Positions 1-64,000 of a stretch of 64,000 nucleotides of DNA are shown one piece after another. This stretch comes from Candidatus Nomurabacteria bacterium. Its GTDB lineage: Bacteria > Patescibacteriota > Minisyncoccia > Phycocordibacterales > UBA918. The notes beneath the pieces were generated by a model. That model was not told the origin of the DNA, did not search any database, and saw only the letters and a program-made list of their open reading frames with translations. A program made the translations under genes and the position numbers. Numbering within the stretch: position 1 is the first letter of the stretch; every line of letters begins with the position of its first letter. The stretch is from NCBI GenBank assembly GCA_020632095.1, contig JACKGF010000001.1, positions 134,549-198,548 of the forward strand. Direction: 5' to 3'.

Positions 1-290
1 AAATTCACAATATGCCTTGCAGGCATTTGTTCATTTGTGTGTTCATAAGTACAAAAAAGATTTTTTGAGCATCGTATAATGAAAGAGTATTTACGAGGGA
101 GGTAATCAATTAGCATTACTGAACGTACTTTTTGTGTACGTGAGCACTTCAGCCAAGTGTGACTTCGTAAGTATGCTTACAGTGCATTTTTATAGAGCGG
201 AGTGGAGACCACTCTATGGTACGAGTTTATTCTCGTCTGTTTCTTACCACAAGTAAACAGACTGTAGGGCTAAATACAACGTAGAGTAAT

Positions 291-1436
291 ATGAATCGAG
301 CTTCAAACTCATTCTCATTACTCCAAGCAACTGCAGCGACCTTAGGCCTAGCCATGCTCTTATGGTCATTTGGTCTACCGTCACTCCGCTTTGCGGAAGC
401 TGCCAATGTCACCTCTTTTAGCGATACACTATCGGACTCAGCTCCCAGTGTTGTAGCTAATCACACTATCCAGTTTGTAACACCAACCGGTCTTGCAGCT
501 GGAGAAATTATTAGTCTAACGTTCCCTGCTGGGTTTACTGGCATCGGAGCTTTAACGGCGGAGGATCTTGATCTTAAAGTCAACGGTGTCGACCAGGATT
601 TAGATGATAATCCTGCCAGTGGCGCAATCTGGAATGTAACTGCTGCGGGTCAAGTAATTGACATCGAAAGTGGTACTGACACGGTTGGTCCTGGAGAAAC
701 AGTGATTATCGAGATTGGTCTAAACGCCAGTTACGCTAGTACTAGTGATAGCCAAATCACTAACCCAGCTGGTCTAACTTCATACGAAATTGGACTTACA
801 CTCAGTAACAGTGATACTGGTAAAACTAGAGTAGCTATTGTTGACTCAGTTACAGTAACTGCTTCGGTTGATACTTTGTTTACCTTTACGGTGAATGGAG
901 TAGCTGCTGGAACATTGGTTAACACAGCTGATTCAACAGGTGGAGACACTACAGCAACGGCGATTCCTTTTGGAGTTCTTGATGCTGATACAGCTAGTAC
1001 TGCAGCCCAAAACATTGAAGTGTCTACCAACGCAGCTAATGGTTTTGTGGTAACAGTCGAAACTGACCACCAGCTACTTTCTGCCAACGGTGCTGATATC
1101 GACGGTTTCCGTAACGGAAGCTACGATGCTTCACCAGTAGCTTGGGAATCACCAGGAGCAACGCCTGGACAAGAAAATGAATATGGTCACTGGGGTATTT
1201 CGTCTAACGATACTACTCTTACCGGTGGTTTAAGCGATTTCTTTTCTGGCGGTGATAACTTTGTGTCTGCATCCACAACTCCAGTTGAGGTGTTCCGACA
1301 TGATGGTCCTACTGATGGTACCGTAGCTGGTGAAGGTAATGCCGACATCATCTACATGGTTGAAACTACTGCTTTGCAGGAAGCAGCCGAAGACTATACT
1401 GCTACATTGACATATGTAGCAACACCAGTGTTCTAA
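291..1436 (+). CDS. secreted Thr/Ser/Gly-rich cell-surface protein; stand-alone homolog of the C-terminal ~280-aa domain of the giant protein 7914..14057 (ends ...YVATPVF)
   Basis: 381-aa ORF. N-terminal signal peptide (LGLAMLLWSFGLPSLRFAEA followed by AANVT). Low-complexity beta-type composition. C-terminal 30 aa DIIYMVETTALQEAAEDYTATLTYVATPVF aligns with DVVYRVMVTEMQPAGDYETNIVYIAVPVF at the end of the 2047-aa protein; further upstream blocks also align (STNAANGFVV / STNATEGYQV). Confidence 0.6.
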   Translation: MNRASNSFSLLQATAATLGLAMLLWSFGLPSLRFAEAANVTSFSDTLSDSAPSVVANHTIQFVTPTGLAAGEIISLTFPAGFTGIGALTAEDLDLKVNGVDQDLDDNPASGAIWNVTAAGQVIDIESGTDTVGPGETVIIEIGLNASYASTSDSQITNPAGLTSYEIGLTLSNSDTGKTRVAIVDSVTVTASVDTLFTFTVNGVAAGTLVNTADSTGGDTTATAIPFGVLDADTASTAAQNIEVSTNAANGFVVTVETDHQLLSANGADIDGFRNGSYDASPVAWESPGATPGQENEYGHWGISSNDTTLTGGLSDFFSGGDNFVSASTTPVEVFRHDGPTDGTVAGEGNADIIYMVETTALQEAAEDYTATLTYVATPVF

Positions 1437-1507
1437 CGAATATTGGCTCTAAGCTTGGAGTTAAAAGACAAAAGACCCTATCTCCCACCACGAGAAGGGT
1501 TTTTTGT

Positions 1508-2623
1508 ATGTGTACAGATAAAGAATATGACGGTATTAGTTGCTATAATAAGTTAATGTTAAATTCAGCGCGTTTTCTAGTGGGAATATTCCTAGGAAGT
1601 ATTTTTTTGATTCCGTTGTACTCTGAAGCCGCTTCGCTATACATAGATCCAGCTATCAGTACTCTAAATAGAGGTGATTCAGCCAAGATGGTGCTTCGTC
1701 TTGATACAGATGAGGCAGCTGAAGAGTGTGTTAATGCTGTCGATGGTGTGGTTACTTATTCGGATAATATTGAACCAGTAGACGTTTCGATTGGAAATTC
1801 AATTTTTAACATGTGGGTTGAGAGGCCTGTTATTAATAAAGAAAATAAAACAATTACCTTTGCTGGCGGTATACCAAATGGATATTGCGGTCGTGTGCAG
1901 GGTGATCCAAGGTTAACTAACATAATTGCCGAAATCGTATTTCGTTCGCCAGGTTTTTCAGTTGGTGCAGGGAGTAATGTTGAAAATACCGCTACAGTTG
2001 ACTTTACTTCCTCAAGTACGGCATACCTAAATGATGGTTTTGGTACTAAAGCTGATTTAAATTTGTATGGAGCTAAAATAGAACTTAATAAATCGGCTGG
2101 GGCAACAATGATTAATCCTTGGAAAGACGAAATTGAAGCTGATGATATCTTGCCGGAAAAGTTTAGCATTTCATTACAAAAAGACGACAAAGCTTTTTCA
2201 GGTAAGTACTACATAGTTTTTAGTACAACTGATAAACAAACTGGTATTGATCACTATGAAGTGATGGAGGAGCCTTTAACACAATTCGGTTCGTTTCAGT
2301 GGGGAAGAGCAGATGCTCCTTGGCTGATGGTCAAACAACCGCCAGTTCATGTTCTTAAAGATCAATCACTCAATAGTATAATCAGAGTTAAAGCGATTGA
2401 TAAAGCAGGTAATGAATACATTGCAACTTATATTCCAGATGATTCACTTAGAACCTTTTCAAGAAGTGAGTTTCTAGTGTATGGATTTGGGATTGCTGGC
2501 TTGATAATAATTATTATTGTTGGGCTGGCAGTCTTCACTTATGTAAAGAAAAAAAGACGAAGTAAAACTGATGATAGGGTAGATATTGAAGATGATTCAG
2601 ACGCTAATAATCTTGAAGAGTAA
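1508..2623 (+). CDS. cohesin-like domain surface protein with C-terminal TM anchor (paralog 1); alternative start ATG 1556
   Basis: 371 aa. The signal peptide is best from M at 1556 (MLNSARFLVGIFLGSIFLIPLYSEA). N-terminal ~150 aa (ASLYIDPAISTLNRGDSAKMVLRLDTDE...NMWVERP...TFAGGIPNGY) is homologous to the N-termini of 2625..4394 and 5089..5847. C-terminal hydrophobic helix GFGIAGLIIIIIVGLAVFTYV followed by KKKRRSK stop-transfer. Confidence 0.6.
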   Translation: MCTDKEYDGISCYNKLMLNSARFLVGIFLGSIFLIPLYSEAASLYIDPAISTLNRGDSAKMVLRLDTDEAAEECVNAVDGVVTYSDNIEPVDVSIGNSIFNMWVERPVINKENKTITFAGGIPNGYCGRVQGDPRLTNIIAEIVFRSPGFSVGAGSNVENTATVDFTSSSTAYLNDGFGTKADLNLYGAKIELNKSAGATMINPWKDEIEADDILPEKFSISLQKDDKAFSGKYYIVFSTTDKQTGIDHYEVMEEPLTQFGSFQWGRADAPWLMVKQPPVHVLKDQSLNSIIRVKAIDKAGNEYIATYIPDDSLRTFSRSEFLVYGFGIAGLIIIIIVGLAVFTYVKKKRRSKTDDRVDIEDDSDANNLEE

Positions 2624-2624
2624 T

Positions 2625-4394
2625 ATGATCTTTATAAAAAAACATAGATTAATAGGACAGATACACCCATTTTTTTTAGCGATTCTAATTGGAGTTACAT
2701 TCTTTTTTCTTTCGATCTCTATAACGGAAGCCGCCTCTTTGTCACTGTCACCAAATACCGGGGTGTACTCAACTAATGGTACTTTTTCAGTGAAGGTGCA
2801 AGTCAATACGGGTGGTCAAGCTATTAATGCAGCTGAAGGAACACTTTCTTTCAATCCGAGAGAACTATCGGTCGTATCAGTTAATCGTACTGGTTCAATT
2901 TTCAATTTATGGGTTGCAGAGCCAACCTTTTCTAATAGTGCTGGTACTATAAATTTTAGCGGTGGCTTACCATCTGGTTATAGTAGTGCGGTTGGAAACA
3001 TAATGAATATCACTTTTCGAGCCGCTGGAGCTGGTACCGCTCGGGTGTCATTTACCAATGGCTCAGTGCTGGCTAATGATGGTCGAGGTACCAATGTACT
3101 GACGGCAATGAATGGTGGAACGTACACTATACAAGCACAATCTGAGGCTCCAAAAGCCGAGGTTATTGAATATGTCGCTCCAGCCAATACTCCGGCTGCC
3201 CCGATTGTAAATTCAAAGACTCATGGTGATCAAAAGGCATGGTATAAAAGTAAAGAAGCAATTTTGTCCTGGACACTACCAAGCGGTGTAACTGCTGTAA
3301 GAACTTTGTTGGACGAAAGTCTAACGACAGTTCCTACTAAAGTCTACGAGAACCCAATTAGCACTATTACACTTAGTGATCTACCTGATGGTGAGTCTTA
3401 TTTCCATGTTCAATTTAAAAATGCTGATGGTTGGGGTAAGGTTACTCACTATCGATTAGCAGTCGATAGTGAACGTCCAACTAGTATTGAGATATCTCAA
3501 GCAAGTGGTTATGATTTAGGTAATCCAAACCAAATTTTGAGTGTAAAAGTTGAGGATGAGACTAGTGAAGTGAAAAGGTATAAGGTTAAACTTGATACGG
3601 ACGAACCTTTTGAATACATTGATGAGACTGGTTCCAGCACCATTCCTTTACCAGCGCTTAATCCAGGCTACCACAACGCCTTCATCGAAGCGTTTGACGA
3701 AGCAGGTAATAGTATAACCGGTGCTTTCTCATTTACGATTGAGGCCTTCAGTAAACCAATCTTTACTGATTATCCATCAGAAATAAATGAAGAAGTAATA
3801 CCTGTTATTAAAGGTTTAACTCGACCAAATGCAAAGATTGAGGTGTTTGTGCGTAGAGTTGGCAGTGAACCAAATTCCTACAATATTTCAAGTAATGATG
3901 CTGGAGAATTTGTTTTCATACCAGAAGGAACTTTCCAGACAGGTGTGTATGAATTATCAGCTCAAGCGACTGATGAATATGGCGCTCTTAGTGATGTGTC
4001 AGAAGTGATTAAAATAGCTGTCCAACAGCCTGGTTATTTAAGAGTCGGTTCAATGATTGTAGATGCTCTGTCTGTAGTAATTCCACTTATTGTTTTGGTC
4101 CTTTTCTTGATTGTTGGCACATGGTATTTAATAGCTTACCTTGGTCGCTTTAGGAGACGAGTGCGAGTAGAGTCTTTTGAAGCGTTGGAGATTTTGCATC
4201 GCGAGTTTTCTTCTTTACAGAAAACCTTACGTGATCAAGAGTTAGTAATGATTGAGTCAAGAAAAACTAAGAAATTAACCAAGGCCGAGTCTGATATGAT
4301 TGGTGTGCTTGATAACGCCTTATTGGCTGCACAAAGTAAGGTAGAGAAGGAGATAGAAGACGTGACCGAATTAACCCGTAAGAATAGTAACTAA
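2625..4394 (+). CDS. cohesin-like domain large surface protein with C-terminal TM anchor and coiled-coil cytoplasmic tail (paralog 2)
   Basis: ORF track start 2586 overlaps the upstream gene; in-frame ATG 2625 directly follows the upstream stop (taATATG) and gives a signal peptide (FFLAILIGVTFFFLSISITEA). Domain ASLSLSPNTGVYSTNGTFSVKVQVNTGG...NLWVAEP...NFSGGLPSGY is paralogous to 1508 and 5089. TM VVIPLIVLVLFLIVGTWYLIAY near the C-terminus, then a charged coiled-coil tail. Confidence 0.6.
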   Translation: MIFIKKHRLIGQIHPFFLAILIGVTFFFLSISITEAASLSLSPNTGVYSTNGTFSVKVQVNTGGQAINAAEGTLSFNPRELSVVSVNRTGSIFNLWVAEPTFSNSAGTINFSGGLPSGYSSAVGNIMNITFRAAGAGTARVSFTNGSVLANDGRGTNVLTAMNGGTYTIQAQSEAPKAEVIEYVAPANTPAAPIVNSKTHGDQKAWYKSKEAILSWTLPSGVTAVRTLLDESLTTVPTKVYENPISTITLSDLPDGESYFHVQFKNADGWGKVTHYRLAVDSERPTSIEISQASGYDLGNPNQILSVKVEDETSEVKRYKVKLDTDEPFEYIDETGSSTIPLPALNPGYHNAFIEAFDEAGNSITGAFSFTIEAFSKPIFTDYPSEINEEVIPVIKGLTRPNAKIEVFVRRVGSEPNSYNISSNDAGEFVFIPEGTFQTGVYELSAQATDEYGALSDVSEVIKIAVQQPGYLRVGSMIVDALSVVIPLIVLVLFLIVGTWYLIAYLGRFRRRVRVESFEALEILHREFSSLQKTLRDQELVMIESRKTKKLTKAESDMIGVLDNALLAAQSKVEKEIEDVTELTRKNSN

Positions 4395-4400
4395 TACAAT

Positions 4401-5087
4401 ATGAACACTGAAAAAAAATCAGAATGGTTGAACGTAAAAAATATACTGGTCGCCCTAGTGGGAATAATCGTTATGTACTTCATAGTGACAACATTAGTAG
4501 ACTTAAGGTTTCAGGCCCTAGAGATTGCTACTAAAGTCAGGATTTCTGATCAAGAAGCTTTGCTGGATAAAATTGCAGAAATAACTGCTAGAAATGGAGC
4601 AGATAGTGTTACTGAATCAATCATAAAAGATTGCTCTGTAACTGAGAGAATCCAGTTTGATACTTTACTAGGTCATTTAAATAATGGTTTGGACAAAACT
4701 GAGTTAGTTGAATTGGAGAGGTTGTTTGGTCGTTGTGGAAGATTTTTTTCAGATCGAAAGTCAGTTATGGTATCTCGTTTATCAAGAGAAGTTGAAATAT
4801 ATAGCGATTATGTTGACCAATTAAGTACTATTACTGGTCATAGTCAAACAACATCTTTTCCAGTAGGAGAGTGGGAGGCTCTAGCTAAGGCAGAAAGGAA
4901 ACAAGCTGAGTATTCAGTTGAACTAGTGCGTTTGCAAGATGCAATAATCTCAACTTTGTTATTAGGCAAAAACGCAGAGTCTGAAGAAATTAACGAAATA
5001 CTAAAACAGGTTCAAGAAGTTCAAACAAATTTATATGAAGCAAAAAAAGCTACCATAGATATTACTAATAGCCTGTCTTCTTTGTAA
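4401..5087 (+). CDS. N-terminally membrane-anchored coiled-coil protein, function unknown
   Basis: 228 aa. One N-terminal TM (ILVALVGIIVMYFIVTTLV). The rest is predicted helical/charged. No recognisable catalytic motif. Confidence 0.45.
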   Translation: MNTEKKSEWLNVKNILVALVGIIVMYFIVTTLVDLRFQALEIATKVRISDQEALLDKIAEITARNGADSVTESIIKDCSVTERIQFDTLLGHLNNGLDKTELVELERLFGRCGRFFSDRKSVMVSRLSREVEIYSDYVDQLSTITGHSQTTSFPVGEWEALAKAERKQAEYSVELVRLQDAIISTLLLGKNAESEEINEILKQVQEVQTNLYEAKKATIDITNSLSSL

Positions 5088-5088
5088 G

Positions 5089-5847
5089 TTGATATTTATT
5101 ATGGGTCGAATTGTAAATTACTTTAAAAATATATTTAAAGAAAAACCGAAAAAATATACAATTCGATTCATGTTTCCTGCGCTTATAATGTTCGCGGCTA
5201 TATTTGGAGCCGCAGCAGTAAGTACTAGTCAGCAATCATATATCAGACTTGAGTCGACAGAATCTACTATTGAAGCAGGGAAAAGATTTACCTTAAACGT
5301 TTATGCTAATGCACATGTACCGGTTAACGCTGTAGACGTGACGCTTAAGTTTGACCCTAAGGCAGTAAAAGTGATGGAGGTCGATAGAGGTCAATCTGTT
5401 TTGACTATCTGGACTCAAGATCCAATTATTCAGGAGAACAGTGTCATTCTAAGGGGAGGAACCTTTAAAAGAGGTTTTATTGGTGAACATAAGATTGCTT
5501 CAATTGATCTCTTGGCCCTAAGTACTGGTCAAAGTAGCTTAAGTGCAACTAACGTTGTTTTGTTGGCTGGAGATGGAAAGGGTACTCCGGTGACTGTTGG
5601 TCAAAATGACAAATCATCAGTCAATTTGTATATATATGACGAGAACACTAGTCTCGAAAGTATTGGGGTTAATGTCGCAATTAAAATCATAACTGACATT
5701 GATGGTGATGGTAAGGTTAGTCTAAAAGACATTAGTGCGTTTATGGCAGCATGGGCTAATAAAGACGTTTCTTACGATTTTAATGGTGATGGTAAGATGA
5801 CATTTCGAGACTTCTCTATAATTCTTGCCGATTTCTTCTTTAAGTAA
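5089..5847 (+). CDS. cohesin-like domain protein with C-terminal type-I dockerin (paralog 3)
   Basis: 252 aa. N-terminal TM/signal (FMFPALIMFAAIFGAAAV). Domain SYIRLESTESTIEAGKRFTLNVYANAHVP...LTIWTQDP...RGGTFKRGF is paralogous to 1508 and 2625. The C-terminus DIDGDGKVSLKDISAFMAAW...DFNGDGKMTFRDFSIILADF is a canonical duplicated Ca-binding dockerin repeat. Confidence 0.65.
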   Translation: MIFIMGRIVNYFKNIFKEKPKKYTIRFMFPALIMFAAIFGAAAVSTSQQSYIRLESTESTIEAGKRFTLNVYANAHVPVNAVDVTLKFDPKAVKVMEVDRGQSVLTIWTQDPIIQENSVILRGGTFKRGFIGEHKIASIDLLALSTGQSSLSATNVVLLAGDGKGTPVTVGQNDKSSVNLYIYDENTSLESIGVNVAIKIITDIDGDGKVSLKDISAFMAAWANKDVSYDFNGDGKMTFRDFSIILADFFFK

Positions 5848-6000
5848 CATTTTACATATTTGTCAAGCGTTTTTTTGTTTAAATTTGCTTGATTATCAAC
5901 AGAAAAGTGAATAACCTTGGTGATAAATAGTGGACAACACTGGTATTATTATTGTGTGATGGGAATAATTTGTTATCACAACAAAACTGTTGGGTCATAA

Positions 6001-7881
6001 ATGTCACAAAAAAGTACAAAAATTAAAATCACTAACAATCTATCGACTAGTCAGGGGCGCCGTGCAAGCGAGCGTTCTACTAGGGTATTTGGTGGTGCCA
6101 GAGATCCTTCCGTTCAGGAAACAGTTTTCTTGTACAAGTTAGTTTTCAATACTAGAAAAGCAGTCCTGCTGTCAGTTTTGTTGTTGTTATGTTTTGTGTC
6201 TCAACCATTTCAAAATGTTTATGCTGAAGAAACAACTGCTGACATTGTCCCAGCTTCAGCCAAGGTAGAGATACCTCCAGAATTTACTCAAGAAACTGTT
6301 AAGGCCGAAGTGATTTCGGAAGCACCTAGTCAGAAGAGTGAAGAAATATCAACTGATGTCTCAAAAGATATTGCTTTAGTTGATAATGGCCCGCCAGAAG
6401 TTATCGCTACTGATCAAGAACCTGAAAAAGCTACTTCTAGTAGTGCGGTTGTAGTATCTAAGTCAGCTAGTACAACAAAAGTTGTTTCTGCTGTGACAGA
6501 GGCTAGTGCTTCAAGTAGTGAAATAATAAATATAGACACTTCAAGTATAGTCTCAACTTCAACTCAAAAATCTACCTCGACACTACTTAGTGACGAGTCT
6601 TCAGGTGGCACAAGTGGAGGTTCTGGAACTACTGACTCTAACGAAGATCAAACACCAGATGAAGAGCTAGACTCAGATACTACTGCTTCTAGTACCGAGA
6701 TTACTGACGTTGGTAAAGTCGACAATGAAGAAGTCTCGGCTGATGATAATTCTGTTGATGAGATTAATGACGAGGTTGGGTCGGGTAGTGGTGTATTGGA
6801 AAGTGCAGATGTAGAAATATCTGATGAAGTTGATGAGGTTGGTACAAATGATAATCTAGTCTCATATGTTGAAAGTGACTCACAGTTTTCTTTCCTTAAA
6901 AGTGAATGCACTAGAATTGAAGAAGGTTCATTTTACTGTCAGAAGAAAGACTCTTCTGTACACACAGAAGACTCCTTAGTAGCTGCTCCTGACGCAGATG
7001 GTGATTTGGAAATATACCTAGTACGGGACGGTGAACGGACCCAGATTACACATAATAAAGTCGATGATGCTTCGCCTTACTATGATGAATATTCAAAGAC
7101 AATTGTATGGCACCGTCTGGTAAATGATCGATATCAAATTATTTCTTATGACACCAATACAGGTAAAGAAGTTCAGTTGACTGATACTGATGTTAACAAT
7201 ATGGAACCAACTCGACACGGAGAATACACAGTTTGGCAACGTTGGGTGCATGATAACTGGGAGATAATGTTATTTGATGGTTCTAAAGAGAAACAAATTA
7301 CTAATTCTTCTAGACACGATATTGCTCCACATGTTAGAGGACCATTGATCATATGGAATAGTCGTTCTAACGACGGTACACAGTCTCTAATGACTTATGA
7401 CATTAAAGATAGAACCTATACCACTATTGCTGATGGTGAAGGTGTTTCGGTGTCTAACCCAAGATTGATGGTTATGTATGAAGCGATGTATGAAAATGGT
7501 GATGTTGTGATGAAAGGATTTGACGTGGTAACTGGTAAAATCATGCCCCTTCAATCCTTACCTCAGGAATTGCCGACAGATTTACCAAATACCGATTCAA
7601 CTGGAGAGACTAGAGCCTTAATTCAAACTAAGCCAGCTCCCAAGCAGTCAGAGATAGTGAATAATAATGAAACAACGTCAAGTGGTAGTTCAACTCCACC
7701 TATCTTACCTGACATAGATATTGATCAAACATTAGATTTGCGTGCAACCAGTACTGTCGATATCGAGCAGGTAAACGAAGTGTTTGAGAGTCCAACTTCC
7801 ACTATCCCAGACCTAGTAGTTCCGATCGCTACGTCATCACCTGATACCTCTTCAAGTTCACAGACTACTGCTGAATCATAA
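6001..7881 (+). CDS. secreted Ser/Thr/Asp/Glu-rich protein with C-terminal TolB/PD40-like beta-propeller repeats
   Basis: 626 aa. Hydrophobic signal/anchor (AVLLSVLLLLCFVSQPF). Long acidic S/T-rich low-complexity middle. The C-terminal half has repeated motifs typical of TolB-like propeller blades (GDLEIYLVRDGERTQITHN..., YQIISYDTNTGKEVQLTD..., WEIMLFDGSKEKQITNS..., QSLMTYDIKDRTYTTIADGEG). Confidence 0.55.
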   Translation: MSQKSTKIKITNNLSTSQGRRASERSTRVFGGARDPSVQETVFLYKLVFNTRKAVLLSVLLLLCFVSQPFQNVYAEETTADIVPASAKVEIPPEFTQETVKAEVISEAPSQKSEEISTDVSKDIALVDNGPPEVIATDQEPEKATSSSAVVVSKSASTTKVVSAVTEASASSSEIINIDTSSIVSTSTQKSTSTLLSDESSGGTSGGSGTTDSNEDQTPDEELDSDTTASSTEITDVGKVDNEEVSADDNSVDEINDEVGSGSGVLESADVEISDEVDEVGTNDNLVSYVESDSQFSFLKSECTRIEEGSFYCQKKDSSVHTEDSLVAAPDADGDLEIYLVRDGERTQITHNKVDDASPYYDEYSKTIVWHRLVNDRYQIISYDTNTGKEVQLTDTDVNNMEPTRHGEYTVWQRWVHDNWEIMLFDGSKEKQITNSSRHDIAPHVRGPLIIWNSRSNDGTQSLMTYDIKDRTYTTIADGEGVSVSNPRLMVMYEAMYENGDVVMKGFDVVTGKIMPLQSLPQELPTDLPNTDSTGETRALIQTKPAPKQSEIVNNNETTSSGSSTPPILPDIDIDQTLDLRATSTVDIEQVNEVFESPTSTIPDLVVPIATSSPDTSSSSQTTAES

Positions 7882-7913
7882 GAAAAATAAGGTAATATAT
7901 AAGGAACGGAGTT

Positions 7914-10900
7914 ATGTATCAACTGCGCACATTAGAACGTGTTAAAAGTAGTGTTTCTGCAGGATTGATTTTTTCAATTGCTATGCAGCTGTTTGGAGTT
8001 TTGCTACTGCAGATTGTTTTATTGTACCCACAGGCGGTTGAAGCAGCTGAGGTGGTGATTGATAGTACAGTAAGTACGAATGCGGCTGCTAACACATTTG
8101 CTGGTGCGCAGACAGCTTTTACTGATGATCAAACCGGCTATACTTTTTATCGAGATAGTAATAACACTTGTGTTTATAGTAAGACTACTGATGGAGGAAA
8201 TACGTGGGGTTCTGCTGTTACTGTCGATAGTCAAACTGACTGTCTGGAAATTGTTATTTGGTACGACCGTTGGACTCCGGGTGATAGTACTGGAAATTAC
8301 ATTCATATTTCCACTATGGACAGTGGGGATGATGACCTTTTTTATAATCGTCTCGATACAACCAGTGATACTCTGTTGATGGGGTCTGCACCGGTTAATG
8401 TTTCAACCAGTTCTGGACAAGTGCCATCATTGGCAAACACTGTTAACGCTCAGACTATTACCAAAGCAACTGACGGTAAAATCTACATGGCTGTTAATGA
8501 CGTGAGTGATTCATTTGTGGTGTCTTGCTCTGCGAGTTGTGAAACTGAGTCAAATTGGACTGAAGTTGGGACTAGCCCATATGACAGTACAAATGACTTT
8601 AACTTACTAGTTCCTCTGTCAGGAGGAAATGTAATGACCATAAACAGAGATATTTCAGCTGATGATATCCGTTCGGCAATTTGGGATGGAGCTAATTGGT
8701 CGGGGTGGACTAATATTGATATTAACGCTCCTGAAAATTCAACTTTCGATGTCGGGATGTCTGTCACTGTAGATGTTGATACCGGGAGCATCTATCTGGC
8801 TTATGTTGCTGATAATAACGACATGGTAACGGCGGATCATGATATTAGAACAGCTGTCTATACGTCTGGGGTTTGGACAAATAAGACAGACGTTTTGACC
8901 AATGTCTCTGGCCGGGGTATTCATAATACAGCTATTGCCTATGATCAAAATAAAGGTGATGTGTATGTTTCTTATGCAATTGAGGATACTATTGGTACTC
9001 CTACTAGCGCCAATATCTATTGGAAGAAATCAACAGATGGAATGACTACTTGGGGCACAGAACAAGGCCCGATCAATACTACCAGTGGAAATATATATGG
9101 CCCATCATTAAACCTAAATAGTCACGAAAGAATTTATGCTACTTGGTATGATCCAGCAGTTAATGATCGATTTGGTAATACTGTGGCTGATATCGGGCCC
9201 GATACTATTTTGGCCTCAATCGGAACTCAGGTTTCGTCAATCAAGACCAATGATACAGGTGTATATCTAGGGGGTGCATTTACAGTTAAATCGATTTCTA
9301 GTCGAACTATTTCTACTTTTAAAATTACAGAGAAAGGCACTGTTGATGCACAAAATGATTTGAATAACATTAAACTTTTTTACGACCTAGATGTTTCTTT
9401 TCCATACGACTGTGTTAGTGAATCATACTCCGGTGGAGAGTCTCAATTTGGTGTGACAGATACCAATGGTTTCTCTGGAGTTGATGGCACATCAAATTTT
9501 ACCGGTTCAATTGTTAATGTGACACCGACTCAGACTATGTGTGTGTATGTTGTGCTTGATGTATTGAGTACAGCCAATGATACTGATACGATTGAAATTG
9601 AAGTTACAAATCCTTCTACTGATGTAACAGTTTCTGGCGAAACTGTTTATCCTGCTACATCGATTGAAATAGCTAGTACTACAAATATCGTTAGTCCAGA
9701 TTTAACCCAAATTCACTATCATTGGCGAAATGATGATGGAACAGAAAGTGGAGCAACCTCAGCTACGGCTGGTGCGGAAGACACTCCCATTAGTTCACTA
9801 ATAAAAGAGACTCCGATCAGGCTACGTATGGAAGTCTCAAATGAAGGTTCAACCTCAACTGATGCAACGTTTCAGCTTGAATACGGTCTAGCGGCGCCAA
9901 CCTGTGGTGATGTTGCTAGTTGGACTGACGTAGGTGCAACTGATGATGCTTGGAATATGTATCCGACCGCTAATTTAAACGATGGTGATAGTACGACGGA
10001 TATTTCAAATACAATCGGTGGAGTCACTTTTGAAAATTCAAATTTTCTGAGTCCAAACTATGGTGTTAAAGATGCATTCTCAACGACTAGTAGTTTGACT
10101 CTCGATACTATAGATTACGTTGAATTAGAGTTTTCATTAGTAGCCTCTAGTTCTGCGGTGGAAGGAGAGACGTATTGTTTTCGGCTGACTGATTCTGGTA
10201 CGCCATTAAACACTTACAGTGTTATTCCACAAGCGACAATCAGCGCCGATATTATAGCGGCAGCAGTTGGGACTCATATAACTAATGCTGACATACCGAC
10301 TACCGCCGCTTATCTGGGGGGCTCATTTTCACTAAAGTCAACTTCTGGCTCACATACAATCACTAACGTTACAATTACTGAAACTGGAACGATTGATGCC
10401 TCGACCGGGCTTAGTAATATAAAATTATTCTATGAATCGGATCTGAGTAATCCTTACGATTGCACCAGTGAATCCTACGCAGGAACCGAGACTCAGTTTG
10501 GTGGTACAGATACTGATGGATTTAGTGGTCCAAATGGTACTTCGACTTTTTCTGACTCGGTTGGCATTACGGCTACCAGCACGTTGTGTTTGTATGTTGT
10601 TTCAGATATTACCACCTTACCAATTAATGGTGAAACAGTATCTTTTCAAATCACTTCACCAACCTCTGATGTAGTGGCAGGGGCTTCTTCTGTCGCTCCG
10701 GGTACACCTATTTCAATTACAGCCTCTACTACCTTGCAAGGTGGGCTCCTTACCCAAACACATTATCATTGGCGATACAACAATGGTGGTGAAAGTACTT
10801 CAACTTCAGCCACTTTTGGAAACGAAGATACTCCGGTTACAGATTTTGATTTGTCTTCAAAGATTCGCCTTCGTCTTGGTGTTTCAAATGAGGGTGCTAC

Positions 10901-13900
10901 TTCGTCAGTTGCTACTAGATTTAGACTAGACTATGCCCCTAAGATTACTACCTGTGATGTGGTGTCAGTTTGGACCGATGTTAATGGTGTTGCAGATGAT
11001 AGTTGGGATATGACAGACTCTATATATCTAACTAACGGTGAGGATACAGCTAATATTGCTGAAGCGATTGGTGGTTTAACTGATGAAAACAGCAATTATC
11101 TATCCTCAAACGGTGGAGTTAGGGATACTGAATCATTGACAGCCAGTACAACCTTGACGGAGTTAAACTATGTGGATTTGGAATACAGCATCAAGTCAAC
11201 CATCAGTACCCCAAATGATGCAACTTTCTGCTTTAGGGTTAGTGCCAACGGCACGTCACTACCAGCTTATACAAATTACGCTGAAATTACAACAGCTAAA
11301 AAACGCGATTTTAAGGTACAGCGTGGAACTACCACAATTTCTGGCACATCGGTTACATTGGTGGCTGGAGTTGACTACGATGTGCCTCAGGTTGCCACCT
11401 CTTCATTTATCCGTATTACAAATAGTCACTACACTGGTGCTGGAGATACAACTCTTGGTGGTGCCCAAAATGCTGACGATGTAACTGCTTATATCTCCAA
11501 TCCAGAAAATATTCTTACAAGTGTTACTTTTAATCGGTTGGGTGCAGTTAATGATACTTATATTGATTGGGAGATAGTAGAGTTTGTAGGTACTCCAAGT
11601 ACCGATAATGAGATGGTGGTTAGAGACGTGGGGTCGGTAACTATTAGTAGTGGGGCGCTAGTGGCAACAGGCACAACAATATCAGTTACCGATGATAGTG
11701 ATGTAGTAGTTTACATCACTGGTATTAGAAATCGAAACACCTCAAGAAACTACTACGCTGGACAAGTAACGTCAGCTTGGGATGCTGCAAGTGATGCGCC
11801 CGTATTTACTAGAGGTGCTACTGGAGGTTCTATTGTTGACGTTAGTTATGCAGTAGTTGAGTATGTTGGTATGAATTGGAATATCCAACGAGCTGAACAT
11901 ACCTACACCGCGTCAGGTGTACCTGAACCAGAGGCAATTACACCGGTTGGTTCCTTGTCTCAAACATTTATTCATGCCCAGAAACGAATGGGAGCAAGTA
12001 CTAATGTGGTACATTTTGGACATACCGTTTGGTTGCCTAGCATCAGCTATTTATCGCTTGAACTTGAAACTGGTGCTGATACAGGTGTTGGTCAAACTGC
12101 CGTTGTATGGATAATAGAAAATACTCAAACTGGTTCAAATGCAATGCAGGTTCAAAGATTGAGTGGAAACACTTCTGGTGGTGCTGAACCGTTAATATTA
12201 GAAATCGGTATACCAATTCATCTTGATTCTAGCAGTAATAGTTCAATTTTTGTAAGTAGTAGGGCAGCTGGTACTAATAATGGCTACCCTCGACCGATAA
12301 TGGGTGCCAGAATTACTTCGACATCAACCCTAGAATTATGGCGAAGTGACACCGGGACAACTCTTAATTATAGAATTGAATTAGTAGAATGGCCGGTGGC
12401 TGACTTAGCTCAGAGACAAAATTACTATCGATTTTACGTAGATAATGACGCATTAACCCCAAGCGACCCTTGGCCAGCTGGTGCTACCAACCTTGGAGAG
12501 AACACTAGTATTACCGATGCTGACGATCCTCCGGGGGCGGATGTTTACTTAAGACTTCGTATGTCAGTACGTATTGCAAATGCAAATCTTCCCGCTGGAT
12601 TTCAACAATACAAACTGCAGTACGCAGAAAGGGCGGTAACTTGTTCAGCTACTACTGATTGGCACGATCTGGGTGATACTGCTAGCTCAAGTATATGGCG
12701 TGGCTATCCGGGGTCAGGTACTAGTGATGGAGATAATTTGTCATCAGATCCGTATTTGCCGGGTGACTTGTTAATTTCAGTGTCTGACGTGGCTGGTCGA
12801 TTGGAGCATGAAAACCCATCAGCCGTAAACTCATATCCTGTGCTTGATGGGGAAGATGTTGAGTATGATTGGTATATTCAACATAATGGAGCAAATCCAG
12901 ATACTGTCTATTGTTTCAGAATGATAAAAGATGATGGATTGCTACTAGAAGGCTATCTAAATTACCCACAAATTAAAACAGCTGGTTTTCAGCCAGCTTC
13001 AAAGAATTGGCAGTGGTACGATGATCCTGATAATGAGACACCAGCTAGTCCAGCCGCAGCTGAAAATGTCACGCCAAGCAATATTGCAATTGACGATACT
13101 TTAGCTCTCCGAGTGACTGTTAAAGAATTATCAAACGTTCCTGGGGCAGATATTAAATACAAACTGCAATTTTCTGATGATATAAACTTTGTTAATCCTG
13201 TTGATGTTGTGGCAACTAGTTCTTGTGTTGAGAATTCCCTTTGGTGCTACTACGAAGGTGGGGGAGTTGACAATGATCTAATTACAACCTCACTGCTAAC
13301 TGATGGGGATGGGTGTGTTGGTGGAGCGGGTAATGGTTGTGGAACTCATAATGAATCAGCTACGTATGTAACCGGACACCTACATGGTGCTACTAGAGCT
13401 CAGGAATATTCATTCACGATTAAGCAAGCAGGAGCGCGGGTAAATGCCATTTATTATTTTAGACTGGTTGAAATACTTAGTTCTGATGTTGTAATTCTGG
13501 ATACCGGTGAAACCTATCCGTCAGTACAAGTTGGTCCTTCGACTTTGTCATTCTCGGTGGCTGGTTTGCCGGCTGGTACTACAACCGCTAGTGTGGTGAC
13601 AGATGCTACTACTACAGCAACTAGTGTTGGTTTTGGTTCGATTCCGTTTAATAATGATCAGATAGCTGCTCAGAGAATTTCAATTAGCACAAATGCTACT
13701 GAAGGTTACCAAGTCCTTCAATACGCTGGTCAGGATTTGACTAGTAGTAATGGAACAACAATTAATTCTGTAAGTTCAACCAACGCCACTCCGAGCGGTT
13801 GGGCGACAGCTTGTCTCGGAACAGCTACTGGCTGTATCGGATACCATACGACTGATGCGATTTTGGAAGGTGGATCAGCTCGTTTTGCACCGTCGGACAC

Positions 13901-14057
13901 CTATGCACCTCTACATACCGATCCACAAGAAATTATCTATAGTTCAGTTCCAGTCGATAGTACAGAGGATGTTGTGTATCGGGTGATGGTAACTGAAATG
14001 CAACCAGCTGGAGATTATGAGACTAACATTGTCTATATAGCCGTTCCGGTCTTCTAG
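7914..14057 (+). CDS. giant (2047 aa) secreted surface protein: N-terminal BNR/sialidase-like propeller, two ~349-aa tandem repeats, several R-W-x-N-D-D-G modules, C-terminal PVF domain
   Basis: Signal peptide (IFSIAMQLFGVLLLQIVLLYPQAVEA). BNR motifs S-x-D-x-G-x-T-W (SKTTDGGNTWGS, KKSTDGMTTWGT). Tandem repeat aa ~430-660 vs ~780-1010 (YLGGAFTVKS...HYHWRNDDGTESGATSATAGAEDTP...IRLRMEVSNEG vs YLGGSFSLKS...HYHWRYNNGGESTSTSATFGNEDTP...IRLRLGVSNEG). Similar modules recur (YYRFYVDND..., NWQWYDDPDNE...). The C-terminal domain is shared with 291..1436. Confidence 0.7.
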   Translation: MYQLRTLERVKSSVSAGLIFSIAMQLFGVLLLQIVLLYPQAVEAAEVVIDSTVSTNAAANTFAGAQTAFTDDQTGYTFYRDSNNTCVYSKTTDGGNTWGSAVTVDSQTDCLEIVIWYDRWTPGDSTGNYIHISTMDSGDDDLFYNRLDTTSDTLLMGSAPVNVSTSSGQVPSLANTVNAQTITKATDGKIYMAVNDVSDSFVVSCSASCETESNWTEVGTSPYDSTNDFNLLVPLSGGNVMTINRDISADDIRSAIWDGANWSGWTNIDINAPENSTFDVGMSVTVDVDTGSIYLAYVADNNDMVTADHDIRTAVYTSGVWTNKTDVLTNVSGRGIHNTAIAYDQNKGDVYVSYAIEDTIGTPTSANIYWKKSTDGMTTWGTEQGPINTTSGNIYGPSLNLNSHERIYATWYDPAVNDRFGNTVADIGPDTILASIGTQVSSIKTNDTGVYLGGAFTVKSISSRTISTFKITEKGTVDAQNDLNNIKLFYDLDVSFPYDCVSESYSGGESQFGVTDTNGFSGVDGTSNFTGSIVNVTPTQTMCVYVVLDVLSTANDTDTIEIEVTNPSTDVTVSGETVYPATSIEIASTTNIVSPDLTQIHYHWRNDDGTESGATSATAGAEDTPISSLIKETPIRLRMEVSNEGSTSTDATFQLEYGLAAPTCGDVASWTDVGATDDAWNMYPTANLNDGDSTTDISNTIGGVTFENSNFLSPNYGVKDAFSTTSSLTLDTIDYVELEFSLVASSSAVEGETYCFRLTDSGTPLNTYSVIPQATISADIIAAAVGTHITNADIPTTAAYLGGSFSLKSTSGSHTITNVTITETGTIDASTGLSNIKLFYESDLSNPYDCTSESYAGTETQFGGTDTDGFSGPNGTSTFSDSVGITATSTLCLYVVSDITTLPINGETVSFQITSPTSDVVAGASSVAPGTPISITASTTLQGGLLTQTHYHWRYNNGGESTSTSATFGNEDTPVTDFDLSSKIRLRLGVSNEGATSSVATRFRLDYAPKITTCDVVSVWTDVNGVADDSWDMTDSIYLTNGEDTANIAEAIGGLTDENSNYLSSNGGVRDTESLTASTTLTELNYVDLEYSIKSTISTPNDATFCFRVSANGTSLPAYTNYAEITTAKKRDFKVQRGTTTISGTSVTLVAGVDYDVPQVATSSFIRITNSHYTGAGDTTLGGAQNADDVTAYISNPENILTSVTFNRLGAVNDTYIDWEIVEFVGTPSTDNEMVVRDVGSVTISSGALVATGTTISVTDDSDVVVYITGIRNRNTSRNYYAGQVTSAWDAASDAPVFTRGATGGSIVDVSYAVVEYVGMNWNIQRAEHTYTASGVPEPEAITPVGSLSQTFIHAQKRMGASTNVVHFGHTVWLPSISYLSLELETGADTGVGQTAVVWIIENTQTGSNAMQVQRLSGNTSGGAEPLILEIGIPIHLDSSSNSSIFVSSRAAGTNNGYPRPIMGARITSTSTLELWRSDTGTTLNYRIELVEWPVADLAQRQNYYRFYVDNDALTPSDPWPAGATNLGENTSITDADDPPGADVYLRLRMSVRIANANLPAGFQQYKLQYAERAVTCSATTDWHDLGDTASSSIWRGYPGSGTSDGDNLSSDPYLPGDLLISVSDVAGRLEHENPSAVNSYPVLDGEDVEYDWYIQHNGANPDTVYCFRMIKDDGLLLEGYLNYPQIKTAGFQPASKNWQWYDDPDNETPASPAAAENVTPSNIAIDDTLALRVTVKELSNVPGADIKYKLQFSDDINFVNPVDVVATSSCVENSLWCYYEGGGVDNDLITTSLLTDGDGCVGGAGNGCGTHNESATYVTGHLHGATRAQEYSFTIKQAGARVNAIYYFRLVEILSSDVVILDTGETYPSVQVGPSTLSFSVAGLPAGTTTASVVTDATTTATSVGFGSIPFNNDQIAAQRISISTNATEGYQVLQYAGQDLTSSNGTTINSVSSTNATPSGWATACLGTATGCIGYHTTDAILEGGSARFAPSDTYAPLHTDPQEIIYSSVPVDSTEDVVYRVMVTEMQPAGDYETNIVYIAVPVF
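9190..9890 (+). repeat. intragenic tandem repeat unit 1 (period 1047 nt) inside the giant protein gene
   Basis: The unit anchored at Y-L-G-G (nt 9264) is repeated at nt 10311. Protein-level identity is roughly 45-50% over ~230 aa; the DNA copies are diverged. Confidence 0.6.
10240..10940 (+). repeat. intragenic tandem repeat unit 2
   Basis: Second copy of the ~349-codon unit (YLGGSFSLKS ... FRLDYA), with matching landmark motifs. Confidence 0.6.
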
Positions 14058-14077
14058 ATGGTATGATGTAAGTAAGT

Positions 14078-15088
14078 ATGAATCGTCTAATAATTAAATT
14101 TGCAGGTGTCCTATTGTTACTGGTTTTGTTGATACCGACAAATTTAGCTTTCGCTGCAATCACTATACGGCCTTTTTTGATAGACGAAACCTACCAGCCT
14201 AGAGACTCAGAAGTAAAAACAATTACTTTGACGAGTGATTATCCTAGTCGTAAAGCGGTTTTGTATGCGACTGTTAATGAAATTACGGTTGATTCAGAAG
14301 GAGAGATAAAAGAGTTTGTTACACCAGTAATGACCGACAGGACTAACACTGTCACAAGTTGGGTAGAAATTACTAGAGGCAGGATTGAGTTAATGCCAGG
14401 TGAAAAAATTGAAGTACCCCTCAAACTAAAAATTCATCCTTATGCAGAGCCCGGAGAGTATCATGTTTTTATCGGCTTTGTTGAGACACCTAAGCGAGAC
14501 CAGGCAGAAGCTGTTGCAATGGCAGGTAAAGCTGATGGGGTGATTGTGAAAATTACTATTGCTGATGATAGAGAGGACAGTATGAAGATAAGTAGCTTTC
14601 TGATTGATCGTTTTGTTACCGGTGAAGATAAGCGTCTGATAGATATTGAGGTTGAGAACCTTGGTGATTTACCGTCTGCACCCAAGGGTGAAATTGTTTT
14701 CTATGACTCGAGAGGTGTTGAAATCAATTCTGTGCCAGTTAATAGTGAAGGAGTCGTAATTGAGCCTGGAGAGAAAGCTAGTCTAAAAAGTTCGGTACCG
14801 CTTGATGATACTTTAGGTAGATTCAAGGCTAATGTAACTTTAAATTACGGTGACAAAATGCAGGCGTCTTTGTTTGACACCACATCATTTTACATGATGC
14901 CTATGAACTTACTCTTAATGGTATTTGGCAGTATTTTAATATTGTCCATAATTGTCGCTCTCCTGTTCAGAAGGATGCTAGCTGGTGAGGCTAGGGATGA
15001 AGATGGAGATGAAGTTGTAATGTATATCCGTGAAGGCCATGACGCTAATCCGCAAGACCATGACATTGACCTTAAGAACAAAGCTTAA
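14078..15088 (+). CDS. secreted two-domain protein with C-terminal TM anchor and acidic tail (DUF916/DUF3324-like architecture; paralog of the next gene)
   Basis: 336 aa. Signal peptide (FAGVLLLLVLLIPTNLAFA). N-terminal block ITIRPFLIDETYQP...SWVEITRGRIELMPGEKIEVPLKLKIHPYAEPGEYHVFIGF parallels ISISPTIFEASANPGQ...EWLSVKHETLKIPSEQSIQVPFSISVPSDAPPGGHF in the next gene. C-terminal TM LLLMVFGSILILSIIVALLF. The family name is a guess. Confidence 0.55.
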   Translation: MNRLIIKFAGVLLLLVLLIPTNLAFAAITIRPFLIDETYQPRDSEVKTITLTSDYPSRKAVLYATVNEITVDSEGEIKEFVTPVMTDRTNTVTSWVEITRGRIELMPGEKIEVPLKLKIHPYAEPGEYHVFIGFVETPKRDQAEAVAMAGKADGVIVKITIADDREDSMKISSFLIDRFVTGEDKRLIDIEVENLGDLPSAPKGEIVFYDSRGVEINSVPVNSEGVVIEPGEKASLKSSVPLDDTLGRFKANVTLNYGDKMQASLFDTTSFYMMPMNLLLMVFGSILILSIIVALLFRRMLAGEARDEDGDEVVMYIREGHDANPQDHDIDLKNKA

Positions 15089-16700
15089 CATATTCCTCAC
15101 TCTAGTGTTTGTAGCAATATTGTTGCTGCCGCTATTTACCTTTGCTCAAGGTAAACAGACTATTAGTATTTCACCGACCATTTTTGAAGCTTCAGCCAAT
15201 CCTGGGCAAGTTATAAATAGTGAAGGGGTTAAGATTATAAATTCAAATCCTTATGAATTAGAGGTCTATATAGATGTGGTAAATTTTGAGGCCCAAGGTG
15301 AGTCAGGTCAAGGAAAATTTATTCCATTAGTTGAAAGTGAGTTAAAAGGTAATACGATCGCTGAATGGCTATCAGTTAAGCATGAGACACTTAAGATTCC
15401 ATCAGAACAGTCGATTCAAGTACCATTTTCTATATCAGTTCCATCTGATGCTCCACCAGGTGGACATTTTGCTGCTATTTTGGTTGGTACAAAATCTATT
15501 AATAATGACGAGAAACAAACTAAGGTTGAAACTTCACAAGTAGTAACATCATTAGTTTTTTTGCGTGTGGCAGGCGATGTTTTAGAACAGGGTTCAATTC
15601 GAGAATTTCGTAGTACAAAATTGATCTCAGAGTCACCAAAAGTAACGTTTGAATTGCGGTTTGAAAATAAGGGTAATGTGCATATACAGCCACAAGGAGA
15701 CATAAAGATTTTTAATATGTGGGGGCAAGAAAGAGGTGTTATTCCAGTAAATAGGCAAACTATGTTTGGTAATGTTTTACCAAAAAGTGTTAGGAAGTAC
15801 TCTTTCACTTGGTCAGGACAGTGGTCTATGGCTGATATGGGTCGCTACACTGCCGTCGCTACACTAGCGTACGGTCAGGACAGTAAGCAGTTTGCGTCAA
15901 GCGAGACAAATTTTTGGGTAATACCGTGGAAGATTCTAAGTCTAGTGTTACTAGTTGTGATTGGTTTTGTTGTTTTAGTTTCTTGGGCAATTAAATTATA
16001 TATAAGAAAAATGTTGGCTATTGCTGGAGTGTCTCCCGAGCTTCATAATGTTAAACAGCATGTTCGACCATCTAAGCGATCACAGGTTTCTGTAGTGGCA
16101 CCAATTGAAGCTGGAATTCTTGATTTGAGTTATCGTATGCGTGGTACTGAGTCTTGGCTTGATAAACTAAAGGCGGTTTCATCTTTTGTGAGACAGTACA
16201 AAATTTTCTTTATCGTAGTTGTGGCTGTAGTACTATTTGTATTAGCTACTATTTGGTACGTACAGTCAGCTTCGGTTGCTAAGCGTGGCTATGAAGTAAC
16301 AATTGAAGGGATGGGTGACAATATGAAAATTTCCTCCGAGCAGGTTGCTTATGATGAGCTGGTAAATACTACTGAGGGAACACACGGTCTAAATACAGAT
16401 TCAAATGTTAAAGAGTTTCCTGCCATATCCTTAGTTAATCAAAGTGGGGTCAGTGGTCTAGCAGCCGAGCTGAAGTTTGATCTTGAGTCTAAAGGTTACG
16501 AGATTGAAAACCTGACCAATGATCTAGATATAACTAAAGTTAATACAGTAATAGTTTACGCAACTGAGTTTTCTAAGGAAGCGCTTGAGTTAAGTAAAGA
16601 TGTAAATGATGCTTTATTATCAGCCTTTGATGGTGAAACAAAAGAAGGAACGCCGATTACAATTTATGTCGGGCAGGATTATGAAAATGAGGTACAATAG
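15060..16700 (+). CDS. secreted/membrane protein, paralog of 14078 gene, with central TM helices and C-terminal LytR_C-like domain
   Basis: ORF track start 15030 overlaps the previous gene by 58 nt. ATG 15060 gives a signal peptide with a positive n-region (MTLTLRTKLNIFLTLVFVAILLLPLFTFAQG). TMs LSLVLLVVIGFVVLVSWAI and IFFIVVVAVVLFVLATIWYV. C-terminal ~100 aa (ISLVNQSGVSGLAAELKFDLESKGYEIENLTND...TVIVYATEF...ITIYVGQDYE) resembles LytR_C. Confidence 0.55.
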   Translation: MTLTLRTKLNIFLTLVFVAILLLPLFTFAQGKQTISISPTIFEASANPGQVINSEGVKIINSNPYELEVYIDVVNFEAQGESGQGKFIPLVESELKGNTIAEWLSVKHETLKIPSEQSIQVPFSISVPSDAPPGGHFAAILVGTKSINNDEKQTKVETSQVVTSLVFLRVAGDVLEQGSIREFRSTKLISESPKVTFELRFENKGNVHIQPQGDIKIFNMWGQERGVIPVNRQTMFGNVLPKSVRKYSFTWSGQWSMADMGRYTAVATLAYGQDSKQFASSETNFWVIPWKILSLVLLVVIGFVVLVSWAIKLYIRKMLAIAGVSPELHNVKQHVRPSKRSQVSVVAPIEAGILDLSYRMRGTESWLDKLKAVSSFVRQYKIFFIVVVAVVLFVLATIWYVQSASVAKRGYEVTIEGMGDNMKISSEQVAYDELVNTTEGTHGLNTDSNVKEFPAISLVNQSGVSGLAAELKFDLESKGYEIENLTNDLDITKVNTVIVYATEFSKEALELSKDVNDALLSAFDGETKEGTPITIYVGQDYENEVQ

Positions 16701-16703
16701 AGC

Positions 16704-17213
16704 TTGAGGATTACTTGTAATTTTATGCTTATGAGCCAGAAATCTATTATTTTATTTGTCACACTATTTGTCTTAATTGTGGCTGGGATGTTCATCTACG
16801 CTAATCTAAAGAATAGCGAATTAAAGAATAAAAACGAAGAAACAGTTGAAGTTGTCGAAGAACAGGTGGTTCCATATCCTGATATTACTCGTATCGACGC
16901 TAAGCACTACTTCATTGACGGTAAACATACTTTGGTGGGGGAGGTTAATTTTCCAACACCGTGTGATCTACTAGAATCAGAGGCGGTAGTAATGGAATCT
17001 TTTCCAGAGCAAGTCAGAGTTGATTTTAATGTGATTAATAACTCTGATTCTTGTGTGCAGGTAGCTACAGCCCAACGCTTTAAAGTTGAAGCTACAGCTT
17101 CTAGTGAGGCTACCTTCAGTGCTACTTTTATGGGTAGAGATGTTACGTTAAATCTTATTCCTGCGGCAGAAGGAGAAACTCCTGAGGAGTTCGAGTTGTT
17201 TATCAAGGGTTAA
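16704..17213 (+). CDS. small N-terminally anchored extracytoplasmic protein, unknown function
   Basis: 169 aa. TM IILFVTLFVLIVAGMFIYA. Start may be the internal M at MLMSQKS. Confidence 0.4.
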   Translation: MRITCNFMLMSQKSIILFVTLFVLIVAGMFIYANLKNSELKNKNEETVEVVEEQVVPYPDITRIDAKHYFIDGKHTLVGEVNFPTPCDLLESEAVVMESFPEQVRVDFNVINNSDSCVQVATAQRFKVEATASSEATFSATFMGRDVTLNLIPAAEGETPEEFELFIKG

Positions 17214-17217
17214 GTGA

Positions 17218-17778
17218 ATGCTAGTGACATTAGATAAATCAAATTACAAAACACTGCTATTTTTGTTTCTGGTAGTACTAGGAATGGCTGTTTTAACATG
17301 GTTTGTACTAAATCGAAAACAGGATACCGTCGAAGTCCCTGCGGTTAAAGCACTTGAAGCTCCGCAAGACCAATCACCATTTACTGACCTTGAAGGTAAC
17401 GCTGTTGGTTTAACGAGTTACGTTGGTGAAGTAATTGTCGTTTCCTCATGGGCCAGTTGGTGTCCAAGTTGTGTTGATAGTTTAAAAGAACTTTCCCTGC
17501 TGTCTGGATTATATGGTGATGAGGTTAAAATTCTGGCAGTAAATCGCAGTGACCAAGCAAACATCGCTAAAGCTTTTTTGAAGAAATATGAAATTTCAAA
17601 TACGGTGGAACTTGTATTGGATGAAGATGATAGATTTTTTAAAAAAATTGATGGCTACACCATGCCGGAAACAGTTATTTATGACCACAAAGGAAGAGAA
17701 GTTTTTCACAAACATGGAGTAACTTCAGTGGTTGAATTGAAATTAATAATTGATGAGATTTTGGTTGAGGGAGAGTAG
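17218..17778 (+). CDS. TlpA/ResA-like membrane-anchored thiol-disulfide oxidoreductase (thioredoxin fold)
   Basis: 186 aa. N-terminal TM (TLLFLFLVVLGMAVLTWFVL). Thioredoxin CxxC active site WASWCPSC. Length and layout fit the TlpA family. Confidence 0.75.
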   Translation: MLVTLDKSNYKTLLFLFLVVLGMAVLTWFVLNRKQDTVEVPAVKALEAPQDQSPFTDLEGNAVGLTSYVGEVIVVSSWASWCPSCVDSLKELSLLSGLYGDEVKILAVNRSDQANIAKAFLKKYEISNTVELVLDEDDRFFKKIDGYTMPETVIYDHKGREVFHKHGVTSVVELKLIIDEILVEGE

Positions 17779-18221
17779 ATCTTCCACCTAAAATTGCATT
17801 TCTAGGTAAAGTATGGTATACTACACCTAGTCGGAGATCCCTCCAGCTACCCCTCAAGTAGGACAGATTGCTCATAATAATACTCACTCGGGCTTGCTTG
17901 GCGTCATAGACTCCATTAACCCTATCGATTGCTAGCGCCTCTTCTTCATTTAGTTGAGCCTTTGTCGAACAAAGGTTTTGGAGTCGCAATCATAATATTA
18001 TGAGGTCAGCAATCGGATTTTTGATAGTTCTTTGGGGGCTATCAACTTTTTTTTCTGAAGCTTTGCCAGCATTAGACAGCGCCGCCCGTCAGACATTTGA
18101 GACGGTTGAAACGGCAGCAGTCGTATCGCAGGTAGAGTTGCAGAAAAAACTATAAAAGATATTAGGTCGTATCAATGATACGGCCTTTTGTATATCTAAA
18201 GTTAGGCTGTATACTATAATA

Positions 18222-19274
18222 ATGAAATTAAGTCGAGCAGTCGAATACGCATTCTTCTTTGGTCTCCTTTTGCTAGCAGGTTATATGGTGTGGTTAATTA
18301 TGGCACCATTCTTGAGCGCGTTAGCTTTGTCGGTAATTATTGTAACAATTTGTTATCCTCTTTACTTACGGATTAAGCGTCGAGTTCCTAGACAAAACAA
18401 ATCCATTGCTGCTTTCCTGACCACTATGATTGTGTTGTTTGTGATTGTTATACCGTTAATTTTAATTTCGTCACTAGTAATCAGAGAGTTGGTAACTTTT
18501 TACCAAGAATTAGACTCAGGTAATCTTTCAGTGTCGACCACGATTCAATCAATCGAGTCATCCATTCGAGTATTTTTACCTGGTTTTGAAATAGACTTGA
18601 ACAAACAATTGATTGCTAGTGCTGAGTGGTTTACAGGCAATATCGGTGAGATCTTTGCTGGCACTATTTCAACTATTTTCATATTCTTTATTTCTATGAT
18701 TGGTTCCTTTTATTTTTTTAGAGACGGTAGAGAACTACTACAATTAGTAATCAAGGCCAGTCCGTTACCTGATCATGAAGACCAAATAATCTTCGACAGA
18801 ATGGCTAAAGCTGTCCGCGCGGTAGCCACAGGGACTATCTTTGTAGCAATGATTCAGGGTACTTTGGCAGCGACCGGGTTTTTCTTTTTTGGGATTGATA
18901 GAGCTATTTTGTGGGGTTCAATCGCATCAATTGGAGCCTTAATGCCTGGAATTGGGACTACTATTGTAACTGCTCCTGCCATCATTTATCTTTTCTTCAC
19001 AGGACAGTTGGTTAATGCTATTGGGCTACTCATCTGGTCTTCGTTGGTGGTAGGGCTGGTTGATAACCTTATTGGTCCATATTTGATGAGTCGAGGTCAT
19101 AATATGCACCCATTTATTATCTTGATTGCTGTGCTTGGTGGTGTATTGCTTTTTGGTCCAGTTGGTTTTATTGTAGGGCCGGTGGTGGTAACTCTATTTT
19201 TGGTGTTACTGGAGATATATAATCAATACATAATTCGTGATCAAAGAGTCACAGAAACAGAAAATTATGATTAA
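18222..19274 (+). CDS. AI-2E family transporter (UPF0118/PerM-like permease)
   Basis: 350 aa with ~8 TM helices. Conserved C-terminal region ILWGSIASIGALMPGIGTTIVTAPAII...GPVGFIVGPVVV is typical of AI-2E/YdiK-type permeases. Confidence 0.75.
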   Translation: MKLSRAVEYAFFFGLLLLAGYMVWLIMAPFLSALALSVIIVTICYPLYLRIKRRVPRQNKSIAAFLTTMIVLFVIVIPLILISSLVIRELVTFYQELDSGNLSVSTTIQSIESSIRVFLPGFEIDLNKQLIASAEWFTGNIGEIFAGTISTIFIFFISMIGSFYFFRDGRELLQLVIKASPLPDHEDQIIFDRMAKAVRAVATGTIFVAMIQGTLAATGFFFFGIDRAILWGSIASIGALMPGIGTTIVTAPAIIYLFFTGQLVNAIGLLIWSSLVVGLVDNLIGPYLMSRGHNMHPFIILIAVLGGVLLFGPVGFIVGPVVVTLFLVLLEIYNQYIIRDQRVTETENYD

Positions 19275-19686
19275 ACGTGACCAAATTGAATCAATATTAA
19301 AGATAAATGGCGTTGCACCAAGTTCACCTGACGAACAGATTCGTTCGGTTTTATTAAGTGCACGTTATAGTAAGGATGAAGTAGATACTGCTATTATGGT
19401 CTTACGTGAGAATACTAAGACAAACCAGACCAGGGTAGACGGGCTACATAAAGTATTTCGCTCTAGTGAGGCTTTAAACTCTGAAGAGATCTCGCAGCTT
19501 CTTGGAATTGATGTTGATATTGATAATATTACTTCAACAAAAGTTAAGGGTAGAGGGGTTTATGGCTGGCAATATGTTGTTGTTTGGGTTATGTCGGTAG
19601 TAATTTCAGTTGTCGGTATTTTGATGTACATGTATTTATATAGAGTTGGGGTATTTCACCCAAGCGTTGGTTTGATACATCCTTAA
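19267..19686 (+). CDS. small protein with C-terminal TM helix, unknown function
   Basis: ATG 19267 overlaps the upstream stop (ATGATTAA), which suggests translational coupling. C-terminal hydrophobic helix VVVWVMSVVISVVGILMYMYLY. The ORF track start 19237 lies inside the upstream gene. Confidence 0.4.
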   Translation: MIKRDQIESILKINGVAPSSPDEQIRSVLLSARYSKDEVDTAIMVLRENTKTNQTRVDGLHKVFRSSEALNSEEISQLLGIDVDIDNITSTKVKGRGVYGWQYVVVWVMSVVISVVGILMYMYLYRVGVFHPSVGLIHP

Positions 19687-20813
19687 TGAAACTTCAAAAA
19701 TTATTTACTATTTTTCTACTAATAATATTAGTAGAAATGATTTCTAATATTAATGCTGAATTTCCAATTCAGGATATTTCATATGGTCAAATTTCAGAAT
19801 TAAACTTAGTTGAGTTAGTAAAAAAACCAATGACTATTCCTCTGGCTGATCTAACTAAAATCGACAGTAGGCTTGACTCAATTGTATTTGTTGGAGATGT
19901 GCTTTTGGCTAGAAACGTTGAAGTATTAATGGAAAGATATGACGATTCATATCCTTACAAGGGATTGAATTTTAATGAATTATCAACCAAACCACTAGTG
20001 ATTGGAAATTTTGAGTCATCAATTCCTATTGTTCATAAGCCAACCGAAGCGTTGCAAATGAGTTTTTCTACTAATAGTAAATATCTGACGGCAGCTAGAG
20101 CAGCTGGCTTTTCATATTTTTCATTAGCTAATAATCATAGTTTTGATTCTGGAAGTAATGGATATTCTAACTCCGTCGATAAACTAATTCAAAATAACCT
20201 AATACCATTAGGTCACCCTAATGAATTTAACAAGGATTCCGTCTCAGTAATTGAGGTCAATAATATGAAAGTAGCTTTGATTGCTTTGCAAGCAATTGAG
20301 TTTCATTTTGATGATAATGATATTAGTGATGTACTAGATTATGCAAGTTCAATCAGTGATTTCCAGGTTGTTTATGTGCATTGGGGAATTGAGTATGAAC
20401 AAAAACACAGTAAAAAGCAACGACAATTAGCTGAAAAATTTGTCAAATATGGAGCTGATTTAGTGATTGGTCATCATCCTCATGTAGTACAAGATATAGA
20501 TTTGATTGATGGTGTGCCAGTTTTTTATTCTTTAGGTAACTATATATTTGATCAATATTTTTCAACTCTAGTACAACAAGGGTTAATTTTGCAATTAACC
20601 CTTGGCAGAGAATCTTTTGTCGATGTGATTCCTGTTACTAGTGAAGGCACGTTATCACAACCTAGGCGCATGAACGTGTTACAGCAAGCAGTGTTTTTAC
20701 GAAACCTAACCCAAATAAGTAACCCTTTGCTAAAGAGTGATATTGAACAGGGAACGATACCTCTTAATTTCAAGGTTGCAACTTCGTCAAAAGTCGCTAT
20801 GATAACTAAGTAA
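19686..20813 (+). CDS. CapA/PgsA-family metallophosphoesterase (poly-gamma-glutamate capsule biosynthesis protein CapA-like)
   Basis: 375 aa. N-terminal signal/anchor. Calcineurin-like phosphoesterase motifs in CapA order: VFVGDVLLARNV, ANNHSFDSG, VVYVHWGIEY, DLVIGHHPHVVQ, YSLGNYIFDQ. Start overlaps the previous stop (TAATG). Confidence 0.75.
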   Translation: MKLQKLFTIFLLIILVEMISNINAEFPIQDISYGQISELNLVELVKKPMTIPLADLTKIDSRLDSIVFVGDVLLARNVEVLMERYDDSYPYKGLNFNELSTKPLVIGNFESSIPIVHKPTEALQMSFSTNSKYLTAARAAGFSYFSLANNHSFDSGSNGYSNSVDKLIQNNLIPLGHPNEFNKDSVSVIEVNNMKVALIALQAIEFHFDDNDISDVLDYASSISDFQVVYVHWGIEYEQKHSKKQRQLAEKFVKYGADLVIGHHPHVVQDIDLIDGVPVFYSLGNYIFDQYFSTLVQQGLILQLTLGRESFVDVIPVTSEGTLSQPRRMNVLQQAVFLRNLTQISNPLLKSDIEQGTIPLNFKVATSSKVAMITK

Positions 20814-20825
20814 TTTAGTCTATGT

Positions 20826-21377
20826 ATGTTTAACAAATTTGAATTGATTGGAGCCAGTGCAAGTATCTTTTTTATGGGTCTAGCTTTGTACTTAGTGCAG
20901 GTGAATAACATAATGTTTAGCGATGGTCCAGCTGGGCATTCTGCTCAAGCAATTCAGTCTCAAGAATCAGGAATAGTTATTGTTGGTCAGTCTGCCAATG
21001 TGAATCAAGCTAGGACTGACGCGTATTTAAAAGCATCTGATGAACAAGGTAATATAAATCGTATGGTAGTAGATGATGTAAAAATTGGAACAGGCGAAGC
21101 AGTAAAAGAAGGTGATACTGTTGCAGTGCATTATATTGGTACATTGCAGAACGGAAAAGAATTTGACAATTCTCGAAAGCGCGGAGCACCTTTTGAGTTT
21201 AAGGTTGGTGAGGGGAGAGTGATCAAGGGGTGGGATGAAGGACTAGTTGGAATGCAGGTGGGGGGACAAAGAATGTTAGTGATACCTCCAGATATGGCTT
21301 ATGGTGAACAAGGAGTTGGACCGATTCCGGGTAACTCCACTCTAGTGTTCGCAATTGAGCTAATGGAGATTAAATAA
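20826..21377 (+). CDS. FKBP-type peptidyl-prolyl cis-trans isomerase with N-terminal membrane anchor
   Basis: 183 aa. The C-terminal 110 aa is a textbook FKBP domain (GDTVAVHYIGTLQNGKEFDNSRKRGAPFEFKVGEGRVIKGWDEGLVGMQVGGQRMLVIPPDMAYG). Confidence 0.85.
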   Translation: MFNKFELIGASASIFFMGLALYLVQVNNIMFSDGPAGHSAQAIQSQESGIVIVGQSANVNQARTDAYLKASDEQGNINRMVVDDVKIGTGEAVKEGDTVAVHYIGTLQNGKEFDNSRKRGAPFEFKVGEGRVIKGWDEGLVGMQVGGQRMLVIPPDMAYGEQGVGPIPGNSTLVFAIELMEIK

Positions 21378-21406
21378 AAGAACTAAGCGTCTTGAAAAAA
21401 CTAAAC

Positions 21407-21435
21407 ACTGACCGTTGCGGTCAGTTTGTTTATTT
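21407..21435 (+). terminator. rho-independent terminator after FKBP gene
   Basis: ACTGACC-gttgc-GGTCAGT followed by TTGTTTATTT. This also argues that the tgt start is ATG 21442 rather than TTG 21415. Confidence 0.5.
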
Positions 21436-21441
21436 AAAAAC

Positions 21442-22644
21442 ATGCAAAAATCACCTGTTACATTTGAAATTATAAAACGTGTCCCTGGTACGCTAGCTCG
21501 GGTCGGGGTAATTCATACACCTCACGGTGATATTGAAACACCAGCTTTTGTGGTGGTAGGTACCAAAGGTACTGTAAAAAGTATCAAACCTGAGGATATG
21601 CGCGACTATGTCGGCAATCAGGTTGCTCTAGCTAATACCTACCATTTATTTCTGCAACCCGGTGACGATGTGGTAAAAGAGGCCGGTGGACTGCACAAGT
21701 TTTCCAACTGGGACTTACCAACTATTACCGATAGCGGTGGTTTTCAAGTTTTTTCTCTAGGGGCGGCTTTTGGGAAGGGTGTCACGAAATTCGCTAAGGG
21801 GGATATGGTTGAAAACAGCGAAAAATCTGGATTGAATGTCTACTCCAAGAAACTGGCTGAAGACCACGGAAAATTGTGTGTAATAGATGAAGAAGGGGTG
21901 ACTTTTACCTCACATATCGACGGCTCCATGCACCGGTTTACCGCTGAACGCTCAATTGATATTCAGCATAATATCGGGGCTGATATTATTATCGCTTTTG
22001 ATGAATGTACTAGTCCGACGGCTGATTATAAGTACCAAAAGGAAGCCATGGAGCGCACTCATCGCTGGGCTAAGCGCAGTATCATGGCTCATAAGCAAAA
22101 TTATCAAGCCTTAAAAAAACAAGGTCTATATGGTGTAGTGCAAGGTGGACGACATTTAGATTTGCGAGCTGAGAGCGCTACAGCGCTCTCAGCGATGGAT
22201 TTTGACGGATTTGGTATTGGAGGCTCATTTAGTAAGGAAGACTTAGGTGAGGCCTTGCGGGTGGTAAACGAAATTTTGCCCGAAGACAAGCCTCGCCACT
22301 TACTTGGTATTGGTGAGCCAGAAGATATTATCGAAGGGGTTTCGCTTGGCTGTGACACCTTTGACTGCGTAGCTCCCACTCGGATTGCGCGCACTGGTAC
22401 TATTTATGAGCAAACCAACGATGGTCACCGGCGGACAAATCTGCTTAATACCAAATATCAAAGAGACTTTTCCAAGCCTGATGAATCTTGTGACTGTTAT
22501 GTTTGCACCAATTACACCAAGGCCTATTTAGCTCATCTTTTCCGCAGTGGCGAAATGCTCGGCCCACACCTAGCGTCACTGCATAACCTGTACTACATCG
22601 TAAATTTTACTAAGAAGTTACGTGAGGAGATGTTGCTAAGCTAA
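21442..22644 (+). CDS. tgt: queuine tRNA-ribosyltransferase
   Basis: N-terminus FEIIKRVPGTLARVGVIHTPHGDIETPAFVVVGTKGTVK, LGIGEPEDI, and Zn-binding CDCYVCTNYTKAYLAHL are diagnostic of bacterial Tgt. Confidence 0.9.
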   Translation: MQKSPVTFEIIKRVPGTLARVGVIHTPHGDIETPAFVVVGTKGTVKSIKPEDMRDYVGNQVALANTYHLFLQPGDDVVKEAGGLHKFSNWDLPTITDSGGFQVFSLGAAFGKGVTKFAKGDMVENSEKSGLNVYSKKLAEDHGKLCVIDEEGVTFTSHIDGSMHRFTAERSIDIQHNIGADIIIAFDECTSPTADYKYQKEAMERTHRWAKRSIMAHKQNYQALKKQGLYGVVQGGRHLDLRAESATALSAMDFDGFGIGGSFSKEDLGEALRVVNEILPEDKPRHLLGIGEPEDIIEGVSLGCDTFDCVAPTRIARTGTIYEQTNDGHRRTNLLNTKYQRDFSKPDESCDCYVCTNYTKAYLAHLFRSGEMLGPHLASLHNLYYIVNFTKKLREEMLLS

Positions 22645-22687
22645 TTATATACATTGTAGAAACTCGTGCTCTTGATTAAATTGACAT

Positions 22688-23176
22688 GTGTGTTATATTG
22701 TGGCTTGGAAAGAAGTATCTTTGATTAACAAACAAGTGAAAGGACACACCTTGTCAAATCTTGTAGATGCAGTACATCACTCAGCGGAGCATCCATATTG
22801 CCCGAGCTGTAACACACAACCAGCTTCGCGGGCTCCACGTCCGTCCCAGTCTCACGACCCAGATGCGGTTCCCCCGGAGCTAGCACGTCTCTTGCGACAA
22901 GGTGGCTATGTCAATGATGGTGAGTCCATTGAGCAAGCCGCATTTCGTGTTCTGAGCGAGAGGCTCAATCAGGAGAAGTCGCTACTGAGAAAACTTGAAG
23001 GTCTGGGCTGTTGTCTGCCTGAAGGTACCTCAGTCAGCACGTTCGCTATCGGGTTTCTGAAGCGGGCGGTCAGAATTATTGAGTTGAAGGGAGAACTCTT
23101 TTTTAGGCTTCCCAAGAGGGCACCTCTTTACTTCCGCTTGCAAAGGACTGAGGAAGAGAAGGATAGTACATGCTAG
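22688..23176 (+). CDS. hypothetical protein in GC-rich island (start uncertain)
   Basis: 162-aa ORF. GC rises sharply from ~38% to ~55% at ~22.74 kb. No recognisable motif. Pro/Arg/Ser-rich N-terminal part, helical C-terminal part. Confidence 0.4.
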   Translation: MCYIVAWKEVSLINKQVKGHTLSNLVDAVHHSAEHPYCPSCNTQPASRAPRPSQSHDPDAVPPELARLLRQGGYVNDGESIEQAAFRVLSERLNQEKSLLRKLEGLGCCLPEGTSVSTFAIGFLKRAVRIIELKGELFFRLPKRAPLYFRLQRTEEEKDSTC

Positions 23177-23195
23177 CTTGCACTGTCTCAGGTGC

Positions 23196-23229
23196 GAAAA
23201 ACCGGCCACGTGACCGGTTTTTCTTTTTT
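23196..23229 (+). terminator. rho-independent terminator
   Basis: AAAACCGG-ccacgtga-CCGGTTTT followed by TCTTTTTT. Confidence 0.7.
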
Positions 23230-23278
23230 AAAAATTATCTAAGTATACATTTTGTTAATAGATATACATACAGATCAA

Positions 23279-23308
23279 TTGACAATCTTGTTAAAAAAAT
23301 ACTATAGT
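23279..23308 (+). promoter_or_regulatory. sigma70-like promoter (TTGACA-18 nt-TATAGT) with strong RBS AGGAGGTG before ATG 23342
   Basis: TTGACA at 23279-84, TATAGT at 23303-08, AGGAGGTG 6 nt upstream of the start codon. Confidence 0.45.
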
Positions 23309-23341
23309 AAGGTAATCTAAACCAAGCACAGGAGGTGTAAG

Positions 23342-24046
23342 ATGAGCTGCTTAAGCAAGAGTGAGCTCGAAGCACTCGAAAGAGAGCTGAACAATCACGA
23401 CTCCGAAGTGCTGGGCAGACTTAGGGAGTTTTTTCTAAGACACGATATATTTCCACCTGATTTCGAGGAGTTGTGTGATAGGCTTGGTGTAACAGGTCGC
23501 CATCAACGCCTTGGAATTTTGATAGCCTACATGATTGCTTTCTGGGGTCATGAAGGTCAGGAGCGTCGTGATAAATCCAAGTACATCACTCATCCGCTCG
23601 GAGCCCTGCTTATTTACGCAGAAACTGCAGGAGTTGGCAGACTAGACGTAGCATTGATCATTTTGATTCTTATCCACGATGTAGTCGAGGATACGAAAGT
23701 TACGCTTCAAATGATTTCTGCTTGTCTCGGGGAGGAATGTTCGCTTGATTTGTCCTCTTTATCCAAGGAGCACGGTCAGAAAGGAGATGACTACCTAATT
23801 GCCTACTTGCTTGGAATAATTGCTCGGGGACCAGGTGTAATTTTGGTCAAGCTTTGTGATCGGGCACACAATCTTGAAACTCTCCAACCCTTCACCGAGG
23901 ATAAACGTAAAGAAAAAATCCTCGAAACCCAGACGTTCCACATGCTGATGTTGCTACCAGCTTTACGTAGCTACGGTGGTGATTACATCAGAATGGCAGA
24001 TGAGCTGGAACAAAGGATGAATGAGGCGATCGCTCAGTATCAATAA
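23342..24046 (+). CDS. RelA/SpoT-family HD-domain small alarmone hydrolase (SAH, Mesh1-like (p)ppGpp/(p)ppApp pyrophosphohydrolase)
   Basis: 234 aa. HD-domain motifs in SpoT order: ITHPLGAL (His), LILIHDVVEDT (HD), VKLCDRAHNLETL (compare KLADRLHNMRTL of RelA/SpoT). No synthetase domain. Lies in the GC-rich (~50%) island. Confidence 0.7.
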   Translation: MSCLSKSELEALERELNNHDSEVLGRLREFFLRHDIFPPDFEELCDRLGVTGRHQRLGILIAYMIAFWGHEGQERRDKSKYITHPLGALLIYAETAGVGRLDVALIILILIHDVVEDTKVTLQMISACLGEECSLDLSSLSKEHGQKGDDYLIAYLLGIIARGPGVILVKLCDRAHNLETLQPFTEDKRKEKILETQTFHMLMLLPALRSYGGDYIRMADELEQRMNEAIAQYQ

Positions 24047-24065
24047 CAGATTTTAGTTTGCTTTC

Positions 24066-24094
24066 GACGGCCCACCCTGGGCCTGTCTTTTTTT
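24066..24094 (+). terminator. rho-independent terminator after SAH gene
   Basis: GGCCCA-ccc-TGGGCC followed by TGTCTTTTTTT. Confidence 0.65.
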
Positions 24095-24122
24095 ATTACC
24101 CTTTGCAGGGTATAGTACTAGG

Positions 24123-26153
24123 GTGAAATTTGAGATATCGACAGATAAAACTCCAGCTGGTGATCAGCCAACGGCCATCAAAACTCTAGTTGATGGTATT
24201 AAGGCTGGCCTATCGTCTCAGACGTTGATGGGGGTGACTGGGTCGGGTAAGACATTTACGGTGGCCAACGTTATTCAACAAATTCAAAAGCCGACCTTGG
24301 TGATTGCACATAATAAAACTCTGGCGGCTCAGCTGGCGCAAGAGTACCGAGATTTTTTTCCTAATAACGCTGTTCACTACTTTGTTTCATACTACGATTA
24401 CTACCAGCCTGAAGCCTATATGCCGACTTCAGATACTTATATTGAGAAGGAAGCGCAAATTAATGAAGAGATTGATCGTTTGCGTCACGCATCAACCCAA
24501 GCTTTGCTGACTCGCAAAGATGTCATTATTGTGGCTTCAGTATCATGTATTTATGGCTTAGGTTCTCCGATTGAGTACCAAAAGGTACACAAGAAAATAG
24601 AGCGAGGTTACCAGACTAATCGGGCAGAAATGTTGCGTACCCTAGTCGACATGTACTTCGAGCGTACTAACGCTGACTTAAATCCGGGTCACTTTCGAGC
24701 GGTCGGTAATACGATTGAAATAATGCCGACCAACGAGCGGGTTATTTATCGATTAAGTTTTGGTGGTGACACTGTCTCACATATCACAAAAATCGACGGT
24801 ATTACTAGAGCTATTATTGAAGAGCCTGAAGTATTTTTCTTATTTCCAGCCAAGCACTTTGTAACTCCTGAAGCGGAAAGGAAAGTGGCAATAGAAGATA
24901 TTAAGGCTGAACTAGACGAACAGCTTAAGAAATTTAAGAAAGAAGGTAAGTTATTGGAGACAGAACGTCTTAAGCGACGAACAGATCATGATTTGGCCTT
25001 GATGCGTGAAATTGGCTACTGTAACGGGATTGAAAACTATTCACGACACTTTGACCGCCGTAAGCCTGGTGAAGCGCCCTACACTCTAATGTCGTATTTT
25101 CCTCACACAGCAGATGGTAAGCCAGACTTTTTAACTATAATCGACGAGTCTCACGTTACTATCCCACAGCTTAACGGAATGTACGCTGGCGATCGCTCAC
25201 GAAAAAATACTTTAGTAGAACACGGTTTTCGCCTACCAAGTGCGATTGATAATCGACCACTAAAGTTTGATGAATTTGAAGCTACTGTTGGTCAACAAAT
25301 ATACACCACTGCTACCCCCGGAAAATACGAATTTGCCAAGCTGGCTGAGACTGGTCAAAAACCAGTCGAACAAATTATTCGTCCAACTGGACTAGTTGAC
25401 CCAGTTATTGATGTTAGACCGATTGTGGAGGAAGGTAAGTATCCAGGGCAGGTGAAGGATTTTATAGAAGAGGCCAACAAAGTCATCAAAACAGGTGGTC
25501 GAGTGCTGGTAACTACCTTGACCAAAAAAATGGCCGAAGATTTAGCTGAATTTTTGGCAGACAAGAAGATAAACACAAAATATATTCACAGTGACATTGT
25601 CACGATGGAGCGCATCGAAATTTTAACTGATTTTAGAAAAGGGAAGTTTGATTGTTTGGTTGGTGTCAACTTGCTACGTGAAGGATTGGATCTACCCGAG
25701 GTTGAGCTGGTTGCTATTCTGGATGCCGATAAGGCTGGCTTTTTGCGTAGTGAAACCGCCTTGATTCAGACTATCGGGCGGGCGGCACGTAATGTCAATG
25801 GTCGAGTTGTGTTGTATGCAGATGAGATTACAGCTGCTCTCGAGTATGCTATTGGCGAAACGAATCGTCGTCGTGAAAAGCAATTGGCCTATAATAAAAA
25901 ACATAACATAACCCCCAAAACCATTATTAAAGAAATTAAGTCAATTGCTGATCAGATGCGTTCTGCGCACGATGAGACTGTCGACACTTTACTTAAGATT
26001 GATATGCAGCTTTTTAAAAAGAATCCAGTAAAAGTACTTAAGGAAAAACGACGTCAAATGGAAAGTGCTGTTGCGATTTTAGATTTTGAAACAGCCGCAA
26101 TTTTAAGAGATGAGATAAAATATTTGGAAGAATTCGTCGAGAAAGAAAAATAA
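24123..26153 (+). CDS. uvrB: excinuclease ABC subunit B (GTG start)
   Basis: 676 aa. N-terminal PAGDQPTAIKTLVDG, Walker A GVTGSGKTFTVANVIQ, helicase motifs, and a C-terminal UVR domain (AILDFETAAILRDEIKYLEE). Confidence 0.9.
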   Translation: MKFEISTDKTPAGDQPTAIKTLVDGIKAGLSSQTLMGVTGSGKTFTVANVIQQIQKPTLVIAHNKTLAAQLAQEYRDFFPNNAVHYFVSYYDYYQPEAYMPTSDTYIEKEAQINEEIDRLRHASTQALLTRKDVIIVASVSCIYGLGSPIEYQKVHKKIERGYQTNRAEMLRTLVDMYFERTNADLNPGHFRAVGNTIEIMPTNERVIYRLSFGGDTVSHITKIDGITRAIIEEPEVFFLFPAKHFVTPEAERKVAIEDIKAELDEQLKKFKKEGKLLETERLKRRTDHDLALMREIGYCNGIENYSRHFDRRKPGEAPYTLMSYFPHTADGKPDFLTIIDESHVTIPQLNGMYAGDRSRKNTLVEHGFRLPSAIDNRPLKFDEFEATVGQQIYTTATPGKYEFAKLAETGQKPVEQIIRPTGLVDPVIDVRPIVEEGKYPGQVKDFIEEANKVIKTGGRVLVTTLTKKMAEDLAEFLADKKINTKYIHSDIVTMERIEILTDFRKGKFDCLVGVNLLREGLDLPEVELVAILDADKAGFLRSETALIQTIGRAARNVNGRVVLYADEITAALEYAIGETNRRREKQLAYNKKHNITPKTIIKEIKSIADQMRSAHDETVDTLLKIDMQLFKKNPVKVLKEKRRQMESAVAILDFETAAILRDEIKYLEEFVEKEK

Positions 26154-26206
26154 ACAGGCTGTGAGTTACAGACACTTTACATATATGAAAGTGCTATGAT
26201 AAATAC

Positions 26207-27013
26207 ATGTCAGTTCTAACCAACAAGAATGTTTTAGTGGTAGGTGAAGAAAACTCACTATTTACCAAGCTTACGCAAGTCTTTGAGGAGTACGGGATGG
26301 TTATACATAATTCAACCTGCGATTTAGTAACGTCTGTCATACTTGAAGAGAAAAGTATTGATATTGTACTTATCAATTACCTAAATCACGGACCAGCCTG
26401 TAAGGAATTACTTAACACACTCAGGAGTGTAGACACAACTAAGACATTACCAATATTCGCTTTAGTTGAGGAGAATGAAGATAAAATTCAAGAAGTGTTT
26501 TCCTATGGGGTGGCTGATTACATTACAGATGATGAGGAAGTTGACTCTGTCCTACAAAAAATCAAGACTGTTTTTGGAAACACAAACGATGTATACGGGA
26601 GTGTCTCAATTGACATAACACCGCTGCAACCAATCACCTCAGCTACAGGTATTAAGGTCTACATTGTTGAAGATGATCCACTGCTTAGAAATTTACTTTC
26701 AGTAAGGCTTGACCGCTCATCTTTTCCGTATGAGTTCAGCAATGATGGTCAAAATGCTGTGCCTGCCATGAAACAGTTTATGCCAGATGTGATAATTCTT
26801 GACTTGATGCTTCCTGGTAAGAGCGGCTTAGAAGTTTTGGCAGAAATCAAAGCTGATGAGAAAATTAAGAATACACCAGTTATTGTTTTTTCAAATCGAG
26901 ATGGACAAGAGGAGAGAAGAAAAGCAAAAGAGCTTGGCGCTAATGGTTTTTACGTTAAGGCAATGACTGACTTATCTGAACTAATAGAAACAATAGAATC
27001 TCTTGCTAAGTAA
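26207..27013 (+). CDS. response regulator with two tandem receiver (REC) domains and no output domain
   Basis: 268 aa. The second half is a canonical CheY-like REC (KVYIVEDDPLLRNLL...PDVIILDLMLPGKSG...PVIVFSNRD...GANGFYVKA). The first half is a degenerate REC (VLVVGEEN...DIVLINY). Confidence 0.7.
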   Translation: MSVLTNKNVLVVGEENSLFTKLTQVFEEYGMVIHNSTCDLVTSVILEEKSIDIVLINYLNHGPACKELLNTLRSVDTTKTLPIFALVEENEDKIQEVFSYGVADYITDDEEVDSVLQKIKTVFGNTNDVYGSVSIDITPLQPITSATGIKVYIVEDDPLLRNLLSVRLDRSSFPYEFSNDGQNAVPAMKQFMPDVIILDLMLPGKSGLEVLAEIKADEKIKNTPVIVFSNRDGQEERRKAKELGANGFYVKAMTDLSELIETIESLAK

Positions 27014-27059
27014 ATTCTTATTGTACTGATATTTTTCCATTTTAGATGCAAACAAACTT

Positions 27060-29624
27060 ATGACTATTAAGAAATTCACAAAAATTGCAGAAAAATCAAC
27101 AGTCAATAAAAAAGTCGGCGCTAAGACAGCAGATAATAAAACCCTCAAAAGTAGTAACTTGGTTAAAAAAAAGGCCATCTCCATAACTAAGAAAACTGTC
27201 ACAAAAGCTATTAATCTACCAGACAAAGCAGTTAAAGCTAAAAAAGCTCCAGTTCGAACAAAAGTAGCAAAAAAAATCCCATCAACAGTGATATCTAATA
27301 AAACTACTAAATCTAAGGTTGATAAAAAAGTTGCTGTATCTAGTAACAGAAAAGGGACAACTAAGACTCCTAAAAAGATCAAGTCTGAAAAGGATTCTGT
27401 GGTAAAAGATATTGTCTTGCCGACCAACATGAGTCAACGGTCAGTGGAAAAGTCAATGGTTCTAAATAATGAATTTTTTAATAATTTTCAAAATTCAGCT
27501 TTTAAAATAGCTTATGTTTCCGGTCTCTGTTTAGTCTTAGTTGGTTTAAGTTATACTAGTGTAGACTTTATACACAATTTTTCTCCGTTTAATCTCTCGG
27601 CCGAAGTCATAGGTTCTACTAAGTCGAACTCCCAACCAACTACTTATGCCAGCATAGAACTCAATACCGTAATACCCGATTATGTTATTAATACCTACCC
27701 AGTTACTTTTAAGGTTATTAACGCAGATGATCCAAGGGTAAAATTGATAAAGATTGGTTCATCTGTTGTAAAAGCTTTAAATGTTGAGAAAAAAACTGTT
27801 GATAGAACCTATGGTTTTGTTATACCAGGGAGTCAGCTTGACCCTGGTGTATATTCTGTGACTATTTCAGCAATGCCTTTTGGAGCTACATCTCCAATCG
27901 TTAATGAAAGAATATTTGAAATTGTTAAAGAGACACCCATGACGAAGACCTCAACTGAAACTGATGCAACAAATACTGCTATTACTATACCTAGTCAGGA
28001 TATTGTAAATTCAAGTGATAATACTATCGAGCAAAATATTGTGGAACCGCCTCAACTAAATTTGAATGAGGTTATTAGTATTGAAAAACCAATAGAGACA
28101 AAGGAGGAAGAAACTAATCTTACGCCAGAGGTTGTCCCAAAAGAATTTTCTATTAGTTCTCCTGACGGTAGTCTGCTATCTGGGTCAGTTACAATCAGGT
28201 TGTCAGCACCATCTGAATATACTTCAGTCGACTTGTATGCTCGACCCGAAGGATCAACTGATCTAAACAACATCAGACATATTGCACATGCTCTGAGTGG
28301 TCAGGATAACAGAAGATTCATTTTTGATTCAGCGATCTTACTCTCAGATGGAAAATATCAATTATTTGCCGAAACAAATGTCGAAGGAAATGCAGTCAGA
28401 TCTAGATCAATATCAGTCTCTGTAAAAAATAGAATTGAGCGGACTATTAGCACTAATCAAGAAAATCCCGACTCTTTTGCTGTAAGTGATATTGTTTCAA
28501 TAAAAAAACCGCGAGAGTTTGTAAGTATTGAAAATGCAAGTACCACTGATACAGAATCAGCTTTAGCTTTTGATAAAAATATTCAACTCGAAGTCAAAGC
28601 TCTCTTTGCTAGAGAAGATAACAATATTGATGAGTTGCTTAAGCGTTATGCCATAGCGGTACAATCAGGTGATGAGTCATTAATCCGTAGTGCAAAAGAA
28701 GGTTTACAAGAAGAACGAGAGAGAATGATTACTCTTTCTATAAGAGATGAAGATACGCGCAATTTCTCTGATAGTATAAATGAGAAACTTAAAGATATAA
28801 TTGGGAATCTTCAGAGTCGGGTAGATACATTTGAACAATTAAGAAGGGATAGGAGCGGAGGAGAAACAGCGATTGACACCGACCAGGATGGAATTTCTGA
28901 CTTCGATGAAATAAATCTTTATCGTACAGACCCGAAAGAGGCTGATACTGACAATGATGGTTTTACAGATGGTATTGAAATAATAAAAGGTTATAACCCA
29001 CTTAGTTCAGAATCAGAGGTAGTAGTAGAATTTGAATCACCTAAAGAGTCTCTAGGATTGGTTCGTGATGAGGTTCTAAAGATTGATAACGTCTTGCCAG
29101 TGGTAAAGATTGAACCAAAAGCAGGAGACGTTCCTGTTACGGCTGAAATTAGAGGGAAATCATTACCTAACAGTTATGTTACGCTTTACATCTTTAGTTC
29201 TCCAACAATTGTAACAATTAAGACAGATGCGGATGGTTCGTTTGTTTACAATTTTGATAAGGAGTTGGACGATGGACAGCATGAAGTATATGCCGCTATC
29301 ACAGACAATGCTGGAGAAATTATTGCCCAAAGTAATCCTTTCTCATTCATTAAGGAAGCTCAAGCTTTTACTCCAGTAGATGCCGCTAGCTCAGAGGTTG
29401 TAACTGGTGATCTGGTTACGCAATCAACAAAAAGTTCATACGGGGCAGTGGCTGGAATGGGAATCTTAGCGCTTGGTCTTATCTTGATAATGCTTGGTAT
29501 CACCTTGCGACCCAAGAAAGACGGCGTTGTAAAGGATGACGATGAAGAGATCTATATTGACCCGACCTTGCCAGCAGGTTCACCACTGATTAGTACTAAG
29601 GTTGAACATATTGAAACATCATGA
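27060..29624 (+). CDS. large bitopic membrane/surface protein: Lys-rich (histone-H1-like) cytoplasmic N-tail, TM, ~650-aa extracytoplasmic region with thrombospondin-type-3-like Ca-binding Asp repeats, C-terminal TM
   Basis: 854 aa. Residues 10-120 are Lys/Thr/Ala-rich (KKAVTKA, KAKKAPVRTKVAKK). TM1 FKIAYVSGLCLVLVGLSY. DTDQDGISDFDE...DTDNDGFTDGIE is a Ca-binding DxDxDG repeat. TM2 GAVAGMGILALGLILIMLGITL. Confidence 0.6.
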   Translation: MTIKKFTKIAEKSTVNKKVGAKTADNKTLKSSNLVKKKAISITKKTVTKAINLPDKAVKAKKAPVRTKVAKKIPSTVISNKTTKSKVDKKVAVSSNRKGTTKTPKKIKSEKDSVVKDIVLPTNMSQRSVEKSMVLNNEFFNNFQNSAFKIAYVSGLCLVLVGLSYTSVDFIHNFSPFNLSAEVIGSTKSNSQPTTYASIELNTVIPDYVINTYPVTFKVINADDPRVKLIKIGSSVVKALNVEKKTVDRTYGFVIPGSQLDPGVYSVTISAMPFGATSPIVNERIFEIVKETPMTKTSTETDATNTAITIPSQDIVNSSDNTIEQNIVEPPQLNLNEVISIEKPIETKEEETNLTPEVVPKEFSISSPDGSLLSGSVTIRLSAPSEYTSVDLYARPEGSTDLNNIRHIAHALSGQDNRRFIFDSAILLSDGKYQLFAETNVEGNAVRSRSISVSVKNRIERTISTNQENPDSFAVSDIVSIKKPREFVSIENASTTDTESALAFDKNIQLEVKALFAREDNNIDELLKRYAIAVQSGDESLIRSAKEGLQEERERMITLSIRDEDTRNFSDSINEKLKDIIGNLQSRVDTFEQLRRDRSGGETAIDTDQDGISDFDEINLYRTDPKEADTDNDGFTDGIEIIKGYNPLSSESEVVVEFESPKESLGLVRDEVLKIDNVLPVVKIEPKAGDVPVTAEIRGKSLPNSYVTLYIFSSPTIVTIKTDADGSFVYNFDKELDDGQHEVYAAITDNAGEIIAQSNPFSFIKEAQAFTPVDAASSEVVTGDLVTQSTKSSYGAVAGMGILALGLILIMLGITLRPKKDGVVKDDDEEIYIDPTLPAGSPLISTKVEHIETS

Positions 29625-30961
29625 TTTCTAGCGCCTTACATGCATTAGAAAACGGACTAAAAATTATGAGACTAAACTCACGCCTGCTATTAGTAGGCGT
29701 TTTAGTTTTTATTTTTCCACTCTTGTTTGTTTGGATAACTCAAAATTTCTTCACTACGGCTTATCACAATATTAATACCTCAGAAAAAAAACGTGTTTCA
29801 TTGATACAAGACTCTATATCAGTTGCACTCAGGAGTTCAAGTGAAGCAGACAAACTGGTGTCTGATTTGATTGATGTCTATAAAAAAGAAAACTCTGATT
29901 TGACCAAAATTCGTGTGGTTGAAAAGATAGATGATAATTTTGTCATAATTCAGTCAGCTGATAAGCAGCTAGTTAACACAAATGAAAAAACAGACCAGTT
30001 GTATCGGTCCTTACCACTTTCAAGTAACGGTAGTTCATTGATTGTGGAATCAATTATTGATGGTGAGCGAACATGGCAGGTTTTTAGAAGTGTTGAAACG
30101 TTAGACGATAGGTCAATGTATATTTTCTCTGAACATAGATTTGGTTTAATTGATTCAGTTATGGCAGCACGCAGACAACAGTCATATTTTGGTCTCTCGG
30201 CTATTTTTGTGTTCCTTATTCTTTTGGCTTACTGGCTTAATCGCCAAGTACATTGGAAGGCTGGGTATGACAAAATGGTTCTTCAGCTCGAGGATAGAGA
30301 TATGTTTTCTAATATGATTGCACATGAGTTTCGTTCGCCACTAACTGCAATTAAGGGCTACGCTAGTTTTCTTGAGGAGTCTAAGACTTTGTCGAAAGAT
30401 GAAGTTCGTTTTGCTTCAAATATTCATAAGTCTGCAGAACGATTGGTGGTACTTGTAAACGATTTTCTTGAAGTGGCCAGACTGCAATCTGGTAAGCTTA
30501 AAATTGAACCGAGTGAAGTTGACATGAGTGACGTATTGGCCGGTGTGACCGATGATTTACGTGGTATGGCTGAGGAAAAAGGGCTTAAATTAATTTTTAA
30601 TAGACCAGAAAAGAAATTGATGATGTTTACTGACCCAGCTCGAATGATCCAAGTTATGACCAATATAATTACCAATGCTATTAAGTACACCGACTCTGGC
30701 TCAGTTGAACTTGAGTGCGTAAAGATTCCTGGAGAGGTGACAGTGAGGGTGAAGGATACTGGAACAGGCATTAGTGCTGAAGACCAACAAAAACTTTTTG
30801 CACCATTTACCCGTGTTGGCGGAGTGGATACTTCAAAAATAACCGGTACTGGACTGGGAATGTGGATCACTAGACAGTTAGTGGTTTTGCTTGGTGGGAA
30901 TGTTGGAGTCGAATCAATTAAAGGGGTAGGGACTCACGTTGTTATTACATTCCGCACTTAG
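29621..30961 (+). CDS. sensor histidine kinase (two TM helices, extracytoplasmic sensor, HisKA + HATPase_c)
   Basis: 446 aa. H-box MIAHEFRSPLTAIKGYASFL. N box and G boxes (ITNAIKYT, KDTGTGI, GTGLGMWITRQLVVLLGG). TMs at aa ~20-42 and ~190-210. Start overlaps the previous stop (ATGA). Confidence 0.8.
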   Translation: MISSALHALENGLKIMRLNSRLLLVGVLVFIFPLLFVWITQNFFTTAYHNINTSEKKRVSLIQDSISVALRSSSEADKLVSDLIDVYKKENSDLTKIRVVEKIDDNFVIIQSADKQLVNTNEKTDQLYRSLPLSSNGSSLIVESIIDGERTWQVFRSVETLDDRSMYIFSEHRFGLIDSVMAARRQQSYFGLSAIFVFLILLAYWLNRQVHWKAGYDKMVLQLEDRDMFSNMIAHEFRSPLTAIKGYASFLEESKTLSKDEVRFASNIHKSAERLVVLVNDFLEVARLQSGKLKIEPSEVDMSDVLAGVTDDLRGMAEEKGLKLIFNRPEKKLMMFTDPARMIQVMTNIITNAIKYTDSGSVELECVKIPGEVTVRVKDTGTGISAEDQQKLFAPFTRVGGVDTSKITGTGLGMWITRQLVVLLGGNVGVESIKGVGTHVVITFRT

Positions 30962-31034
30962 GAAATAATTGTATGTTGGTGAGTAATAAGTATAATGACA
31001 ATATAACCTTCACCCTCACGTGGAGGCGATTCTT

Positions 31035-33674
31035 ATGTCTACACCCAAAAAAATAACTAAATCAGAGTGGGAAAACAACGGTCAAGGAAAGATTGTGGTT
31101 CGTGGCGCTCGTACTCACAATTTGAAGGACATCAGCGTTGAGATGCCACGAGGAAAAATGATTGCTATTACTGGTCCGTCTGGTTCTGGTAAATCTTCTT
31201 TGGCATTTGACACAATTTTTGCGGAAGGACAGCGTCGTTATGTAGAGTCTCTCTCACCCTATGCTAGGCAGTTTTTGAACAAAATGCAGAAACCTGATGT
31301 TGATGAAATTTCAGGTCTTTCACCTGCTATCTCGATTGACCAAAAGTCAGCCTCACGCAACCCTCGTTCAACCGTGGCCACTATTACTGAAATTTATGAT
31401 TATTTGCGTATAGTTTACGCGCGAGTTGGTCAACCGTATTGTTTGGACGTTGATGTGGCTATTCAGAAATTGTCACAGGATGAGATCCTAGGGATTGTCA
31501 TAAAGTCAATAGAAGACAAGGAAATAACCGCTGCGACAAAACAACAGAGCGAACAAATTCTTGGTATTGAGGTCACTAAGGGTCGGGTAGCTGTATTTGC
31601 GCCAGTAGTAGTTGGTCGTAAGGGAGAGTATTACCAAATGCTTTATGATTTGCTGGGTAAGGGTTACGAAACGGTTAAAATTGACGGTGAGATTAAACAG
31701 CTTAGAAATAAGATTGTTTTAACTAAAACTAAACGACATGATATAGACATCTTAATTGATGAGATTTATGTTAGTGAATTTATCCATGATCCAAAAGGTT
31801 CGCGTGAACGTCTGTCCGAAGCAGTAGAATTGGCTCTGCTTGAAGCTAATGGTCTAGTAAAGATTGAGAGTCCTGATGGTAGCGAACGAACACTGTCAGC
31901 CAAATTTACGTGTCCGGTCGATGGCTCATCTTTTCCAGAGGTCGAACCTCGTCTTTTCTCCTTCAACTCTCCTTATGGCGCTTGTCCGGAATGTAATGGT
32001 TTAGGTGTGGTGGGGATTTTCCAAAGTGATGAATGTACAGTTTGTAAGGGAACGAGATTGCGACCTGAAGCCCTTCGAGTTTATCTGGGTGGTGATAAAA
32101 AGAAAAATCTGGGGATGAACATAGTTAATTTCACCAGATTAACCGTCAGCGAAGCGGCTGATTTCATCAATAATCTAAATCTAAGCGACAAAGAACACGA
32201 AATCGCTTGGCCAGCCCTACGTGAAGTGATTGAGCGTTTAGACTTTATGAAGAATGTTGGTATCGAATATCTCACACTAGACAGACGAGCTAACACTCTA
32301 TCTGGAGGGGAAGCACAGAGAATCCGTCTAGCTTCGCAGCTTGGGTCAGGATTGGTGGGAGCGCTATACGTGCTTGATGAGCCAACAATCGGTCTACACC
32401 AACGGGACAATGACAAATTGATTAAAACCCTGCGTGAATTACGAGATCTCGGCAACACAATAATTGTAGTTGAACACGATGAAGATACCATCTATGCGGC
32501 CGATTATTTAATAGACATTGGACCCGGAGCCGGAGTACATGGTGGGGAAGTGATTGTGGCTGATTATCTTGAAAAACTACTAAGTGACAAGAAGAACACG
32601 TCTGGCTCTGTTACTTTAGATTATTTGCGTGGTGACAAGTCTATCGCTATACCTGAACGTCGTACTAGCGAGAAGGGTTCAATTAAAATTAAGGGTGGTA
32701 AAGCTTTTAATATTAAAAATCTAAATGTCGATATTCCATTAGGAAAATTAATTTGTGTGACTGGAGTATCTGGTTCAGGAAAATCAACCTTTATGTACGA
32801 AATTTTGGATCGCAATCTTAAAGCTAGATTAGAAAAGCGACATCGTACTGCCAAGACCTATAACGTCGCCTCTATTACTGGAACTGAATATCTCGGTCGC
32901 TCAATCTTAATCGACCAGTCGCCGATCGGTCGCACTCCCCGTAGTAACCCAGCTACTTATACTGGAGCCTTTACCCACATTCGTGACTTGTTTGCGGCTA
33001 GTGGAGAGGCCCGAGCGCGTGGTTGGAAGCCTGGGCGTTTTAGTTTCAACGTTAAAGGTGGACGTTGCGAGGCTTGTCAGGGTAATGGTTTGATTGCGGT
33101 TGAAATGCACTTTTTACCGACGGTTTATGTCACTTGCGACGTGTGTGATGGTAAAAGATTTACCAAAGAAACACTGGAGGTATATTATAAAGGGAAGAAC
33201 ATTCACGAAGTCCTACACATGACTATTGAGGAAGCTCATCAATTCTATATTGATGTGCCGGCGATTCAAGAAAGACTCAAGGCGTTGCTCGATGTTGGAC
33301 TAGGTTATCTTGAGTTAGGGCAAAGCGCCACGACTCTTTCTGGTGGAGAAGCTCAACGCGTTAAGATTGCTTCAGAACTGTATCGACCACATACCCAAAA
33401 AACCATCTACTTGCTCGATGAACCGACAATTGGTCTTCATTATGAAGATGTACGAAAGTTGATAGAAATCCTTCAGGAATTAGTCAATCAAGGCAACACT
33501 GTTATGGTGATTGAACATAATTTAGATTTAGTTAAAAGTGCTGACTATGTGATTGATATCGGCCCTGAAGGCGGAGCTAAGGGAGGACAGATAGTCGCTA
33601 AAGGTACTCCAGAACAAATAGCTGAGAATGAAAAGTCTTTCACGGGGCAGTATTTAAAGAAATTGTTAAAGTAG
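31035..33674 (+). CDS. uvrA: excinuclease ABC subunit A
   Basis: Two ABC ATPase modules (GPSGSGKSSLAFDTIFAEGQRRYVES; GVSGSGKSTFMYEIL), Zn-finger cysteines, signature LSGGEAQR twice. ATG 31035 is preferred over GTG 31020 of the ORF track. Confidence 0.9.
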   Translation: MSTPKKITKSEWENNGQGKIVVRGARTHNLKDISVEMPRGKMIAITGPSGSGKSSLAFDTIFAEGQRRYVESLSPYARQFLNKMQKPDVDEISGLSPAISIDQKSASRNPRSTVATITEIYDYLRIVYARVGQPYCLDVDVAIQKLSQDEILGIVIKSIEDKEITAATKQQSEQILGIEVTKGRVAVFAPVVVGRKGEYYQMLYDLLGKGYETVKIDGEIKQLRNKIVLTKTKRHDIDILIDEIYVSEFIHDPKGSRERLSEAVELALLEANGLVKIESPDGSERTLSAKFTCPVDGSSFPEVEPRLFSFNSPYGACPECNGLGVVGIFQSDECTVCKGTRLRPEALRVYLGGDKKKNLGMNIVNFTRLTVSEAADFINNLNLSDKEHEIAWPALREVIERLDFMKNVGIEYLTLDRRANTLSGGEAQRIRLASQLGSGLVGALYVLDEPTIGLHQRDNDKLIKTLRELRDLGNTIIVVEHDEDTIYAADYLIDIGPGAGVHGGEVIVADYLEKLLSDKKNTSGSVTLDYLRGDKSIAIPERRTSEKGSIKIKGGKAFNIKNLNVDIPLGKLICVTGVSGSGKSTFMYEILDRNLKARLEKRHRTAKTYNVASITGTEYLGRSILIDQSPIGRTPRSNPATYTGAFTHIRDLFAASGEARARGWKPGRFSFNVKGGRCEACQGNGLIAVEMHFLPTVYVTCDVCDGKRFTKETLEVYYKGKNIHEVLHMTIEEAHQFYIDVPAIQERLKALLDVGLGYLELGQSATTLSGGEAQRVKIASELYRPHTQKTIYLLDEPTIGLHYEDVRKLIEILQELVNQGNTVMVIEHNLDLVKSADYVIDIGPEGGAKGGQIVAKGTPEQIAENEKSFTGQYLKKLLK

Positions 33675-33719
33675 AAACCCCGCTGCAAGCAGACGGGGAA
33701 TTTGCTACACAAAACCTAA

Positions 33720-34019
33720 TTAGATATGGTTATGTTGCCTGAGTTTATTGCGCTTAGCAATTTTGTTTATGCGACACTGTGCGTGAAGGGAACCTTTCTT
33801 GTATAACAGATCTTCCCACCGAGGATCATTGTTTGAAGACGGTAAACTACCATAGCAGAGGTAAAAAAAATTATTCCAAAACTCCGTTTGATCAGAGCCA
33901 CCATTAGCGATAACGGCAATACCTCCTCTACTTTTATGGTACTTAATCATAGTACGAAAAGTATTTCTGAATTCCGCATCATTTCTGCGTTTTTCAATCA
34001 TAATCTTCTCCTCAAACAA
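33720..34019 (-). CDS. hypothetical small protein on opposite strand between uvrA and uvrC
   Basis: 99-aa ORF in a ~400-nt gap otherwise free of + strand coding. No recognisable motif. May be spurious. Confidence 0.3.
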   Translation of the reverse strand: MFEEKIMIEKRRNDAEFRNTFRTMIKYHKSRGGIAVIANGGSDQTEFWNNFFYLCYGSLPSSNNDPRWEDLLYKKGSLHAQCRINKIAKRNKLRQHNHI

Positions 34020-34076
34020 AAAATGCTTAACTAAAAAAATAACAAGGCTCTAAAAATGTATAGTATCATATAGAGT

Positions 34077-35312
34077 ATGGATAAGAAAGAGTTTCAAAAG
34101 AGTAAGTGTCCAGACACACCAGGAGTGTATTTTTTCTTAGGGTCTAGAAAGAAAATTTTGTATATCGGGAAAGCGACATCACTGCGTAATCGAGTAGCTA
34201 GTTACTTTACCAACGACATAAAAGAAAAACGCTCTGAATTGATTGAAAAGATGGTACAAGAAGCAAAATCTATTGATTATACTGAAACCGACAGTGTCCT
34301 AGAGGCCTTAATTCTAGAAACAAACCTAATCCGCTCGCATAAACCTTTCTATAATACCAAGAGTAAGGATGATAAAAGTTATAATCATCTTATCATCACT
34401 GATGAAGAGTTTCCGAGAATTTTAGTAGTACGGGGTAAAGATTTGGTAGAAAAATACGACGAACAAAATATAAAATATGAATTTGGCCCCTTTCCAAATG
34501 GGCAACTTTTCAAAGAAGCTCTTAGTATTGTTCGCAAACTTTTTCAATTTTATGATACAAAAATTCCGATTGGTTCAGAAAAAAGTAAATTAGCAAAAGG
34601 AAAGATTGACTTCAATCGTCAGATTGGGCTTTATCCAGAGAGACAATCAAAGACTGAGTATAATAAAACTATTAGACATGTAAGGTTGTTTTTCCAGGGA
34701 AAAAAACATTTGCTGCTCAAAGAGTTAAGACAAGAGATGATGGCCTTAGCCAAAAATGAACTGTTTGAAAAAGCCGAGCAAGTTAAGCGGCAGATTTTTG
34801 CGCTAACCCATATTCAGGATATTGCTCTGATTAAGCATGATTCAAGAGTTTATCGAGATGAGAAAAATATTAGGATAGAAGCTTACGACATTGCTCATCT
34901 TGGTGGTCAGGATATGGTCGGGGTAATGACTGTTATTGAGGGTAACCAATTAACCAAAGACGAATATCGTAAATTTAAAGTAAATAATTACACTAAATCA
35001 AACGATCCAGGGGCTTTGAAAGAAGTATTAGAGAGGCGTCTAAAACATTCAGAATGGCCATTACCACAGATTATTGTAGTGGATGGTAGTACAGCCCAAA
35101 AAAACGCGGCTGAGCAAGTTTTGAGACAATTTAAAGCTGTAATTCCTGTAGTAGCAGTTGTGAAAGATGATAAGCATAAACCAATTCGTTTGGTCGGTGT
35201 TAAGCAATTAATTGAACAAAATAAAGAGGCAATTCTGCTAGCAAATGCTGAATCACATCGTTTTGCTATTTCTTACCACCGGTCTAAACGAAGTAAAAGT
35301 TTACTTGCGTAA
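34077..35312 (+). CDS. uvrC: excinuclease ABC subunit C, short form (GIY-YIG + UVR + endonuclease domains, no C-terminal HhH region)
   Basis: 411 aa. GIY-YIG N-terminus PGVYFFLGSRKKILYIGKATSLRNRVASYF. UVR-like ELFEKAEQVKRQIFAL. UvrC endonuclease-domain block IEAYDIAHLGGQDMVGVMTVIEG. The protein ends before any (HhH)2 module. Confidence 0.75.
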   Translation: MDKKEFQKSKCPDTPGVYFFLGSRKKILYIGKATSLRNRVASYFTNDIKEKRSELIEKMVQEAKSIDYTETDSVLEALILETNLIRSHKPFYNTKSKDDKSYNHLIITDEEFPRILVVRGKDLVEKYDEQNIKYEFGPFPNGQLFKEALSIVRKLFQFYDTKIPIGSEKSKLAKGKIDFNRQIGLYPERQSKTEYNKTIRHVRLFFQGKKHLLLKELRQEMMALAKNELFEKAEQVKRQIFALTHIQDIALIKHDSRVYRDEKNIRIEAYDIAHLGGQDMVGVMTVIEGNQLTKDEYRKFKVNNYTKSNDPGALKEVLERRLKHSEWPLPQIIVVDGSTAQKNAAEQVLRQFKAVIPVVAVVKDDKHKPIRLVGVKQLIEQNKEAILLANAESHRFAISYHRSKRSKSLLA

Positions 35313-35346
35313 CCTTAGAGCAGGATTATTTGTTATTATTATCACT

Positions 35347-36240
35347 ATGAATACAAAAATTGGATTTATCGGCCAAGGCTGGATTGGAAAACATTACGCA
35401 GACGATTTTGAAAACCGTAGTTATGAAACGGTAAGATATTCGCTTGAAGAGCCATATATCAAAAATAAGGATTTAATAAAAGACTGTAATATAACTTTAA
35501 TTGCCGTTCCGACCCCAACTACACCTGAAGGGTTTGATGCTTCTATTATCGAAGCGGCCTTAACACTTATCGGGGTTGGTAATGTTGCTGTAATCAAGTC
35601 TACTACAATGCCAGGGGTGACAGTGGCTCTACAGAATAAATTTCCAGAAATTATTATTTTACACAGCCCAGAATTTTTAGTAGAAAAAACCGCGGCTCAC
35701 GATGCAGCGTTTCCGGAGAGAAACATTATTGGAGTCCCGATTGATAATGAACAATATCAAAAGGCTGCCCAAAAAGTACTAGCGATTTTACCTAGAGCAC
35801 CCTATCAAAAGGTTATGACCTCACAAGAGTCTGAGTTGGTAAAGTATGCAGGTAACTGCTTCCTCTACACTAAAGTACTTTACATGAATATTTTGCACGA
35901 CATAGTAACCAAAAGTGGTGCGGATTTTGAGATTGTACGTGACGCCTTAGTACACGACCCTAGGATTGGCGAAAGCCACACACAGCCAATTCACACCAGT
36001 GGGCACACTGAAGCAACCAAAGAAATCAAGCGTGGTGCCGGTGGCCACTGTTTAATAAAGGACTTTGAGGCTTTTCGTGAGTATTATAGAGATACAGTAA
36101 GCAAAGACGATGGTTACAAAATGCTGACTGATATGGCTAATTACAATAATTATCTACTACGTAAATCCAATAAAGATTTAGACTTACTTAAAGGTGTTTA
36201 TGGTGACGGTGTGGTCAGTAGTGATTTTAAGCTAGAATAA
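35347..36240 (+). CDS. truncated-type NDP-sugar dehydrogenase-family protein (N-terminal Rossmann + catalytic Cys region only)
   Basis: ATG 35347 gives 297 aa starting MNTKIGFIGQGWIGKHY (GxGxxG). UDPG/GDP-Man dehydrogenase family blocks IAVPTPT, IKSTTMPGVT, HSPEFLVEKTAAHDAAFPERNIIGV, and catalytic-Cys context GAGGHCLIKD. The C-terminal UDP-binding domain is absent. The ORF track start 35245 lies inside uvrC. Confidence 0.55.
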   Translation: MNTKIGFIGQGWIGKHYADDFENRSYETVRYSLEEPYIKNKDLIKDCNITLIAVPTPTTPEGFDASIIEAALTLIGVGNVAVIKSTTMPGVTVALQNKFPEIIILHSPEFLVEKTAAHDAAFPERNIIGVPIDNEQYQKAAQKVLAILPRAPYQKVMTSQESELVKYAGNCFLYTKVLYMNILHDIVTKSGADFEIVRDALVHDPRIGESHTQPIHTSGHTEATKEIKRGAGGHCLIKDFEAFREYYRDTVSKDDGYKMLTDMANYNNYLLRKSNKDLDLLKGVYGDGVVSSDFKLE

Positions 36241-36265
36241 ATTTTAAGCCCTAAATAATAAATTA

Positions 36266-36294
36266 AACACGGGTTGGTAAACCCGTGTTTTTTT
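36266..36294 (+). terminator. rho-independent terminator
   Basis: AAACACGGGTT-ggta-AACCCGTGTTT followed by TTTTTTT. Confidence 0.7.
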
Positions 36295-36400
36295 GTATGA
36301 ATTTAAATGAAATTGTTAACAAGATTAAATTTCAAGGATTTAAGTAGTGTATTATTAATTAAATGTATTTTTCGATTTTTTATTTTTTAATCTAAATTCT

Positions 36401-37162
36401 ATGGAGGAAGACAATGTAAATATCTCTCAAGAAGGGATTGAAAATGAAGAGTTTTCAAAAGCTGGTTCCCAATCTACCAATAGTTCTCTGAAGTATATAT
36501 TTTACATAAGTGTCTTTGTACTAATTTGTGTCATAGCTATCGTTGGTTTAGAAAAACCTGATAGTGTAGAACAGGTTAAACCATCACCAGTTATTACTGA
36601 ATCTGAACAATTGCTAACCAGTCAAGAAGTAGATGCGGCACGCTTCAAATTGAAATCAAATAAAATAGCGTCAGATATTGAAATGGAATCAGGGGATGAA
36701 CAAAAAAAGGCTGTAAGTAGTAATAATTCAAACGAAACTTATAAAGCTGAAAGTATTACGCAGGAAGAGGCAACAAAAATAATTGAACAAAAAGATATAT
36801 CGACACAAACACCAGCAATCAAAACTGAGTCAAATGGGGAAGGGATAACTACTGGTGAAGTTAGTATCATTAACAACGATACTGTCGGCCAAGATACGGT
36901 AATAATGAATATTGAGGGCACAGTTTTTTCAAATGATGTTGAAAACAAAATAATAACCATTACAAGTAACGATGGTACATTTCGGGTAGTTACTACACCA
37001 AATACGAAATTTATAATCGACAACTCACTATTTAACATGAGAGATCTGAAGCCTATGGATGTCGTAACAGTTGAAGGTGATGGTTATCATACCTCAAATA
37101 TGATCATTGCTAGTACTGTAAAAGTGGTTGGAGTATTACAAATTGACACGATAAATAATTAA
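36401..37162 (+). CDS. N-terminally anchored extracytoplasmic protein, unknown function
   Basis: 253 aa. TM YIFYISVFVLICVIAIVGL. Acidic/Ser-rich linker and a C-terminal beta-rich domain. Confidence 0.45.
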   Translation: MEEDNVNISQEGIENEEFSKAGSQSTNSSLKYIFYISVFVLICVIAIVGLEKPDSVEQVKPSPVITESEQLLTSQEVDAARFKLKSNKIASDIEMESGDEQKKAVSSNNSNETYKAESITQEEATKIIEQKDISTQTPAIKTESNGEGITTGEVSIINNDTVGQDTVIMNIEGTVFSNDVENKIITITSNDGTFRVVTTPNTKFIIDNSLFNMRDLKPMDVVTVEGDGYHTSNMIIASTVKVVGVLQIDTINN

Positions 37163-37165
37163 GCT

Positions 37166-39655
37166 ATGAAAATAATAAATTTGCATAAATTTTGTTTGAC
37201 TACATTTTTTTTCATAGCTCTACTACTAACCTCCTTTGTACACAAAACTTTAGCTGCGCCACTGCTTGATTCAGTTTATGGTGGTTCAGGCTGGTCAATG
37301 CCACAATCGGAGTATATTGGTGTAGACAGTGATACCTGTGGATCATCAGCAACAGTAGGGCAGATACAGCTGGTTGAAGAAAATAGTAATACTCTTGTTT
37401 TAACTCCCCCTACCTGGACTATTACTGTTAAAGATAGTTCCGGAGTGGAAACCTATAGCTGGACTGGGGTTGATACTAGTGTATCACCAAAGTTTTGCTA
37501 CCAATTGTCAAGTGATTACATAAAGGTAGACTCATCTGAAACGGTTGAATATTTTGCTCATGCTGGTGAATTTGTAAAAACAAATGTCGGCGAACCTGCT
37601 GATTATTATGGTCAATTATATTTAGGAAGAGTTCATCTTCGTAGTAGATCAAAAGAATTAAATAATATTTCTCCTCTATATCCAGAGAGTACCAGCTACA
37701 ACAGTAGTCCAGGATACATTATTAACACAAACCAAATAGCTAATATTTACGGTGCTTCAGAGCGACACACTATCAAACACACAGTGCTAGATATTAGTGA
37801 TCTTACGGAAACTACGAGAAATATTAGTTCTTCAGGTACATCTGGCTTGGAGATGCTACCTGCAGTTGCATTGCCTGATGGTCGTTACGTTTGGTATTTT
37901 TCAATGACTCTTGATGGGAATGTAGAAATTTCTGATAATCTACATTTAAGTAGTGATGTACCTACATCAGGCATTACCACTGCGGTTCCTTTTATTATCG
38001 ATACCGCCCCACCTATTGTGAGCGTTGATTTAGAGCTGATAAGTGTGGTTGATGGAAAGGCAAATGTTACTATTTCAAATTCGATACAAGACAAATTATC
38101 GGGAACATTATCATCTACTATATACCTACAAGAAGTAACCCCAGGAAGCTCTTGGTCAAATACTTCTGTTGGATTAATTAATGGTTCCAATGATAAACAG
38201 ACAGTAAGTATTAATTATGAATTAACATCAGGTACTAGCTACCAATACTTTGCAGTATCAACTGATGTGGCAGGGAATGTCGCAACGTCAACAGTAATGA
38301 ATTTTACAGCTCCAGCTGTCATGCCAGTAAACCCAATAGTTAAGATCTCATCACCTGAACCAACTGACCTACCTTCAGAATTCAACATAGACTATGACAC
38401 GCTAAACAATATTAATTTTGTAGGGGAAGGTATCGATGCTCTGTATGTATCATGGGAATGGCGGATGAATGACTGTAACAGTGGCCCTGTTTACAGTAGT
38501 TCAAGGACTTTTTCAACTAGTACAACGAATAATACTATTACACCTGATGCTGACGCTGTTGCTAGTCGGATATACTTAAGAGCTAAAGATAGTGATGTTG
38601 GGGTATGGTCAACAAACTGTCCTTATATAGACATTAAAATTAATTGTCCAGTATATGAGTCGTGGAGTGGTATGGCTTGTGTTCCTGATATTTCTATGTA
38701 TCCCGACCTTGTAAGTCATAATTTCATGGTGTCTGAAGGACCGTACCAGAAAAACGATACAGTTTCACTCGTGTCAAATGTAAAAAATATAGGTGCTACA
38801 GATTCGATACTTCTTTCATCAAGTAATTTCTCATATAGTTGGGACACTGGCGAGACATGGACTAACTTTGGTGCAAATGGATTTCATGGGTCTATCCCTG
38901 TTGGCGCTTTTGACTCAGTAGACGAAATCTTCACGCTAGAACAAGCTGGCACTCTTATGTTAAAACATTGTGTAGACATTAATAATACAATTGATGAAGG
39001 TCCGCTCGGTGAGTCACCTAACTGTTCAACCATAGGTCCAATCACAGTTACTGAGTTACCAGAAGCTGAACTTAGTGGATACGGTTGCACGGTTGGAGAT
39101 TCAGGAACGGATAGCAGTTGTAGTGGACGTTTGTCATGGAGCTTTAATAACGCTGATCTGGCTTACATCTACAATCTAACAACTAACACTACTTATTCTA
39201 CCGACCTTACAGGAACAAATTTTATCGCATTGCTGCAATATGGTCCGAATGTTATACAGGCTAGGAATGATGATGCGACTACGGTTCCTGAAGTTCTTAA
39301 ACAAATTACACTTAACGCCTCTTGTGATACAGACGTTAATTTCTGGGACGGAGTTCAATGTGGTCCGTTACCAGATATTGACATCTCAGCTATCCCAACA
39401 ACAATTAGAGCAGGAAAATCAACGGTTATCAAGATAGGTATAACATCAGATTATGACTTCGACTGCAGTATGTACGGTTTTGAAACTTCACCAATTGTAT
39501 TTTCTCACACAGCTAGTCCAGTAGTTCAGTATTATGAATATCCAACTTCGGAACTGTATTCAGCTCAAATTATTCAAATTTCATGTGATGTACTTGGAAA
39601 TGTTGTTGATGTAAATACTAGGATAGATATTATTGGAAGTCCTTACGAATCTTGA
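37166..39655 (+). CDS. large secreted Ser/Thr-rich protein (probable Ig-like/fibronectin-like beta domains), unknown function
   Basis: 829 aa. Signal peptide LTTFFFIALLLTSFVHKTLAAP. No TM elsewhere. Multiple Cys pairs and S/T/N-rich beta composition. No catalytic motif recognised. Confidence 0.55.
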   Translation: MKIINLHKFCLTTFFFIALLLTSFVHKTLAAPLLDSVYGGSGWSMPQSEYIGVDSDTCGSSATVGQIQLVEENSNTLVLTPPTWTITVKDSSGVETYSWTGVDTSVSPKFCYQLSSDYIKVDSSETVEYFAHAGEFVKTNVGEPADYYGQLYLGRVHLRSRSKELNNISPLYPESTSYNSSPGYIINTNQIANIYGASERHTIKHTVLDISDLTETTRNISSSGTSGLEMLPAVALPDGRYVWYFSMTLDGNVEISDNLHLSSDVPTSGITTAVPFIIDTAPPIVSVDLELISVVDGKANVTISNSIQDKLSGTLSSTIYLQEVTPGSSWSNTSVGLINGSNDKQTVSINYELTSGTSYQYFAVSTDVAGNVATSTVMNFTAPAVMPVNPIVKISSPEPTDLPSEFNIDYDTLNNINFVGEGIDALYVSWEWRMNDCNSGPVYSSSRTFSTSTTNNTITPDADAVASRIYLRAKDSDVGVWSTNCPYIDIKINCPVYESWSGMACVPDISMYPDLVSHNFMVSEGPYQKNDTVSLVSNVKNIGATDSILLSSSNFSYSWDTGETWTNFGANGFHGSIPVGAFDSVDEIFTLEQAGTLMLKHCVDINNTIDEGPLGESPNCSTIGPITVTELPEAELSGYGCTVGDSGTDSSCSGRLSWSFNNADLAYIYNLTTNTTYSTDLTGTNFIALLQYGPNVIQARNDDATTVPEVLKQITLNASCDTDVNFWDGVQCGPLPDIDISAIPTTIRAGKSTVIKIGITSDYDFDCSMYGFETSPIVFSHTASPVVQYYEYPTSELYSAQIIQISCDVLGNVVDVNTRIDIIGSPYES

Positions 39656-39696
39656 TCACAACGATCATACTGAGTCTAATGTGTTAGAATTAAAGC

Positions 39697-40665
39697 ATGA
39701 GAAATAAACGTGTTGCTGTATTACGTGGTGGGCCCAGTGAAGAATATTCAGTATCCATGAAATCTGGAGGTGCAGTTATTAGTGCGCTACAAGTACTAGA
39801 CTATCCGTACAAGGATATTGTTATTACAAAAAAAGGTGAGTGGCTAGAAAATGGATTCACTAAACAGCCAGATACTGCACTTGAGGCGATTGATATGGTA
39901 TTTTTGGCTCTGCATGGCTCATACGGTGAGGATGGGCAGGTACAGAGGATTTTACAGCGGAAAAATATTCCCTTTACTGGTAGTCGAGCATTACCCTCAG
40001 CTATTGCTTTTAACAAAGAGTTGACTAAGCAAACCTTACGACCACATGGTGTACAAATGCCTCGTCACCGCCGAGTCGACCGCTCTGAATTAGACCGGAT
40101 TGATGAAGAAATACCTTATATTTTTGCTGATATTGGAGCAGAGCTATTTGTTAAACCTGTGGCTAACGGATCCTCATTTGGAGCGAAGTATGTTCCAAAT
40201 GAACAAATTTTAAAGGAAGCCTTGTATGAGTTGTTGGAAAATTACGATCAAGTATTGGTCGAGCAATTTATTCGCGGAAAAGAAGCAACCGTAGGAATTC
40301 TAAATGATTTTCGTGGTGAAACCTACTACGCCTTACCTGTAATTGAAATAATTCCGCCGAGCGGTGAACCGATGTTTTCTCATGAACATAAGTACAACGG
40401 ACAAACCCAGGAAATATGTCCAGGCCGATTCTCATACGAAGAAAAATCTAAAATGGCTGAAATAGCTAGCCTGGTACACCAAGTAATTGATTGTGATCAT
40501 TATTCACGTACTGATTTCATTGTCCGTGATGGAGAAGTGTACTTCCTTGAAGTTAACACATTACCAGGACTGACCGATCAGTCATTATTTCCCAAAGCAG
40601 CCGCCGCTATTGGTCTTGAGTTTAATCAACTCGTAGAACATCTGGTTGAAACAGCGCGTGTCTAA
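39697..40665 (+). CDS. ddl: D-alanine--D-alanine ligase
   Basis: 322 aa. RVAVLRGGPSEEYSVSMKSG, ALHGSYGEDGQVQ, ELFVKPVANGSSFG, DFIVRDGEVYFLEVNTLPGLT (ATP-grasp, Ddl signature order). Confidence 0.85.
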   Translation: MRNKRVAVLRGGPSEEYSVSMKSGGAVISALQVLDYPYKDIVITKKGEWLENGFTKQPDTALEAIDMVFLALHGSYGEDGQVQRILQRKNIPFTGSRALPSAIAFNKELTKQTLRPHGVQMPRHRRVDRSELDRIDEEIPYIFADIGAELFVKPVANGSSFGAKYVPNEQILKEALYELLENYDQVLVEQFIRGKEATVGILNDFRGETYYALPVIEIIPPSGEPMFSHEHKYNGQTQEICPGRFSYEEKSKMAEIASLVHQVIDCDHYSRTDFIVRDGEVYFLEVNTLPGLTDQSLFPKAAAAIGLEFNQLVEHLVETARV

Positions 40666-40680
40666 ATGTGGTTAATTAAC

Positions 40681-40709
40681 TTGACTTAGAAGCCTTAGAG
40701 CCTTATTAT
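40681..40709 (+). promoter_or_regulatory. candidate sigma70-like promoter for tRNA-Ala(TGC): TTGACT-17 nt-TATTAT
   Basis: TTGACT at 40681-86 and TATTAT at 40704-09, ~40 nt upstream of the tRNA. Confidence 0.4.
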
Positions 40710-40751
40710 GGTGCGCACCTGAGGTAATATTTAGGTGTTCCATTTTAGAAT

Positions 40752-40824
40752 GGGCTCGTAGCTCAGCTGGTAGAGCGCCTCATTTGCACTGAGGAGGTAG
40801 CGGGTTCAAGTCCTGTCGAGTCCA
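40752..40824 (+). tRNA. tRNA-Ala (anticodon TGC), CCA not encoded
   Basis: 73-nt cloverleaf folded by hand: acceptor GGGCUCG/CGAGUCC with G3:U70 (Ala identity), D-arm GCUC-AGCUGGUA-GAGC, anticodon stem CCUCA/UGAGG, loop UUUGCAC, T-arm GCGGG-UUCAAGU-CCUGU, discriminator A. Confidence 0.85.
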
Positions 40825-41020
40825 CAAAAACCAAAACCAAAGCGGATGCTTTGGTTTTGTTGTTTTTGTGAGACATCGACAGGACTTGAAAGACGGAGGC
40901 TGCGAAGCCAGTTTTGAGGTACGAGAAACTGTAGCCGAGTCGGGGTAGCGAACACTTAGTAGATTATGAGCGAAGCGAAGTAATATACTTAGTGATTCGT
41001 GACCAAGTCCTGTCGAGTCC
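40825..41020 (+). other. tRNA-Ala(TGC) 3'-linked element: terminator hairpin, inverted copy of the tRNA 3' end, conserved ~70-nt block, and direct repeat of the tRNA 3' end
   Basis: Hairpin CCAAAGC-ggat-GCTTTGG + T-run (40837-40868). CATCGACAGGACTTGAA (40874-90) is the reverse complement of tRNA nt 55-71. The block 40935-41003 is ~90% identical to 41551-41616. AAGTCCTGTCGAGTCC at 41005-41020 exactly repeats tRNA nt 57-72 (40808-40823). Confidence 0.55.
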
Positions 41021-41063
41021 TGCACACATACCATCCCTCTCAATCTTTTGTTACAATTCCAAC

Positions 41064-41339
41064 ATGACAAAAGAAGAATTACTTCACATTAACCCAAACG
41101 AAATACTTCTACTAGATATTCGCACAGACGATGAGGTAAAAGCCATTCCGTGTATTGATTCAGCACAACATATGCCAATGCGAACGGTTATTAATGAAGT
41201 GAATAGCGGAGAACTACCAAAAGATAAAAAAATAGTCACGATTTGTCACAGTGGCGGTCGTTGTATGATGTTGCATCAGTTCCTACTAGAACACGGATAC
41301 CAAGCAGACTATCTAGAAGGTGGAATAATGTCTCTATAG
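41064..41339 (+). CDS. single-domain rhodanese-like sulfurtransferase
   Basis: ATG 41064 gives 91 aa. The active-site loop CHSGGRCM (Cys-x-x-Gly-x-Arg) and LLLDIRTDDE fit single-domain rhodanese (GlpE/PspE-like). The ORF track start 40992 lies inside the upstream element. Confidence 0.7.
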   Translation: MTKEELLHINPNEILLLDIRTDDEVKAIPCIDSAQHMPMRTVINEVNSGELPKDKKIVTICHSGGRCMMLHQFLLEHGYQADYLEGGIMSL

Positions 41340-41387
41340 CAAGAGTTAGCTGTTTGATTATTTTATGATAAAATCTCACTCACTACT

Positions 41388-41460
41388 GGGCCCTTAGCTC
41401 ATCCGGTAGAGCGCTTCCATGGCATGGAAGAGGCGAGCGGTTCAAGTCCGCTAGGGTCCA
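41388..41460 (+). tRNA. tRNA-Ala (anticodon GGC), CCA not encoded
   Basis: 73-nt cloverleaf: acceptor GGGCCCU/AGGGUCC with G3:U70, anticodon stem CUUCC/GGAAG, loop AUGGCAU, T-arm AGCGG-UUCAAGU-CCGCU, discriminator A. Confidence 0.85.
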
Positions 41461-41630
41461 CAAGCGTTAAGAAATCCTGCCCTGCGGCAGGATTTTAGCT
41501 TGTGGAAGGCGGAGCGTTGTGAGGAGCGCGCTTCCTAGCGCGACGAGCCGCGAGCCGGGGTCGAGAACACTTAGTAGATTACGAGCGTAAGCGAAGTAAT
41601 ATACTTAGTGATTCGTGTCCACAAGCGTTA
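41461..41630 (+). other. tRNA-Ala(GGC) 3'-linked element, same organisation as 40825..41020
   Basis: Hairpin AATCCTGCC-ctgc-GGCAGGATT + TTTT (41473-97). CTTGTGGA (41499-41506) is an inverted copy of the tRNA 3' end/downstream TCCACAAG. The block 41551-41616 (CGAGCCGGGGTCGAGAACACTTAGTAGATTACGAGCGTAAGCGAAGTAATATACTTAGTGATTCGTG) is shared with element 1. GTCCACAAGCGTTA at 41617-30 is a direct repeat of 41456-69. A perfect 18-bp palindrome GTAAACAACCACCGGCCC/GGGCCGGTGGTTGTTTAC (shared central C) follows at 41631-41665. Confidence 0.55.
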
Positions 41631-41774
41631 GTAAACAACCACCGGCCTTAGGGCCGGTGGTTGTTTACTAAGTAGTTATAATTCAGACTTCAAATACTGT
41701 TACTTAAACTGAGAACCAATCAGATAAATATGATATCATAAAAACAATTATCAAAATCATTAGTTTAAGAGCTT

Positions 41775-44700
41775 ATGCATGAAGCGGCAAAAGTAAATTC
41801 CTTTAGAGAACCCAAAAATCAGTCTGGAAATTTTGAACCTAAAATTCTAGATGGGAATGAAGGTTATACTAATGAGCCGGCTGCAAACGATGATGGGGCT
41901 TTTGATGAACCTCAAGAGAGAAAACTGGTCGTAGCTACTGATAACGGTGATGTGACACCTGAATATCAAAATCGTGTTGATAACATACCAGATACACCAG
42001 CTGCTAGTTCAATCAATGATCTGAGGCAGCAACTTGATAATATAAATTACCAAGCAGGTCAAGGATTGATGGATGACGATGAAGCTTCTAGGATTACTGC
42101 TGATTTAGAAAAACAGCTTTATGAACTAGAGTTAAAGCAATCTGATTCAGAACTTGATAGTGACGTGAATAATGTTCCTGTGTCAGGAAGTCTGGATACG
42201 GCTGGAAATGAACAAGCATCAGGCTCTACTGAGGAAGTCTTACTAGCACCAGCTTCTGAAGCAGTTGAAGAAGAAAAAAGCGCATTTGAATTAAGGCGAG
42301 AGTTCAACGCGGCTCGCGACAATTATCACGCTACGTTGGAAACATCGTACAAGAATCGCTCAATGTTCAGTCGCTCGTTTAACTGGGTGAAAGATAAAGG
42401 AAGCCAGGTAGTAGATGTTTTTAGAGAAGATAAACCTGGGTCGGTAGATAGTGAACAAACACAGATTAAAAAACCACTCCCTGGTGAATCTTTGAGTAAA
42501 GAAGCACAAGAGTATTACAATAACCTACCTTTCTGGAGACGTGTTTTTGGACCAAAGCGAGATGAAATGAACCCGGATGTGCTTGCCGCAAAGGAAAATT
42601 TTGATGCTAAAAATCAAGCTTTGTATGAGTACAAAAAGAAGAATGTTTACCCTGGTGTAATGCAAAAGGGACTTGAGAAGGGTTACGATATTTCTTTTGG
42701 AATTGCAAATCGACATGTACTCAGACCAGCAGGACAAAGACAAGAGTTGCAAAGTGCCCATCTACCTGAAAATCTCAAAAACGCAAAGGATCGCTTGGGT
42801 CAGTTCATGCAGAACCACAGAAAGAAAGTGTTAGCTGCAACATTTATGATTTCTGCCCTAAACCCGCTTAGAGCAGGTGCTGTTTTGACAGCAGGAATGA
42901 TTGGTAAACTCTATATCAAATCAAAAGCTGACGCCGAGGCAGCCAACAAAAAAGAGATTGTTGGCGGTATTATGGCTGACCATTCCGGGAGATTAGTAGA
43001 GCTTGAAAATGCCTACTATAAAGACCTTCGTGCTTTAAAAGCAGCTCAAATAAGAACTAGGATTGCTGTTGGTGCCACTGGTTTGGTGGCTGGAGGTTCG
43101 ATTGGTGCTGAAGCTTATGCTGATGTTTCTAGTTATGTAAATAAGTTGACCGATGGAGCAGGCATTAATGGTGCAATAGATGGAATTTCTGATGCAATAG
43201 ATAAATTCAGTGGTGGAGACGGTGGGGGTGGGGGAGAGGGGGGAGGAATTAACTCTTGGTCAGGCAAAATTAGCGCTGTTGCTGATTCTGCTCCAGATAC
43301 ACCTGAAGCTGAGGTAATTAACCCAGATTTTGATAATAATGTTCTTAGACAACAGACGGAAGCTGAGATTGAACACCAATTAAGAGAATTGGCACCTTCA
43401 GAGCAGATTGAAAGTGTCGTTAAAGTCGATCCGCTTGATTCGTCTATTGGGCCTAAAGATGCATTTAATATAGACAAACCATCACTTGATACTGGAGTTG
43501 ACTTAAGCCCTAAAGAAGGTTTAGATCAGCAACTCTCAGCTGAACATGTTAGTCCAACGGAAAGTCTTAGTCCTGAAAAAATTGTTCATCACGTAGAAAG
43601 GGGTCAAAATCTTTCGACTGAATTTAGTGATAAGGTCAGGGAGTTGACTGATACACAAGACTACCGATTGCCACCAGGTGTTAGCAGGGACGAGATAGTT
43701 CACAAGATGTACCAAACCTTTCCTGAGATGACTAAGGCTCATGGTGTTCCACCAGCTTGGACTCCTCAAGACTGGAGAGACGTCGGTGTCTCTAGTGGTA
43801 ACCCAAATCTAATCTATCCGACTGATAACATAAATATGAGCGCCATGATGGCAAAAATGGGTGTTCTTCCAAACTCTTCAGGTATTGACGTTTCTTCTGC
43901 AGCTGACAGCGCATTTTCTGGCCACCATCAACCTGTGCACGTTGCACCTCACAGCGCAGTCTCTCATCAATCTTTGGAAGCAATATCCAACCTAAACAAA
44001 AGACCACTTGATTTTGATCATTTAATGAAGGGTCCGGAGGTGTTTGACCTAAACTATACTGGACAAGAGCAAGTTCCTGATAATCTTCCATCTGATGATG
44101 CAATGTTTTCAGGTTCTGAGAAATCTGGGGCATATGACGCGGAAAAGGCTAAATATGATAGTTTTAGAGAAGCTGGAGCAAGTGTTGAAACAAATTACCC
44201 ACCTAAGCCAGTTAGTGATGGTGTACCATACTCTCCGCGTGAAACATCTACAGAAACAGCAGGTGTTCCAGACAGAGAAATAAAACATTTTAACGTTAGT
44301 AATGATGGTCATGAAGTTACCAAAAGTACATATAGTGTTAGAACGAACGTTGATGGTAGCACAGGTAATGTAAGTGGATCATATAGTCATCAAACTGGCA
44401 GATTGGTTGAAGGGACGGATAATTTTTTTCCAGATACTGGTGCAATGACACAAAACGGTCAGGTTATAGTTTCTGAGCCTTACGCAAATATCGAGTATAG
44501 AGCCACGAGTGCAGCTGATTTCAATCAAGAACTAAGCAAGGTCGTGTACGAAGGACATAAGTCAGGTGACTTGAGAATACTAAACAACGAAACTGGCAAG
44601 GAAATAGCTACCTTAGGAGATTCTGTAGCCTACGTGAAATCAAGACTGGATGATTTAATGTCTCCCAAAGATGGTGAGCCACCTCTACTTTCTCCAGAAG

Positions 44701-44816
44701 TCCTTAAACAATATGGAATTACTGATGGTGAATTTGCAAAAGTGAAAGAAGGAGATGTTGTGGACATGGGAGGTATTGTGAAGGAAATATTAAAAGTACG
44801 CACACCATTACCATAA
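41775..44816 (+). CDS. large (1013 aa) acidic hypothetical protein with internal hydrophobic segments and Gly-rich tract
   Basis: No signal peptide. Low-complexity acidic N-terminal third. Two hydrophobic stretches (VLAATFMISALNPLRAGAVLTAGMIG; IAVGATGLVAGGSIGAEAYA) and GGDGGGGGEGGG. No catalytic motif recognised. Confidence 0.5.
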   Translation: MHEAAKVNSFREPKNQSGNFEPKILDGNEGYTNEPAANDDGAFDEPQERKLVVATDNGDVTPEYQNRVDNIPDTPAASSINDLRQQLDNINYQAGQGLMDDDEASRITADLEKQLYELELKQSDSELDSDVNNVPVSGSLDTAGNEQASGSTEEVLLAPASEAVEEEKSAFELRREFNAARDNYHATLETSYKNRSMFSRSFNWVKDKGSQVVDVFREDKPGSVDSEQTQIKKPLPGESLSKEAQEYYNNLPFWRRVFGPKRDEMNPDVLAAKENFDAKNQALYEYKKKNVYPGVMQKGLEKGYDISFGIANRHVLRPAGQRQELQSAHLPENLKNAKDRLGQFMQNHRKKVLAATFMISALNPLRAGAVLTAGMIGKLYIKSKADAEAANKKEIVGGIMADHSGRLVELENAYYKDLRALKAAQIRTRIAVGATGLVAGGSIGAEAYADVSSYVNKLTDGAGINGAIDGISDAIDKFSGGDGGGGGEGGGINSWSGKISAVADSAPDTPEAEVINPDFDNNVLRQQTEAEIEHQLRELAPSEQIESVVKVDPLDSSIGPKDAFNIDKPSLDTGVDLSPKEGLDQQLSAEHVSPTESLSPEKIVHHVERGQNLSTEFSDKVRELTDTQDYRLPPGVSRDEIVHKMYQTFPEMTKAHGVPPAWTPQDWRDVGVSSGNPNLIYPTDNINMSAMMAKMGVLPNSSGIDVSSAADSAFSGHHQPVHVAPHSAVSHQSLEAISNLNKRPLDFDHLMKGPEVFDLNYTGQEQVPDNLPSDDAMFSGSEKSGAYDAEKAKYDSFREAGASVETNYPPKPVSDGVPYSPRETSTETAGVPDREIKHFNVSNDGHEVTKSTYSVRTNVDGSTGNVSGSYSHQTGRLVEGTDNFFPDTGAMTQNGQVIVSEPYANIEYRATSAADFNQELSKVVYEGHKSGDLRILNNETGKEIATLGDSVAYVKSRLDDLMSPKDGEPPLLSPEVLKQYGITDGEFAKVKEGDVVDMGGIVKEILKVRTPLP

Positions 44817-44835
44817 ATTATAGTAGCTAAATTTT

Positions 44836-45135
44836 ATGACAGATATTAAACCAGAGCATAATCTTGCTGAAATACTTGGGATTAATAAATTACCGGAAAA
44901 TGAGCAGGTGGAACAGATAGAGAAGGTTGGAATGATGATTATTAACGCAGCCGTTGGGAGACTACTAGTTTCTTTAGATGAATCTGAAGTTAAAGAATTG
45001 GAAGACTTTCTAGCCACCAGTACTGGAACAGAAGATGTTTTTCAGTATCTACTTGAAACATACCCACAATTTGAAGGGCATGTGCAGGACGAGGTCACTG
45101 GGCTATATAGTGAAGCTGAACAAATATTGACCTAG
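44836..45135 (+). CDS. small acidic hypothetical protein (99 aa) immediately downstream of the 1013-aa gene
   Basis: Spacing is 19 nt, so it may be co-transcribed. Helical acidic composition. No motif recognised. Confidence 0.4.
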   Translation: MTDIKPEHNLAEILGINKLPENEQVEQIEKVGMMIINAAVGRLLVSLDESEVKELEDFLATSTGTEDVFQYLLETYPQFEGHVQDEVTGLYSEAEQILT

Positions 45136-45203
45136 GTTTGCTTTTTCTCTAGAAAAAACTAGTTTAAGGATTCGAGCTGTTATATAGTAGCGTCAAACTA
45201 AAT

Positions 45204-46217
45204 ATGAGAAAAGTATTAGTTACTGGAGGAGTTGGGTACATTGGCTCACACACGGTGGTTGAGCTTATTGAAGCTGGCTATGTACCAGTGATTATTGATA
45301 ACTTTTCCAATTCTGAGCCTTGGATAATTGATAGAATTGAAGAGATTACTAAAACTAAGCCAACTTTCTATGAAGGAGACTGTGGCAACAAAGATTTTTT
45401 AAATGAAGTGTTTGCAGAAGAAAAAGAAATAGATTCAGTGATTCATTTTGCAGCTATGAAATCTGCGCATGAATCTATCGCAAATCCTCTTGAATACTAC
45501 AAAAATAATTTATGCTCCACCCTTGCTCTACTTGAAGTAATGAGTCAGTATAAAGTCACAAAGTTGGTCTTTTCTTCTTCCGCTACGGTATACGGTGAGT
45601 CTGATATTAATCCTATTCCAGAAACAGCTGAACTAAAAAACCAAACATCAACCTACGGGACTACTAAGCTGATGTGTGAAAGCATTATTGAAGATGTTGC
45701 CAAAAGCTCTAGTTTGAAAGCCATTTCGCTTCGATACTTCAATCCGGTTGGTGCCCACGCTTCAGCGCTGATAGGGGAGTTACCAAAAGGAACCCCTAAT
45801 AACTTGGTGCCATATATAACCCAGACAGCAATTGGTTTAAGGGAATACTTAACTGTTTATGGAGATGATTATCCGACTATGGACGGAACCTGTATTAGAG
45901 ATTTTATCCATGTAGTTGACCTAGCTCAGGCTCATATAGCTGCGCTTAAACACTTGGATATTACAAACGCTTCAACTCATACAAAATTCAACGTCGGGAC
46001 TGGTAAAGGAGAAAGTGTGATGGGACTGATAAAACAATTTGAATCTGTAACTAGTGTAAACCTGTCCTACAAAATTGGCCCACGTCGCGCTGGAGATATT
46101 ATTGAATGTTTTGCTGATGTCTCTAAGATTAACTCTGAGACGGGTTGGCAAGCAAAATTTGATTTGGATAAAGCCTTGCTAGATTCGTGGCACTGGCAAC
46201 AATCGTTAGTGACATAG
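45204..46217 (+). CDS. galE: UDP-glucose 4-epimerase
   Basis: 337 aa. VLVTGGVGYIGSHTVVEL, SSSATVYG, catalytic YGTTKL (YxxxK), and the C-terminal GalE pattern DYPTMDGTCIRDFIHVVDLAQAH. Confidence 0.85.
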   Translation: MRKVLVTGGVGYIGSHTVVELIEAGYVPVIIDNFSNSEPWIIDRIEEITKTKPTFYEGDCGNKDFLNEVFAEEKEIDSVIHFAAMKSAHESIANPLEYYKNNLCSTLALLEVMSQYKVTKLVFSSSATVYGESDINPIPETAELKNQTSTYGTTKLMCESIIEDVAKSSSLKAISLRYFNPVGAHASALIGELPKGTPNNLVPYITQTAIGLREYLTVYGDDYPTMDGTCIRDFIHVVDLAQAHIAALKHLDITNASTHTKFNVGTGKGESVMGLIKQFESVTSVNLSYKIGPRRAGDIIECFADVSKINSETGWQAKFDLDKALLDSWHWQQSLVT

Positions 46218-46227
46218 CTATCAAAGA

Positions 46228-46926
46228 CTAGAAAAACTTTTCTTGTAATATTCGGTAGGTATCGAGATGATTTACTACAGGAATGGTTTCAATCACACCA
46301 ATCACTGCTTCGTCGTTTCCTCCTGGATACAAACCATCACCAAAATAAACACATTCATCTTTATCCCAGTCCATTAGATCAATCAGTTTTTGAACATTTG
46401 TGCCTTTATGACGGTCTTTATGGATGTAGTCTAAACTGGTTGAACCACCAATTTTCACCACTAACTCATCTGAAATAAATGGCACTCGACGCATTATTTC
46501 CTCACGCTTAGTTCGGTCTGGATCGTAGGACTTTTTGAATTCTACCGGAGCAGTGTTACCAATTGGGCTAAAAGTAATTTGTCCACCCCTGTCTTCAATT
46601 GGTTTCCAATCGTGATTTAGATCATGATCGAGGATTTCAACAATTGCATCAATATGACGTAGTATTTCTTGTCGGTGTGACTCTTCTAAGAGTAGGTTCC
46701 ATAGCTCTTGATTATTAATATCAGTTGCATGGTTGCCATTCTGACCAAGGGTGTAAGCAGGTAAATCGTTGCTCTGCCAGCCAATTTTGCTTACCTCCTG
46801 ACCTGATACAATCACAATTGTGTGCGGTAAACTAGACAGTAACTCAAACATTTCTGGTAAAATTGGCTGACGGGCGGGAGCAACAGTTTGGTCCATATCA
46901 AAAAATAAGTGTTTGTATGATTTCAT
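46228..46926 (-). CDS. eukaryotic-type phosphomannomutase-family HAD phosphatase/mutase (PMM, HAD-IIB)
   Basis: 232 aa. LFFDMDQTVAPARQPILPEM parallels human PMM2 LFDVDGTLTAPRQKITKEM (the DxDxT nucleophile motif is retained). FSPIGNTA, KIGGSTSLDY, and C-terminal VYFGDGLYPGGNDEAV parallel PMM2 YFFGDKTMPGGNDHEIF. Confidence 0.75.
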   Translation of the reverse strand: MKSYKHLFFDMDQTVAPARQPILPEMFELLSSLPHTIVIVSGQEVSKIGWQSNDLPAYTLGQNGNHATDINNQELWNLLLEESHRQEILRHIDAIVEILDHDLNHDWKPIEDRGGQITFSPIGNTAPVEFKKSYDPDRTKREEIMRRVPFISDELVVKIGGSTSLDYIHKDRHKGTNVQKLIDLMDWDKDECVYFGDGLYPGGNDEAVIGVIETIPVVNHLDTYRILQEKFF

Positions 46927-47018
46927 GACTGTAGAATAAACTATTTTTGAGTTTTACATAAGGGGAAAATACACAACCTCATATCTGACAAACTTGAAAG
47001 TCTGCTATTATTGAATAT

Positions 47019-47555
47019 ATGACAACATTTCTTATTCTTATGGTAATAGTGCAAACTTTTGCCATCTCACTCGGAACCGGATCATCTACTTTAGCTATAA
47101 TTAATTTTTTTGCCGCAATAGCTGACGGAACAATTGATGAAACTGAACGCCGCATGATGGGTATTGTTTATAAAGTATTGCGGATAGCCATGGTGGCAAT
47201 TTTATTGAGTACAGTTCTCTTGGTGGCAAATACTTACAGTCAGACAGGCTTGATGAATTTACCAGCTTTTTACTTTGCCCAAGCGTTCACCCTATTTGTG
47301 CTTTATGTTAATGCTCTACTGATGACAGCTCATTTGGTGCCTAGTACTTTTGGCCCAGGGATACAAGCCGGAAGTTGGTACACACTGGGAACACTTGCCG
47401 CCTTACAAATTGCTGGAACTACTGATTTTAAATTTTTAGCCTTCTTCCTAGGTTACATAGCTTGGATTGTCTTAGCGATTGGTATAGTTAACGGGGTAAT
47501 GGCAATACTAAAATCTAAGAAAAGTACCGTTGATAAAACCAAGACCGACAATTAG
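47019..47555 (+). CDS. integral membrane protein (5-6 TM), unknown function
   Basis: 178 aa, almost entirely hydrophobic helices. Confidence 0.45.
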   Translation: MTTFLILMVIVQTFAISLGTGSSTLAIINFFAAIADGTIDETERRMMGIVYKVLRIAMVAILLSTVLLVANTYSQTGLMNLPAFYFAQAFTLFVLYVNALLMTAHLVPSTFGPGIQAGSWYTLGTLAALQIAGTTDFKFLAFFLGYIAWIVLAIGIVNGVMAILKSKKSTVDKTKTDN

Positions 47556-47575
47556 TAAAATAGTTGACACCAACA

Positions 47576-47604
47576 CAAAACCCCGCCTGAGGCGGGGTTT
47601 TGTG
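47576..47604. terminator. bidirectional rho-independent terminator between convergent genes
   Basis: AAAACCCCGCC-tgag-GGCGGGGTTTT with T-runs on both strands. Confidence 0.75.
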
Positions 47605-47617
47605 TTTTTGACGAAGG

Positions 47618-50600
47618 TTATGATTTCACTTCTCCTGGGTGTCGATTGTACGTAATTGGAATCAGTACTAGAGTAATAATGACAGAGAATACCAAACCGA
47701 ACATCACAGCGTAAGCCAACGGTGACCACAAGTCTCCAGCGTAAGTAAGAGGAACCATACCGATGACAGTCGTGATTGTTGTTAGTAGAATTGGTCGTAA
47801 ACGGTTACTAGCAGCATCAAGGACAACATTTTCGATATCAGCGTCTGGTCTCTGTTTGCGCATTTGATTCATCATGTCGATAAGTAGAATCGAGTTGTTA
47901 ACCACAATACCTGACAAGGCTATGAAGCCCATCATGGAAGGGAAGGACAAGGTGTTTTGTGTAATAGCAAGACCAACCATAATACCAATAATGGAGTAAG
48001 GGAGGATGGATAATACATAGCGCATATGCAGATAAGAATTGAATTGTAGTGTCAGTATAGCCACCATCAAACCGACGCCAACTATCAAAGCTAGAAACAT
48101 TTCCATAAAAGCTTTGTTTGACTCATCAGTTTCACCACCACCAGTACTCAATTCAACATCACCTGGTACATTAAGTTCGGTTTCAATGCGTTTAACGGCT
48201 TCTGCTTGTACTTCGCGAGCATCGCCGCCTTCAGATACGTCAGCCGTAACAGATACTATTCTTTTGCTTTCTTCGTGACTTATTACTGAACTAGACTCTC
48301 GTAAAGAAATTTTTACCAAACTTGAGAGGGGAACAGGTCCAGACTGAGTCGGGATAGAAATCTGACTCAAAGCATTGATACTAGTAACATTTGATGTTTC
48401 GCTAGTAGCCTCCGATGAGTTTTCTACGTTAAGTTTTACTACTACATTGATGTCTTCGTCGAGCGTGGTTAGGGAAGTAGCGTCGGTACCATAGAGAGCG
48501 GTACGCGCAACTTGAGACACCATAAATGGACTCACTCCCAGTGCCGCCGCTTTATCCCTATCTAGCTCCATTACAAATTCGGTACTATTGTTATTGGTGC
48601 TAGTCTCAACATTAATAACATTTGGCAGACTGCGGAAAATCTCGGCTGAACCGTTAGCTAGATTTGTTATTTCGTTCAGATCATCGCCGAGGAATTTTAC
48701 AATAATCGCCGCGCCAGTCGGAGGCCCATCACTTGGCTGATTAACTGTTACCTTAATGTCATTCAATGGCTCCATTTGCTTGCGTAAATCATCAACAATA
48801 TCTGTACTGTTACGCTCTCGATCTTTATTTAAATTGATAAAGATATTGGCAAATTTTTCACCAGTTCCACCTGAGCCAAACTGACTACCACTTCCAACTG
48901 TCACTGTAAATGAGTCTATTTCAGTTTCGTCATACAAGACTTCTTCCACTCGACGCACATCGATATCGGTTATCTCTTTGGTTGTACCTTCTGGATTTTC
49001 GATTTCAACGATAATGTAGTCTACATCGCTCTGGTCAAAGAAAATAACTTTTACCAAACTTAGAGAAGGTAGAGCACTACTGATAACAACAGCTATTGCA
49101 ATTGAAACTACTGTCATTGGTAGCCAAACTAAATTGCGTTTAAACTCGCTGTATCCTTTCTTGATTTGTAGTTGATATGATTTATTAGTGGCTAGATACA
49201 CCAGTGGTCCAGCGATAATACCCGCAATAACATTGATTGGTAGGAAAATTGAAAATACCAAAGCAGCAAAAATAAGTGATAGGAAACGATTTTGTTTTTC
49301 AATATCGTCCAAGTACACCTTCAATTTTGCTCGGTACCATGATTCTAGTCTATGAGCGTACTCAACTTGTTTTTGTTCAAACTTAGTTGCACTACGCCTA
49401 TGTAGAAAGGCAGCGGCAATCAATGGCAATATAGCCAAGGCCACAAACATTGAAGCAAATAGCAAGAAGATGAGGGTGAAAGGAATACTAGCAATAAATT
49501 GTCCAGTTACTCCTGACACAATAAACAATCCAACAAACATTGATACCGTAGTAAGTGTGCCAGAAATAAGGGGGGCTTTAAATTCACGAATCGTTTCAAT
49601 AGCAGCTTGGTTTTTATCAATTGTTGGATGATCCTTCATCTTACGATTAATTCCTTCCACCATCACAATCGCTGAGTCAACCAGAATACCAATACCCAGA
49701 ATCAGAGAAAACAGACTAAGAAAGTTGATGGTGTTACCAGACATGTATAGTCCAATAAATCCAAACAAGAATGATAAGGGAATGGCTAGACCAGCTAGTA
49801 AACCTTCACGCCAACCGATTGCAAATACTAATAGCAGAACCACCAGTAATACTGTTTGTAGGCCTGAGGAAGAAAGTCTAACCAGGTCGTTTTTGATATC
49901 CTGACCGGCGTCGAGAACCACCACAGTGGTAATACCTTCTAGTAATTGCCCGGGCTCCTTAAGTGAATCAACTTTGTCGTTTACAGCAGCTGTGATGGTC
50001 GTAATATCACCACCAGACTGCTTGTAAATTGAAAATGTGATTGAACTCAAAGAAGGTGCACCTAGTACACTCAAACGTGACAAAGACTTTGCTGGTGACA
50101 AACCATCTTCCACTGTCGCCACGTCTTTTATGTAGACCGGCTGTCCACCACGTGAGGCGATACCAATATTTTTAATTTGCGAGCTATCAGTTATATCGCC
50201 TTCAAAAGCTACGTTATATGAAACTCCATCGTTAATTATTTGCCCGATTGGGAAGGTGAGGTTGGCGTTGCGAATGGCGTTGGTAATGTCATTAAGTGAC
50301 AGATCAAAGCGCTGTAGCGATGTTTGATTTACGATTACAGTCACCTCACGGTCACGCACGCCACTGGTCTCGACTCGCGACACGCCACTAACTGACTCGA
50401 TTTCTTTCTCAACCTCTCCAGAGAGAGCTGTGAGTTCAAAGTCTGTTAGCTCACCTGATAGAGCAATGGTCAGAATTGGTTGATCAACAAAGTTTACCTC
50501 AGAGACGAAAGGGTCGTTGGCATCATCAGGCAAATCTTGTTTAACTGTATCCACTTCATCTTTTAAGTCTAAAATTGATTTATCTAAATCTGCACTGGCA

Positions 50601-50881
50601 TCAAATTCTACTACCACACTAGAAAAACCTTCTCGCGAAGTAGAGGTAATTTTTTTAACGTTTTCTAAACTAGAGAGACCGCGTTCAATTTCGTTTGTCA
50701 CTAAAGATTCCACGTCAGCGGCTGGAGCACCCGGCAAAACAGTAGAGACCACTCCAACCGGAATCACCACCTCTGGGGCAGATTCCTTAGGTATAGCTAC
50801 GATACTATAGCCACCAATACCAATTAAAGCGATTAAAAATAGGTAAGCGAACTTACTATTTTTTATAAAAAATTCCCACAT
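47618..50881 (-). CDS. RND-superfamily efflux permease (AcrB/MmpL-like, 12 TM with two large extracytoplasmic loops)
   Basis: 1087 aa. The topology and conserved RND blocks match, including the N-terminal IRRPI-like start (FFIKNSKFAYLFLIALIGIGGYSIVAIPKES) and repeated-halves architecture. Confidence 0.85.
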   Translation of the reverse strand: MWEFFIKNSKFAYLFLIALIGIGGYSIVAIPKESAPEVVIPVGVVSTVLPGAPAADVESLVTNEIERGLSSLENVKKITSTSREGFSSVVVEFDASADLDKSILDLKDEVDTVKQDLPDDANDPFVSEVNFVDQPILTIALSGELTDFELTALSGEVEKEIESVSGVSRVETSGVRDREVTVIVNQTSLQRFDLSLNDITNAIRNANLTFPIGQIINDGVSYNVAFEGDITDSSQIKNIGIASRGGQPVYIKDVATVEDGLSPAKSLSRLSVLGAPSLSSITFSIYKQSGGDITTITAAVNDKVDSLKEPGQLLEGITTVVVLDAGQDIKNDLVRLSSSGLQTVLLVVLLLVFAIGWREGLLAGLAIPLSFLFGFIGLYMSGNTINFLSLFSLILGIGILVDSAIVMVEGINRKMKDHPTIDKNQAAIETIREFKAPLISGTLTTVSMFVGLFIVSGVTGQFIASIPFTLIFLLFASMFVALAILPLIAAAFLHRRSATKFEQKQVEYAHRLESWYRAKLKVYLDDIEKQNRFLSLIFAALVFSIFLPINVIAGIIAGPLVYLATNKSYQLQIKKGYSEFKRNLVWLPMTVVSIAIAVVISSALPSLSLVKVIFFDQSDVDYIIVEIENPEGTTKEITDIDVRRVEEVLYDETEIDSFTVTVGSGSQFGSGGTGEKFANIFINLNKDRERNSTDIVDDLRKQMEPLNDIKVTVNQPSDGPPTGAAIIVKFLGDDLNEITNLANGSAEIFRSLPNVINVETSTNNNSTEFVMELDRDKAAALGVSPFMVSQVARTALYGTDATSLTTLDEDINVVVKLNVENSSEATSETSNVTSINALSQISIPTQSGPVPLSSLVKISLRESSSVISHEESKRIVSVTADVSEGGDAREVQAEAVKRIETELNVPGDVELSTGGGETDESNKAFMEMFLALIVGVGLMVAILTLQFNSYLHMRYVLSILPYSIIGIMVGLAITQNTLSFPSMMGFIALSGIVVNNSILLIDMMNQMRKQRPDADIENVVLDAASNRLRPILLTTITTVIGMVPLTYAGDLWSPLAYAVMFGLVFSVIITLVLIPITYNRHPGEVKS

Positions 50882-50885
50882 AATA

Positions 50886-52445
50886 TTATTCAGCTACTGT
50901 TACCGCCTCATCAACCACCAAACCACGTACATCTTGAACAAACTGGTCGTTCACATCTAAACCTGAAACTACTTCAACTGAGCTGCCCAGAATATTACCT
51001 AGTTCGACTGATTTCTTAGCAAGCTTTCCTTCTGTCACCATAAACACTGAACCATTTTCTCGTTCAAATTTCACCGCCGTCAGAGGCACAATTACTTTAT
51101 TTTCCAACTTAGATTTAGTTACATCAAATTCTTTCGTGATTCTGACAGTGTCTCCATTTTTAATGTCAGTGTTTTCAGTTGCAATTCGGACTTCTATTTT
51201 GCCGGTTGTACCACTGACAGCTGGAGCAATTTGAGTCACCTTACCTGTGAAGTTTCCTTCAAGGGTAACCTCATCACCAATCGCGATTTGACTTTGCTCT
51301 GAATCGCTAATGTAGGTTACGATTTCTAAAGCAGAATTGTTGGCTACAATTGCCACGGAAGAATTGCCGCCAATAAAGTCTCCACTCCGCACGTTTAATG
51401 AATTAATAGTTCCACTGATTGGAGTACGCAGGATTGTTTTAGCTAGATTAGCTTGAGCGGCTCGCAGCGAACCAAGGGCTTGCTTGATTTGTGCATCAGC
51501 GGCTGAATTGGTACCGCCACTTGATGCTAGTTCTGCACGTTTCAAACCTTCACGAGCTGAACGCAGTCCATTAGTGGCAGCATCAAGACTAGATTGAGTT
51601 GCAATCAATGAAGCTCGCAAACCAGTAAACTGGCTACTAAAAGCCATCAATTCCTCATCGGTATATCTACCAATATTATCTTGGTTGTTAAAGACAGTTA
51701 TGAATGTATCAACCATCGAGATAGTTCTTTCTACTGATTGCTTAGCATTATCAATTTCTGACTCAAGATTGGACTCGACAGAAACAGCATCAACTCGATT
51801 CTTCCAAGCTGGAAGCAATGTTTGAAAAGCTACTCTTTCAGAATTTAGAGTCGCGGTGTTACCCTTACCATCAATTCGTAAACCAGGCACGAATGAATTT
51901 GGGTTAGCAAAAAATGAATCAATGGAGTTTAATACGATTCCATTAGTAGTGTTGTAGGCTGACTTAAGTGTTTGAACCGCTGAGTTTTGTTTGTCTAAAA
52001 GATTATTCTTCGCATCATCAACACTGACACCACTTTGCGCTGAAGCAGCCACTGCTGAATCATAAAATCCTTCAGCTTGTAGTACAGAAGCGCGCTCAGC
52101 AGAGTTCTCAAGTGTAGCGACAATTTGACCGGCCGAGACCTTGTCACCTAGTTTTACATTTACATTAGTCACTCGACCACCGCGTTCAGCAGTGATATTT
52201 GCCTCACTAAAAGCCCGGGCGTTACCGATTAAGGATAGTGATTGATTGCCGGAATATTGAGCTGATGTGATAAGTGTAACCACTGGCTTTTGCGAACCGT
52301 TGCCGTCCTCTGCGTTTACATCACCATCACCACCCTTAACCACCGCCACCACAATAACCACTGTAACTATAAGTAGGGTAGCCAGTACCGATTTACGTCC
52401 CAAGAAAACCCCGGTTTTATTAAATATATTCATATATTGATTCAA
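50886..52445 (-). CDS. efflux RND periplasmic adaptor (membrane fusion protein, HlyD/AcrA family), long form
   Basis: 519 aa. N-terminal TM, a biotinyl/lipoyl-like half-barrel (KLGDKVSAGQIVATLEN ... PISGTINSLNVRSGDFI), and a long coiled-coil hairpin. Immediately upstream of, and co-oriented with, the RND gene; the gap is 4 nt. Confidence 0.75.
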   Translation of the reverse strand: MNQYMNIFNKTGVFLGRKSVLATLLIVTVVIVVAVVKGGDGDVNAEDGNGSQKPVVTLITSAQYSGNQSLSLIGNARAFSEANITAERGGRVTNVNVKLGDKVSAGQIVATLENSAERASVLQAEGFYDSAVAASAQSGVSVDDAKNNLLDKQNSAVQTLKSAYNTTNGIVLNSIDSFFANPNSFVPGLRIDGKGNTATLNSERVAFQTLLPAWKNRVDAVSVESNLESEIDNAKQSVERTISMVDTFITVFNNQDNIGRYTDEELMAFSSQFTGLRASLIATQSSLDAATNGLRSAREGLKRAELASSGGTNSAADAQIKQALGSLRAAQANLAKTILRTPISGTINSLNVRSGDFIGGNSSVAIVANNSALEIVTYISDSEQSQIAIGDEVTLEGNFTGKVTQIAPAVSGTTGKIEVRIATENTDIKNGDTVRITKEFDVTKSKLENKVIVPLTAVKFERENGSVFMVTEGKLAKKSVELGNILGSSVEVVSGLDVNDQFVQDVRGLVVDEAVTVAE

Positions 52446-52505
52446 TTTTTAAATTTGCGCGAGTTTAACATAAAAACAGCCCTTTGTCTATAGTAAATCG
52501 ACTCG

Positions 52506-52859
52506 GTGCAGTTACTTCGCACTATATGTTACAATCTTGCACATATGTTTGGAAAAATAAAAAATTTCGCGATGAAGAAGATTCTTCAATCGCAGATGAA
52601 GAATGTGCCAGAAGACCAGCAGAAGATGATTATGGAGATGTTGGAAAAAGACCCAGCCCTTTTCGAGAAGATTGCTAAGGAAATGCAAGCAGAGCTAAAA
52701 GCCAACGGCAACAACCAAATGACGGCCGCTACTAAAGTTTTGCCAAAGTATCAAAAGGAAATCATGGCGGTCATGAGTCCAGAAATGAAAGAACAGTTGA
52801 TGAAGATGCAGATGGGAGCCGCTGGACAATTTAACCCCAACGGAACGATTAGGAGATAA
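52506..52859 (+). CDS. small Met/Lys/Gln-rich helical hypothetical protein
   Basis: 117-aa ORF. Chosen over the overlapping 52484..52678 frame for its protein-like amphipathic composition. Start may be an internal Met. Confidence 0.3.
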   Translation: MQLLRTICYNLAHMFGKIKNFAMKKILQSQMKNVPEDQQKMIMEMLEKDPALFEKIAKEMQAELKANGNNQMTAATKVLPKYQKEIMAVMSPEMKEQLMKMQMGAAGQFNPNGTIRR

Positions 52860-52911
52860 ATCGTATACCTGCTAAATACTAATCAACAGGGCGCGCGTAC
52901 ATTCGCGCCCT

Positions 52912-53517
52912 TTGTTGTATACAATAGGGTATATGCAACAACCTAAAAATATTGTCGTAATTTGTGGTCACCCTGACCCTGATACCTTTACTGGTGCAAT
53001 TCTTGACCATTATCAAGTAGCCGCTGAGGACGCTGGACATCACGTCGTACGCTTTAATCTCGGCCATATGAATTTTGATCCAATTCTACACAAGGGTTAC
53101 AAAGAAATTCAACAACTTGAACCCGACTTAGTAGCTCTCCAAGACGCGATTCGTGAGGCTGATCATGTAGTGATTGGTTATCCAAACTGGTGGTGTACCA
53201 TGCCAGCTATACTCAAGGGTCTGTTTGACCGTATCTGGCTACCTGGTTTTGCCTTTAATTTCAATAAAGAAACTAAAAAAATTGAGCAACATCTGAAAGG
53301 GAAGACGGCTCGGGTTTATGTACTATCTGGCTCACACAGTCCATTCAAAACTTGGTGGAAATTTGGAGACTACACTAATGAAATTCAATACGGAATTCTA
53401 GAATTTGCTGGTATTAGCACCCAAGTCACTACCTTTGGCCCTTGCGAGAGAATTGAAGATTCTGTCCGAAATGGCTGGATAAAAGAAGTTGAATCTCACG
53501 GCAAACTCGCAAAGTAG
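52912..53517 (+). CDS. flavodoxin-like-fold NAD(P)H-dependent oxidoreductase (NQO/MdaB/azoreductase-type)
   Basis: 201 aa. N-terminal IVVICGHPDPDTFTGAIL (FMN-binding loop) and central VIGYPNWWCTMPAILKGLFDR. Confidence 0.65.
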   Translation: MLYTIGYMQQPKNIVVICGHPDPDTFTGAILDHYQVAAEDAGHHVVRFNLGHMNFDPILHKGYKEIQQLEPDLVALQDAIREADHVVIGYPNWWCTMPAILKGLFDRIWLPGFAFNFNKETKKIEQHLKGKTARVYVLSGSHSPFKTWWKFGDYTNEIQYGILEFAGISTQVTTFGPCERIEDSVRNGWIKEVESHGKLAK

Positions 53518-53592
53518 CATTGACTTTTTGTCAATTTCATGTATAATAAGAGTTGGTTAGTATGTCGTAGATTTTAACTGCGACCAACAATT

Positions 53593-54084
53593 TTGACCGT
53601 TAGGTCGAAGGAGAAAGAGATGTTTTCAAGACTTGTAATTGTAGTTTTGCTGGCCCTAGGCTTGTCGGCCTGTGGCGGTATAAGAGTAACCCATCAGACC
53701 GCCCAAGCAGACTCTGTAGCATTTCGAATTACTGCCAACGAGGTTCTCGGTAACGCGAACTCTGTTGTCGGATGTTCGTCTCAAACGGTCGCTGTCGATC
53801 CCGACATCAATGTCAGCTCCTCAGGAGCAGTCAAAGATGTGAACGGCAAAATCGAGTACGCCATGCAAGGAAACTCGAATCGGGCTCACAAATGCCGCAC
53901 GTTCGAGCAAATCCAAGCGGCGGAAGCAGGCTATCCGGTTCCGCCAGTCAAAACTGTGCCTCCGGTAAGTCTGGAGCGCAGACACGTGAAGCCTCAACGG
54001 CACTACCCAAAAAGAAGCTGGGCGTACCCGCCGTCAATGTATTCGAAGGAGTATCAATCCTATGGGAGACCTAGGCCTTGGTAG
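53593..54084 (+). CDS. lipoprotein in GC-rich island
   Basis: Lipobox LALGLSAC-GG (probable start at MFSRLV, 53620). GC ~55% against a ~38% background. Confidence 0.45.
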   Translation: MTVRSKEKEMFSRLVIVVLLALGLSACGGIRVTHQTAQADSVAFRITANEVLGNANSVVGCSSQTVAVDPDINVSSSGAVKDVNGKIEYAMQGNSNRAHKCRTFEQIQAAEAGYPVPPVKTVPPVSLERRHVKPQRHYPKRSWAYPPSMYSKEYQSYGRPRPW

Positions 54085-54346
54085 TAAATCTCTTCTCTTG
54101 TGCGCACTGGTCATAACACTGACCGGTTGCGCCAGCGGAGGAGGTCACTTCCATAGTGACATCGGCCCACTCGCAAGAGCTGCTTGCGAGTGGAAATCAG
54201 AAAGGATACAAGAACACCAGTGTCCACCTGGCACGACCGAAGTTAGGGTCAGAGCCAAGATGGAAACGTTCCCAACTAGCTCAGGATTTCAAAGGACTAG
54301 TTGCGATTTTAAAACGATATGCAGAAGAAATAGAAGAAGGAGATAA
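54062..54346 (+). CDS. second putative lipoprotein in GC-rich island (frame uncertain)
   Basis: Lipobox LLLCALVITLTGC-ASGG. Competes with the overlapping frame 54156..54350. Arg-rich C-terminus. Confidence 0.3.
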   Translation: MGDLGLGSKSLLLCALVITLTGCASGGGHFHSDIGPLARAACEWKSERIQEHQCPPGTTEVRVRAKMETFPTSSGFQRTSCDFKTICRRNRRRR

Positions 54347-54364
54347 GTAGTAAAAAAGTGTGAG

Positions 54365-54398
54365 GGCGCCGTATGTATCTGTACGGCGCTTTTTTTTT
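54365..54398 (+). terminator. rho-independent terminator closing the GC-rich island
   Basis: GGCGCCGTA-tgtatctg-TACGGCGC followed by TTTTTTTTT. Confidence 0.75.
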
Positions 54399-54486
54399 AT
54401 TTCATGCAAATCGTATTATGAGGTTTAAATACTATGGAAAGTATTTGCTCTCAAAATTTTAAACACTATGCTAAAATGCCGTAATT

Positions 54487-55326
54487 ATGCAAAAATCTTT
54501 TAGTAGGGAAGTGGCCGGGGTGGTAATGCGGGCAGTGGTAGTAGTTTTAACTATTGTAGCTATTATTGCTTCTGTCTCGGCCTTATACAACGTAGAAAAT
54601 AAAATCAGTGATGGTGAATGTAATATAGCTGTTATTCCAGTTGAGGGAGCGATATTACCATTTTACGGTTTTGGAGACTTTGATTTGGTTATTACACCAG
54701 AAACAGTGGAGTCATTTATGTACGACGCTGAAAAAGATTCCTCAATTGAAGCAGTCCTGTTTGAAGTTAATTCTCCTGGTGGCACTCCTGTAGCCTCGGC
54801 TCGTATTGCTGACCGATTTCGTAATAGTCCACTGCCAGTTGTTGGTTTAGTAGGAGACATGGCAGCCTCTGGTGGTTATATGGTTGCTTCAGCCGCTGAT
54901 TATTTGATTGCTTCGCCCATGTCTAATATCGGTAGTATCGGTGTCACTATGTCCTACGTGGAGGAATCTGAAAAAAATAAGGAGGAAGGTCTAACCTATG
55001 TCCAACTGACTACAGGAAAATTTAAGGACTCAGGAACTCCAAATCGTCCGATCACCGAAGAAGAGCGAGAAATGTTTATGGCAGATTTGCAGATTGTCCA
55101 CAATGAATTTGTTAATTTGGTCTCTAGATATCGAAACCTTGATGTTGAAAAAGTGAAGGCACTGGCGGATGGTTCAACTATGCCCGGAGCCAGAGCGCTA
55201 GAAAATGGATTAATTGACGCTCTTGGCGGCCGAGCTGAAACCCGTAGTACTTTTGCTCGCATCTTGAATAAAGATGAGAGCGACATAAAATTCTGCGAAT
55301 ACACTAAGGGTTTTTTGTCATTCTAA
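54487..55326 (+). CDS. sppA: signal peptide peptidase SppA (S49 family, 36K type)
   Basis: 279 aa. N-terminal TM. VLFEVNSPGGTPVAS and GLVGDMAASGGYMVASAADYLIASP (Ser nucleophile region), then GSIGV. Confidence 0.8.
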   Translation: MQKSFSREVAGVVMRAVVVVLTIVAIIASVSALYNVENKISDGECNIAVIPVEGAILPFYGFGDFDLVITPETVESFMYDAEKDSSIEAVLFEVNSPGGTPVASARIADRFRNSPLPVVGLVGDMAASGGYMVASAADYLIASPMSNIGSIGVTMSYVEESEKNKEEGLTYVQLTTGKFKDSGTPNRPITEEEREMFMADLQIVHNEFVNLVSRYRNLDVEKVKALADGSTMPGARALENGLIDALGGRAETRSTFARILNKDESDIKFCEYTKGFLSF

Positions 55327-55441
55327 AACCTCATTTGGTGCTTTGACAAAAGATTATAACGGAGTAATCTTTATTGTAGATTTAGGTCTTTGAAAGCATA
55401 TTGCTCAAGGAGCCTAGATTTCTTGTAAAGGAGACTTTATT

Positions 55442-56497
55442 ATGCCTGCCGAACTTAGAAGAAACCCCAATTCAGGTGCTACAACCATCATTGCTCCAGA
55501 ACGAGGCAAAACTCTTAAAGTACTGCAAAGATCAAGTCCTAGAGACTGGTCTAAATCTAACCAAGCCATAGTTTCAGGTAAAGAGTGCCCGTTTTGTGTT
55601 GGCCACGAAAAAATGACACCGGCCGAAATCAAAGCATACAGAAAAATCGGCACCAATCCAAACGAACCTGGCTGGAGTGTAAGGGTCATACCAAACATCG
55701 GTGCTGCTCTTGACCAAACCTTTCCTGGAGAATTAATTGAAGAGAGACAAGTTGGTCACCACCTAGCAACTCAGGGTTTCGGTTATCATTATGTGGTAGT
55801 TGAAACAACCGACCATATATCATGTATGGCTGACTATAGTCAACAAAACATGCATGATGTTGTACAGATGTGGCGTGACATGACTAACATGATTACAGGA
55901 GACAGAAACGTTAAGTACGTTGTGATTTTTCAGAATTCTGGTCCTGATGCGGGAGCTAGTCAACCCCACTGTCATAGTCAAATAGTTGGTTTGCCAGTGA
56001 TTCCTCCTAAAATACTTAACGAGTTACGAGGAGCAGAAAAGTATTACAGTGTTAATCTGGCCTGTATTTATTGTCAGATACTCACTGATGAAATTAGAAT
56101 GAATACTCGAATCGTAGAAATGAGCGAAAATTTTGTAGCTTGGTGTCCATACACATCAAGAACGCCATACAATGTGACAATTGGACCAAGAGAACATCAA
56201 AGCTACTTCGCGAACATTAGTACCCATCACAGCGAGAATCGTCTCGCAGAGTTTGCTCAACTCTTGCAAAATGTGTTAAAGCGCCTTAAGGTGACGCTCA
56301 ATGATGTTGATTACAATCTCTTCTTCCACACCGCTCCTTCAAACAACCCTTTAATGCCATACTATCATTGGCACTGTATGATTGAGCCAGTCACGACCGC
56401 CGTGATGGCAGGCTTTGAAAAAGGGTATGAAATTTTCCTTAATCCACGTTCACCGGAAGACGCTGCTGAAGACTTGAGAAGTGCAGTAATTTCTTGA
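55442..56497 (+). CDS. galT: galactose-1-phosphate uridylyltransferase (GalT-type HIT-family nucleotidyltransferase)
   Basis: 351 aa. Zn-site CPFCVGHE, HxHxQ motif QPHCHSQIVG, and a second half with HWHCMIEP. Confidence 0.8.
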   Translation: MPAELRRNPNSGATTIIAPERGKTLKVLQRSSPRDWSKSNQAIVSGKECPFCVGHEKMTPAEIKAYRKIGTNPNEPGWSVRVIPNIGAALDQTFPGELIEERQVGHHLATQGFGYHYVVVETTDHISCMADYSQQNMHDVVQMWRDMTNMITGDRNVKYVVIFQNSGPDAGASQPHCHSQIVGLPVIPPKILNELRGAEKYYSVNLACIYCQILTDEIRMNTRIVEMSENFVAWCPYTSRTPYNVTIGPREHQSYFANISTHHSENRLAEFAQLLQNVLKRLKVTLNDVDYNLFFHTAPSNNPLMPYYHWHCMIEPVTTAVMAGFEKGYEIFLNPRSPEDAAEDLRSAVIS

Positions 56498-56649
56498 ACA
56501 ACCAAGCAACCTTAAAGGGGCATCTCTATGCTCCTTTTCATTTTTACATATCAAAATCTATTAATTTGTGAAATAGAACTAATATGGTACTCTTCTTTTC
56601 GCAACTTGTTTCATACGAACACAATTATTCTCTAATTATTAACAAATTT

Positions 56650-57750
56650 ATGTCACTATCAGTCGGAATCGTAGGGTTACCAAACGTTGGAAAATCAACC
56701 TTATTTAACGCCTTAACAAAAAATTCGGTTCCAGCTGAAAACTATCCCTTTTGTACCATCGACCCATCGGTCGGAGTAGTAGCTGTACCTGATAGCCGAC
56801 TAGCTACTTTGTCGGGTATTTCTGGCTCAGAGGAAATTCTGCCGGCCATTGTGGAATTCGTTGACATTGCTGGACTAGTGAAAGGCGCTTCGGCTGGTGA
56901 AGGATTGGGCAACAAATTCCTAGCCAATATCCGTGAGACAGACATGATTGCGGAAGTAGTCCGAATTTTTGAAGATGGAGATATTCATCATGTCTCTGGT
57001 GGCGTTGATCCACTTGGTGATATTGAGGTTATCAATCTTGAGCTTATAATGGCTGATGGTGAGACGGTCGGAAAGAGACTAAATAATCTTGAGCGCGATG
57101 TAAAGCGTGGAGATAAATCAGCTGTAGCTGAAAAGGCAGTGATTGAAAAACTGATTCCACACTTAAGTAGCGGCCAGCTTGCTAATAGTCTTGATTTAAA
57201 TGAAGAAGAAAAGAAGTTGGTTAAAGGCCTTCATCTCTTGACGATGAAGCCATTCTTGTATGTTTGCAACAAGAAACAAGGCGCGTTTAATCTTGACGAA
57301 AATAATGACGATAGATGGAATGAATTGGTTGAGTTTTTTGAAACCAGTGGTTCCGAGTACGTAATTGTTGATGCTGGAATGGAACACGAGCTTAAAGACC
57401 TTAATGATGAAGAAAAAAATGAATTTCGTCGTGAATACGGAGCACAAGGTAGTGGGGTAGAAAGCTTAATTCGTGCTTGCTACAATCGTCTCGGATTAAT
57501 GAGTTACTTCACCACGGGAGAGAAAGAAACTCGAGCTTGGACAGTTCCAATTGGTAGTACTGGCCCTGAGGCTGGCGCAGCAATACATAGTGATTTTCAA
57601 ACTAAATACATCCGCGCGCAAGTAATTACTTTTGAAGATTTAGTAAAAGCTGGCTCCAAAACCAACGCTCGTGAACAAGGAAAACTACGTACTGAAGGCA
57701 AGGAATACATTGTGCAAGACGGTGACGTAATTGAGTTTTTACACTCATAA
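56650..57750 (+). CDS. ychF: ribosome-binding ATPase YchF (Obg-like GTPase family)
   Basis: ATG 56650 gives 366 aa starting MSLSVGIVGLPNVGKSTLFNALT (G1). G3 DIAGLVKGAS. C-terminal TGS domain (ETRAWTVPIGSTGPEAGAAIHSDFQTKYIRAQVI). Confidence 0.9.
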   Translation: MSLSVGIVGLPNVGKSTLFNALTKNSVPAENYPFCTIDPSVGVVAVPDSRLATLSGISGSEEILPAIVEFVDIAGLVKGASAGEGLGNKFLANIRETDMIAEVVRIFEDGDIHHVSGGVDPLGDIEVINLELIMADGETVGKRLNNLERDVKRGDKSAVAEKAVIEKLIPHLSSGQLANSLDLNEEEKKLVKGLHLLTMKPFLYVCNKKQGAFNLDENNDDRWNELVEFFETSGSEYVIVDAGMEHELKDLNDEEKNEFRREYGAQGSGVESLIRACYNRLGLMSYFTTGEKETRAWTVPIGSTGPEAGAAIHSDFQTKYIRAQVITFEDLVKAGSKTNAREQGKLRTEGKEYIVQDGDVIEFLHS

Positions 57751-57772
57751 ATTCAAGATTAAGATTTAGTTA

Positions 57773-57801
57773 AAAAAGTCGCCCTTTCGGGCGACTTTTT
57801 A
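57773..57801. terminator. bidirectional rho-independent terminator
   Basis: AAAAAAGTCGCCC-tttc-GGGCGACTTTTT between convergent genes. Confidence 0.75.
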
Positions 57802-58068
57802 ACTTAACTCTCCTGGAGGATTAGCTCTCTGGACTGGACTAACTATATTGGGATTCCATTCTGCAGCAATTTCACCGTTTTTTTCTTCAAATTCTTTTAC
57901 TTGATGTTCAAGATATTGTTGTAATCTTTTTGCGTGCTGTGGAGTAAGAGTGTAAATAGTCCCTTGATTGCCTGAAGTCATTCCTACCACGAAATACTCT
58001 GGTGTGTAAGCGACGTTGATACTTTCACAAAATAATTTCGGTGCCTTTTTTAAGTCTTCTTGTTTCAT
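57799..58068 (-). CDS. small conserved hypothetical protein (possibly DUF3467-like)
   Basis: 89 aa, no TM. The family name is a weak recollection, not a verified match. Confidence 0.4.
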   Translation of the reverse strand: MKQEDLKKAPKLFCESINVAYTPEYFVVGMTSGNQGTIYTLTPQHAKRLQQYLEHQVKEFEEKNGEIAAEWNPNIVSPVQRANPPGELS

Positions 58069-58125
58069 ATTTATCCATTATCTCACACCTTTACCTTTTC
58101 GTAAAAAAGCACATAATCTATAGAT

Positions 58126-59058
58126 ATGGAAAATCATACCGCAAAACATTTCGCCCTACAGCTTGGCTCATTAGTCAGTTTGTATTTAAGTTTAAGTTTC
58201 TTACTAGTTCTACTATTTGGATTAATCAATCTACTTTACCCAGACGCCGCTAACGGATACTATGAAACGGTAAGTGCCAACAGTTCGGTCAGAATCGGTA
58301 TTGCTATGGTGTTAGTATTTTTCCCAACCTACTTAACTTTGACTCGAATAGTAAACAATAATCGAAGGGATAGTAAGGATAGTAAATATTTAGGTCTAAC
58401 TAAGTGGCTAATTTATCTATCATTATTAATTGGCGGAGGAGCTTTACTTGGAGATTTAGTGGCTGTGATAATGATCTTTCTTGAAGGTGAAATCACTACC
58501 CGGTTTGTACTAAAAGCCTTAGCTGTCCTTCTGGTAGTTGGAGCCGCTTTCAATTACTATATTCTTGATGCTAAGGAATATTGGAAAAATCGTGAAAAAC
58601 AGTCCTTAATTTTTGCTGGTATTACAACGTTGTTTGTTGTTTTATCTGTCGGGTTTGGTTTTTCACACATTGAAACCCCTACAGCAGCAAGAGAAAAGAA
58701 GTTAGACCAGACCCAGATCTCTGACCTGCAGCAAATTCAGTGGCAAATTCAGGATTATGTCTCAATAAATGATGAGTTACCAGAAAGCATTGAACAAGTA
58801 TATGAGACCAACGCTAACAAAGTACCGACCGCCCCTGAAGCCAGAACAGCTTATCGTTACGAAGTGACAGACAAAGGTTTCAGCTTATGTGCCGATTTCG
58901 CCCAACCTTCAACCGGAGATGAATACCTGTACGGACCATCTCGAATCGATATGGCAAACGAAAAACAAATCCTTAACCCCGATAATTGGTCACATGGTGC
59001 TGGGGAGGTCTGTTTTGAACGGGTGATAAGTACAAGTCAAGAGAAATCTAATAATTAA
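58126..59058 (+). CDS. membrane protein (4 TM) with C-terminal extracytoplasmic domain, unknown function
   Basis: 310 aa. TMs at aa ~10-35, 55-75, 90-115, 125-145 and 160-180. Confidence 0.5.
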   Translation: MENHTAKHFALQLGSLVSLYLSLSFLLVLLFGLINLLYPDAANGYYETVSANSSVRIGIAMVLVFFPTYLTLTRIVNNNRRDSKDSKYLGLTKWLIYLSLLIGGGALLGDLVAVIMIFLEGEITTRFVLKALAVLLVVGAAFNYYILDAKEYWKNREKQSLIFAGITTLFVVLSVGFGFSHIETPTAAREKKLDQTQISDLQQIQWQIQDYVSINDELPESIEQVYETNANKVPTAPEARTAYRYEVTDKGFSLCADFAQPSTGDEYLYGPSRIDMANEKQILNPDNWSHGAGEVCFERVISTSQEKSNN

Positions 59059-59625
59059 CAACCCAGGGGTAGAACCCCTGAGTATACTTCCGGTGTATGA
59101 GCTATAGTAAACGGAGCTGTTCTGTCTGCTTCGTCTTTCCTTGGTTTCTTACGTATCTTTCAACTTGTTGCCAGCTTCCCTTTTCAGAGATAGTAGAAAT
59201 AAAGTAACCATCACTCCAAAATTCACCTCCCCACAACTCCTTCCGCAATTCAGGAAATTGCTTAAAGAGTTGTTTGGTTGTGATTGACTTAAACATACCC
59301 ACTATCTCACTACCACTGTATTTAGGATGGAATGAACACAGTATGTGAATGTGATCACCGTCAGTACCCAATTGTTCAAACCAAACGTCATAACGTTCTG
59401 TCATAGCAGCAGCAATTTCCCGAATTGCTCTGGTAATAGGTGGTTCTAACAGTGCTTTACGGTATTTCACAGGAAAGACTATGTGGTAGTGGGTATCGAA
59501 CACGCAGTGGTTACTTTTGACAATGCTCATACTCTTAGTTTAGTTGAAAACCTTAGGTTTTCAACTAAATTTTTATTATTTACATCAAAAACCTCCAGCT
59601 TGGAGGTTTTTGATGTAAATATTAC
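59058..59625 (-). mobile_element. IS200/IS605-family insertion sequence (tnpA only) with subterminal hairpins
   Basis: TnpA ORF plus a right-end hairpin CAGGGGT-aga-ACCCCTG (59064-80). Two perfect left-end palindromes: TTAGTTGAAAACC-TTAG-GTTTTCAACTAA (59538-68) and TTTACATCAAAAACCTCCA-gc-TGGAGGTTTTTGATGTAAA (59578-59618). Confidence 0.6.
59102..59530 (-). CDS. tnpA: IS200/IS605 family transposase TnpA (Y1 HuH transposase)
   Basis: 142 aa. HYHIVFPVKYRKALL, HuH motif HIHILCSF, and a C-terminal catalytic Tyr region (ERYVRNQGK). Confidence 0.85.
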   Translation of the reverse strand: MSIVKSNHCVFDTHYHIVFPVKYRKALLEPPITRAIREIAAAMTERYDVWFEQLGTDGDHIHILCSFHPKYSGSEIVGMFKSITTKQLFKQFPELRKELWGGEFWSDGYFISTISEKGSWQQVERYVRNQGKTKQTEQLRLL

Positions 59626-59701
59626 AGAACGTTGACTTTGGGGTTGAAAAATGGTAATAAGTCTAGCAAATTAGGCGTATTTTAGAAATTAAGGACAATT
59701 T

Positions 59702-60982
59702 ATGGTTATAAGTAACAAGGTTGTGGTGGTTGGGCTCGGATATGTTGGTTTGCCTTTGGCTTTACTGGCAGAACGAAAAGGACATAAGGTAACAGGAGTA
59801 GATACTGATCAATCAAAAATTGACCTTTTAAAAAACAAAAAAACTCCTTTCACTGACGAAATGGTGACTGACTTTCTGCCTGCATCAAAAATTGAACTGA
59901 CAACAGAATTTTCTTGTGTAAAAAACTCGGAAATAATAATCATCTGTGTTCCAACACCAGTTTACGAAAACCACCTACCTAATCTTGAGTTGGTTATTAA
60001 TGCTTCTACAAAGGTAGCTGAACAACTTCAAAAAGGACAGCTTATTATTCTTGAATCAACTGTAAATCCAGAAGTTTCAGAATCTGTCGTTTTACCTATC
60101 CTTGAGGAAGTTTCAGGCCTAAAAGGGGGCACAGATTTCTATCTAGCACACGCTCCAGAACGCATCAACCCCGGCGACCCAAAATGGAATGTTGAAAATA
60201 TCAACCGTGTAGTTGGCTCGTTTGAGTCGGTCGGACTTGAAAAGGCGGTCGCTTTCTATGAGAGTATTTTAACTGGCACTGTAAAAAGAATGGGCTCACT
60301 CAAGGAGGCTGAGGCTGTGAAGGTGGTTGAAAATTCATTTCGTGATATCAACATCGCCTTCGTAAACGAACTAGCTCGCTCATTCACTCGTCTTGGTATC
60401 GATATTGTAAACGTAATTGATGGAGCAGCCACAAAGCCTTTTGCCTTCATGGCTCACTACCCTGGCTGTGGAGTAGGAGGGCACTGTATACCGGTTGATC
60501 CATACTACCTGATCGAACACGCTAAGAAAAAAGGCTTTGACCATGATTTTCTTTCTCTGGCTCGTCGTATTAACAACGATATGCCACACTTTACCGTTGA
60601 AAGGGTAATCGAGGGGCTAAATGATGTAAAAATGGCTATCAATGGCTCAGTCGTGACGGTACTAGGAGTGTCATATAAGGCGAACATTGACGACTGTCGC
60701 GAAAGTCCGTCGTTTGAAATTATTAAACTACTTAAAGCCAAGGGGGCTGAAGTCAGAATTTACGATCCTTTTGTGGAAAGAGAATCAAACGTCACAGACC
60801 TTGAGTCTGCACTCAAAGGGGCAAACGCAGTTGTTCTGGCCACTGCTCATAAAGAATTCAAGACTATCAGTCCTGAGACCTATACAAAAGCGGGAGTTAA
60901 AGTGATGGTAGACGGAAGAAATGCGCTACCTAAAAACGAAATCGAGAAAGCAGGAATTATATATAAAGGTATAGGCCGATAA
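59702..60982 (+). CDS. nucleotide-sugar dehydrogenase (UDP-ManNAc/UDP-GlcNAc/UDP-Glc 6-dehydrogenase family, full length)
   Basis: 426 aa. KVVVVGLGYVGLPLAL, ICVPTPV, YLAHAPERINPG, catalytic Cys GGHCIPVDPYYL, and a C-terminal UDP-binding domain (VLGVSYKANIDDCRESPS). Confidence 0.85.
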   Translation: MVISNKVVVVGLGYVGLPLALLAERKGHKVTGVDTDQSKIDLLKNKKTPFTDEMVTDFLPASKIELTTEFSCVKNSEIIIICVPTPVYENHLPNLELVINASTKVAEQLQKGQLIILESTVNPEVSESVVLPILEEVSGLKGGTDFYLAHAPERINPGDPKWNVENINRVVGSFESVGLEKAVAFYESILTGTVKRMGSLKEAEAVKVVENSFRDINIAFVNELARSFTRLGIDIVNVIDGAATKPFAFMAHYPGCGVGGHCIPVDPYYLIEHAKKKGFDHDFLSLARRINNDMPHFTVERVIEGLNDVKMAINGSVVTVLGVSYKANIDDCRESPSFEIIKLLKAKGAEVRIYDPFVERESNVTDLESALKGANAVVLATAHKEFKTISPETYTKAGVKVMVDGRNALPKNEIEKAGIIYKGIGR

Positions 60983-60984
60983 GT

Positions 60985-62325
60985 ATGAATACATTAGTAA
61001 GAGCGGTTAGAAATATAGAGCTTCCGGAGTGGATACTAAAGACAGGAAATTTCTTACATAAGAAGCTTGGCAAGATAATGCTTTTTTCACTTTTTGTATC
61101 TCTTTTAACTTGTCTGGTTTTATACAAGGTTTTACTAATTTCTTCAAACGCCTCAATATCTTCATTCTGGACTTTCTACGGAATTGTAGTTTCATTATTT
61201 CTGATATCAAGAATCCCATACGCATATCTCTACAGTGATGAACACACAACCACCTATGCAGCCACCAAATACCCAACAGTCAGCGTTATTATTGCTGCTA
61301 AAAATGAAGAGGCAGGTATCTTTCGTACCATTGAGACTTGTGTGAACTCTGACTATCCTAGCAAAATTGAATGTATTGTTATCGACGATGGCTCAACCGA
61401 TAAGACACTAGCTGAAATGGAGAGAGCTCGTGAAAAGTACAAAGAAAAAATTAATGTTGTTTCATTTCCAGTCAATCAAGGTAAAAAAGAAGCTATGGCG
61501 GCTGGCGTAAAACTCGCAAATAATGAAATATTTATTTTTGTTGATTCTGATAGCTATTTAGCTCCAGATGCTATGAAGCACGCTGCAGAACACTTCATGG
61601 AAAATGAAAAGGTGGGGGCTGTATCAGGTAACACAAAGGTAGAAAATAAGAATGAGAATCTTCTAACCAGAATGCAGTCTATTCAGTACGCAATCTCCTT
61701 TGATATCTATAAAGCTTGTGAAAGTGTGCACGAGTCAGTAACATGCTGTCCTGGTTGTTTTTCGGCCTATCGTCGTGAGGCTATCAAGCCACTAATCGAG
61801 CACTGGAAAGACCAAACATTCTTTGGTATTAAAAGTACTTTTGGTGATGATCGCAGTTTGACCAACTTCGTACTAAGGTCTAAGTGGGATGTGGTTTACT
61901 GCGAAAAAGCCCGGGCTACCACCTTGGCTCCAACTACACTGGGAATGTACTGGAAGCAACAACTCCGTTGGAAAAAGTCATGGGTTAGGGAAGGAGTACT
62001 GGGTGGATTATTTATGTGGAAAAGAAAAAGTATTTTGGCCAGCTTGTCATTTTACATCCACTTTACATTCCCGTTCCTTGGACCAATTCTTGCCATTAAT
62101 GTACTAGTCTATAGTATTGCCACTAATAACATCCAGGTATTTCTACTATTTATAACTGGATTCGTTTTAATGGGCTTCATCTTTAGTGTGTTTGTCCGTT
62201 TGTATCGCAAGGCTGACAACTTCCTGATAATGCCACTCTTCTCTGTTTTTTTTGTCACAATCCTAATCTGGCAAATGCCGTACGCTATGTTAACTATCAA
62301 AAAAACTCACTGGGGAACCCGTTAA
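60985..62325 (+). CDS. processive family-2 glycosyltransferase (PgaC/IcaA/cellulose-synthase-like beta-glycan synthase)
   Basis: 446 aa. N-terminal TMs. DDGSTD, DSD (DxD), a TED-like motif, QQLRWKKSW (QxxRW), and C-terminal TMs. Confidence 0.8.
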   Translation: MNTLVRAVRNIELPEWILKTGNFLHKKLGKIMLFSLFVSLLTCLVLYKVLLISSNASISSFWTFYGIVVSLFLISRIPYAYLYSDEHTTTYAATKYPTVSVIIAAKNEEAGIFRTIETCVNSDYPSKIECIVIDDGSTDKTLAEMERAREKYKEKINVVSFPVNQGKKEAMAAGVKLANNEIFIFVDSDSYLAPDAMKHAAEHFMENEKVGAVSGNTKVENKNENLLTRMQSIQYAISFDIYKACESVHESVTCCPGCFSAYRREAIKPLIEHWKDQTFFGIKSTFGDDRSLTNFVLRSKWDVVYCEKARATTLAPTTLGMYWKQQLRWKKSWVREGVLGGLFMWKRKSILASLSFYIHFTFPFLGPILAINVLVYSIATNNIQVFLLFITGFVLMGFIFSVFVRLYRKADNFLIMPLFSVFFVTILIWQMPYAMLTIKKTHWGTR

Positions 62326-62335
62326 AAATTATTCT

Positions 62336-63844
62336 ATGTCACTCAAAAAACGAAAAATCATTACTTTGGTAGTAGGAGTCGCAATCATCGCAGTAGTTGG
62401 TTTGGTATACAAAAAGGCAGAAAACTTTCTGTTTATAATCCATTCTCACGCCTATCAATATGCGTACTTTCCATCTAAAGACATACTTGAAGCGCCATTA
62501 GCCGAAGGAACACCGGCTACCGCAGTTCCAATCCTTATGTATCACGGAGTCCGAGTAGTAGGGGAGCTGGGTACCAATACCGAAAGAGAAAGCTTTATTG
62601 AGCAAATGGAAATGCTGAAGCGGGAAGGCTATCAAACTATTTCTGTCGCTGAATATGATGCTTTTAGAGAAGGTGATTTTGTGTTACCAGCGAAACCAAT
62701 CATCATTACTTTCGATGATGGTCGCAAAGACAGCTTTTACACTGTCGACAATATCATTAAGAAGCTCGGTTTCAAAGCGACCAACTTTATTGCTTCCATC
62801 AAACCAAATGATAATGATCCTTTTTTCCTAACCTGGGATGAACTAAAAAGAGTTCAAGCTACTGGACGTTGGGAACTAGAGGCGCACGGTCGACACTCAC
62901 ACGATAAAGTAGTAATCGATGCCGACGGTAATGAAGGTCGTTACTTATCAGCTCTTATTTATGATCCGGAAACTGGCCTAGAAAGTATTGAGAATTTTGA
63001 AACGAGAGTAGAGCAGGATTATCTCGATGGACTACAAGACCTACGTACCAATCTTGGTATTGAAGCCAAATATTTTGCCGTACCACTAAATGACTACGGT
63101 AACCAAGACTCCAATTATGACGGGGGAATCACTTTCAATCGATACTTAAGTGATAAGTATTTTAAATTTTCATTTATCGAAAGTTCCGTCGAAAACAATG
63201 ATGTTTTAGAGACTTTTTACAACTACAAAAACTCAAACCCACACACCTTAAAAAGACTTGAGGTAATGAACATGTCTGCTGATCAGCTGAAATTTGCTCT
63301 TGATAAATTTGCCCCTGACAAGGCAAGAGCAGTCTTTCCTTTCGGCAATGAAAATGATCAAAAATTAAGTAAGATCCGCAGCATCTATGGTGTACTTACT
63401 AAGACTGATTCCGAGTTAAAGATTACTTCTGTAGAACCTTCAACTGCTGCCAGAGCCATTCTGGGTGATAAAGGTTGGCAAAATTACGTTTTTGAAGCTC
63501 AAATTGCCCGCGGACAAGTTCGTGAAGCCGCCGCAATTATCTACTACCTAGATGAAGACAATATGATAATTATGGACTGGGAAGATCATAATGTCAGTAT
63601 TAAGGAAAGAGTGGAAGGAACAGAGACTCATATAGCTGCCATTGATGACCCAATAGACACAGACATCAATGCTCACATCTCCATGTCTGTTAATAAAGGA
63701 CTGTTGAATGTTCATTTCAATGGAGTACAATTAGTTGACCAGTACGAAGTGCAAATTCCACGAGGCGCTCCTGCATTTGGTGTCTGGGATCCAAACGGAG
63801 GTGAGGTTAGATTAACCTCATTCTCAGTTACCAGTTTTGACTAA
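62336..63844 (+). CDS. polysaccharide deacetylase (NodB/CE4 domain, PgaB/IcaB-like) with C-terminal beta-rich domain
   Basis: 502 aa. N-terminal TM. NodB motifs IITFDDGRKDS and ELEAHGRHSH, with Asp and His positions in CE4 order. Confidence 0.7.
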   Translation: MSLKKRKIITLVVGVAIIAVVGLVYKKAENFLFIIHSHAYQYAYFPSKDILEAPLAEGTPATAVPILMYHGVRVVGELGTNTERESFIEQMEMLKREGYQTISVAEYDAFREGDFVLPAKPIIITFDDGRKDSFYTVDNIIKKLGFKATNFIASIKPNDNDPFFLTWDELKRVQATGRWELEAHGRHSHDKVVIDADGNEGRYLSALIYDPETGLESIENFETRVEQDYLDGLQDLRTNLGIEAKYFAVPLNDYGNQDSNYDGGITFNRYLSDKYFKFSFIESSVENNDVLETFYNYKNSNPHTLKRLEVMNMSADQLKFALDKFAPDKARAVFPFGNENDQKLSKIRSIYGVLTKTDSELKITSVEPSTAARAILGDKGWQNYVFEAQIARGQVREAAAIIYYLDEDNMIIMDWEDHNVSIKERVEGTETHIAAIDDPIDTDINAHISMSVNKGLLNVHFNGVQLVDQYEVQIPRGAPAFGVWDPNGGEVRLTSFSVTSFD

Positions 63845-63847
63845 CAA

Positions 63848-64000
63848 ATGAATAAAATTCTCACACCAATCATCATCCTAGTAACTCTAGCGGTTGCTAG
63901 TCTTACTGGCTTCCTAATCATCACTCAACCCAACATACAATACGCCACAGCTAGTTATGTGGACGAAATTATATCGAGTGATGTTTTTCAGGCAGGCCCT
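63848..64000 (+). CDS. 5' fragment of small membrane protein gene running off the window
   Basis: Starts MNKILTPIIILVTLAVASLTGFLIITQP, 3 nt after the deacetylase stop. PgaD-like position in the locus. Confidence 0.3.
   Translation, partial: MNKILTPIIILVTLAVASLTGFLIITQPNIQYATASYVDEIISSDVFQAGP

Follow-up and report, generated by a model that had tools for sequence, protein, structure and literature searches.

Structures have been solved for the small alarmone hydrolases (SAHs) of Pseudomonas aeruginosa (6yvc and 6z3o) and Corynebacterium glutamicum (RelH, 7qod) and for metazoan MESH1 (3nr1 and 5vxa). In 2020, Jimmy et al. reportedly named 11 SAH subfamilies, PbcSpo, PaSpo and Mesh1 among them. 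Hydrolase domains are also part of the long bifunctional Rel/SpoT enzymes, such as RelSeq (1vj7), M. tuberculosis Rel (5xnx), T. thermophilus Rel (6s2v) and A. baumannii SpoT (7qpr), and the (p)ppApp hydrolase Aph1 of Bacteroides caccae (7smg), which is of the same fold class, illustrates that stand-alone HD enzymes can protect against (p)ppApp-producing toxins. SAHs can neutralise toxSAS as type IV antitoxins, and phages carry them too (PMC7229694). A search of the literature on SAH or ppGpp in CPR/Patescibacteria returned nothing relevant.

A member of this family was recognised in Candidatus Nomurabacteria, in the 64-kb stretch of DNA analysed here (the window). By its sequence and predicted model, the product of the open reading frame at 23342–24046 is a stand-alone RelA/SpoT-family SAH; the original prediction of such a hydrolase, with HD motifs and without a synthetase domain, was borne out by profiles and fold. 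The 234-aa protein has a single-domain architecture, with HD_4 (PF13328; 32.6 bits against a curated cutoff of 27.2, residues 69–197) as its sole Pfam match and no synthetase, TGS or ACT domain. It matched TIGR00691 (9e-19) exclusively within profile positions 1–138 of 687, and the N-terminal domain of Rel in the PDB with an E-value of 2.3e-14. The HP, HD..ED and DRxHN motifs are present and all catalytic and metal-binding residues of RSH hydrolases are retained, with R75, H84, H112, D113, E116, D117, D173, R174 and N177 invariant in two alignments and H176 invariant in one and conserved in at least 90% of the sequences of the other. The AF2 model (pLDDT 86.5) includes a helical N-terminal extension of about 30–60 aa, residues 1–40 being modelled at pLDDT 52–69. 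The best 50 PDB matches found by Foldseek were all RSH hydrolase folds (Rel, SpoT, SAH, MESH1 or Aph1), and a search for a better match to a non-alarmone HD family yielded, in sequence as in fold, exclusively alarmone hydrolases at the top. Since the active site is intact, the enzyme would be expected to be Mn2+-dependent and to cleave the 3'-diphosphate off (p)ppGpp and/or (p)ppApp. The gene is under purifying constraint (omega = 0.10) in comparison with L001, a short metagenomic contig of the same lineage obtained from SRR19984972.

Like the solved SAHs, the modelled protein has a single all-helical HD hydrolase domain with the same metal-binding and catalytic residues, with target-normalised TM-scores of 0.84 for the P. 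aeruginosa SAH, 0.77 for MESH1 and 0.67–0.70 for RelH; unlike them, it bears the extra low-confidence N-terminal helical extension, and it is just 17–22% identical to them. Its sequence has more in common with the hydrolase domains of the long Rel/SpoT enzymes (25–27% identity in structural alignments), which were the best matches in both sequence and fold and in which RxxxxxYxxHP, HDxxED and DRxHN align residue for residue. In contrast to the long enzymes, however, the protein stops after the hydrolase domain, so that the NCBI name 'bifunctional (p)ppGpp synthetase/hydrolase' is, as read from the sequence, a misnomer and a hydrolase-only name fits. Aph1 (target-normalised TM-score 0.75–0.77) was a weaker match than Rel, SpoT or the P. 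aeruginosa SAH. Identity to metagenomic RSH fragments was 31–37%, and close relatives were absent from GTDB species genomes and JGI metagenomes, identity being at most 41% among the matches listed; these were driven by LIHDVVED, came mostly from Gemmatimonadota, Longimicrobiales, Zixibacteria and Gammaproteobacteria, and carried no synteny information. No synthetase-like open reading frame was found in any frame of the window, where synthetase-containing queries matched the HD part only.

The gene lies in a variable cassette between tgt and uvrB, the housekeeping neighbours already named in the original prediction and confirmed by their Pfam domains. The features are as follows, all on the plus strand.

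21415–22644, plus strand: tgt (queuine tRNA-ribosyltransferase), left flank of the variable slot; Pfam TGT, 9.7e-129
22645–24085, plus strand: variable cassette, no nucleotide homology with relatives that have tgt and uvrB in common with the window
22672–22699, plus strand: candidate promoter of the orphan open reading frame (TTGATT-16-TATATT with an upstream TG; 9 of 12 matches, extended -10)
22688–23176, plus strand: GC-rich orphan open reading frame (ORF162), 162 aa from a GTG
23196–23229, plus strand: intrinsic-terminator-like palindrome (23196–23223) and T-run, closing the orphan unit
23279–23308, plus strand: predicted sigma-70-type promoter of the hydrolase gene (TTGACA-18-TATAGT; 11 of 12 matches)
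23331–23338, plus strand: predicted Shine-Dalgarno AGGAGGTG, 5 nt before the hydrolase ATG at 23342
23342–24046, plus strand: SAH gene, 234 aa, single RSH hydrolase domain
24069–24094, plus strand: terminator-like hairpin (24069–24083) and T-run after the hydrolase gene
24123–26153, plus strand: uvrB, right flank; Pfam UvrB domains

BLASTN homology to L163, L166–168 and L170 ends at 22614–22644 and restarts at 24083–24128. Database Tgt proteins begin at the ATG at 21442 (400 aa), and the Tgt of the window is 100% identical to an NCBI Tgt of Candidatus Nomurabacteria. The assembly to which the window belongs includes the proteins MCA9356961 and MCA9356962. The promoter, ribosome-binding site and both terminators described earlier are present in the sequence as predicted sites, and the single stem mismatch of the 23196–23229 terminator is repaired in L001. 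The SAH genes of relatives are preceded by similar -35/-10 arrangements directly after tgt. A terminator followed by a promoter between ORF162 and the SAH gene suggests that the two are separate transcription units, and the interval would thus be a 1.44-kb cassette of two independent units. It is probable, in our judgement, that a foreign SAH was swapped into an ancestral slot together with ORF162 as a hitchhiker, and that the pair is not a toxin-antitoxin system.

The GC content of the whole window is 0.40 (sd 0.047 per 200 nt), and values of 0.50–0.56 are reached only at 22700–23100. ORF162 has a GC content of 0.50, with GC1>GC3>GC2 by codon position, in comparison with 0.457 for the SAH gene, 0.447 for tgt and 0.418 for uvrB. 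Because the SAH gene is close to tgt and uvrB in this respect, the GC island measures about 0.45 kb rather than 1.35 kb; an island at 22740–24095 had been proposed, which stands for the ORF162 stretch and falls for the hydrolase gene. Synonymous codon usage is atypical in both (z = -2.55 and GC3 0.47 for ORF162; z = -2.1 and GC3 0.455 for the SAH gene, against a mean GC3 of 0.333, sd 0.066), which places them among the four most atypical of 45 open reading frames, although bulk GC is anomalous for ORF162 alone. The window holds neither a second copy of the GC block nor any likeness between it and the other GC-rich island at 53.6–54.3 kb. RNase P, tmRNA, SRP, 6S and large non-coding RNAs were considered as occupants of the GC block and rejected, Rfam (gathering threshold over the whole window, E ≤ 10 locally), ARAGORN, whole-region MFE and sliding 150-nt z-scores being negative apart from the terminator.

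No ribosome-binding site precedes the GTG start of ORF162 at 22688, a codon that falls before the probable start of transcription near 22706. An alternative TTG at 22751, preceded by AAGGA at 22740–22744 and chosen by one gene caller, gives 141 aa and appears the more plausible start. No match was obtained in Pfam, NCBIfam, PADLOC or PHROG, and the single-sequence AF2 prediction was uninformative (pLDDT 40.9, no confident fold), in agreement with the earlier description of a 162-aa protein without a recognisable fold. A word-indexed search of 5.8e9 proteins and an exhaustive HMMER search of 1.84e9 representatives returned near-identical copies, one error-derived fragment and one spurious, repeat-inflated polyubiquitin match, so that in these protein searches ORF162 was not found beyond the closest relatives. 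In two NCBI assemblies the accession numbers of tgt and the SAH follow one another directly, and ORF162 therefore seems to have been left unannotated there. A decayed native SAH was also considered as its origin and rejected: a profile of the SAHs at the same position in six relatives gave no more than 0.1 bits in any of the six frames, whereas the control, the window SAH, scored 64.8.

It is conceivable that ORF162 is no functional gene. That it is passenger DNA, a spurious or decaying frame on an imported segment with the SAH as the sole functional gene, is nonetheless less likely than not. Its orphan status, poor model and apparent lack of NCBI annotation agree with this possibility, as does an omega of about 1.0 against L001 (9 substitutions in the 3' 135 nt), a pattern with P ~0.004 by a binomial estimate under SAH-level constraint. 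The frame, however, is intact in five variants (96–99% identity) and its copy in L001 reads on to the same stop; the 163-codon open frame exceeds chance (P = 0.0044, 5000 dinucleotide shuffles), it has a plausible Shine-Dalgarno with the TTG start as well as a promoter and a terminator, and the 5 synonymous and 6 non-synonymous differences from L174-type variants give an omega of about 0.35. Constraint on ORF162 thus appears weak or absent (omega ~0.35–1). ORF162 would then probably be a young or weakly constrained coding hitchhiker of the same foreign segment as the SAH gene, neither needed for SAH function nor serving as its toxin partner.

The slot between tgt and uvrB was compared in nine related Nomurabacteria lineages, and an SAH was found in seven of them (L166; L167; L168/169; L170–173; L176; L177; and the lineage of the window, L001 and L174). 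The slot is empty in L175 and holds DUF6941 and a 103-aa open reading frame in L163–165. L167, like contig L002, came from the WANG18-1 metagenome samples. Whether the same two genes recur between tgt and uvrB across relatives thus has a divided answer, the SAH being widespread and ORF162 confined to the closest relatives, with six lineages having an SAH in the slot without it. Occupation by an SAH in seven of nine lineages indicates that the slot is ancestral, and its usual retention implies that the clade constantly requires SAH activity. The window SAH is only 25–32% identical to its positional counterparts (one of them without a full-length alignment), whereas the same relatives share 85–91% identity in TGT, 79–88% in UvrB, 57–73% in FKBP and 40–48% in PGA_cap. 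In every lineage the SAH evolves faster than its neighbours, identity among the lineages being 25–47%.

The window SAH scored 70–82 bits against canonical RSH hydrolase domains and 33–44 bits against the positional counterparts. In a neighbour-joining tree the six positional SAHs formed a clade (93–97% bootstrap) that excluded the window and L001 proteins, and the window allele grouped weakly (58%) with the metagenomic protein P0019; since this is a distance tree of very divergent sequences over 195 columns, long-branch effects could have put the window allele in the wrong place. The window SAH thus appears not to be orthologous to the positional SAHs of its relatives. Values of dS against L001 were 0.07 for the ORF162 tail, 0.04–0.58 for the SAH gene and 0.12–0.45 for nucleotides 1–720 of uvrB, rising to 1.2–1.6 for nucleotides 721–1680 and to saturation in the response regulator, a mosaic that a strain-chimeric assembly of the short L001 contig could mimic. 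The first ~720 nt of uvrB therefore have a recent ancestry with L001 in common with the cassette. An allele that falls outside the positional clade and is common to a lineage with synonymously saturated flanks argues for replacement by recombination. The window allele, from a different branch of the family, would most likely have replaced the native gene (xenologous replacement), presumably through recombination in the conserved tgt and uvrB flanks. Horizontal acquisition, as originally predicted, is upheld by the non-orthologous allele, the atypical codons and the dS mosaic, with the modification that the slot normally holds an SAH. Searches for a donor, an integrase, transposase or other mobility gene, and clear insertion scars gave none. 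An 8-bp direct repeat, AATTGACA, at 22679 and 23277 is the sole candidate for a scar, but it coincides with the -35 boxes, could be due to chance and is not significant alone; an MITE/IS model for the 590-bp segment was rejected, as terminal inverted repeats are lacking and the repeat alone is not significant.

It is rather unlikely that the SAH is instead native, vertically inherited and very fast-evolving, only a segment of about 0.6 kb with ORF162 having been inserted into its promoter region. The same-slot SAHs of seven of the nine lineages, each with a similar promoter of its own directly after tgt, their mutual divergence (27–47%) and the closeness of the SAH gene to tgt in GC content would all agree with such a history, and AATTGACA lies on both sides of the 590-bp segment, the pattern expected of an insertion that duplicated its target. 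Since the SAH evolves fastest among the neighbourhood genes of every lineage, extreme divergence could also have arisen under vertical descent. The supported clade of the six other positional SAHs nevertheless excludes the window allele, which is nearer to canonical RSH hydrolase domains, has atypical synonymous codon usage and shows low dS against L001 despite saturated flanks; these observations favour the replacement.

Roles in conflict were the other part of the original prediction. Like toxSAS-SAH modules (FaRel-ATfaRel) and phage SAHs (PMC7229694), the window SAH is stand-alone, compositionally atypical and apparently exchanged between lineages. The idea of a toxSAS antitoxin was not supported, as there is no synthetase in ORF162 and, unlike in toxSAS-SAH modules, no SAS or toxSAS gene adjacent or elsewhere in the 64-kb window; nor is the arrangement bicistronic. 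The suggestion that ORF162 could be a partner of the SAH was likewise not sustained, since the units are separate and the orphan is missing from the six other SAH-bearing lineages. Phage-host conflict found no phage context, the flanks being tgt and uvrB instead of phage genes: IMG/VR contained no relatives of the SAH (its PHROG matches being generic HD families only) or of ORF162, and no ORF162 DNA was found in GenBank phage genomes (INPHARED). A mobile conflict module in which the SAH would erase the product of the orphan or its consequence, or, more broadly, a swapped SAH that would provide immunity in synthetase-less CPR, is considered very unlikely. Under the former, the 141–162-aa orphan would represent an effector or trigger of a novel type, without detectable fold relatives; under the latter, a rapidly swapped SAH would counter the (p)ppApp/(p)ppGpp-producing toxins of hosts, competitors or phage-defence systems.

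RNA genes are GC-rich in AT-rich genomes, and the segment at 22700–23230 could in principle be a structured non-coding RNA gene running from its own promoter to its terminator, with an incidental open reading frame. The local peak in GC, the promoter-like and terminator-like sites there, the GTG start lacking a ribosome-binding site, the omega of about 1 over the 3' 135 nt and the want of protein homologues would suit such a gene. It is highly unlikely, however, as no Rfam family was matched even at E ≤ 10 except for terminator look-alikes, ARAGORN was empty, the folding energy was unexceptional against shuffles (z = -1.25 overall, -1.8 to +1.2 in 150-nt windows), compensatory changes were not evident, and the open frame is longer than expected by chance and has coding-type GC1>GC3>GC2 periodicity.

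That ORF162 is a new toxin or trigger which makes or depends on an alarmone-like nucleotide neutralised by the SAH is extremely improbable, for although both frames are compositionally atypical and travel together, and toxSAS antitoxin SAHs and phage-borne SAHs provide a precedent (PMC7229694), neither a RelA_SpoT synthetase nor another domain is detected in ORF162, which is under weak or no purifying selection, the terminator (23196–23229) and the separate promoter (23279–23308) split the genes, six lineages have the SAH in the slot without ORF162, and neither protein has a PADLOC match.

The content of the cassette is well supported as an unsurprising SAH of a known enzyme family and an uncharacterisable orphan open reading frame, and the public annotation of the SAH protein should be corrected to hydrolase only. 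In this clade of ultra-small CPR bacteria, with genomes of about 1 Mb, a stand-alone alarmone hydrolase is maintained at a constant chromosomal position, and turnover of this slot is unusually fast, the SAH alleles being 25–47% identical while tgt is about 90% identical. Its history includes at least one apparent replacement by a xenologue, as well as one loss and one case in which unrelated genes took the place of the SAH. If these genomes have no (p)ppGpp synthetase, the SAH would degrade foreign alarmones or another 3'-pyrophosphorylated nucleotide, and the degradation of foreign alarmones, if true, would connect episymbiotic life with interbacterial toxins and alarmone signalling in a way open to test.

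The window Tgt was found to be 100% identical to an NCBI protein from Candidatus Nomurabacteria (CPR/Patescibacteria), in the local order AI-2E transporter, orf149, PGA_cap, FKBP, tgt, ORF162 (a GC-rich orphan ORF), small alarmone hydrolase (SAH), uvrB and response regulator. The mechanical tgt ORF starts at TTG 21415 (409 aa); since the identical NCBI protein has 400 aa (database homologues all 396–421 aa, mostly 399–403), the start would be ATG 21442, with 21415–21441 as an extra 5′ part. The features between tgt and uvrB, all on the plus strand, are the following.

22672–22699, plus: promoter-like site, bracketing ORF162 together with the terminator
22688–23176, plus: ORF162
23196–23223, plus: terminator-like hairpin with T-run
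23279–23308, plus: SAH promoter-like site TTGACA-18-TATAGT (11/12 matches)
before ATG 23342, plus: Shine-Dalgarno sequence AGGAGGTG
23342–24046, plus: SAH, 234 aa
24069–24083, plus: terminator-like hairpin with T-run

The promoter, ribosome-binding site and two terminators of the original prediction were thus all present, and ORF162 and SAH were separated by a terminator, then a promoter. The GC jump it described was real but narrower than claimed: against a window GC of 0.40 (sd 0.047 per 200 nt), values of 0.50–0.56 were reached within the proposed island only at 22700–23100, and the SAH gene (0.457) was close to tgt (0.447; uvrB 0.418). The codon-usage comparison it proposed placed both genes among the four of 45 ORFs that deviate most, with synonymous codon usage z values of −2.55 (ORF162) and −2.1 (SAH) and GC3 values of 0.47 and 0.455, respectively, versus 0.333±0.066.

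Elsewhere in the window, a second GC-rich island (53593–54346, GC 0.53–0.56 vs 0.40) holds two orphan ORFs (163 and 94 aa) with lipoprotein-like signal sequences (…LSACGG, …LTGCASGG), neither matched in Pfam; one, 53593–54084, deviates further in codon usage than any other ORF of the window (z about −3.7), and the island does not resemble the ORF162 block in sequence. The third most atypical of the 45 ORFs (52506–52859, 117 aa, GC3 0.53), also without a Pfam match, adjoins a flavodoxin-like/FMN reductase gene (52912–53517). Two tRNA-Ala genes (40752–40825 and 41388–41461, anticodons TGC and GGC, ~560 bp apart) were the only Rfam or ARAGORN matches in the window.

The ORF at 23342–24046 is, as judged from sequence and model, a small alarmone hydrolase. 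It matched Pfam HD_4 with 32.6 bits, above the curated cutoff of 27.2, and aligned with positions 1–138 only of the 687-position RelA/SpoT model TIGR00691. Among solved structures it came closest to Rel/SpoT hydrolase domains (5xnx, 2.3e-14), MESH1 and small alarmone hydrolases. Residues R75, H84, H112, D113, E116, D117, D173, R174 and N177 did not vary when the protein was aligned to metagenomic homologues and to counterparts in the same position in relatives; metal ligands, both dyads (HD and ED) and the DRxHN motif are among them. A 20-sequence alignment yielded a confident AlphaFold model (pLDDT 86.5, pTM 0.83), which was searched against the PDB with Foldseek, where a non-alarmone HD protein could have ranked first; the best 50 matches were all RelA/SpoT homologue (RSH) hydrolases, such as T. 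thermophilus, S. aureus and S. equisimilis Rel, full-length SpoT, MESH1 and RelH, and included the (p)ppApp hydrolase Aph1 and the P. aeruginosa SAH (TM-score normalised to target 0.84). PADLOC gave no match and PHROGs only generic phosphohydrolase families. The protein has no synthetase domain, which agrees with the stand-alone SpoT-type hydrolase originally proposed, and scanning the 64-kb window in all frames gave no synthetase-like ORF either. The NCBI name (MCA9356961.1/MCB9813890.1), 'bifunctional (p)ppGpp synthetase/guanosine-3',5'-bis(diphosphate) 3'-pyrophosphohydrolase', is therefore a misnomer. The gene is under purifying selection (omega 0.10; 28 synonymous, 12 non-synonymous substitutions vs the related contig L001). 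Active site and fold are intact, and the gene carries a promoter, a Shine-Dalgarno sequence and a terminator of its own. The enzyme would be Mn2+-dependent, taking (p)ppGpp and/or (p)ppApp as substrate and cleaving off the 3'-diphosphate.

The tgt–uvrB interval was read in nine lineages, anchored on Tgt homologues 85–91% identical to that of the window, with the following contents (L numbers denote related contigs).

Window, L001, L002, L174: ORF162 and SAH
L166, L168/169, L177: SAH-like gene immediately 3′ of tgt
L167: divergent SAH-like gene, 250 aa
L170–173: AT-rich 480-bp spacer, then SAH
L176 (5492–6203): SAH, then 69-aa ORF and type IV pilin-like (N_methyl) gene
L163–165 (L163 6211–6907): DUF6941 protein and 103-aa orphan ORF, unrelated cargo in place of SAH
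L175 (GCA_020632035.1; 4704–4755): empty, 52-bp spacer

The clade thus usually has an SAH in this slot (7/9 lineages), each gene with its own -35/-10 immediately 3′ of tgt. The two-gene island first proposed between adjacent tgt and uvrB therefore holds up only by half: ORF162 proved lineage-specific, but SAH is usual there. The PGA_cap-family gene upstream of FKBP and tgt (19686–20813) is another variable gene within the otherwise syntenic block, missing from L166, L168 and L175 and 40–48% identical to the window elsewhere; FKBP was 57–73% and the response regulator 40–65% identical.

While Tgt was 85–91% and UvrB 79–88% identical among these genomes, the SAHs were mutually only 25–47% identical. 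The window SAH showed 25–32% identity to its positional counterparts (one without a full-length alignment), scoring 33–44 bits against these vs 70–82 bits against canonical metagenomic RSH hydrolase domains. Neighbour joining (195 columns, 200 bootstraps), here a distance tree of highly divergent sequences, placed the six positional SAHs in a clade with 93–97% support and the window/L001 allele outside it. Apart from the window's own lineage, the allele occurs only in L001 (95% amino-acid identity), which is represented by one short metagenomic contig. The dS values between window and L001 were as follows.

ORF162, last 132 nt: 0.07
SAH by thirds: 0.58, 0.04, 0.25
uvrB nt 1–720: 0.12–0.45
uvrB nt 721–1680: 1.2–1.6
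uvrB nt 1681–1920: 0.31; 3′ end: 1.3
response regulator: saturated

Because dS is low in the cassette (the tgt–uvrB interval) and adjoining 5′ uvrB, and high or saturated beyond, these share with L001 an ancestry much more recent than the genomic background. uvrB itself (24123–26153 vs L001 1079–3121) is a recombination mosaic between lineages, its protein still 97% identical. This dS pattern and the atypical codon usage favour import of a foreign-type SAH cassette with displacement of the native gene; subsequent spread between lineages by homologous recombination via the conserved flanks is likewise favoured. The horizontal acquisition originally suggested is thus supported in a changed form, as the probable replacement of a native SAH by a foreign-type cassette. 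Neither a donor nor a mobility gene was found for the cassette, and no native SAH remnant was detectable in the ORF162 region.

ORF162 is probably an orphan coding sequence of recent origin, under weak constraint, which travelled with the cassette. The block is lineage-specific, since nucleotide homology to relatives beyond the closest lineages ends at the tgt stop codon and restarts just before uvrB. As originally stated, no recognisable domain was found (Pfam, NCBIfam, PADLOC and PHROG all blank), and an exhaustive HMMER search of 1.84 billion representatives gave no homologue beyond itself and a same-species fragment, apart from a spurious polyubiquitin match. That 50-aa fragment (P0141) results from a gene shattered on L174 (ENA ERZ1714332 contig_1812, 77.7 kb, same species), where indels every 40–45 nt or so, probably uncorrected long-read assembly errors, disrupt the gene calls. 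Possibly ORF162 is instead non-functional passenger DNA that came with the cassette, as suggested by omega = 1.0 over its last 45 codons vs L001 (2 synonymous, 7 non-synonymous; P about 0.004 under SAH-like constraint, our binomial estimate), omega about 0.35 vs L174-type variants (about 5 synonymous, 6 non-synonymous), a single-sequence AlphaFold pLDDT of 40.9 and the apparent lack of a PGAP call between tgt and SAH, suggested by their consecutive NCBI accessions in two assemblies. Nevertheless, chance would seldom give an open frame of 163 codons (P = 0.0044), periodicity is GC1>GC3>GC2, five variants (96–99% identity) keep the ORF intact, its L001 tail is open to the same stop, and it is bracketed by a promoter-like site and a terminator. 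TTG 22751, with AAGGA 6 nt upstream and chosen by one gene caller, is preferable as start codon to the annotated GTG 22688, which lacks a Shine-Dalgarno sequence and precedes the predicted transcription start. A structured RNA at this block was unsupported (Rfam 0, ARAGORN 0, folding z −1.8 to +1.2).

Where SAHs are known as antitoxins, each has an SAS toxin as partner in a conserved bicistronic locus, and SAHs are also carried by phages (PMC7229694). The toxSAS or partner role first proposed for the pair was not supported: ORF162 has no synthetase domain, a terminator and a promoter lie between it and SAH, six lineages carry SAH in the slot without it, it is barely constrained, and no phage context was found. 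A non-canonical module of the two genes is unlikely.

The window SAH is thus real and well supported as a new small alarmone hydrolase within a known family, and is not part of a toxSAS module. It probably came by xenologous replacement together with the orphan ORF, in what is a fast-turnover chromosomal slot of Nomurabacteria. No literature was found on alarmone metabolism in CPR bacteria. The retention of SAH in 7/9 lineages indicates that its activity matters to the clade, where, depending on the rest of the genome, it may balance an endogenous small synthetase or clear alarmones of foreign origin.

Follow-up and report, generated by a model that had tools for sequence, protein, structure and literature searches.

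X, a putative calcium-binding membrane protein with Ig-like domains and a membrane anchor at either end, and the sensor histidine kinase (HK) encoded next to it form a widespread, previously uncharacterised pairing. In relatives, the kinase gene lies directly 3' of X in 83 of 84 non-redundant loci. The two products probably make up one membrane sensing unit, in which X would serve the kinase as an extracytoplasmic co-sensor or modulator. The pair was analysed in a window of 64,000 nt from Candidatus Nomurabacteria bacterium (GCA_020632095.1, contig JACKGF010000001.1, positions 134,549-198,548 of the forward strand), where three signalling genes, for a response regulator (RR), X and HK, stand between uvrB and uvrA (Table 1). 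An earlier note on this DNA had described this arrangement, and all the ORF coordinates it gave were reproduced. No publications on the locus were found in the literature searched. Bacteria of the Candidate Phyla Radiation have very few signalling systems, and to our knowledge their sensing of hosts or surfaces is largely unexplained. The X family, with 960 cluster representatives at E<=1e-30 and translationally coupled to one kinase family, is a candidate envelope or contact sensor in Paceibacteria-type organisms.

Table 1. Features of the locus and its flanks, in window coordinates
Feature	Position	Strand	Basis or remark
uvrB, upstream neighbour (context)	24123..26153	+	Pfam UvrB, UvrB_inter, Helicase_C, UVR
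Conserved upstream element TGTGAGTTA, uvrB-RR spacer	26160..26168	+	at most 1 mismatch in 19/31 distinct spacers
Predicted extended -10 box TGcTATGAT	26192..26200	+	6 nt 5' of RR ATG
RR, output-less tandem-receiver response regulator, 268 aa	26207..27013	+	Pfam, NCBIfam, AlphaFold, Foldseek
REC1 pseudo-receiver, aa 8-123	26228..26575	+	Asn57 at phospho-site; Cys38 at 26318-26320, Cys65 at 26399-26401
REC2 canonical receiver, aa 151-263, phospho-acceptor Asp199	26657..26995	+	Pfam Response_reg, 96.2 bits
X, double-anchored putative Ca-binding Ig-domain membrane protein, 854 aa	27060..29624	+	Pfam, AlphaFold, alignments
X cytoplasmic Lys-rich disordered tail, aa 1-119	27060..27416	+	pLDDT <50 (AlphaFold)
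X juxtamembrane helix (LPxNMSxRxxEK) and TM1, aa 120-174	27417..27581	+	AlphaFold, alignment
X variable ectodomain, two Ig-like beta-sandwiches, aa 195-290 and 360-458	27642..28433	+	AlphaFold strands
X helical region, aa 498-598	28551..28853	+	four helices, pLDDT 78-94 (AlphaFold)
X two TSP3 loops, aa 601-650	28860..29009	+	TSP3_bac, 31.4 bits vs cut-off 25
X Big_13 Ig-like domain and FIKEAxAFTPVDA motif, aa 673-775	29076..29384	+	Pfam Big_13
X TM2, aa 792-819, conserved glycine face	29433..29516	+	alignment
HK, sensor histidine kinase, 446 aa	29621..30961	+	Pfam, TM prediction, motif check
uvrA promoter-like site TTGTAT, 16 nt, TATAAT	30970..30997	+	sequence pattern
uvrA leader hairpin, 7-bp stem, 6-nt loop	31007..31026	+	covariation; 3' arm holds SD-like GGAGG
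uvrA, downstream neighbour (context)	31035..33674	+	Pfam

The X-HK pair and its optional regulator

A metagenome scan with the module of X that follows the TSP3 loops returned true relatives at 80 of 80 loci; a contig scan with the full-length X alignment picked TSP3 patterns, and true relatives accounted for 11 of 80 loci. The start codon of HK overlaps the stop codon of X (ATGA at 29621-29624), as had been noticed earlier, and 53 of the 83 X-HK junctions in relatives have a 4-nt overlap; such overlapping codons would let X be produced in step with HK. At locus L011, X is followed by uvrA and the kinase is absent. Within the clade, adjacency of X and HK is weak evidence, because the neighbourhood is strongly syntenic there. 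The pair is also kept in distant Patescibacteria that have neither uvr neighbours nor an RR (L006-L010 and L012); to judge by N-terminal sequence only, the neighbours at L007-L009 look like sugar-phosphate metabolism genes. Conservation of the gene order, which extends to these distant relatives, favours the earlier reading that X is tied to the kinase.

The conserved unit is the X-HK pair and not the triad. RR status in 65 loci was a tandem receiver in 34, a single-receiver protein of 120 aa at the same position in 7, and none in 17, where uvrB lies directly 5' of X. RR is optional to the pair, and of the earlier proposal that X is an accessory of a phosphorelay triad, the tie to the kinase held and the triad as a unit did not. 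Because RR is absent in 17 loci and has a single receiver in 7, the signalling path downstream of HK is not fixed. Where RR is present, its adjacency to HK suggests that the two might be cognate partners.

Mirror-tree comparison of X and HK distances, with uvrA controlled for, gave partial r values of 0.63-0.72, similar for all segment pairs. Two halves of one protein gave 0.58-0.61, that is, no stronger a correlation than between X and HK, and the values are thus consistent with co-evolution of the pair yet non-discriminating.

Architecture of X and the kinase

From N to C terminus, X consists of a Lys-rich tail, TM1, two Ig-like domains, a helical region, two TSP3 loops, a Big_13 domain and TM2. 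Hydrophobic helices at residues 146-171 and 792-819 agree with the TM helices that had been placed at both ends of the protein; the word "giant", also used of it, is too large for 854 aa. AlphaFold predicts residues 126-174 as a single unbroken helix (pLDDT 70-91), in which K131 is invariant among 27 sequences, as is P121 just before it; TM1 contains an invariant G162 alongside conserved A151, G155 and F158. The two Ig-like beta-sandwiches are joined by a disordered linker rich in Ser, Thr and Glu. They are the fastest-evolving parts of X (identity 0.18-0.25), and Foldseek matched the two domains to nothing more specific than tandem Ig, FnIII and SiiE folds. Pfam scans of sub-regions at E<=10 yielded nothing credible for the helical region or for Ig1-Ig2, and PKD, which had been suggested as a domain to look for, was absent from both whole-protein and sub-region scans (PF00801, PF18911).

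The DxDxDG loops, at residues 606 and 629, match the bacterial TSP3 repeat (PF18884) above its cut-off, in agreement with the earlier description of TSP3-like loops. As D606, D608, D610, G611, D614, D616, E617, D629, D631, D633, D637 and E640 are all invariant, these ligand positions suggest that the loops bind calcium. They are followed by a predicted beta-sandwich (AlphaFold, residues 674-764) that matches Big_13 (PF19077; 41.8 bits, cut-off 27, residues 697-762). No part of X is better conserved than the Big_13/FIKEA region (identity 0.58-0.72), which is kept in distant homologues too; the FIKEAxAFTPVDA motif sits about 17-30 residues N-terminal to TM2, beyond a variable linker. In TM2 itself, G806 and L809 never vary, G813 is found in 66 of 69 sequences, and G799, G806 and G813 lie at heptad spacing; conservation along the helix is helically periodic, with a moment that is greatest at 105 degrees. 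The C-terminal tail is variable, with 5-40 residues, and no sortase or exosortase sorting signal (LPXTG, PEP or PGF) precedes the C-terminal TM helix. Within X, it is the membrane-proximal module and TM2 that are best conserved, not the distal ectodomain.

HK is, by its domain content, a class I two-component histidine kinase. HisKA (PF00512, residues 226-291; cut-off 26.9) reaches 68.2 bits, with the H-box HEFRSPL and H235, and HATPase_c (PF02518, residues 338-445; cut-off 26.4) reaches 90 bits. Intact N, G1 and G2 boxes are also present (NIITNAIKY at 348, DTGTG at 379 and GTGLG at 409), and the kinase deserves the name "classical" that the earlier note gave it. Upstream of this core, two TM helices (13-46 and 187-210) enclose an ectodomain (47-186) with no credible Pfam match at E<=10. 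A search with the N-terminal 220 residues matched 3 proteins and no more, and the best NCBIfam match of the core was to WalK, at 167 bits, far under the cut-off of 725.

In the sensing unit that we consider probable, X would cross the membrane twice and expose about 620 residues on the outside. Its membrane-proximal module, made up of the helical region, the TSP3 loops, Big_13 and the FIKEA motif, would face the 140-residue ectodomain of HK, and physical contact between the two proteins might also involve packing of the glycine-faced TM helices of X on those of the kinase. The distal, fast-evolving Ig domains and the linkers could contact the exterior, whether a host surface, a wall or a ligand. 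A change in X, be it in contact, Ca2+ occupancy or tension, might then alter autophosphorylation of HK at His235.

Membrane kinases with accessory proteins are known from other bacteria. YycH and YycI control WalK via transmembrane contacts. They provide a precedent for membrane-anchored accessory proteins of a kinase, and the likeness to X and HK lies in a membrane kinase with dedicated, co-encoded and membrane-anchored extracytoplasmic modulators (PMC7355866, PMC5013275), which is the part that X may play. X differs in that its gene stands before that of the kinase, with translational coupling between the two, and in its two TM anchors, its Ig-like, TSP3 and Big_13 domains and its Lys-rich tail; unlike WalK, HK has neither HAMP nor PAS, and the regulator at this locus has no DNA-binding domain. 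In Actinobacteria, MtrAB-LpqB and CseABC are three-gene units in which the extracytoplasmic protein is thought to contact the sensor domain of the kinase. There too, that protein is encoded beside the kinase, but the partners are lipoproteins of other folds, encoded before or after both two-component genes, and the regulators are OmpR-type; the NCBIfam matches to MtrB and MtrA reach no further here than the catalytic and receiver cores, with scores far under cut-off. Pfam and NCBIfam scans did not place X in the YycH, YycI, LpqB, LiaF or CseA families, and neither they nor the PDB fold search linked it to another known accessory protein of a kinase.

The composition of the ectodomain also invites comparison with adhesins. 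X shares TSP3 DxDxDG loops and Ig-like domains with SiiE, CglD and MtsD; the PDB fold search returned only generic Ig and FnIII folds, the best being BIg domains of SiiE, and NCBIfam gave weak CglD, MtsD and Ca_tandemer matches. X might accordingly be a plain surface adhesin or a structural protein of the envelope, co-expressed with the kinase through tight gene packing and devoid of any signalling role, an explanation that would suit a generic Ig-like string with adhesin-type TSP3 and Big_13, the rapid evolution of the distal domains, as in surface proteins, and a window in which almost every gene between 291 and 46217 is co-directional, with short gaps. It is nevertheless unlikely, since the pair stays adjacent, with 4-nt overlaps, across unrelated neighbourhoods, and conservation in X peaks in the membrane-proximal module and the glycine-faced TM helices and not at a distal binding tip. 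Moreover, the other Big_13 surface protein of the window (2586-4394) has no adjoining kinase. SiiE, CglD and MtsD are large proteins with numerous repeats, either adhesins that are secreted or sit in the outer membrane or lipoproteins, whereas X has two TSP3 loops only, is anchored at both ends, is paired with a kinase and scores far under the cut-offs of the CglD and MtsD families.

A receiver-only response regulator

The family to which RR belongs has at least 365 members, with a length of about 268 aa. Pfam Response_reg matches two stretches of it, the best being residues 151-263, and the AlphaFold model (pLDDT 82.9) has two REC folds separated by a disordered linker (125-144). Because REC1, linker and REC2 occupy all 268 residues, there is no output domain; Pfam and NCBIfam scans found neither a winged-helix/HTH nor any other, and the chain ends with REC2. 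NCBIfam matches are confined to the receiver part and far under cut-offs (PhoB, 105 against 296). Assignment to the DNA-binding regulators of the OmpR/PhoB or NarL type was rejected, as these have a C-terminal output domain, and the JGI label "OmpR family" on RR homologues is unsupported, the DNA-binding domain being absent. The earlier reading of RR as two receivers, the first degenerate and neither followed by an output, stands.

REC1 is a pseudo-receiver because, though a REC fold is predicted, it has lost the phospho-Asp, Thr/Ser and Lys positions, which are taken by Asn57, Ala85 and Thr107/Asp108, respectively. Across 142 family members, position 57 is N in 89% and D in 9%. Cys38 and Cys65 of REC1 co-occur in the family (both in 128, neither in 11, one alone in 3); this co-varying pair is a by-product of the analysis, as is the uvrA leader hairpin described below. 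REC2 has all the canonical features of a receiver, namely the acidic pair, the phospho-Asp, the Thr/Ser and the Lys. Every one of the 142 sequences has E155, D156, D157, D199, S229 and K251, and helix alpha-1 hardly varies. In the clade, the phosphoryl group might pass from HK to Asp199 of REC2, and RR would then have to signal through protein-protein contacts, because it has no DNA-binding or enzymatic domain. REC1, with its Cys pair, may serve as an effector surface or as the surface of a second input.

The whole chain has its best Foldseek matches in PleD (E 7e-12) and ShkA. PleD (REC-REC'-GGDEF), ShkA and FrzZ likewise have two receiver folds per chain, one possibly a non-phosphorylatable adaptor; RR differs in having the pseudo-receiver first and the true receiver second, with neither GGDEF nor another output. 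We know of no co-varying Cys pair like that of REC1 in PleD, ShkA or FrzZ. FrzZ consists of two receiver domains only, and both are phosphorylatable as far as known. It is an output regulator of a signalling system and works via protein partners, and together with DivK, an allosteric regulator of kinases, it provides a precedent for output-less receivers that act in this way (PMC3441718). RR resembles CheY, DivK and CpdR in having no DNA-binding domain, with output via protein-protein interaction, and differs from them by its additional N-terminal pseudo-receiver. The regulators encoded around X are all receiver-only, whether single, tandem, or pseudo plus true, which suggests that output in these lineages may run mainly via protein-protein contacts and not transcription factors.

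A more specific proposal can be built on these features, namely that episymbiotic Patescibacteria use X-HK as a lineage-specific sensor of contact or tension, with the Cys pair as a second input to a two-input circuit free of transcription factors. The doubly anchored Ig chain, with its TSP3 loops stiffened by Ca2+, would report attachment to a host or surface to the kinase, and in the Nomurabacteria/Kaiserbacteria clade this signal would be integrated with a redox or metal input read by Cys38-Cys65 of REC1. As a whole, this proposal is improbable at present. That the Lys-rich tail, which occurs mainly in uvr-flanked loci, might link the module to DNA at the membrane is a further reach.

The Lys-rich tail and the uvr neighbourhood

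The stretch of X before TM1 (residues 1-145/150) has 24% Lys and a net charge of +29 to +30. It is rich in Lys, Thr, Val and Ser, and its composition is kept across relatives, though its sequence is not (identity 0.15). The earlier note had called it a histone-H1-like Lys/Ala/Thr repeat, of which the abundance of Lys is correct; Ala makes up merely 7%, no tandem repeat exists at the DNA level, and residues 1-147 match no Pfam entry at E<=10, histone H1 and DNA-binding domains included, so that a linker-histone-like identity was rejected. The resemblance to H1 and the proposed tethering of the nucleoid both derive from composition, the tether from Lys content in particular, and the latter idea is not supported in that form. 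Among complete X sequences, nearly all from uvr-flanked loci have the tail (L127 is the exception), and it is missing from the non-uvr loci examined (L006, L008, L009, L012 and L117).

Since RR is strongly acidic (net -18, REC1 -12), the tail was considered as its docking site. This was ruled out by loci that keep the tail without RR: a tail of net +13 to +32 is found in nearly all of the 17 RR-less uvrB-X loci, and tail and RR therefore do not co-occur. The same loci weigh on the idea that control runs inside-out, in the manner of integrins, the kinase or phosphorylated RR acting on the cytoplasmic parts of X and thereby altering the conformation or adhesiveness of its ectodomain. Such control would give a role to the conserved cytoplasmic juxtamembrane helix, to the charged tail and to a strongly acidic regulator with no other evident output. 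It is quite unlikely, given that the tail occurs at loci without an adjacent RR and that distant X homologues without a tail still have the kinase.

The placement of the three genes, described earlier as an insertion that unusually splits uvrB from uvrA, is common to the whole clade. The order uvrB-(RR)-X-HK-uvrA-uvrC is kept in about 60 loci, and uvrB is 78-82% identical to that of relatives. The uvr genes have no special linkage to the module, because the whole 20-kb neighbourhood is syntenic in the clade; the placement is read as lineage-wide conserved synteny, with the uvr flanks outside the signalling system. The low GC of the triad (0.34-0.38, against 0.42-0.43 in the uvr genes) is no sign that it came from elsewhere, since other non-core genes in the window have equal GC. 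Two antisense ORFs (26981-27430 and 30424-30870) were treated as shadows of the coding strand.

Coupling of the module to nucleotide excision repair, with the tail tethering DNA at the membrane, is very unlikely. The recurrent gene order, the near-restriction of the tail to uvr-flanked loci and the absence of strong terminators between the genes would accord with it, but the correlation of tail and uvr genes tracks phylogeny and may reflect one event, the tail has no match to a DNA-binding domain in Pfam, and the X-HK pair occurs elsewhere without uvr neighbours. Transcription signals also speak against it, as uvrA has a conserved promoter and leader hairpin of its own, RR has its own extended -10 box, and X often has its own promoter. 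The DNA-repair neighbours show no sign of participation in sensing.

RR and uvrA are predicted to have conserved promoters of their own. A TGnTAnnnT box is found 5-8 nt 5' of the RR start codon in 25 of 31 spacers of relatives, and from this conserved match to the consensus the RR transcript is predicted to be leaderless. The TGTGAGTTA element lies 22 nt 5' of the GTGCTA box in spacers measured by eye, and its exact copy occurs once within the 64-kb window. The premise that X has no promoter or terminator of its own holds in part: no strong terminators were found between the genes of the locus, but in about half of relatives a promoter-like element stands directly upstream of X-HK, whose transcript is likewise predicted to be leaderless. 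In the window, the 46-nt gap between RR and X has no -10 box before X, and in some relatives the gap is 4-6 nt, so that RR, X and HK can be one transcript in the window. The palindromic CTGTTGAAACAG and CTGT...ACAG by stop codons were considered as SOS boxes and ruled out, as the second half-site is unconserved; the short motifs of this idea show no enrichment in the window.

Between HK and uvrA, 53 of 56 spacers have a -10 box, and the pattern in relatives is TAA-TTGCNN, 16-17 nt, GTATAAT. The uvrA start is likely the ATG at 31035 rather than the GTG at 31020, because alignments with homologues begin at residues 4-6 of the longer ORF and the GTG falls within the leader hairpin. In 38 loci, 96.6% of cells in the hairpin alignment are paired, the loop CNNCAY is conserved, and compensatory changes occur in 7 of 7 pairs.

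Layout and conservation of the X-HK gene pair

The open reading frames read from the sequence in the earlier note were recovered with exactly the same coordinates, including the ATGA junction at which the ATG of a 446-aa histidine kinase gene (HK) overlaps the TGA of the gene for X, an 854-aa double-anchored membrane protein; a 268-aa tandem-receiver response regulator (RR) is encoded upstream. The identities of uvrB, uvrA and uvrC are borne out by Pfam. The lower GC content of the RR, X and HK genes (0.34-0.38) is like that of other non-core genes of the window. X is identical in sequence to NCBI H6784_00600, on a 997-kb contig, and the source organism belongs to Candidatus Nomurabacteria, of the Patescibacteria/CPR.

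Features of the locus (nucleotides of the window) and of protein X (residues)
Feature	Position	Basis or remark
uvrB	24123-26153	Pfam
RR, 268 aa	26207-27013	ORF
X, 854 aa	27060-29624	ORF
HK, 446 aa	29621-30961	ORF
uvrA	31035 (probable ATG start)-33674	Pfam
uvrC	34077-35312	Pfam
X, disordered tail	aa 1-119	pre-TM1 region 24% Lys, net charge +29 to +30
X, single continuous helix	aa 126-174	conserved juxtamembrane motif LPxNMSxRxxEK and TM1
X, Ig-like sandwich 1	aa 195-290	AlphaFold
X, disordered Ser/Thr/Glu-rich linker	aa 293-357	
X, Ig-like sandwich 2	aa 360-458	AlphaFold
X, four-helix region	aa 498-598	AlphaFold
X, two TSP3 loops	aa 601-650	DTDQDG at 606, DTDNDG at 629
X, Big_13 Ig domain	aa 673-765	
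X, FIKEAxAFTPVDA motif	aa 761-775	
X, TM2	aa 792-819	
X, short variable C-tail	aa 820-854	

Gene order was compared over 88 non-redundant loci encoding relatives of X, drawn from one short ENA contig, 11 true reference-genome matches, six contexts reached through RR homologues and 80 metagenome loci retrieved by searching with the post-TSP3 module of X, and annotated by phmmer against the proteins of the window. Among the 84 loci that extend 400 nt or more past the end of X, HK was the next gene in 83, with the same 4-nt overlap at 53 of these 83 junctions. The sole exception is L011 (2-2458), a contig of only 2.5 kb on which uvrA directly follows X and no kinase is present. Upstream of X, the 65 informative loci carry a tandem-receiver RR (34 loci), a truncated RR (2), a 120-aa single receiver (7), uvrB with no intervening regulator (17), or another gene or none (5); a single receiver or uvrB stands straight before X in L118, L120, L130, L133, L135, L136, L140 and L152, and in L123, L127, L129 and various loci of L144-L167. 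The distant loci L006-L010 and L012 have neither uvr genes nor RR, and the neighbours in L007-L009 resemble sugar-phosphate metabolism genes (N-terminal sequence only); these distant loci still carry an intact X-HK pair, with gaps of -4 to +3 nt and a longer overlap in one ORF call. The conserved unit is the X-HK dyad, and RR is a clade-specific, variable addition, its tandem form in the window being the variant of one clade. Of the RR-X-HK triad proposed earlier, the succession of X and HK holds in relatives, but the regulator is not a fixed member.

All regulators seen around X in these loci are receiver-only proteins without output domains. In L004 (8718-11444), and also in L100, an extra FIST protein, a soluble kinase and a 225-aa tandem receiver precede uvrA, and in L158 (1421-4335) a dCache-HAMP kinase and a 339-aa tandem receiver are placed before X.

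The location of these genes between uvrB and uvrA had been regarded as an unusual insertion, a description that the relatives contradict. The order tgt, HD, uvrB, (RR), X, HK, uvrA, uvrC recurs in about 60 loci, also where RR is just 46% identical, and the 10 kb upstream recur too (LytR_C, AhpC, AI-2E transporter, PGA_cap, FKBP). Since this synteny is shared, nearly all genes of 291-46217 lie on one strand and the promoters are separate, the placement is read as inherited synteny in a compact genome and not as a functional insertion. The Lys-rich tail of X is found in nearly all uvr-flanked complete sequences (L127 is the exception) and is absent from the non-uvr loci L006, L008, L009, L012 and L117; this correlation runs along phylogenetic lines, and one event may account for it.

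Promoters were predicted from consensus matches and conservation. A terminator-like hairpin follows the HD-domain gene upstream of uvrB, and the GTG start of uvrB is preceded, at 6 nt, by a TATAGT box. In the uvrB-RR spacer (26160-26200), TGTGAGTTA (26160-26168), which has one exact match within the window, is centred near -43, and GTGCTATGAT follows after 23 nt (22 nt in most relatives) and ends 6 nt before the RR ATG; an extended -10 pattern of this type occurs in 25 of 31 distinct spacers. From this arrangement the RR transcript is predicted to be leaderless. A TAnnnT box stands 5-8 nt ahead of the X start in about half of the relatives (16/31 after RR, 8/16 after uvrB), often with TTATCGACA or CTGTTGAAACA 27-32 nt further upstream. 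Of these elements, the 46-nt RR-X spacer of the window has just a degenerate TTATTGTAC and lacks the -10 box; in five relatives the RR-X spacer measures only 4-6 nt. X and HK of the window are probably read from the RR promoter. A terminator is never present between X and HK. The combination of a promoter and a terminator of its own, named in the earlier note as speaking against its reading, is not found for X; X is tied more tightly to HK than to RR. A -10 box occurs in 53 of 56 spacers before uvrA, as part of a conserved sigma-70-like promoter.

Architecture and evolution of protein X

The layout of X was derived from hydropathy and an AlphaFold model built on a 27-sequence alignment, with a pLDDT of 65.7 overall and 80-94 in the folded parts. 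Both TSP3_bac and Big_13 exceed their Pfam cut-offs, and the calcium-ligand positions of the two DxDxDG loops are all invariant in this alignment. The calcium loops and the transmembrane helices at both ends that had been noted from the sequence are thus present, while neither an H1 nor a PKD domain was found. The Lys-rich tail, which had been likened to histone H1, shares with it only the abundance of lysine: repeats and Pfam matches are missing, alanine amounts to just 7%, and the suggested role of the tail as a nucleoid tether is not supported.

A search of PDB folds with X returned only generic tandem Ig, FnIII and SiiE-BIg folds. A word-indexed sequence search found one relative only, and an exhaustive HMMER search yielded 960 cluster representatives at E<=1e-30. 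Among the 150 matches listed, most are full-length, with about 800 aa and 32-47% identity, and in 111 of 132 full-length representatives the N-terminal tail is 60 residues or longer and has a net charge of +10 or more. X belongs to a widespread, uncharacterised family, on which no literature was found.

Regional identity to the X of the window, measured across 69 full-length sequences, is highest in the FIKEA motif (0.72), followed by the TSP3 loops (0.61), Big_13 (0.58) and TM2 (0.46), and amounts to 0.12-0.25 in Ig1, Ig2, the linkers and the tail. In TM2, G806 and L809 are invariant and G813 is kept in 66 of the 69 sequences; G799, G806 and G813 form a heptad glycine face, with a conservation peak at 105 degrees per residue. 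In TM1, G162 is invariant and A151, G155 and F158 are conserved. Judged from these patterns, the helices appear to bear marks of partner packing and not to be passive anchors. No other gene of the neighbourhood evolves as fast as X: between L003 and the window, identity is 28-47% for X, 59% for RR and HK, and 78-88% for uvrB, uvrA and tgt. With uvrA controlled for, X and HK co-vary in their pairwise distances (partial r 0.63-0.72), which is consistent with co-evolution, but the halves of one protein give 0.58-0.61, so this co-variation does not discriminate.

The regulator and a proposed mechanism

Pfam matches Response_reg to RR in two stretches, and the AlphaFold model (31 homologues, mean pLDDT 82.9) shows two receiver folds, each complete, with a disordered linker (residues 125-144) between them. 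Together these use up the chain and leave no room for an output domain, as the earlier note had held. Over 142 distinct family members, the catalytic residues of the second receiver (E155, D156, D157, D199, S229 and K251) are 100% kept. The first receiver, described before as degenerate, has Asn at the phospho-Asp position in 89% and Asp in 9%, and lacks the conserved Thr/Ser and Lys; in RR, therefore, a pseudo-receiver comes before a true one, an order opposite to that in PleD. When whole chains were compared by structure, RR matched the tandem-receiver proteins PleD and ShkA best. In most family members the number of cysteines is exactly two; of the 142, 128 have both Cys38 and Cys65 of the first receiver (26318-26320 and 26399-26401), 11 have neither and three have one of them, which suggests a candidate disulfide or metal site. 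The family comprises at least 365 matches of about 268 aa. The 'OmpR family' label given to the family in some sources finds no support in the domain content.

H235 and the N, G1 and G2 boxes of HK are intact, and a domain search found no known domain in its ectodomain (47-186). The model proposed here starts from the observed genetic coupling, domain content and conservation of X and HK, and posits their contact, the direction of signalling and the pairing of HK with RR. X and HK would be parts of a single sensing unit in the membrane, with translational coupling keeping their synthesis in step; the conserved membrane-proximal module and TM helices of X would contact the ectodomain and TM helices of HK, and the variable distal Ig domains would face the environment. 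The TSP3 loops probably bind Ca2+, as their invariant ligands suggest. HK would phosphorylate D199 of RR, which would then have to work by contacting other proteins; the Cys-bearing pseudo-receiver would serve as its effector surface or as a surface for a second input. The closest precedent for X is provided by YycH and YycI, accessory membrane proteins of the kinase WalK (PMC7355866, PMC5013275), and FrzZ and DivK are precedents for output-less regulators such as RR (PMC3441718), though X belongs to none of these families. X-HK is likely a kinase of the two-component type that has an accessory ectoprotein dedicated to it; the accessory role suggested earlier for X is regarded as likely, but for the dyad and not the triad.

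The uvrA leader and other features of the window

In the uvrA leader (30970-31037), a conserved promoter (TTGTAT, 16 nt, TATAAT) is followed by a hairpin (31007-31026; CCTTCAC-cctcac-GTGGAGG) with a 7-bp stem and a 6-nt loop, which in most loci begins 9-14 nt past the -10 box. Over 38 loci, 96.6% of cells pair, a fraction inflated by the choice of the register of maximal pairing in each sequence, and compensatory changes occur at 7/7 pairs; covariation scores 0.84, whereas shuffles score 0.23 and slid registers 0.05-0.17. The loop, C-N-N-C-A-Y, which was not used to choose the register, is at least 90% conserved at three positions. The 3' arm usually holds an SD-like GGAGG, and the GTG at 31020, called as the uvrA start by ORF prediction, lies inside the stem. 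The hairpin, which has no match in Rfam, may serve to mask the SD or to make the 5' end more stable; some relatives have no hairpin and an apparently leaderless uvrA.

The 400-nt uvrA-uvrC spacer (33675-34076) contains a minus-strand 99-aa ORF (33720-34019) with no Pfam match; it is a variable spot, whose length in relatives lies between 3 nt and over 1 kb and which in some of them houses small genes. uvrC is preceded by a TATAGT box of its own, 12 nt from the ATG. The interval 22688-23308, between tgt and the HD gene, holds a 162-aa GTG-start ORF of higher GC (0.46, no Pfam match); behind it come the strongest terminator-like hairpin of the region (23196-23223) and, at 23279-23308, the best match to a promoter (TTGACA, 18 nt, TATAGT); the tgt-HD gap is about 60 nt in relatives such as L082.

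The region 291-15088 holds a run of co-directional large ORFs without Pfam match, including one of 2047 aa (7914-14057). A 602-aa protein (2586-4394) encoded in the same region has a signal-anchor-like N-terminal hydrophobic stretch, a Big_13 domain and a TM near its C-terminus; it matches X over the Ig domain only (BLASTP E 0.003) and is not a close paralogue. Two tRNA-Ala genes (40752-40825, TGC; 41388-41461, GGC), about 560 nt apart, follow a D-Ala-D-Ala ligase gene. Among the few minus-strand genes are those for an AcrB-type RND transporter (1087 aa) and an HlyD-type membrane-fusion protein (47618-52445), notable in an organism presumed to have no outer membrane.

Follow-up and report, generated by a model that had tools for sequence, protein, structure and literature searches.

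Two elements, E1 and E2, which lie behind the tRNA-Ala(TGC) and tRNA-Ala(GGC) genes of the window (the whole 64-kb stretch of DNA that was analysed), are members of an undescribed family of small, protein-less, structured elements located at tRNA 3′ ends in Parcubacteria-type (CPR) bacteria of the Patescibacteria. Literature searches returned no description of such elements. Within each element, the tRNA 3′ end is present in inverted form (a′) and pairs there with a downstream direct copy of the same end (a), which closes a conserved three-way junction on the tRNA-sense strand, and the element therefore seems, as modelled, to act as a folded single strand and not as a classical double-stranded attP. 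The family appears to represent a novel, miniaturised mode of insertion into tRNA genes. As regards the mechanism, we infer that E1 (about 40826-41020) and E2 (about 41462-41630) are non-autonomous insertion cassettes of 150-205 bp with a folded-strand site that mimics the tRNA 3′ end and is served by a recombinase acting in trans, a reading to which we assign a probability of about 0.4.

Architecture of the two elements

The four-part arrangement described in the original prediction, consisting of a terminator hairpin, a′, a structured body and the direct copy a, was confirmed behind both tRNA-Ala genes, and all features of the two elements lie on the forward strand. tRNA-Ala(TGC), identified by ARAGORN and Rfam at 40752-40825 with no encoded CCA, is preceded by a promoter-like site, TTGACT-17-TATTAT (40681-40709). 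The pattern TTGACTT...TATTAT together with the leader GTGCGCAC recurs in the related loci L025, L031 and L034, and no comparable site was found upstream of E1 or E2. The tRNA end at 40807-40823 is the left copy of an exact direct repeat, CAAGTCCTGTCGAGTCC, whose right copy at 41004-41020 starts at tRNA position C56 and forms the 3′ strand of the closing stem P1; this repeat measures 17 nt, one base more than originally noted. It is followed by the hairpin hp1 (40823-40868, arms 40823-40843 and 40848-40868), an A-tract/T-tract intrinsic terminator, and by a′ (40865-40890), an inverted copy of the tRNA T-loop and T-stem which forms the 5′ strand of P1. The complementarity of a′ is exact over 15 nt (40876-40890, TCGACAGGACTTGAA) and amounts to 81% over an extended 26 nt (40865-40890 versus 40805-40830); there is no match between its outer part, GAGACAT, and the Ala acceptor, and the orthologous site in L031 has an identical a′. 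Taken together, a, hp1 and a′ form a single 86-nt hairpin (40805-40890) with −39.9 kcal/mol under DNA parameters and z = −13.9. The junction with P2 (40891-40945) contains the P2 strands GAC (40892-40894, 5′) and GTC (40939-40941, 3′), which covary across family members, the conserved motifs GGAG (40895-40898), CGA (40936-40938) and GGGG (40942-40945), and a variable hairpin (40899-40935). It leads into P3 (40945-41003, 90.2 bits), a long imperfect hairpin with an apical GCGAAGC mini-hairpin and a GTGAC end.

E2 follows tRNA-Ala(GGC) (41388-41461, ARAGORN and Rfam) in the same order. Its direct repeat, GTCCACAAGCGTTA, is exact over 14 nt, with the left copy at 41456-41469 comprising the last 6 nt of the tRNA and 8 nt of trailer and the right copy at 41617-41630, of which 41618-41626 is the 3′ strand of P1. 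The terminator-like hairpin hp1, AAATCCTGCC/GGCAGGATTT followed by TTTTA (41472-41495), nests within a longer hairpin (41457-41506) and has a near-identical copy in L001. The inverted copy a′ (GCTTGTGGA, 41498-41506), the 5′ strand of P1, is the complement of TCCACAAGC; both inverted copies had been recognised before, and that of E2, with 9 nt, is one base longer than predicted. The junction with P2 (41507-41560) consists of the P2 strands GGC (41508-41510) and GCC (41554-41556), the motifs GGAG (41511-41514), CGA (41551-41553) and GGGG (41557-41560), and a variable hairpin (41515-41550); P3 (41560-41619, 86 bits) carries the apical loop GCGTAAGC. When the 685 nt downstream are shuffled, chance repeats of either kind reach a mean maximum length of 7.3-7.9 nt.

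E2 is followed by a palindrome (41628-41671) which is perfect, as had been reported, with 20-bp arms (41628-41647 and 41652-41671) and a 4-nt loop instead of 18 bp around a shared central C. It is most simply interpreted as the displaced original terminator of tRNA-Ala(GGC), in analogy to strong terminators behind the last a in L007, L021 and L025. Rfam matches of the palindrome to psRNA14, SurA and miRNA families were discarded as sub-threshold hairpin noise. If the two sites were empty, the junctions of tRNA-Ala and right flank would read ...GAGTCC|TGCACACAT and ...GCGTTA|GTAAACAACC.

Distribution of the family and agreement with the local tRNA

The block shared by E1 and E2 has no further copy in the window. 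A search of related genomes had been suggested in the original prediction, and the block was found in other genomes, each time 3′ of a tRNA gene; tRNA-Ala loci lacking the element exist as well, namely tRNA-Ala(GGC) in L003 and L004. One metagenome match and four Patescibacteria MAG matches to the apical motif are each located just 3′ of a tRNA gene and on the tRNA strand. The data set comprises at least about 20 units from about 10 genomes, with two types of body: type W consists of P2 and P3, as in E1 and E2, and type S is a different body with the motif ACUGAA...CUGUAAG. Copies occur behind tRNA-Leu in L021, behind tRNA-Ala(TGC) at the orthologous Ddl-linked site of two genus-level relatives (L025-30 and L031), and in L007 and L014. 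With Ala, Gly, Glu, Val, Ser and Leu among the host tRNAs, the miniature non-autonomous element, one of three candidates originally put forward and the best supported of them, is not specific to tRNA-Ala.

In every unit the tRNA 3′ end (a) is followed by the terminator hairpin, then by a′, the structured body and once more a; units often stand in tandem, and a′ and a always match the local tRNA, even between nearly identical bodies. P3 is 91.5% identical between E1 and E2, yet each a′/a pair fits its own tRNA, and two units in L016 have identical stretches of 37 nt and 24 nt in common and differ in a and a′ exactly where the two tRNA-Ser genes differ. Since a′ is exactly complementary to the tRNA 3′ strand (e.g., A opposite U where the L016 tRNA has G-U) and to the trailer as well, it does not copy the tRNA 5′ half, and the trailer bases show that the template was the gene or a precursor and not the mature CCA-ended tRNA. 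In the window and its relatives, direct repeats measure 13-27 nt and inverted repeats 9-22 nt, as opposed to about 7.5 nt in shuffles; across units, direct-repeat length varies from 6 to 27 nt, and the right-hand a in L001, L013 and L014 is merely a generic CCACAA or CACAUAAA. Six W units are full-length and copy the T arm (E1, L007_W1, L007_W2, L021, L025 and L031). They represent four different tRNA sequences, and in all six the inner repeat boundary lies at T-loop C56, which is also where the partial copies of L003 and L018 start. Several outer a copies in arrays are decayed. In L007(+), decay has gone further in the a of the proximal unit than in that of the distal unit, which does not fit a simple rule that the newest unit lies next to the tRNA.

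The pattern of a, hairpin, a′ and a could also arise with no horizontal or transpositional mobility. In this case replication would switch templates locally at the palindromic T-loop (TTCGAA) and the hairpin of the terminator, uniformity would be maintained by gene conversion together with hairpin-templated correction, and bodies would spread between tRNA loci only by ordinary homologous recombination through conserved T-loop sequences. The near-perfect long palindrome of a, hairpin and a′ centred on the terminator loop fits this proposal, as do the self-complementary hexamer TTCGAA at the inner repeat boundary of S-type units, the partial matching in E1 and L031, where only the T-arm part of a′ matches, and the lack of an associated enzyme gene. 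However, homologous bodies stand behind at least seven tRNA species in about ten genomes, and the shared segments in L016 are flanked by the tRNA-specific part of a′ on one side and that of a on the other, so that conversion tracts would have to stop at tRNA-specific positions at both ends. Template switching also leaves unexplained why the body is conserved as a covarying three-way junction and why each unit has its own terminator, and we consider it very unlikely.

Strain turnover and site occupancy

L018 is 96.5% identical to the window over the rhodanese region. At the E1 site it shares a and the flank with the window but has another body joined to them, and it diverges straight after GTCCAC of tRNA-Ala(GGC), a tRNA that carries G68A in this strain. 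The Ddl-tRNA-Ala(TGC) locus is occupied in all three complete orthologous loci, across a Ddl identity of about 75%; no empty site was found among the complete contigs, and the remaining contigs end inside the tRNA. This full occupancy could mean that the element has a host function.

Three-way junction and its conservation

The block common to both sites had been correctly recognised in the original prediction; it extends over 40936-41005 and 41551-41621, with 91.5% identity, and corresponds to P3, which forms a three-way junction together with the 3-bp P2 and the a′/a stem P1. The “internal direct repeat” read in this block, ACTTAGTAGATT and ACTTAGTGATTC, turned out to be the two arms of the imperfect P3 hairpin; ACTTAGT is nearly self-complementary. 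The junction is predicted under RNA and DNA parameters alike, with z from −3.5 to −6.0. Across the family alignment 93.8% of the cells are paired and 12 of the 25 pairs change on both sides, a result that none of 500 shuffles reached, and slid controls pair at 44% at most; P2 alone occurs as GAC/GTC, GGC/GCC, GCC/GGC, ACC/GGT and AGC/GCT. The sense strand folds more stably than the antisense strand in 16 of the 17 units and hairpins tested (equal in one), and there are about 49 G-U pairs on the sense strand versus about 13 on the antisense strand. A strain SNP in P3 (L019) retains a sense-strand U-G pair. The bias of G-U pairs towards the sense strand is, like the purine-rich internal loops, at least as compatible with RNA as with ssDNA.

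The main rival to insertion cassettes, which we regard as rather unlikely and which corresponds to the small structured RNA among the three original candidates, is that the units encode structured non-coding RNAs expressed from the tRNA promoters by terminator read-through, with P2 and P3 carrying the function. Because the a′/a closing stem copies the acceptor/T-stem helix, RNase P and RNase Z could excise such an RNA, or a tRNA-recognising protein could bind it. Consistent with this are the position of the units, always directly downstream on the tRNA strand, the better folding of the sense strand, which holds the G-U pairs, the compensatory changes, the unpaired motifs GGAG, CGA and GGGG, conserved like RNA internal loops, the filled tRNA-Ala(TGC) site in three genus-level relatives, and the strong terminator that often follows the last unit. 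On the other hand, an intrinsic terminator stands ahead of each unit, which has no promoter-like site of its own, and read-through would yield a transcript whose a′ pairs with the tRNA’s own 3′ end (the 86-nt hairpin with −39.9 kcal/mol under DNA parameters). Bodies are swapped between close strains, arrays are heterogeneous and many copies are decayed, features not usual in an RNA gene of the host. An acceptor-like closing stem is missing from E2-like units, an exact match to the neighbouring tRNA is observed that would not be needed for a processing signal, and no Rfam family matches.

The same base changes bear on a further candidate of the original prediction, decayed att scars. The sites would then be inert attL/attR remnants of integrase islands or prophages whose interior was deleted, and the block would once have been a P arm bearing the arm-binding sites of an integrase. 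The direct repeats run in classic fashion from the T-loop to the tRNA 3′ end (PMC4383910), the L031 locus, in which a partial W body and a third a copy follow an MgtC gene, indicates that the repeats can bracket a gene, and a restriction-modification module adjoins the L013 array. However, about 20 units have the same compact architecture of 150-205 bp and none contains an integrase fragment, a′ is not part of a classical attP, and the compensatory changes keep an intra-strand pairing that double-stranded protein-binding arms do not require. Given this conserved architecture and the compensatory base changes, an origin as scars is highly improbable.

Search for encoded enzymes and known element classes

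With 150-205 bp, the units are too small for any ORF. Pfam searches detected no integrase, transposase or reverse transcriptase (RT) in 38 of the 42 window ORFs of at least 150 aa and a 91-aa rhodanese ORF, nor among the ORFs flanking units in L007 and L013-L016. In Rfam 15, searched with the region and 12 related loci and with permissive E-values included, only tRNA passes, and genome contigs searched with an exact 20-mer gave no matches. A phage origin was rejected after the apical-motif search of viral contigs found nothing, and a tmRNA or degenerate tRNA gene was rejected as neither ARAGORN nor Rfam called the units. A guide RNA of the TnpB/IscB type, composed of a scaffold and a flanking guide, was dismissed because a gene for a nuclease is lacking, E1 and E2 do not agree in their putative target-adjacent motifs, and mismatches would fall within the seed in E1; moreover, IS200/IS605 elements are not expected to show direct repeats. 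Although a closing stem is present, a retron msr-msd was rejected with no RT nearby. An origin from a group II intron or by other RT-based means was rejected likewise, and the template shown by the trailer bases in a′ also speaks against RT-based origins; in 95 complete Patescibacteria genomes, no RTs of group II introns were detected (PMC13011429). An integron attC was excluded, as RYYYAAC is missing at the 5′ side of E1 and E2 and GTTAGTA and GTTAAGA, which come closest at the 3′ side, do not conform to the GTTRRRY consensus. Of the further matches to the apical hairpin, those from cyanobacteria and Melioribacteraceae (L008-L012) are unrelated MITE-like repeats without a tRNA and that of L017 lies in a coding region; they were left out of the family because independent matches are about as many as chance predicts (about 4).

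Proposed insertion mechanism and its implications

In the insertion-cassette reading, a unit would enter by site-specific recombination within the segment from the T-loop to the tRNA’s 3′ end, with a repeat that begins at C56 for body type W and would span only the last bases and the trailer for E2-like units. With a new terminator of its own and a tRNA 3′ end as replacement, the incoming unit would keep the tRNA functional, and the old 3′ end would be pushed downstream, giving rise to the direct repeat. The recombination site of the cassette would be a folded single strand instead of a duplex attP, in which the a′/a stem may rebuild a double-stranded copy of the target. This stem would be capped by the junction, with its GGAG/CGA purine loop and P3 with a mini-hairpin of the GCGAAGC type, which a recombinase or an accessory protein, encoded elsewhere, would presumably use as a handle. 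The match of a′ and a to the selected tRNA sequence is probably maintained by hairpin-templated correction. More tentatively, and with considerable doubt, the units may represent a new CPR class of protein-less “hairpin cassettes” which integrate as a folded single strand, with the target-copy stem as a double-stranded decoy and the junction recruiting the recombinase in trans; the MgtC gene in L031 suggests occasional gene capture between the repeats, which would fit such cassettes. If this holds true, they extend the principle of structure-defined single-stranded sites known from attC and CTX to tRNA genes and to elements of 150-200 nt.

If the units are mobile, they would be among the smallest site-specific insertion elements known and the first whose attachment site forms when a copy of a tRNA gene’s 3′ end folds. 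They would provide a testable model of non-coding cassettes that parasitise tRNA-targeting recombinases and retarget to new tRNAs, and of tRNA loci as hot spots of variation in very small CPR genomes. If they are RNAs instead, they constitute a new and fairly widespread class of tRNA-linked structured RNAs; to our knowledge, almost no RNA biology has been described in this phylum. In practical terms, the units explain short-read assembly breaks at tRNA genes in these organisms and can mislead the annotation of tRNAs and island boundaries.

Comparison with known systems

Like tRNA 3′-trailer small RNAs and tRNA-like processing modules, the units adjoin a tRNA at its 3′ side and share its strand, and the closing stem of long-form units reproduces the acceptor/T-stem helix. 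They differ in the terminator-like hairpin with a T-run between tRNA and unit, in a 5′ strand that is antisense to the tRNA, and in their strain-level replacement. With MITEs, REPINs and BIMEs they have in common that they are small, non-coding and hairpin-forming, build modular mosaic arrays in extragenic DNA by terminators and cause short-read assembly breaks. However, the terminal inverted repeats of the units copy the local tRNA and are not element-specific, a′ and a differ between all units, the repeat length of 6-27 nt goes along with no fixed target-site duplication, and the units are strictly confined in position and orientation to the 3′ side of tRNA genes, with only two copies in 64 kb.

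An identity block from the tRNA T-loop to the 3′ end is the normal footprint of tyrosine integrases (PMC4383910, PMC1762012). With tRNA-targeting tyrosine integrase islands and prophages, such as mycobacteriophage Ms6 at the T-loop of tRNA-Ala, the units share this block, the tandem accretion at one tRNA, and a regenerated tRNA and displaced 3′ fragment as marks of the two ends. In contrast to these, they are 100-fold smaller, contain no integrase, and have an extra inverted target copy and intra-strand covariation.

The integrated topology of CTX phage with its folded ssDNA attP(+) has been described (PMC3442271), and the resemblance to such CTX-type IMEX, which rely on XerC and dif, lies in the inverted target-like copies roughly 90-130 nt apart with a stem that mimics the target, in the integrated order of target, cargo, inverted target, spacer and regenerated target, in the tandem arrays, and in a recombinase encoded outside the element, which is proposed for the units. 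The units differ in that they target tRNA 3′ ends and not a dif site recombined by XerC/XerD, are gene-free with 150-205 bp (no Rep, no phage genes), and have a conserved three-way junction as spacer. Integron attC sites, which act as folded single strands, and CALIN arrays likewise consist of non-coding imperfect palindromes with a folding strand bias, have a variable branched terminal structure and occur in arrays without a nearby integrase. The units, however, are without the R″/R′ cores (RYYYAAC/GTTRRRY), are attached to tRNA genes, and have only a terminator hairpin as cargo between the sites; conservation resides in the centre of the units, and their arms change according to the target, whereas in attC it is the reverse.

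Downstream elements of the two tRNA-Ala genes

The window contains tRNA-Ala(TGC) at 40752-40825 and tRNA-Ala(GGC) at 41388-41461, both found with ARAGORN and Rfam and neither encoding the CCA, and both loci follow a common order of tRNA, terminator-like hairpin, inverted copy of the tRNA 3' end (a'), about 115 nt, and direct copy of the tRNA 3' end (a). In element 1 (E1), behind tRNA-Ala(TGC), the hairpin with its A-tract and T-tract lies at 40823-40868, a' at 40865-40890 (exact over 40876-40890), and a is an exact 17-nt direct repeat (40807-40823 = 41004-41020). Behind tRNA-Ala(GGC), the hairpin of element 2 (E2), likewise with A-tract and T-tract, spans 41472-41495, followed by a' at 41498-41506 and an exact 14-nt direct repeat (41456-41469 = 41617-41630). 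With small corrections of coordinates, the original prediction of a repeat-bracketed element downstream of each gene stands, the repeats of 17 and 14 nt comparing with a longest direct or inverted match to the tRNA end of about 7.5 nt on average in shuffled downstream sequence. The two sites have a 70-nt block in common with 91.5% identity, and no further copies of it occur in the 64-kb window.

The locus is surrounded by Ddl, a 91-aa rhodanese and housekeeping genes, and no integrase, transposase or reverse transcriptase (RT) was found in the rhodanese and the 38 of 42 window ORFs of at least 150 aa that were scanned. The flanking ORFs at 41775-44816 (1013 aa) and 37166-39655 (829 aa) are without a Pfam match and many other window ORFs could likewise not be annotated, which is typical of CPR genomes. 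Because the Ddl homologues are labelled Kaiserbacteria, Parcubacteria, Pacebacteria and Nomurabacteria, the window can be ascribed to a Parcubacteria-type CPR bacterium. Upstream of tRNA-Ala(TGC), the region at 40681-40751 is conserved in the related loci L025 (3975-4052), L031 (3470-3632) and L034 (3470-3556) and comprises TTGACTT-N17-TATTAT, then GTGCGCAC and a sequence-variable leader hairpin (40715-40738 in the window). An RT-based origin of the elements is unlikely, as no RT was found among the scanned ORFs and trailer bases are copied, not CCA; complete Patescibacteria genomes, moreover, yielded no group II introns (PMC13011429).

Fold of the elements

E1 and E2 each fold into the same three-way junction with RNA and DNA parameters (z -3.5 to -6.0), and no Rfam family matches either of them. 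The predicted closing stem P1, formed by a' and the downstream a, comprises 13 bp in E1 and 9 bp in E2, while the predicted 3-bp helix P2 surrounds a variable hairpin and is flanked by conserved unpaired bases, GGAG on the 5' side and CGA...GGGG on the 3' side. The 70-nt block forms P3, a long imperfect hairpin with a GCGAAGC-type mini-hairpin at its tip, and what had been read as an internal direct repeat (ACTTAGT...) represents the two arms of this hairpin. The tRNA's own 3' end is a predicted alternative partner of a', and 40805-40890, terminator included, forms a single 86-nt hairpin (-39.9 kcal/mol, z = -13.9). A perfect 20-bp palindrome following E2 (41628-41671) appears to be the original terminator in displaced position; in L007, L021 and L025 the last a has a strong terminator behind it.

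In nine aligned units of the W type, the body type of E1 and E2, 93.8% of the cells are paired and in 12 of the 25 pairs both partners have changed, a level attained by none of 500 shuffles, with slid controls pairing at no more than 44%, in a test based on few, related sequences and on a structure derived from one of them. P2 occurs as GAC/GTC, GGC/GCC, GCC/GGC, ACC/GGT and AGC/GCT. The sense strand folds more stably than the antisense strand in 16 of 17 units and hairpins and equally in the remaining one, G-U pairs number about 49 on the sense and about 13 on the antisense strand, and in a strain of 99.6% identity a single SNP changes a U-A pair of P3 to U-G on the sense strand. From these comparisons we infer that the structure is selected, and on the tRNA-sense strand. 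The uniform compact fold is a poor fit to inert att scars, an explanation that we regard as very improbable.

Distribution behind tRNA genes

Copies of the conserved block were found in other genomes, again behind tRNA genes. A search with an exact 20-mer led to one further metagenome contig, L001, with tRNA-Ala(GGC) and an element in an unrelated gene context. A degenerate apical-loop pattern located the motif just 3' of tRNA-Gly, tRNA-Glu and tRNA-Val in Patescibacteria MAGs (L007, L013, L014), in a tandem unit array on a MAG contig without a called tRNA (L015), and behind tRNA-Ser on a contig binned as Acidimicrobiales (L016), on the tRNA strand in every such locus with a called tRNA. Protein neighbours led to a copy with a 27-nt repeat behind tRNA-Leu (L021) and to further copies in L003 and, behind a truncated tRNA, in L007, and two relatives with about 75% Ddl identity (L025-L030 and L031) carry copies at the orthologous Ddl-tRNA-Ala(TGC) site. 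Contrary to what had been proposed, the family is thus not specific to tRNA-Ala; tRNA-Ala genes without an element also exist, namely tRNA-Ala(GGC) in L003 and L004. A covariance model of P3 recovered all family copies (51-91 bits) and, over 206 kb, nothing elsewhere except a partial copy in L031. The family is real, and no description of it appears in Rfam or in the literature that was searched. Purely local template switching with gene conversion would explain the palindromes, yet leaves covarying bodies shared behind at least seven tRNA species unexplained and appears improbable.

W units (P2 and P3) often stand in tandem behind one tRNA with units of the S type, which have a different body with an ACUGAA...CUGUAAG motif. 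S-type units keep the frame of a' and a, a' often containing an additional hairpin, and have as their body one covarying hairpin with the conserved (U)ACUGAAC.UGUAAG motif behind it. They usually adjoin the tRNA, W units standing at a greater distance, and occur in L016 (4700-6700, minus strand), L015, L007 (2830-2990 and 4790-4670) and L014 (2875-3040).

Several of these loci have further peculiarities. In L031 (GCA_964351645.1, CAYGOP010000032.1, 4042-4680), a partial E1-like body (P2a-P3, 51.5 bits) lies behind an MgtC-family gene, some 0.9 kb further on than tRNA-Ala(TGC) and the W unit of that tRNA. The body has no a' but precedes a third copy of CAAGTCCTGTCGAGTCC, and copies of the tRNA 3' end in direct orientation thus stand on both sides of a protein-coding gene. 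The tRNA-Ser at 5784-5871 of L016 (minus strand; Rfam tRNA 57.9 bits) has the anticodon ACT according to ARAGORN, A34 being unusual in bacterial tRNA-Ser. Directly after the element-free tRNA-Ala(GGC) of L003, a tRNA-like sequence (1933-2010), whose acceptor-like stem has 9 bp and whose T-arm reads GGTTCAAGTCC, received no ARAGORN call; it is possibly a tRNA of unusual form or with an intron. Adjoining the two-unit array behind tRNA-Glu, L013 600-3460 encodes an XRE-type HTH protein, an MvaI/BcnI-family restriction endonuclease and a LexA/S24-DNA methylase fusion, perhaps a mobile restriction-modification module flanking the tRNA. Unrelated MITE-like repeats in Nostocales (L008-L011, with the terminal inverted repeat AGGACTTACGCA) and Melioribacteraceae (L012) carry an identical apical hairpin, GATTAC-GAGCGAAGCGA[AC]-GTAATC, which includes the GCGAAGC mini-hairpin; these repeats have no tRNA nearby and no Rfam match, and the number of independent matches is about that expected by chance.

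Correspondence with the local tRNA and turnover

The units behind two different tRNA-Ser genes in L016 agree perfectly over 37 and 24 nt of their interior, while their a and a' differ exactly where the two tRNA genes differ; similarly, E1 and E2 have P3 in common, yet each is closed by its own tRNA's sequence. The repeat starts at T-loop C56 in all six full-length W units that copy the T-arm, covering four different tRNA sequences, and also in partial copies in L003 and L018. In the long-form units, a' spans T-loop, T-stem, acceptor strand and trailer, reaches up to 22-23 nt and is sometimes interrupted by a conserved inserted hairpin. E2-like units (E2, L001, L013, L014) use only the last tRNA bases and the trailer, and in three of the four the right-hand a is merely a generic CCACAA-like end.

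L018, with 96.5% identity over the rhodanese region, carries a different, L003/L025-like body at the E1 site, connected to the a and the flank that the window also has. In its tRNA-Ala(GGC) region divergence begins straight after GTCCAC, and G68A in the acceptor strand (position 541) creates a C5-A68 mismatch exactly where the trailer switches. Several arrays contain decayed outer copies of a. Many short-read contigs from different samples stop within or a few bases from these tRNAs or inside the P3 block (L018, L019, L023, L024, L032-L035), which fits assembly breaks at repeated sequences; the tRNA-Ala(TGC) of L034 and L035 encodes CCA, unlike that of the window. An element is present at each of the three complete Ddl-tRNA-Ala(TGC) loci, which counts against simple parasitism, and because the odd outer a' sequence GAGACAT of E1 also occurs in L031, occupation of this site is old. 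Such old occupancy, together with the unit orientation, the G-U bias and purine-rich loops, would suit a tRNA-linked structured RNA arising from terminator read-through; terminators upstream of the units, the lack of promoters, the antisense a' and swapping at strain level speak against it, leaving it a doubtful alternative.

Proposed mechanism and comparison with known systems

Of the three explanations offered by the original prediction, a miniature element is best supported, with its attachment site and tRNA range revised. We tentatively propose, at a probability of about 0.4, that the units are non-autonomous cassettes; their putative mechanism is inferred in all its steps. The a'/a stem would be a folded single-strand mimic of the tRNA gene end and act as the attachment site, recombined by a factor acting in trans. 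Each unit would supply a new terminator, so that the tRNA would still be expressed and a' remain untranscribed, and hairpin-templated correction would hold a and a' to the selected tRNA sequence. The rising GC skew in the window suggests that the plus strand is the lagging-strand template and transiently single-stranded. The extent of the direct repeats is as expected for recombination in the tRNA T-loop or 3' end, in which the tRNA is regenerated and the fragment displaced (PMC4383910); Ms6, for instance, recombines at the tRNA-Ala T-loop (PMC1762012).

A classical double-stranded attP would leave a', the intra-strand covariation, the size of 150-205 bp and the missing integrase unexplained. 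Single-stranded sites defined by structure, as proposed for the units, have one precedent in the attC sites of integrons. The other is the CTX phage, in which recombination of dif with the folded single-stranded attP(+), followed by fixation through replication, leaves the same order of target, short cargo, inverted target, structured spacer and target that the units show and also yields tandem arrays (PMC3442271).
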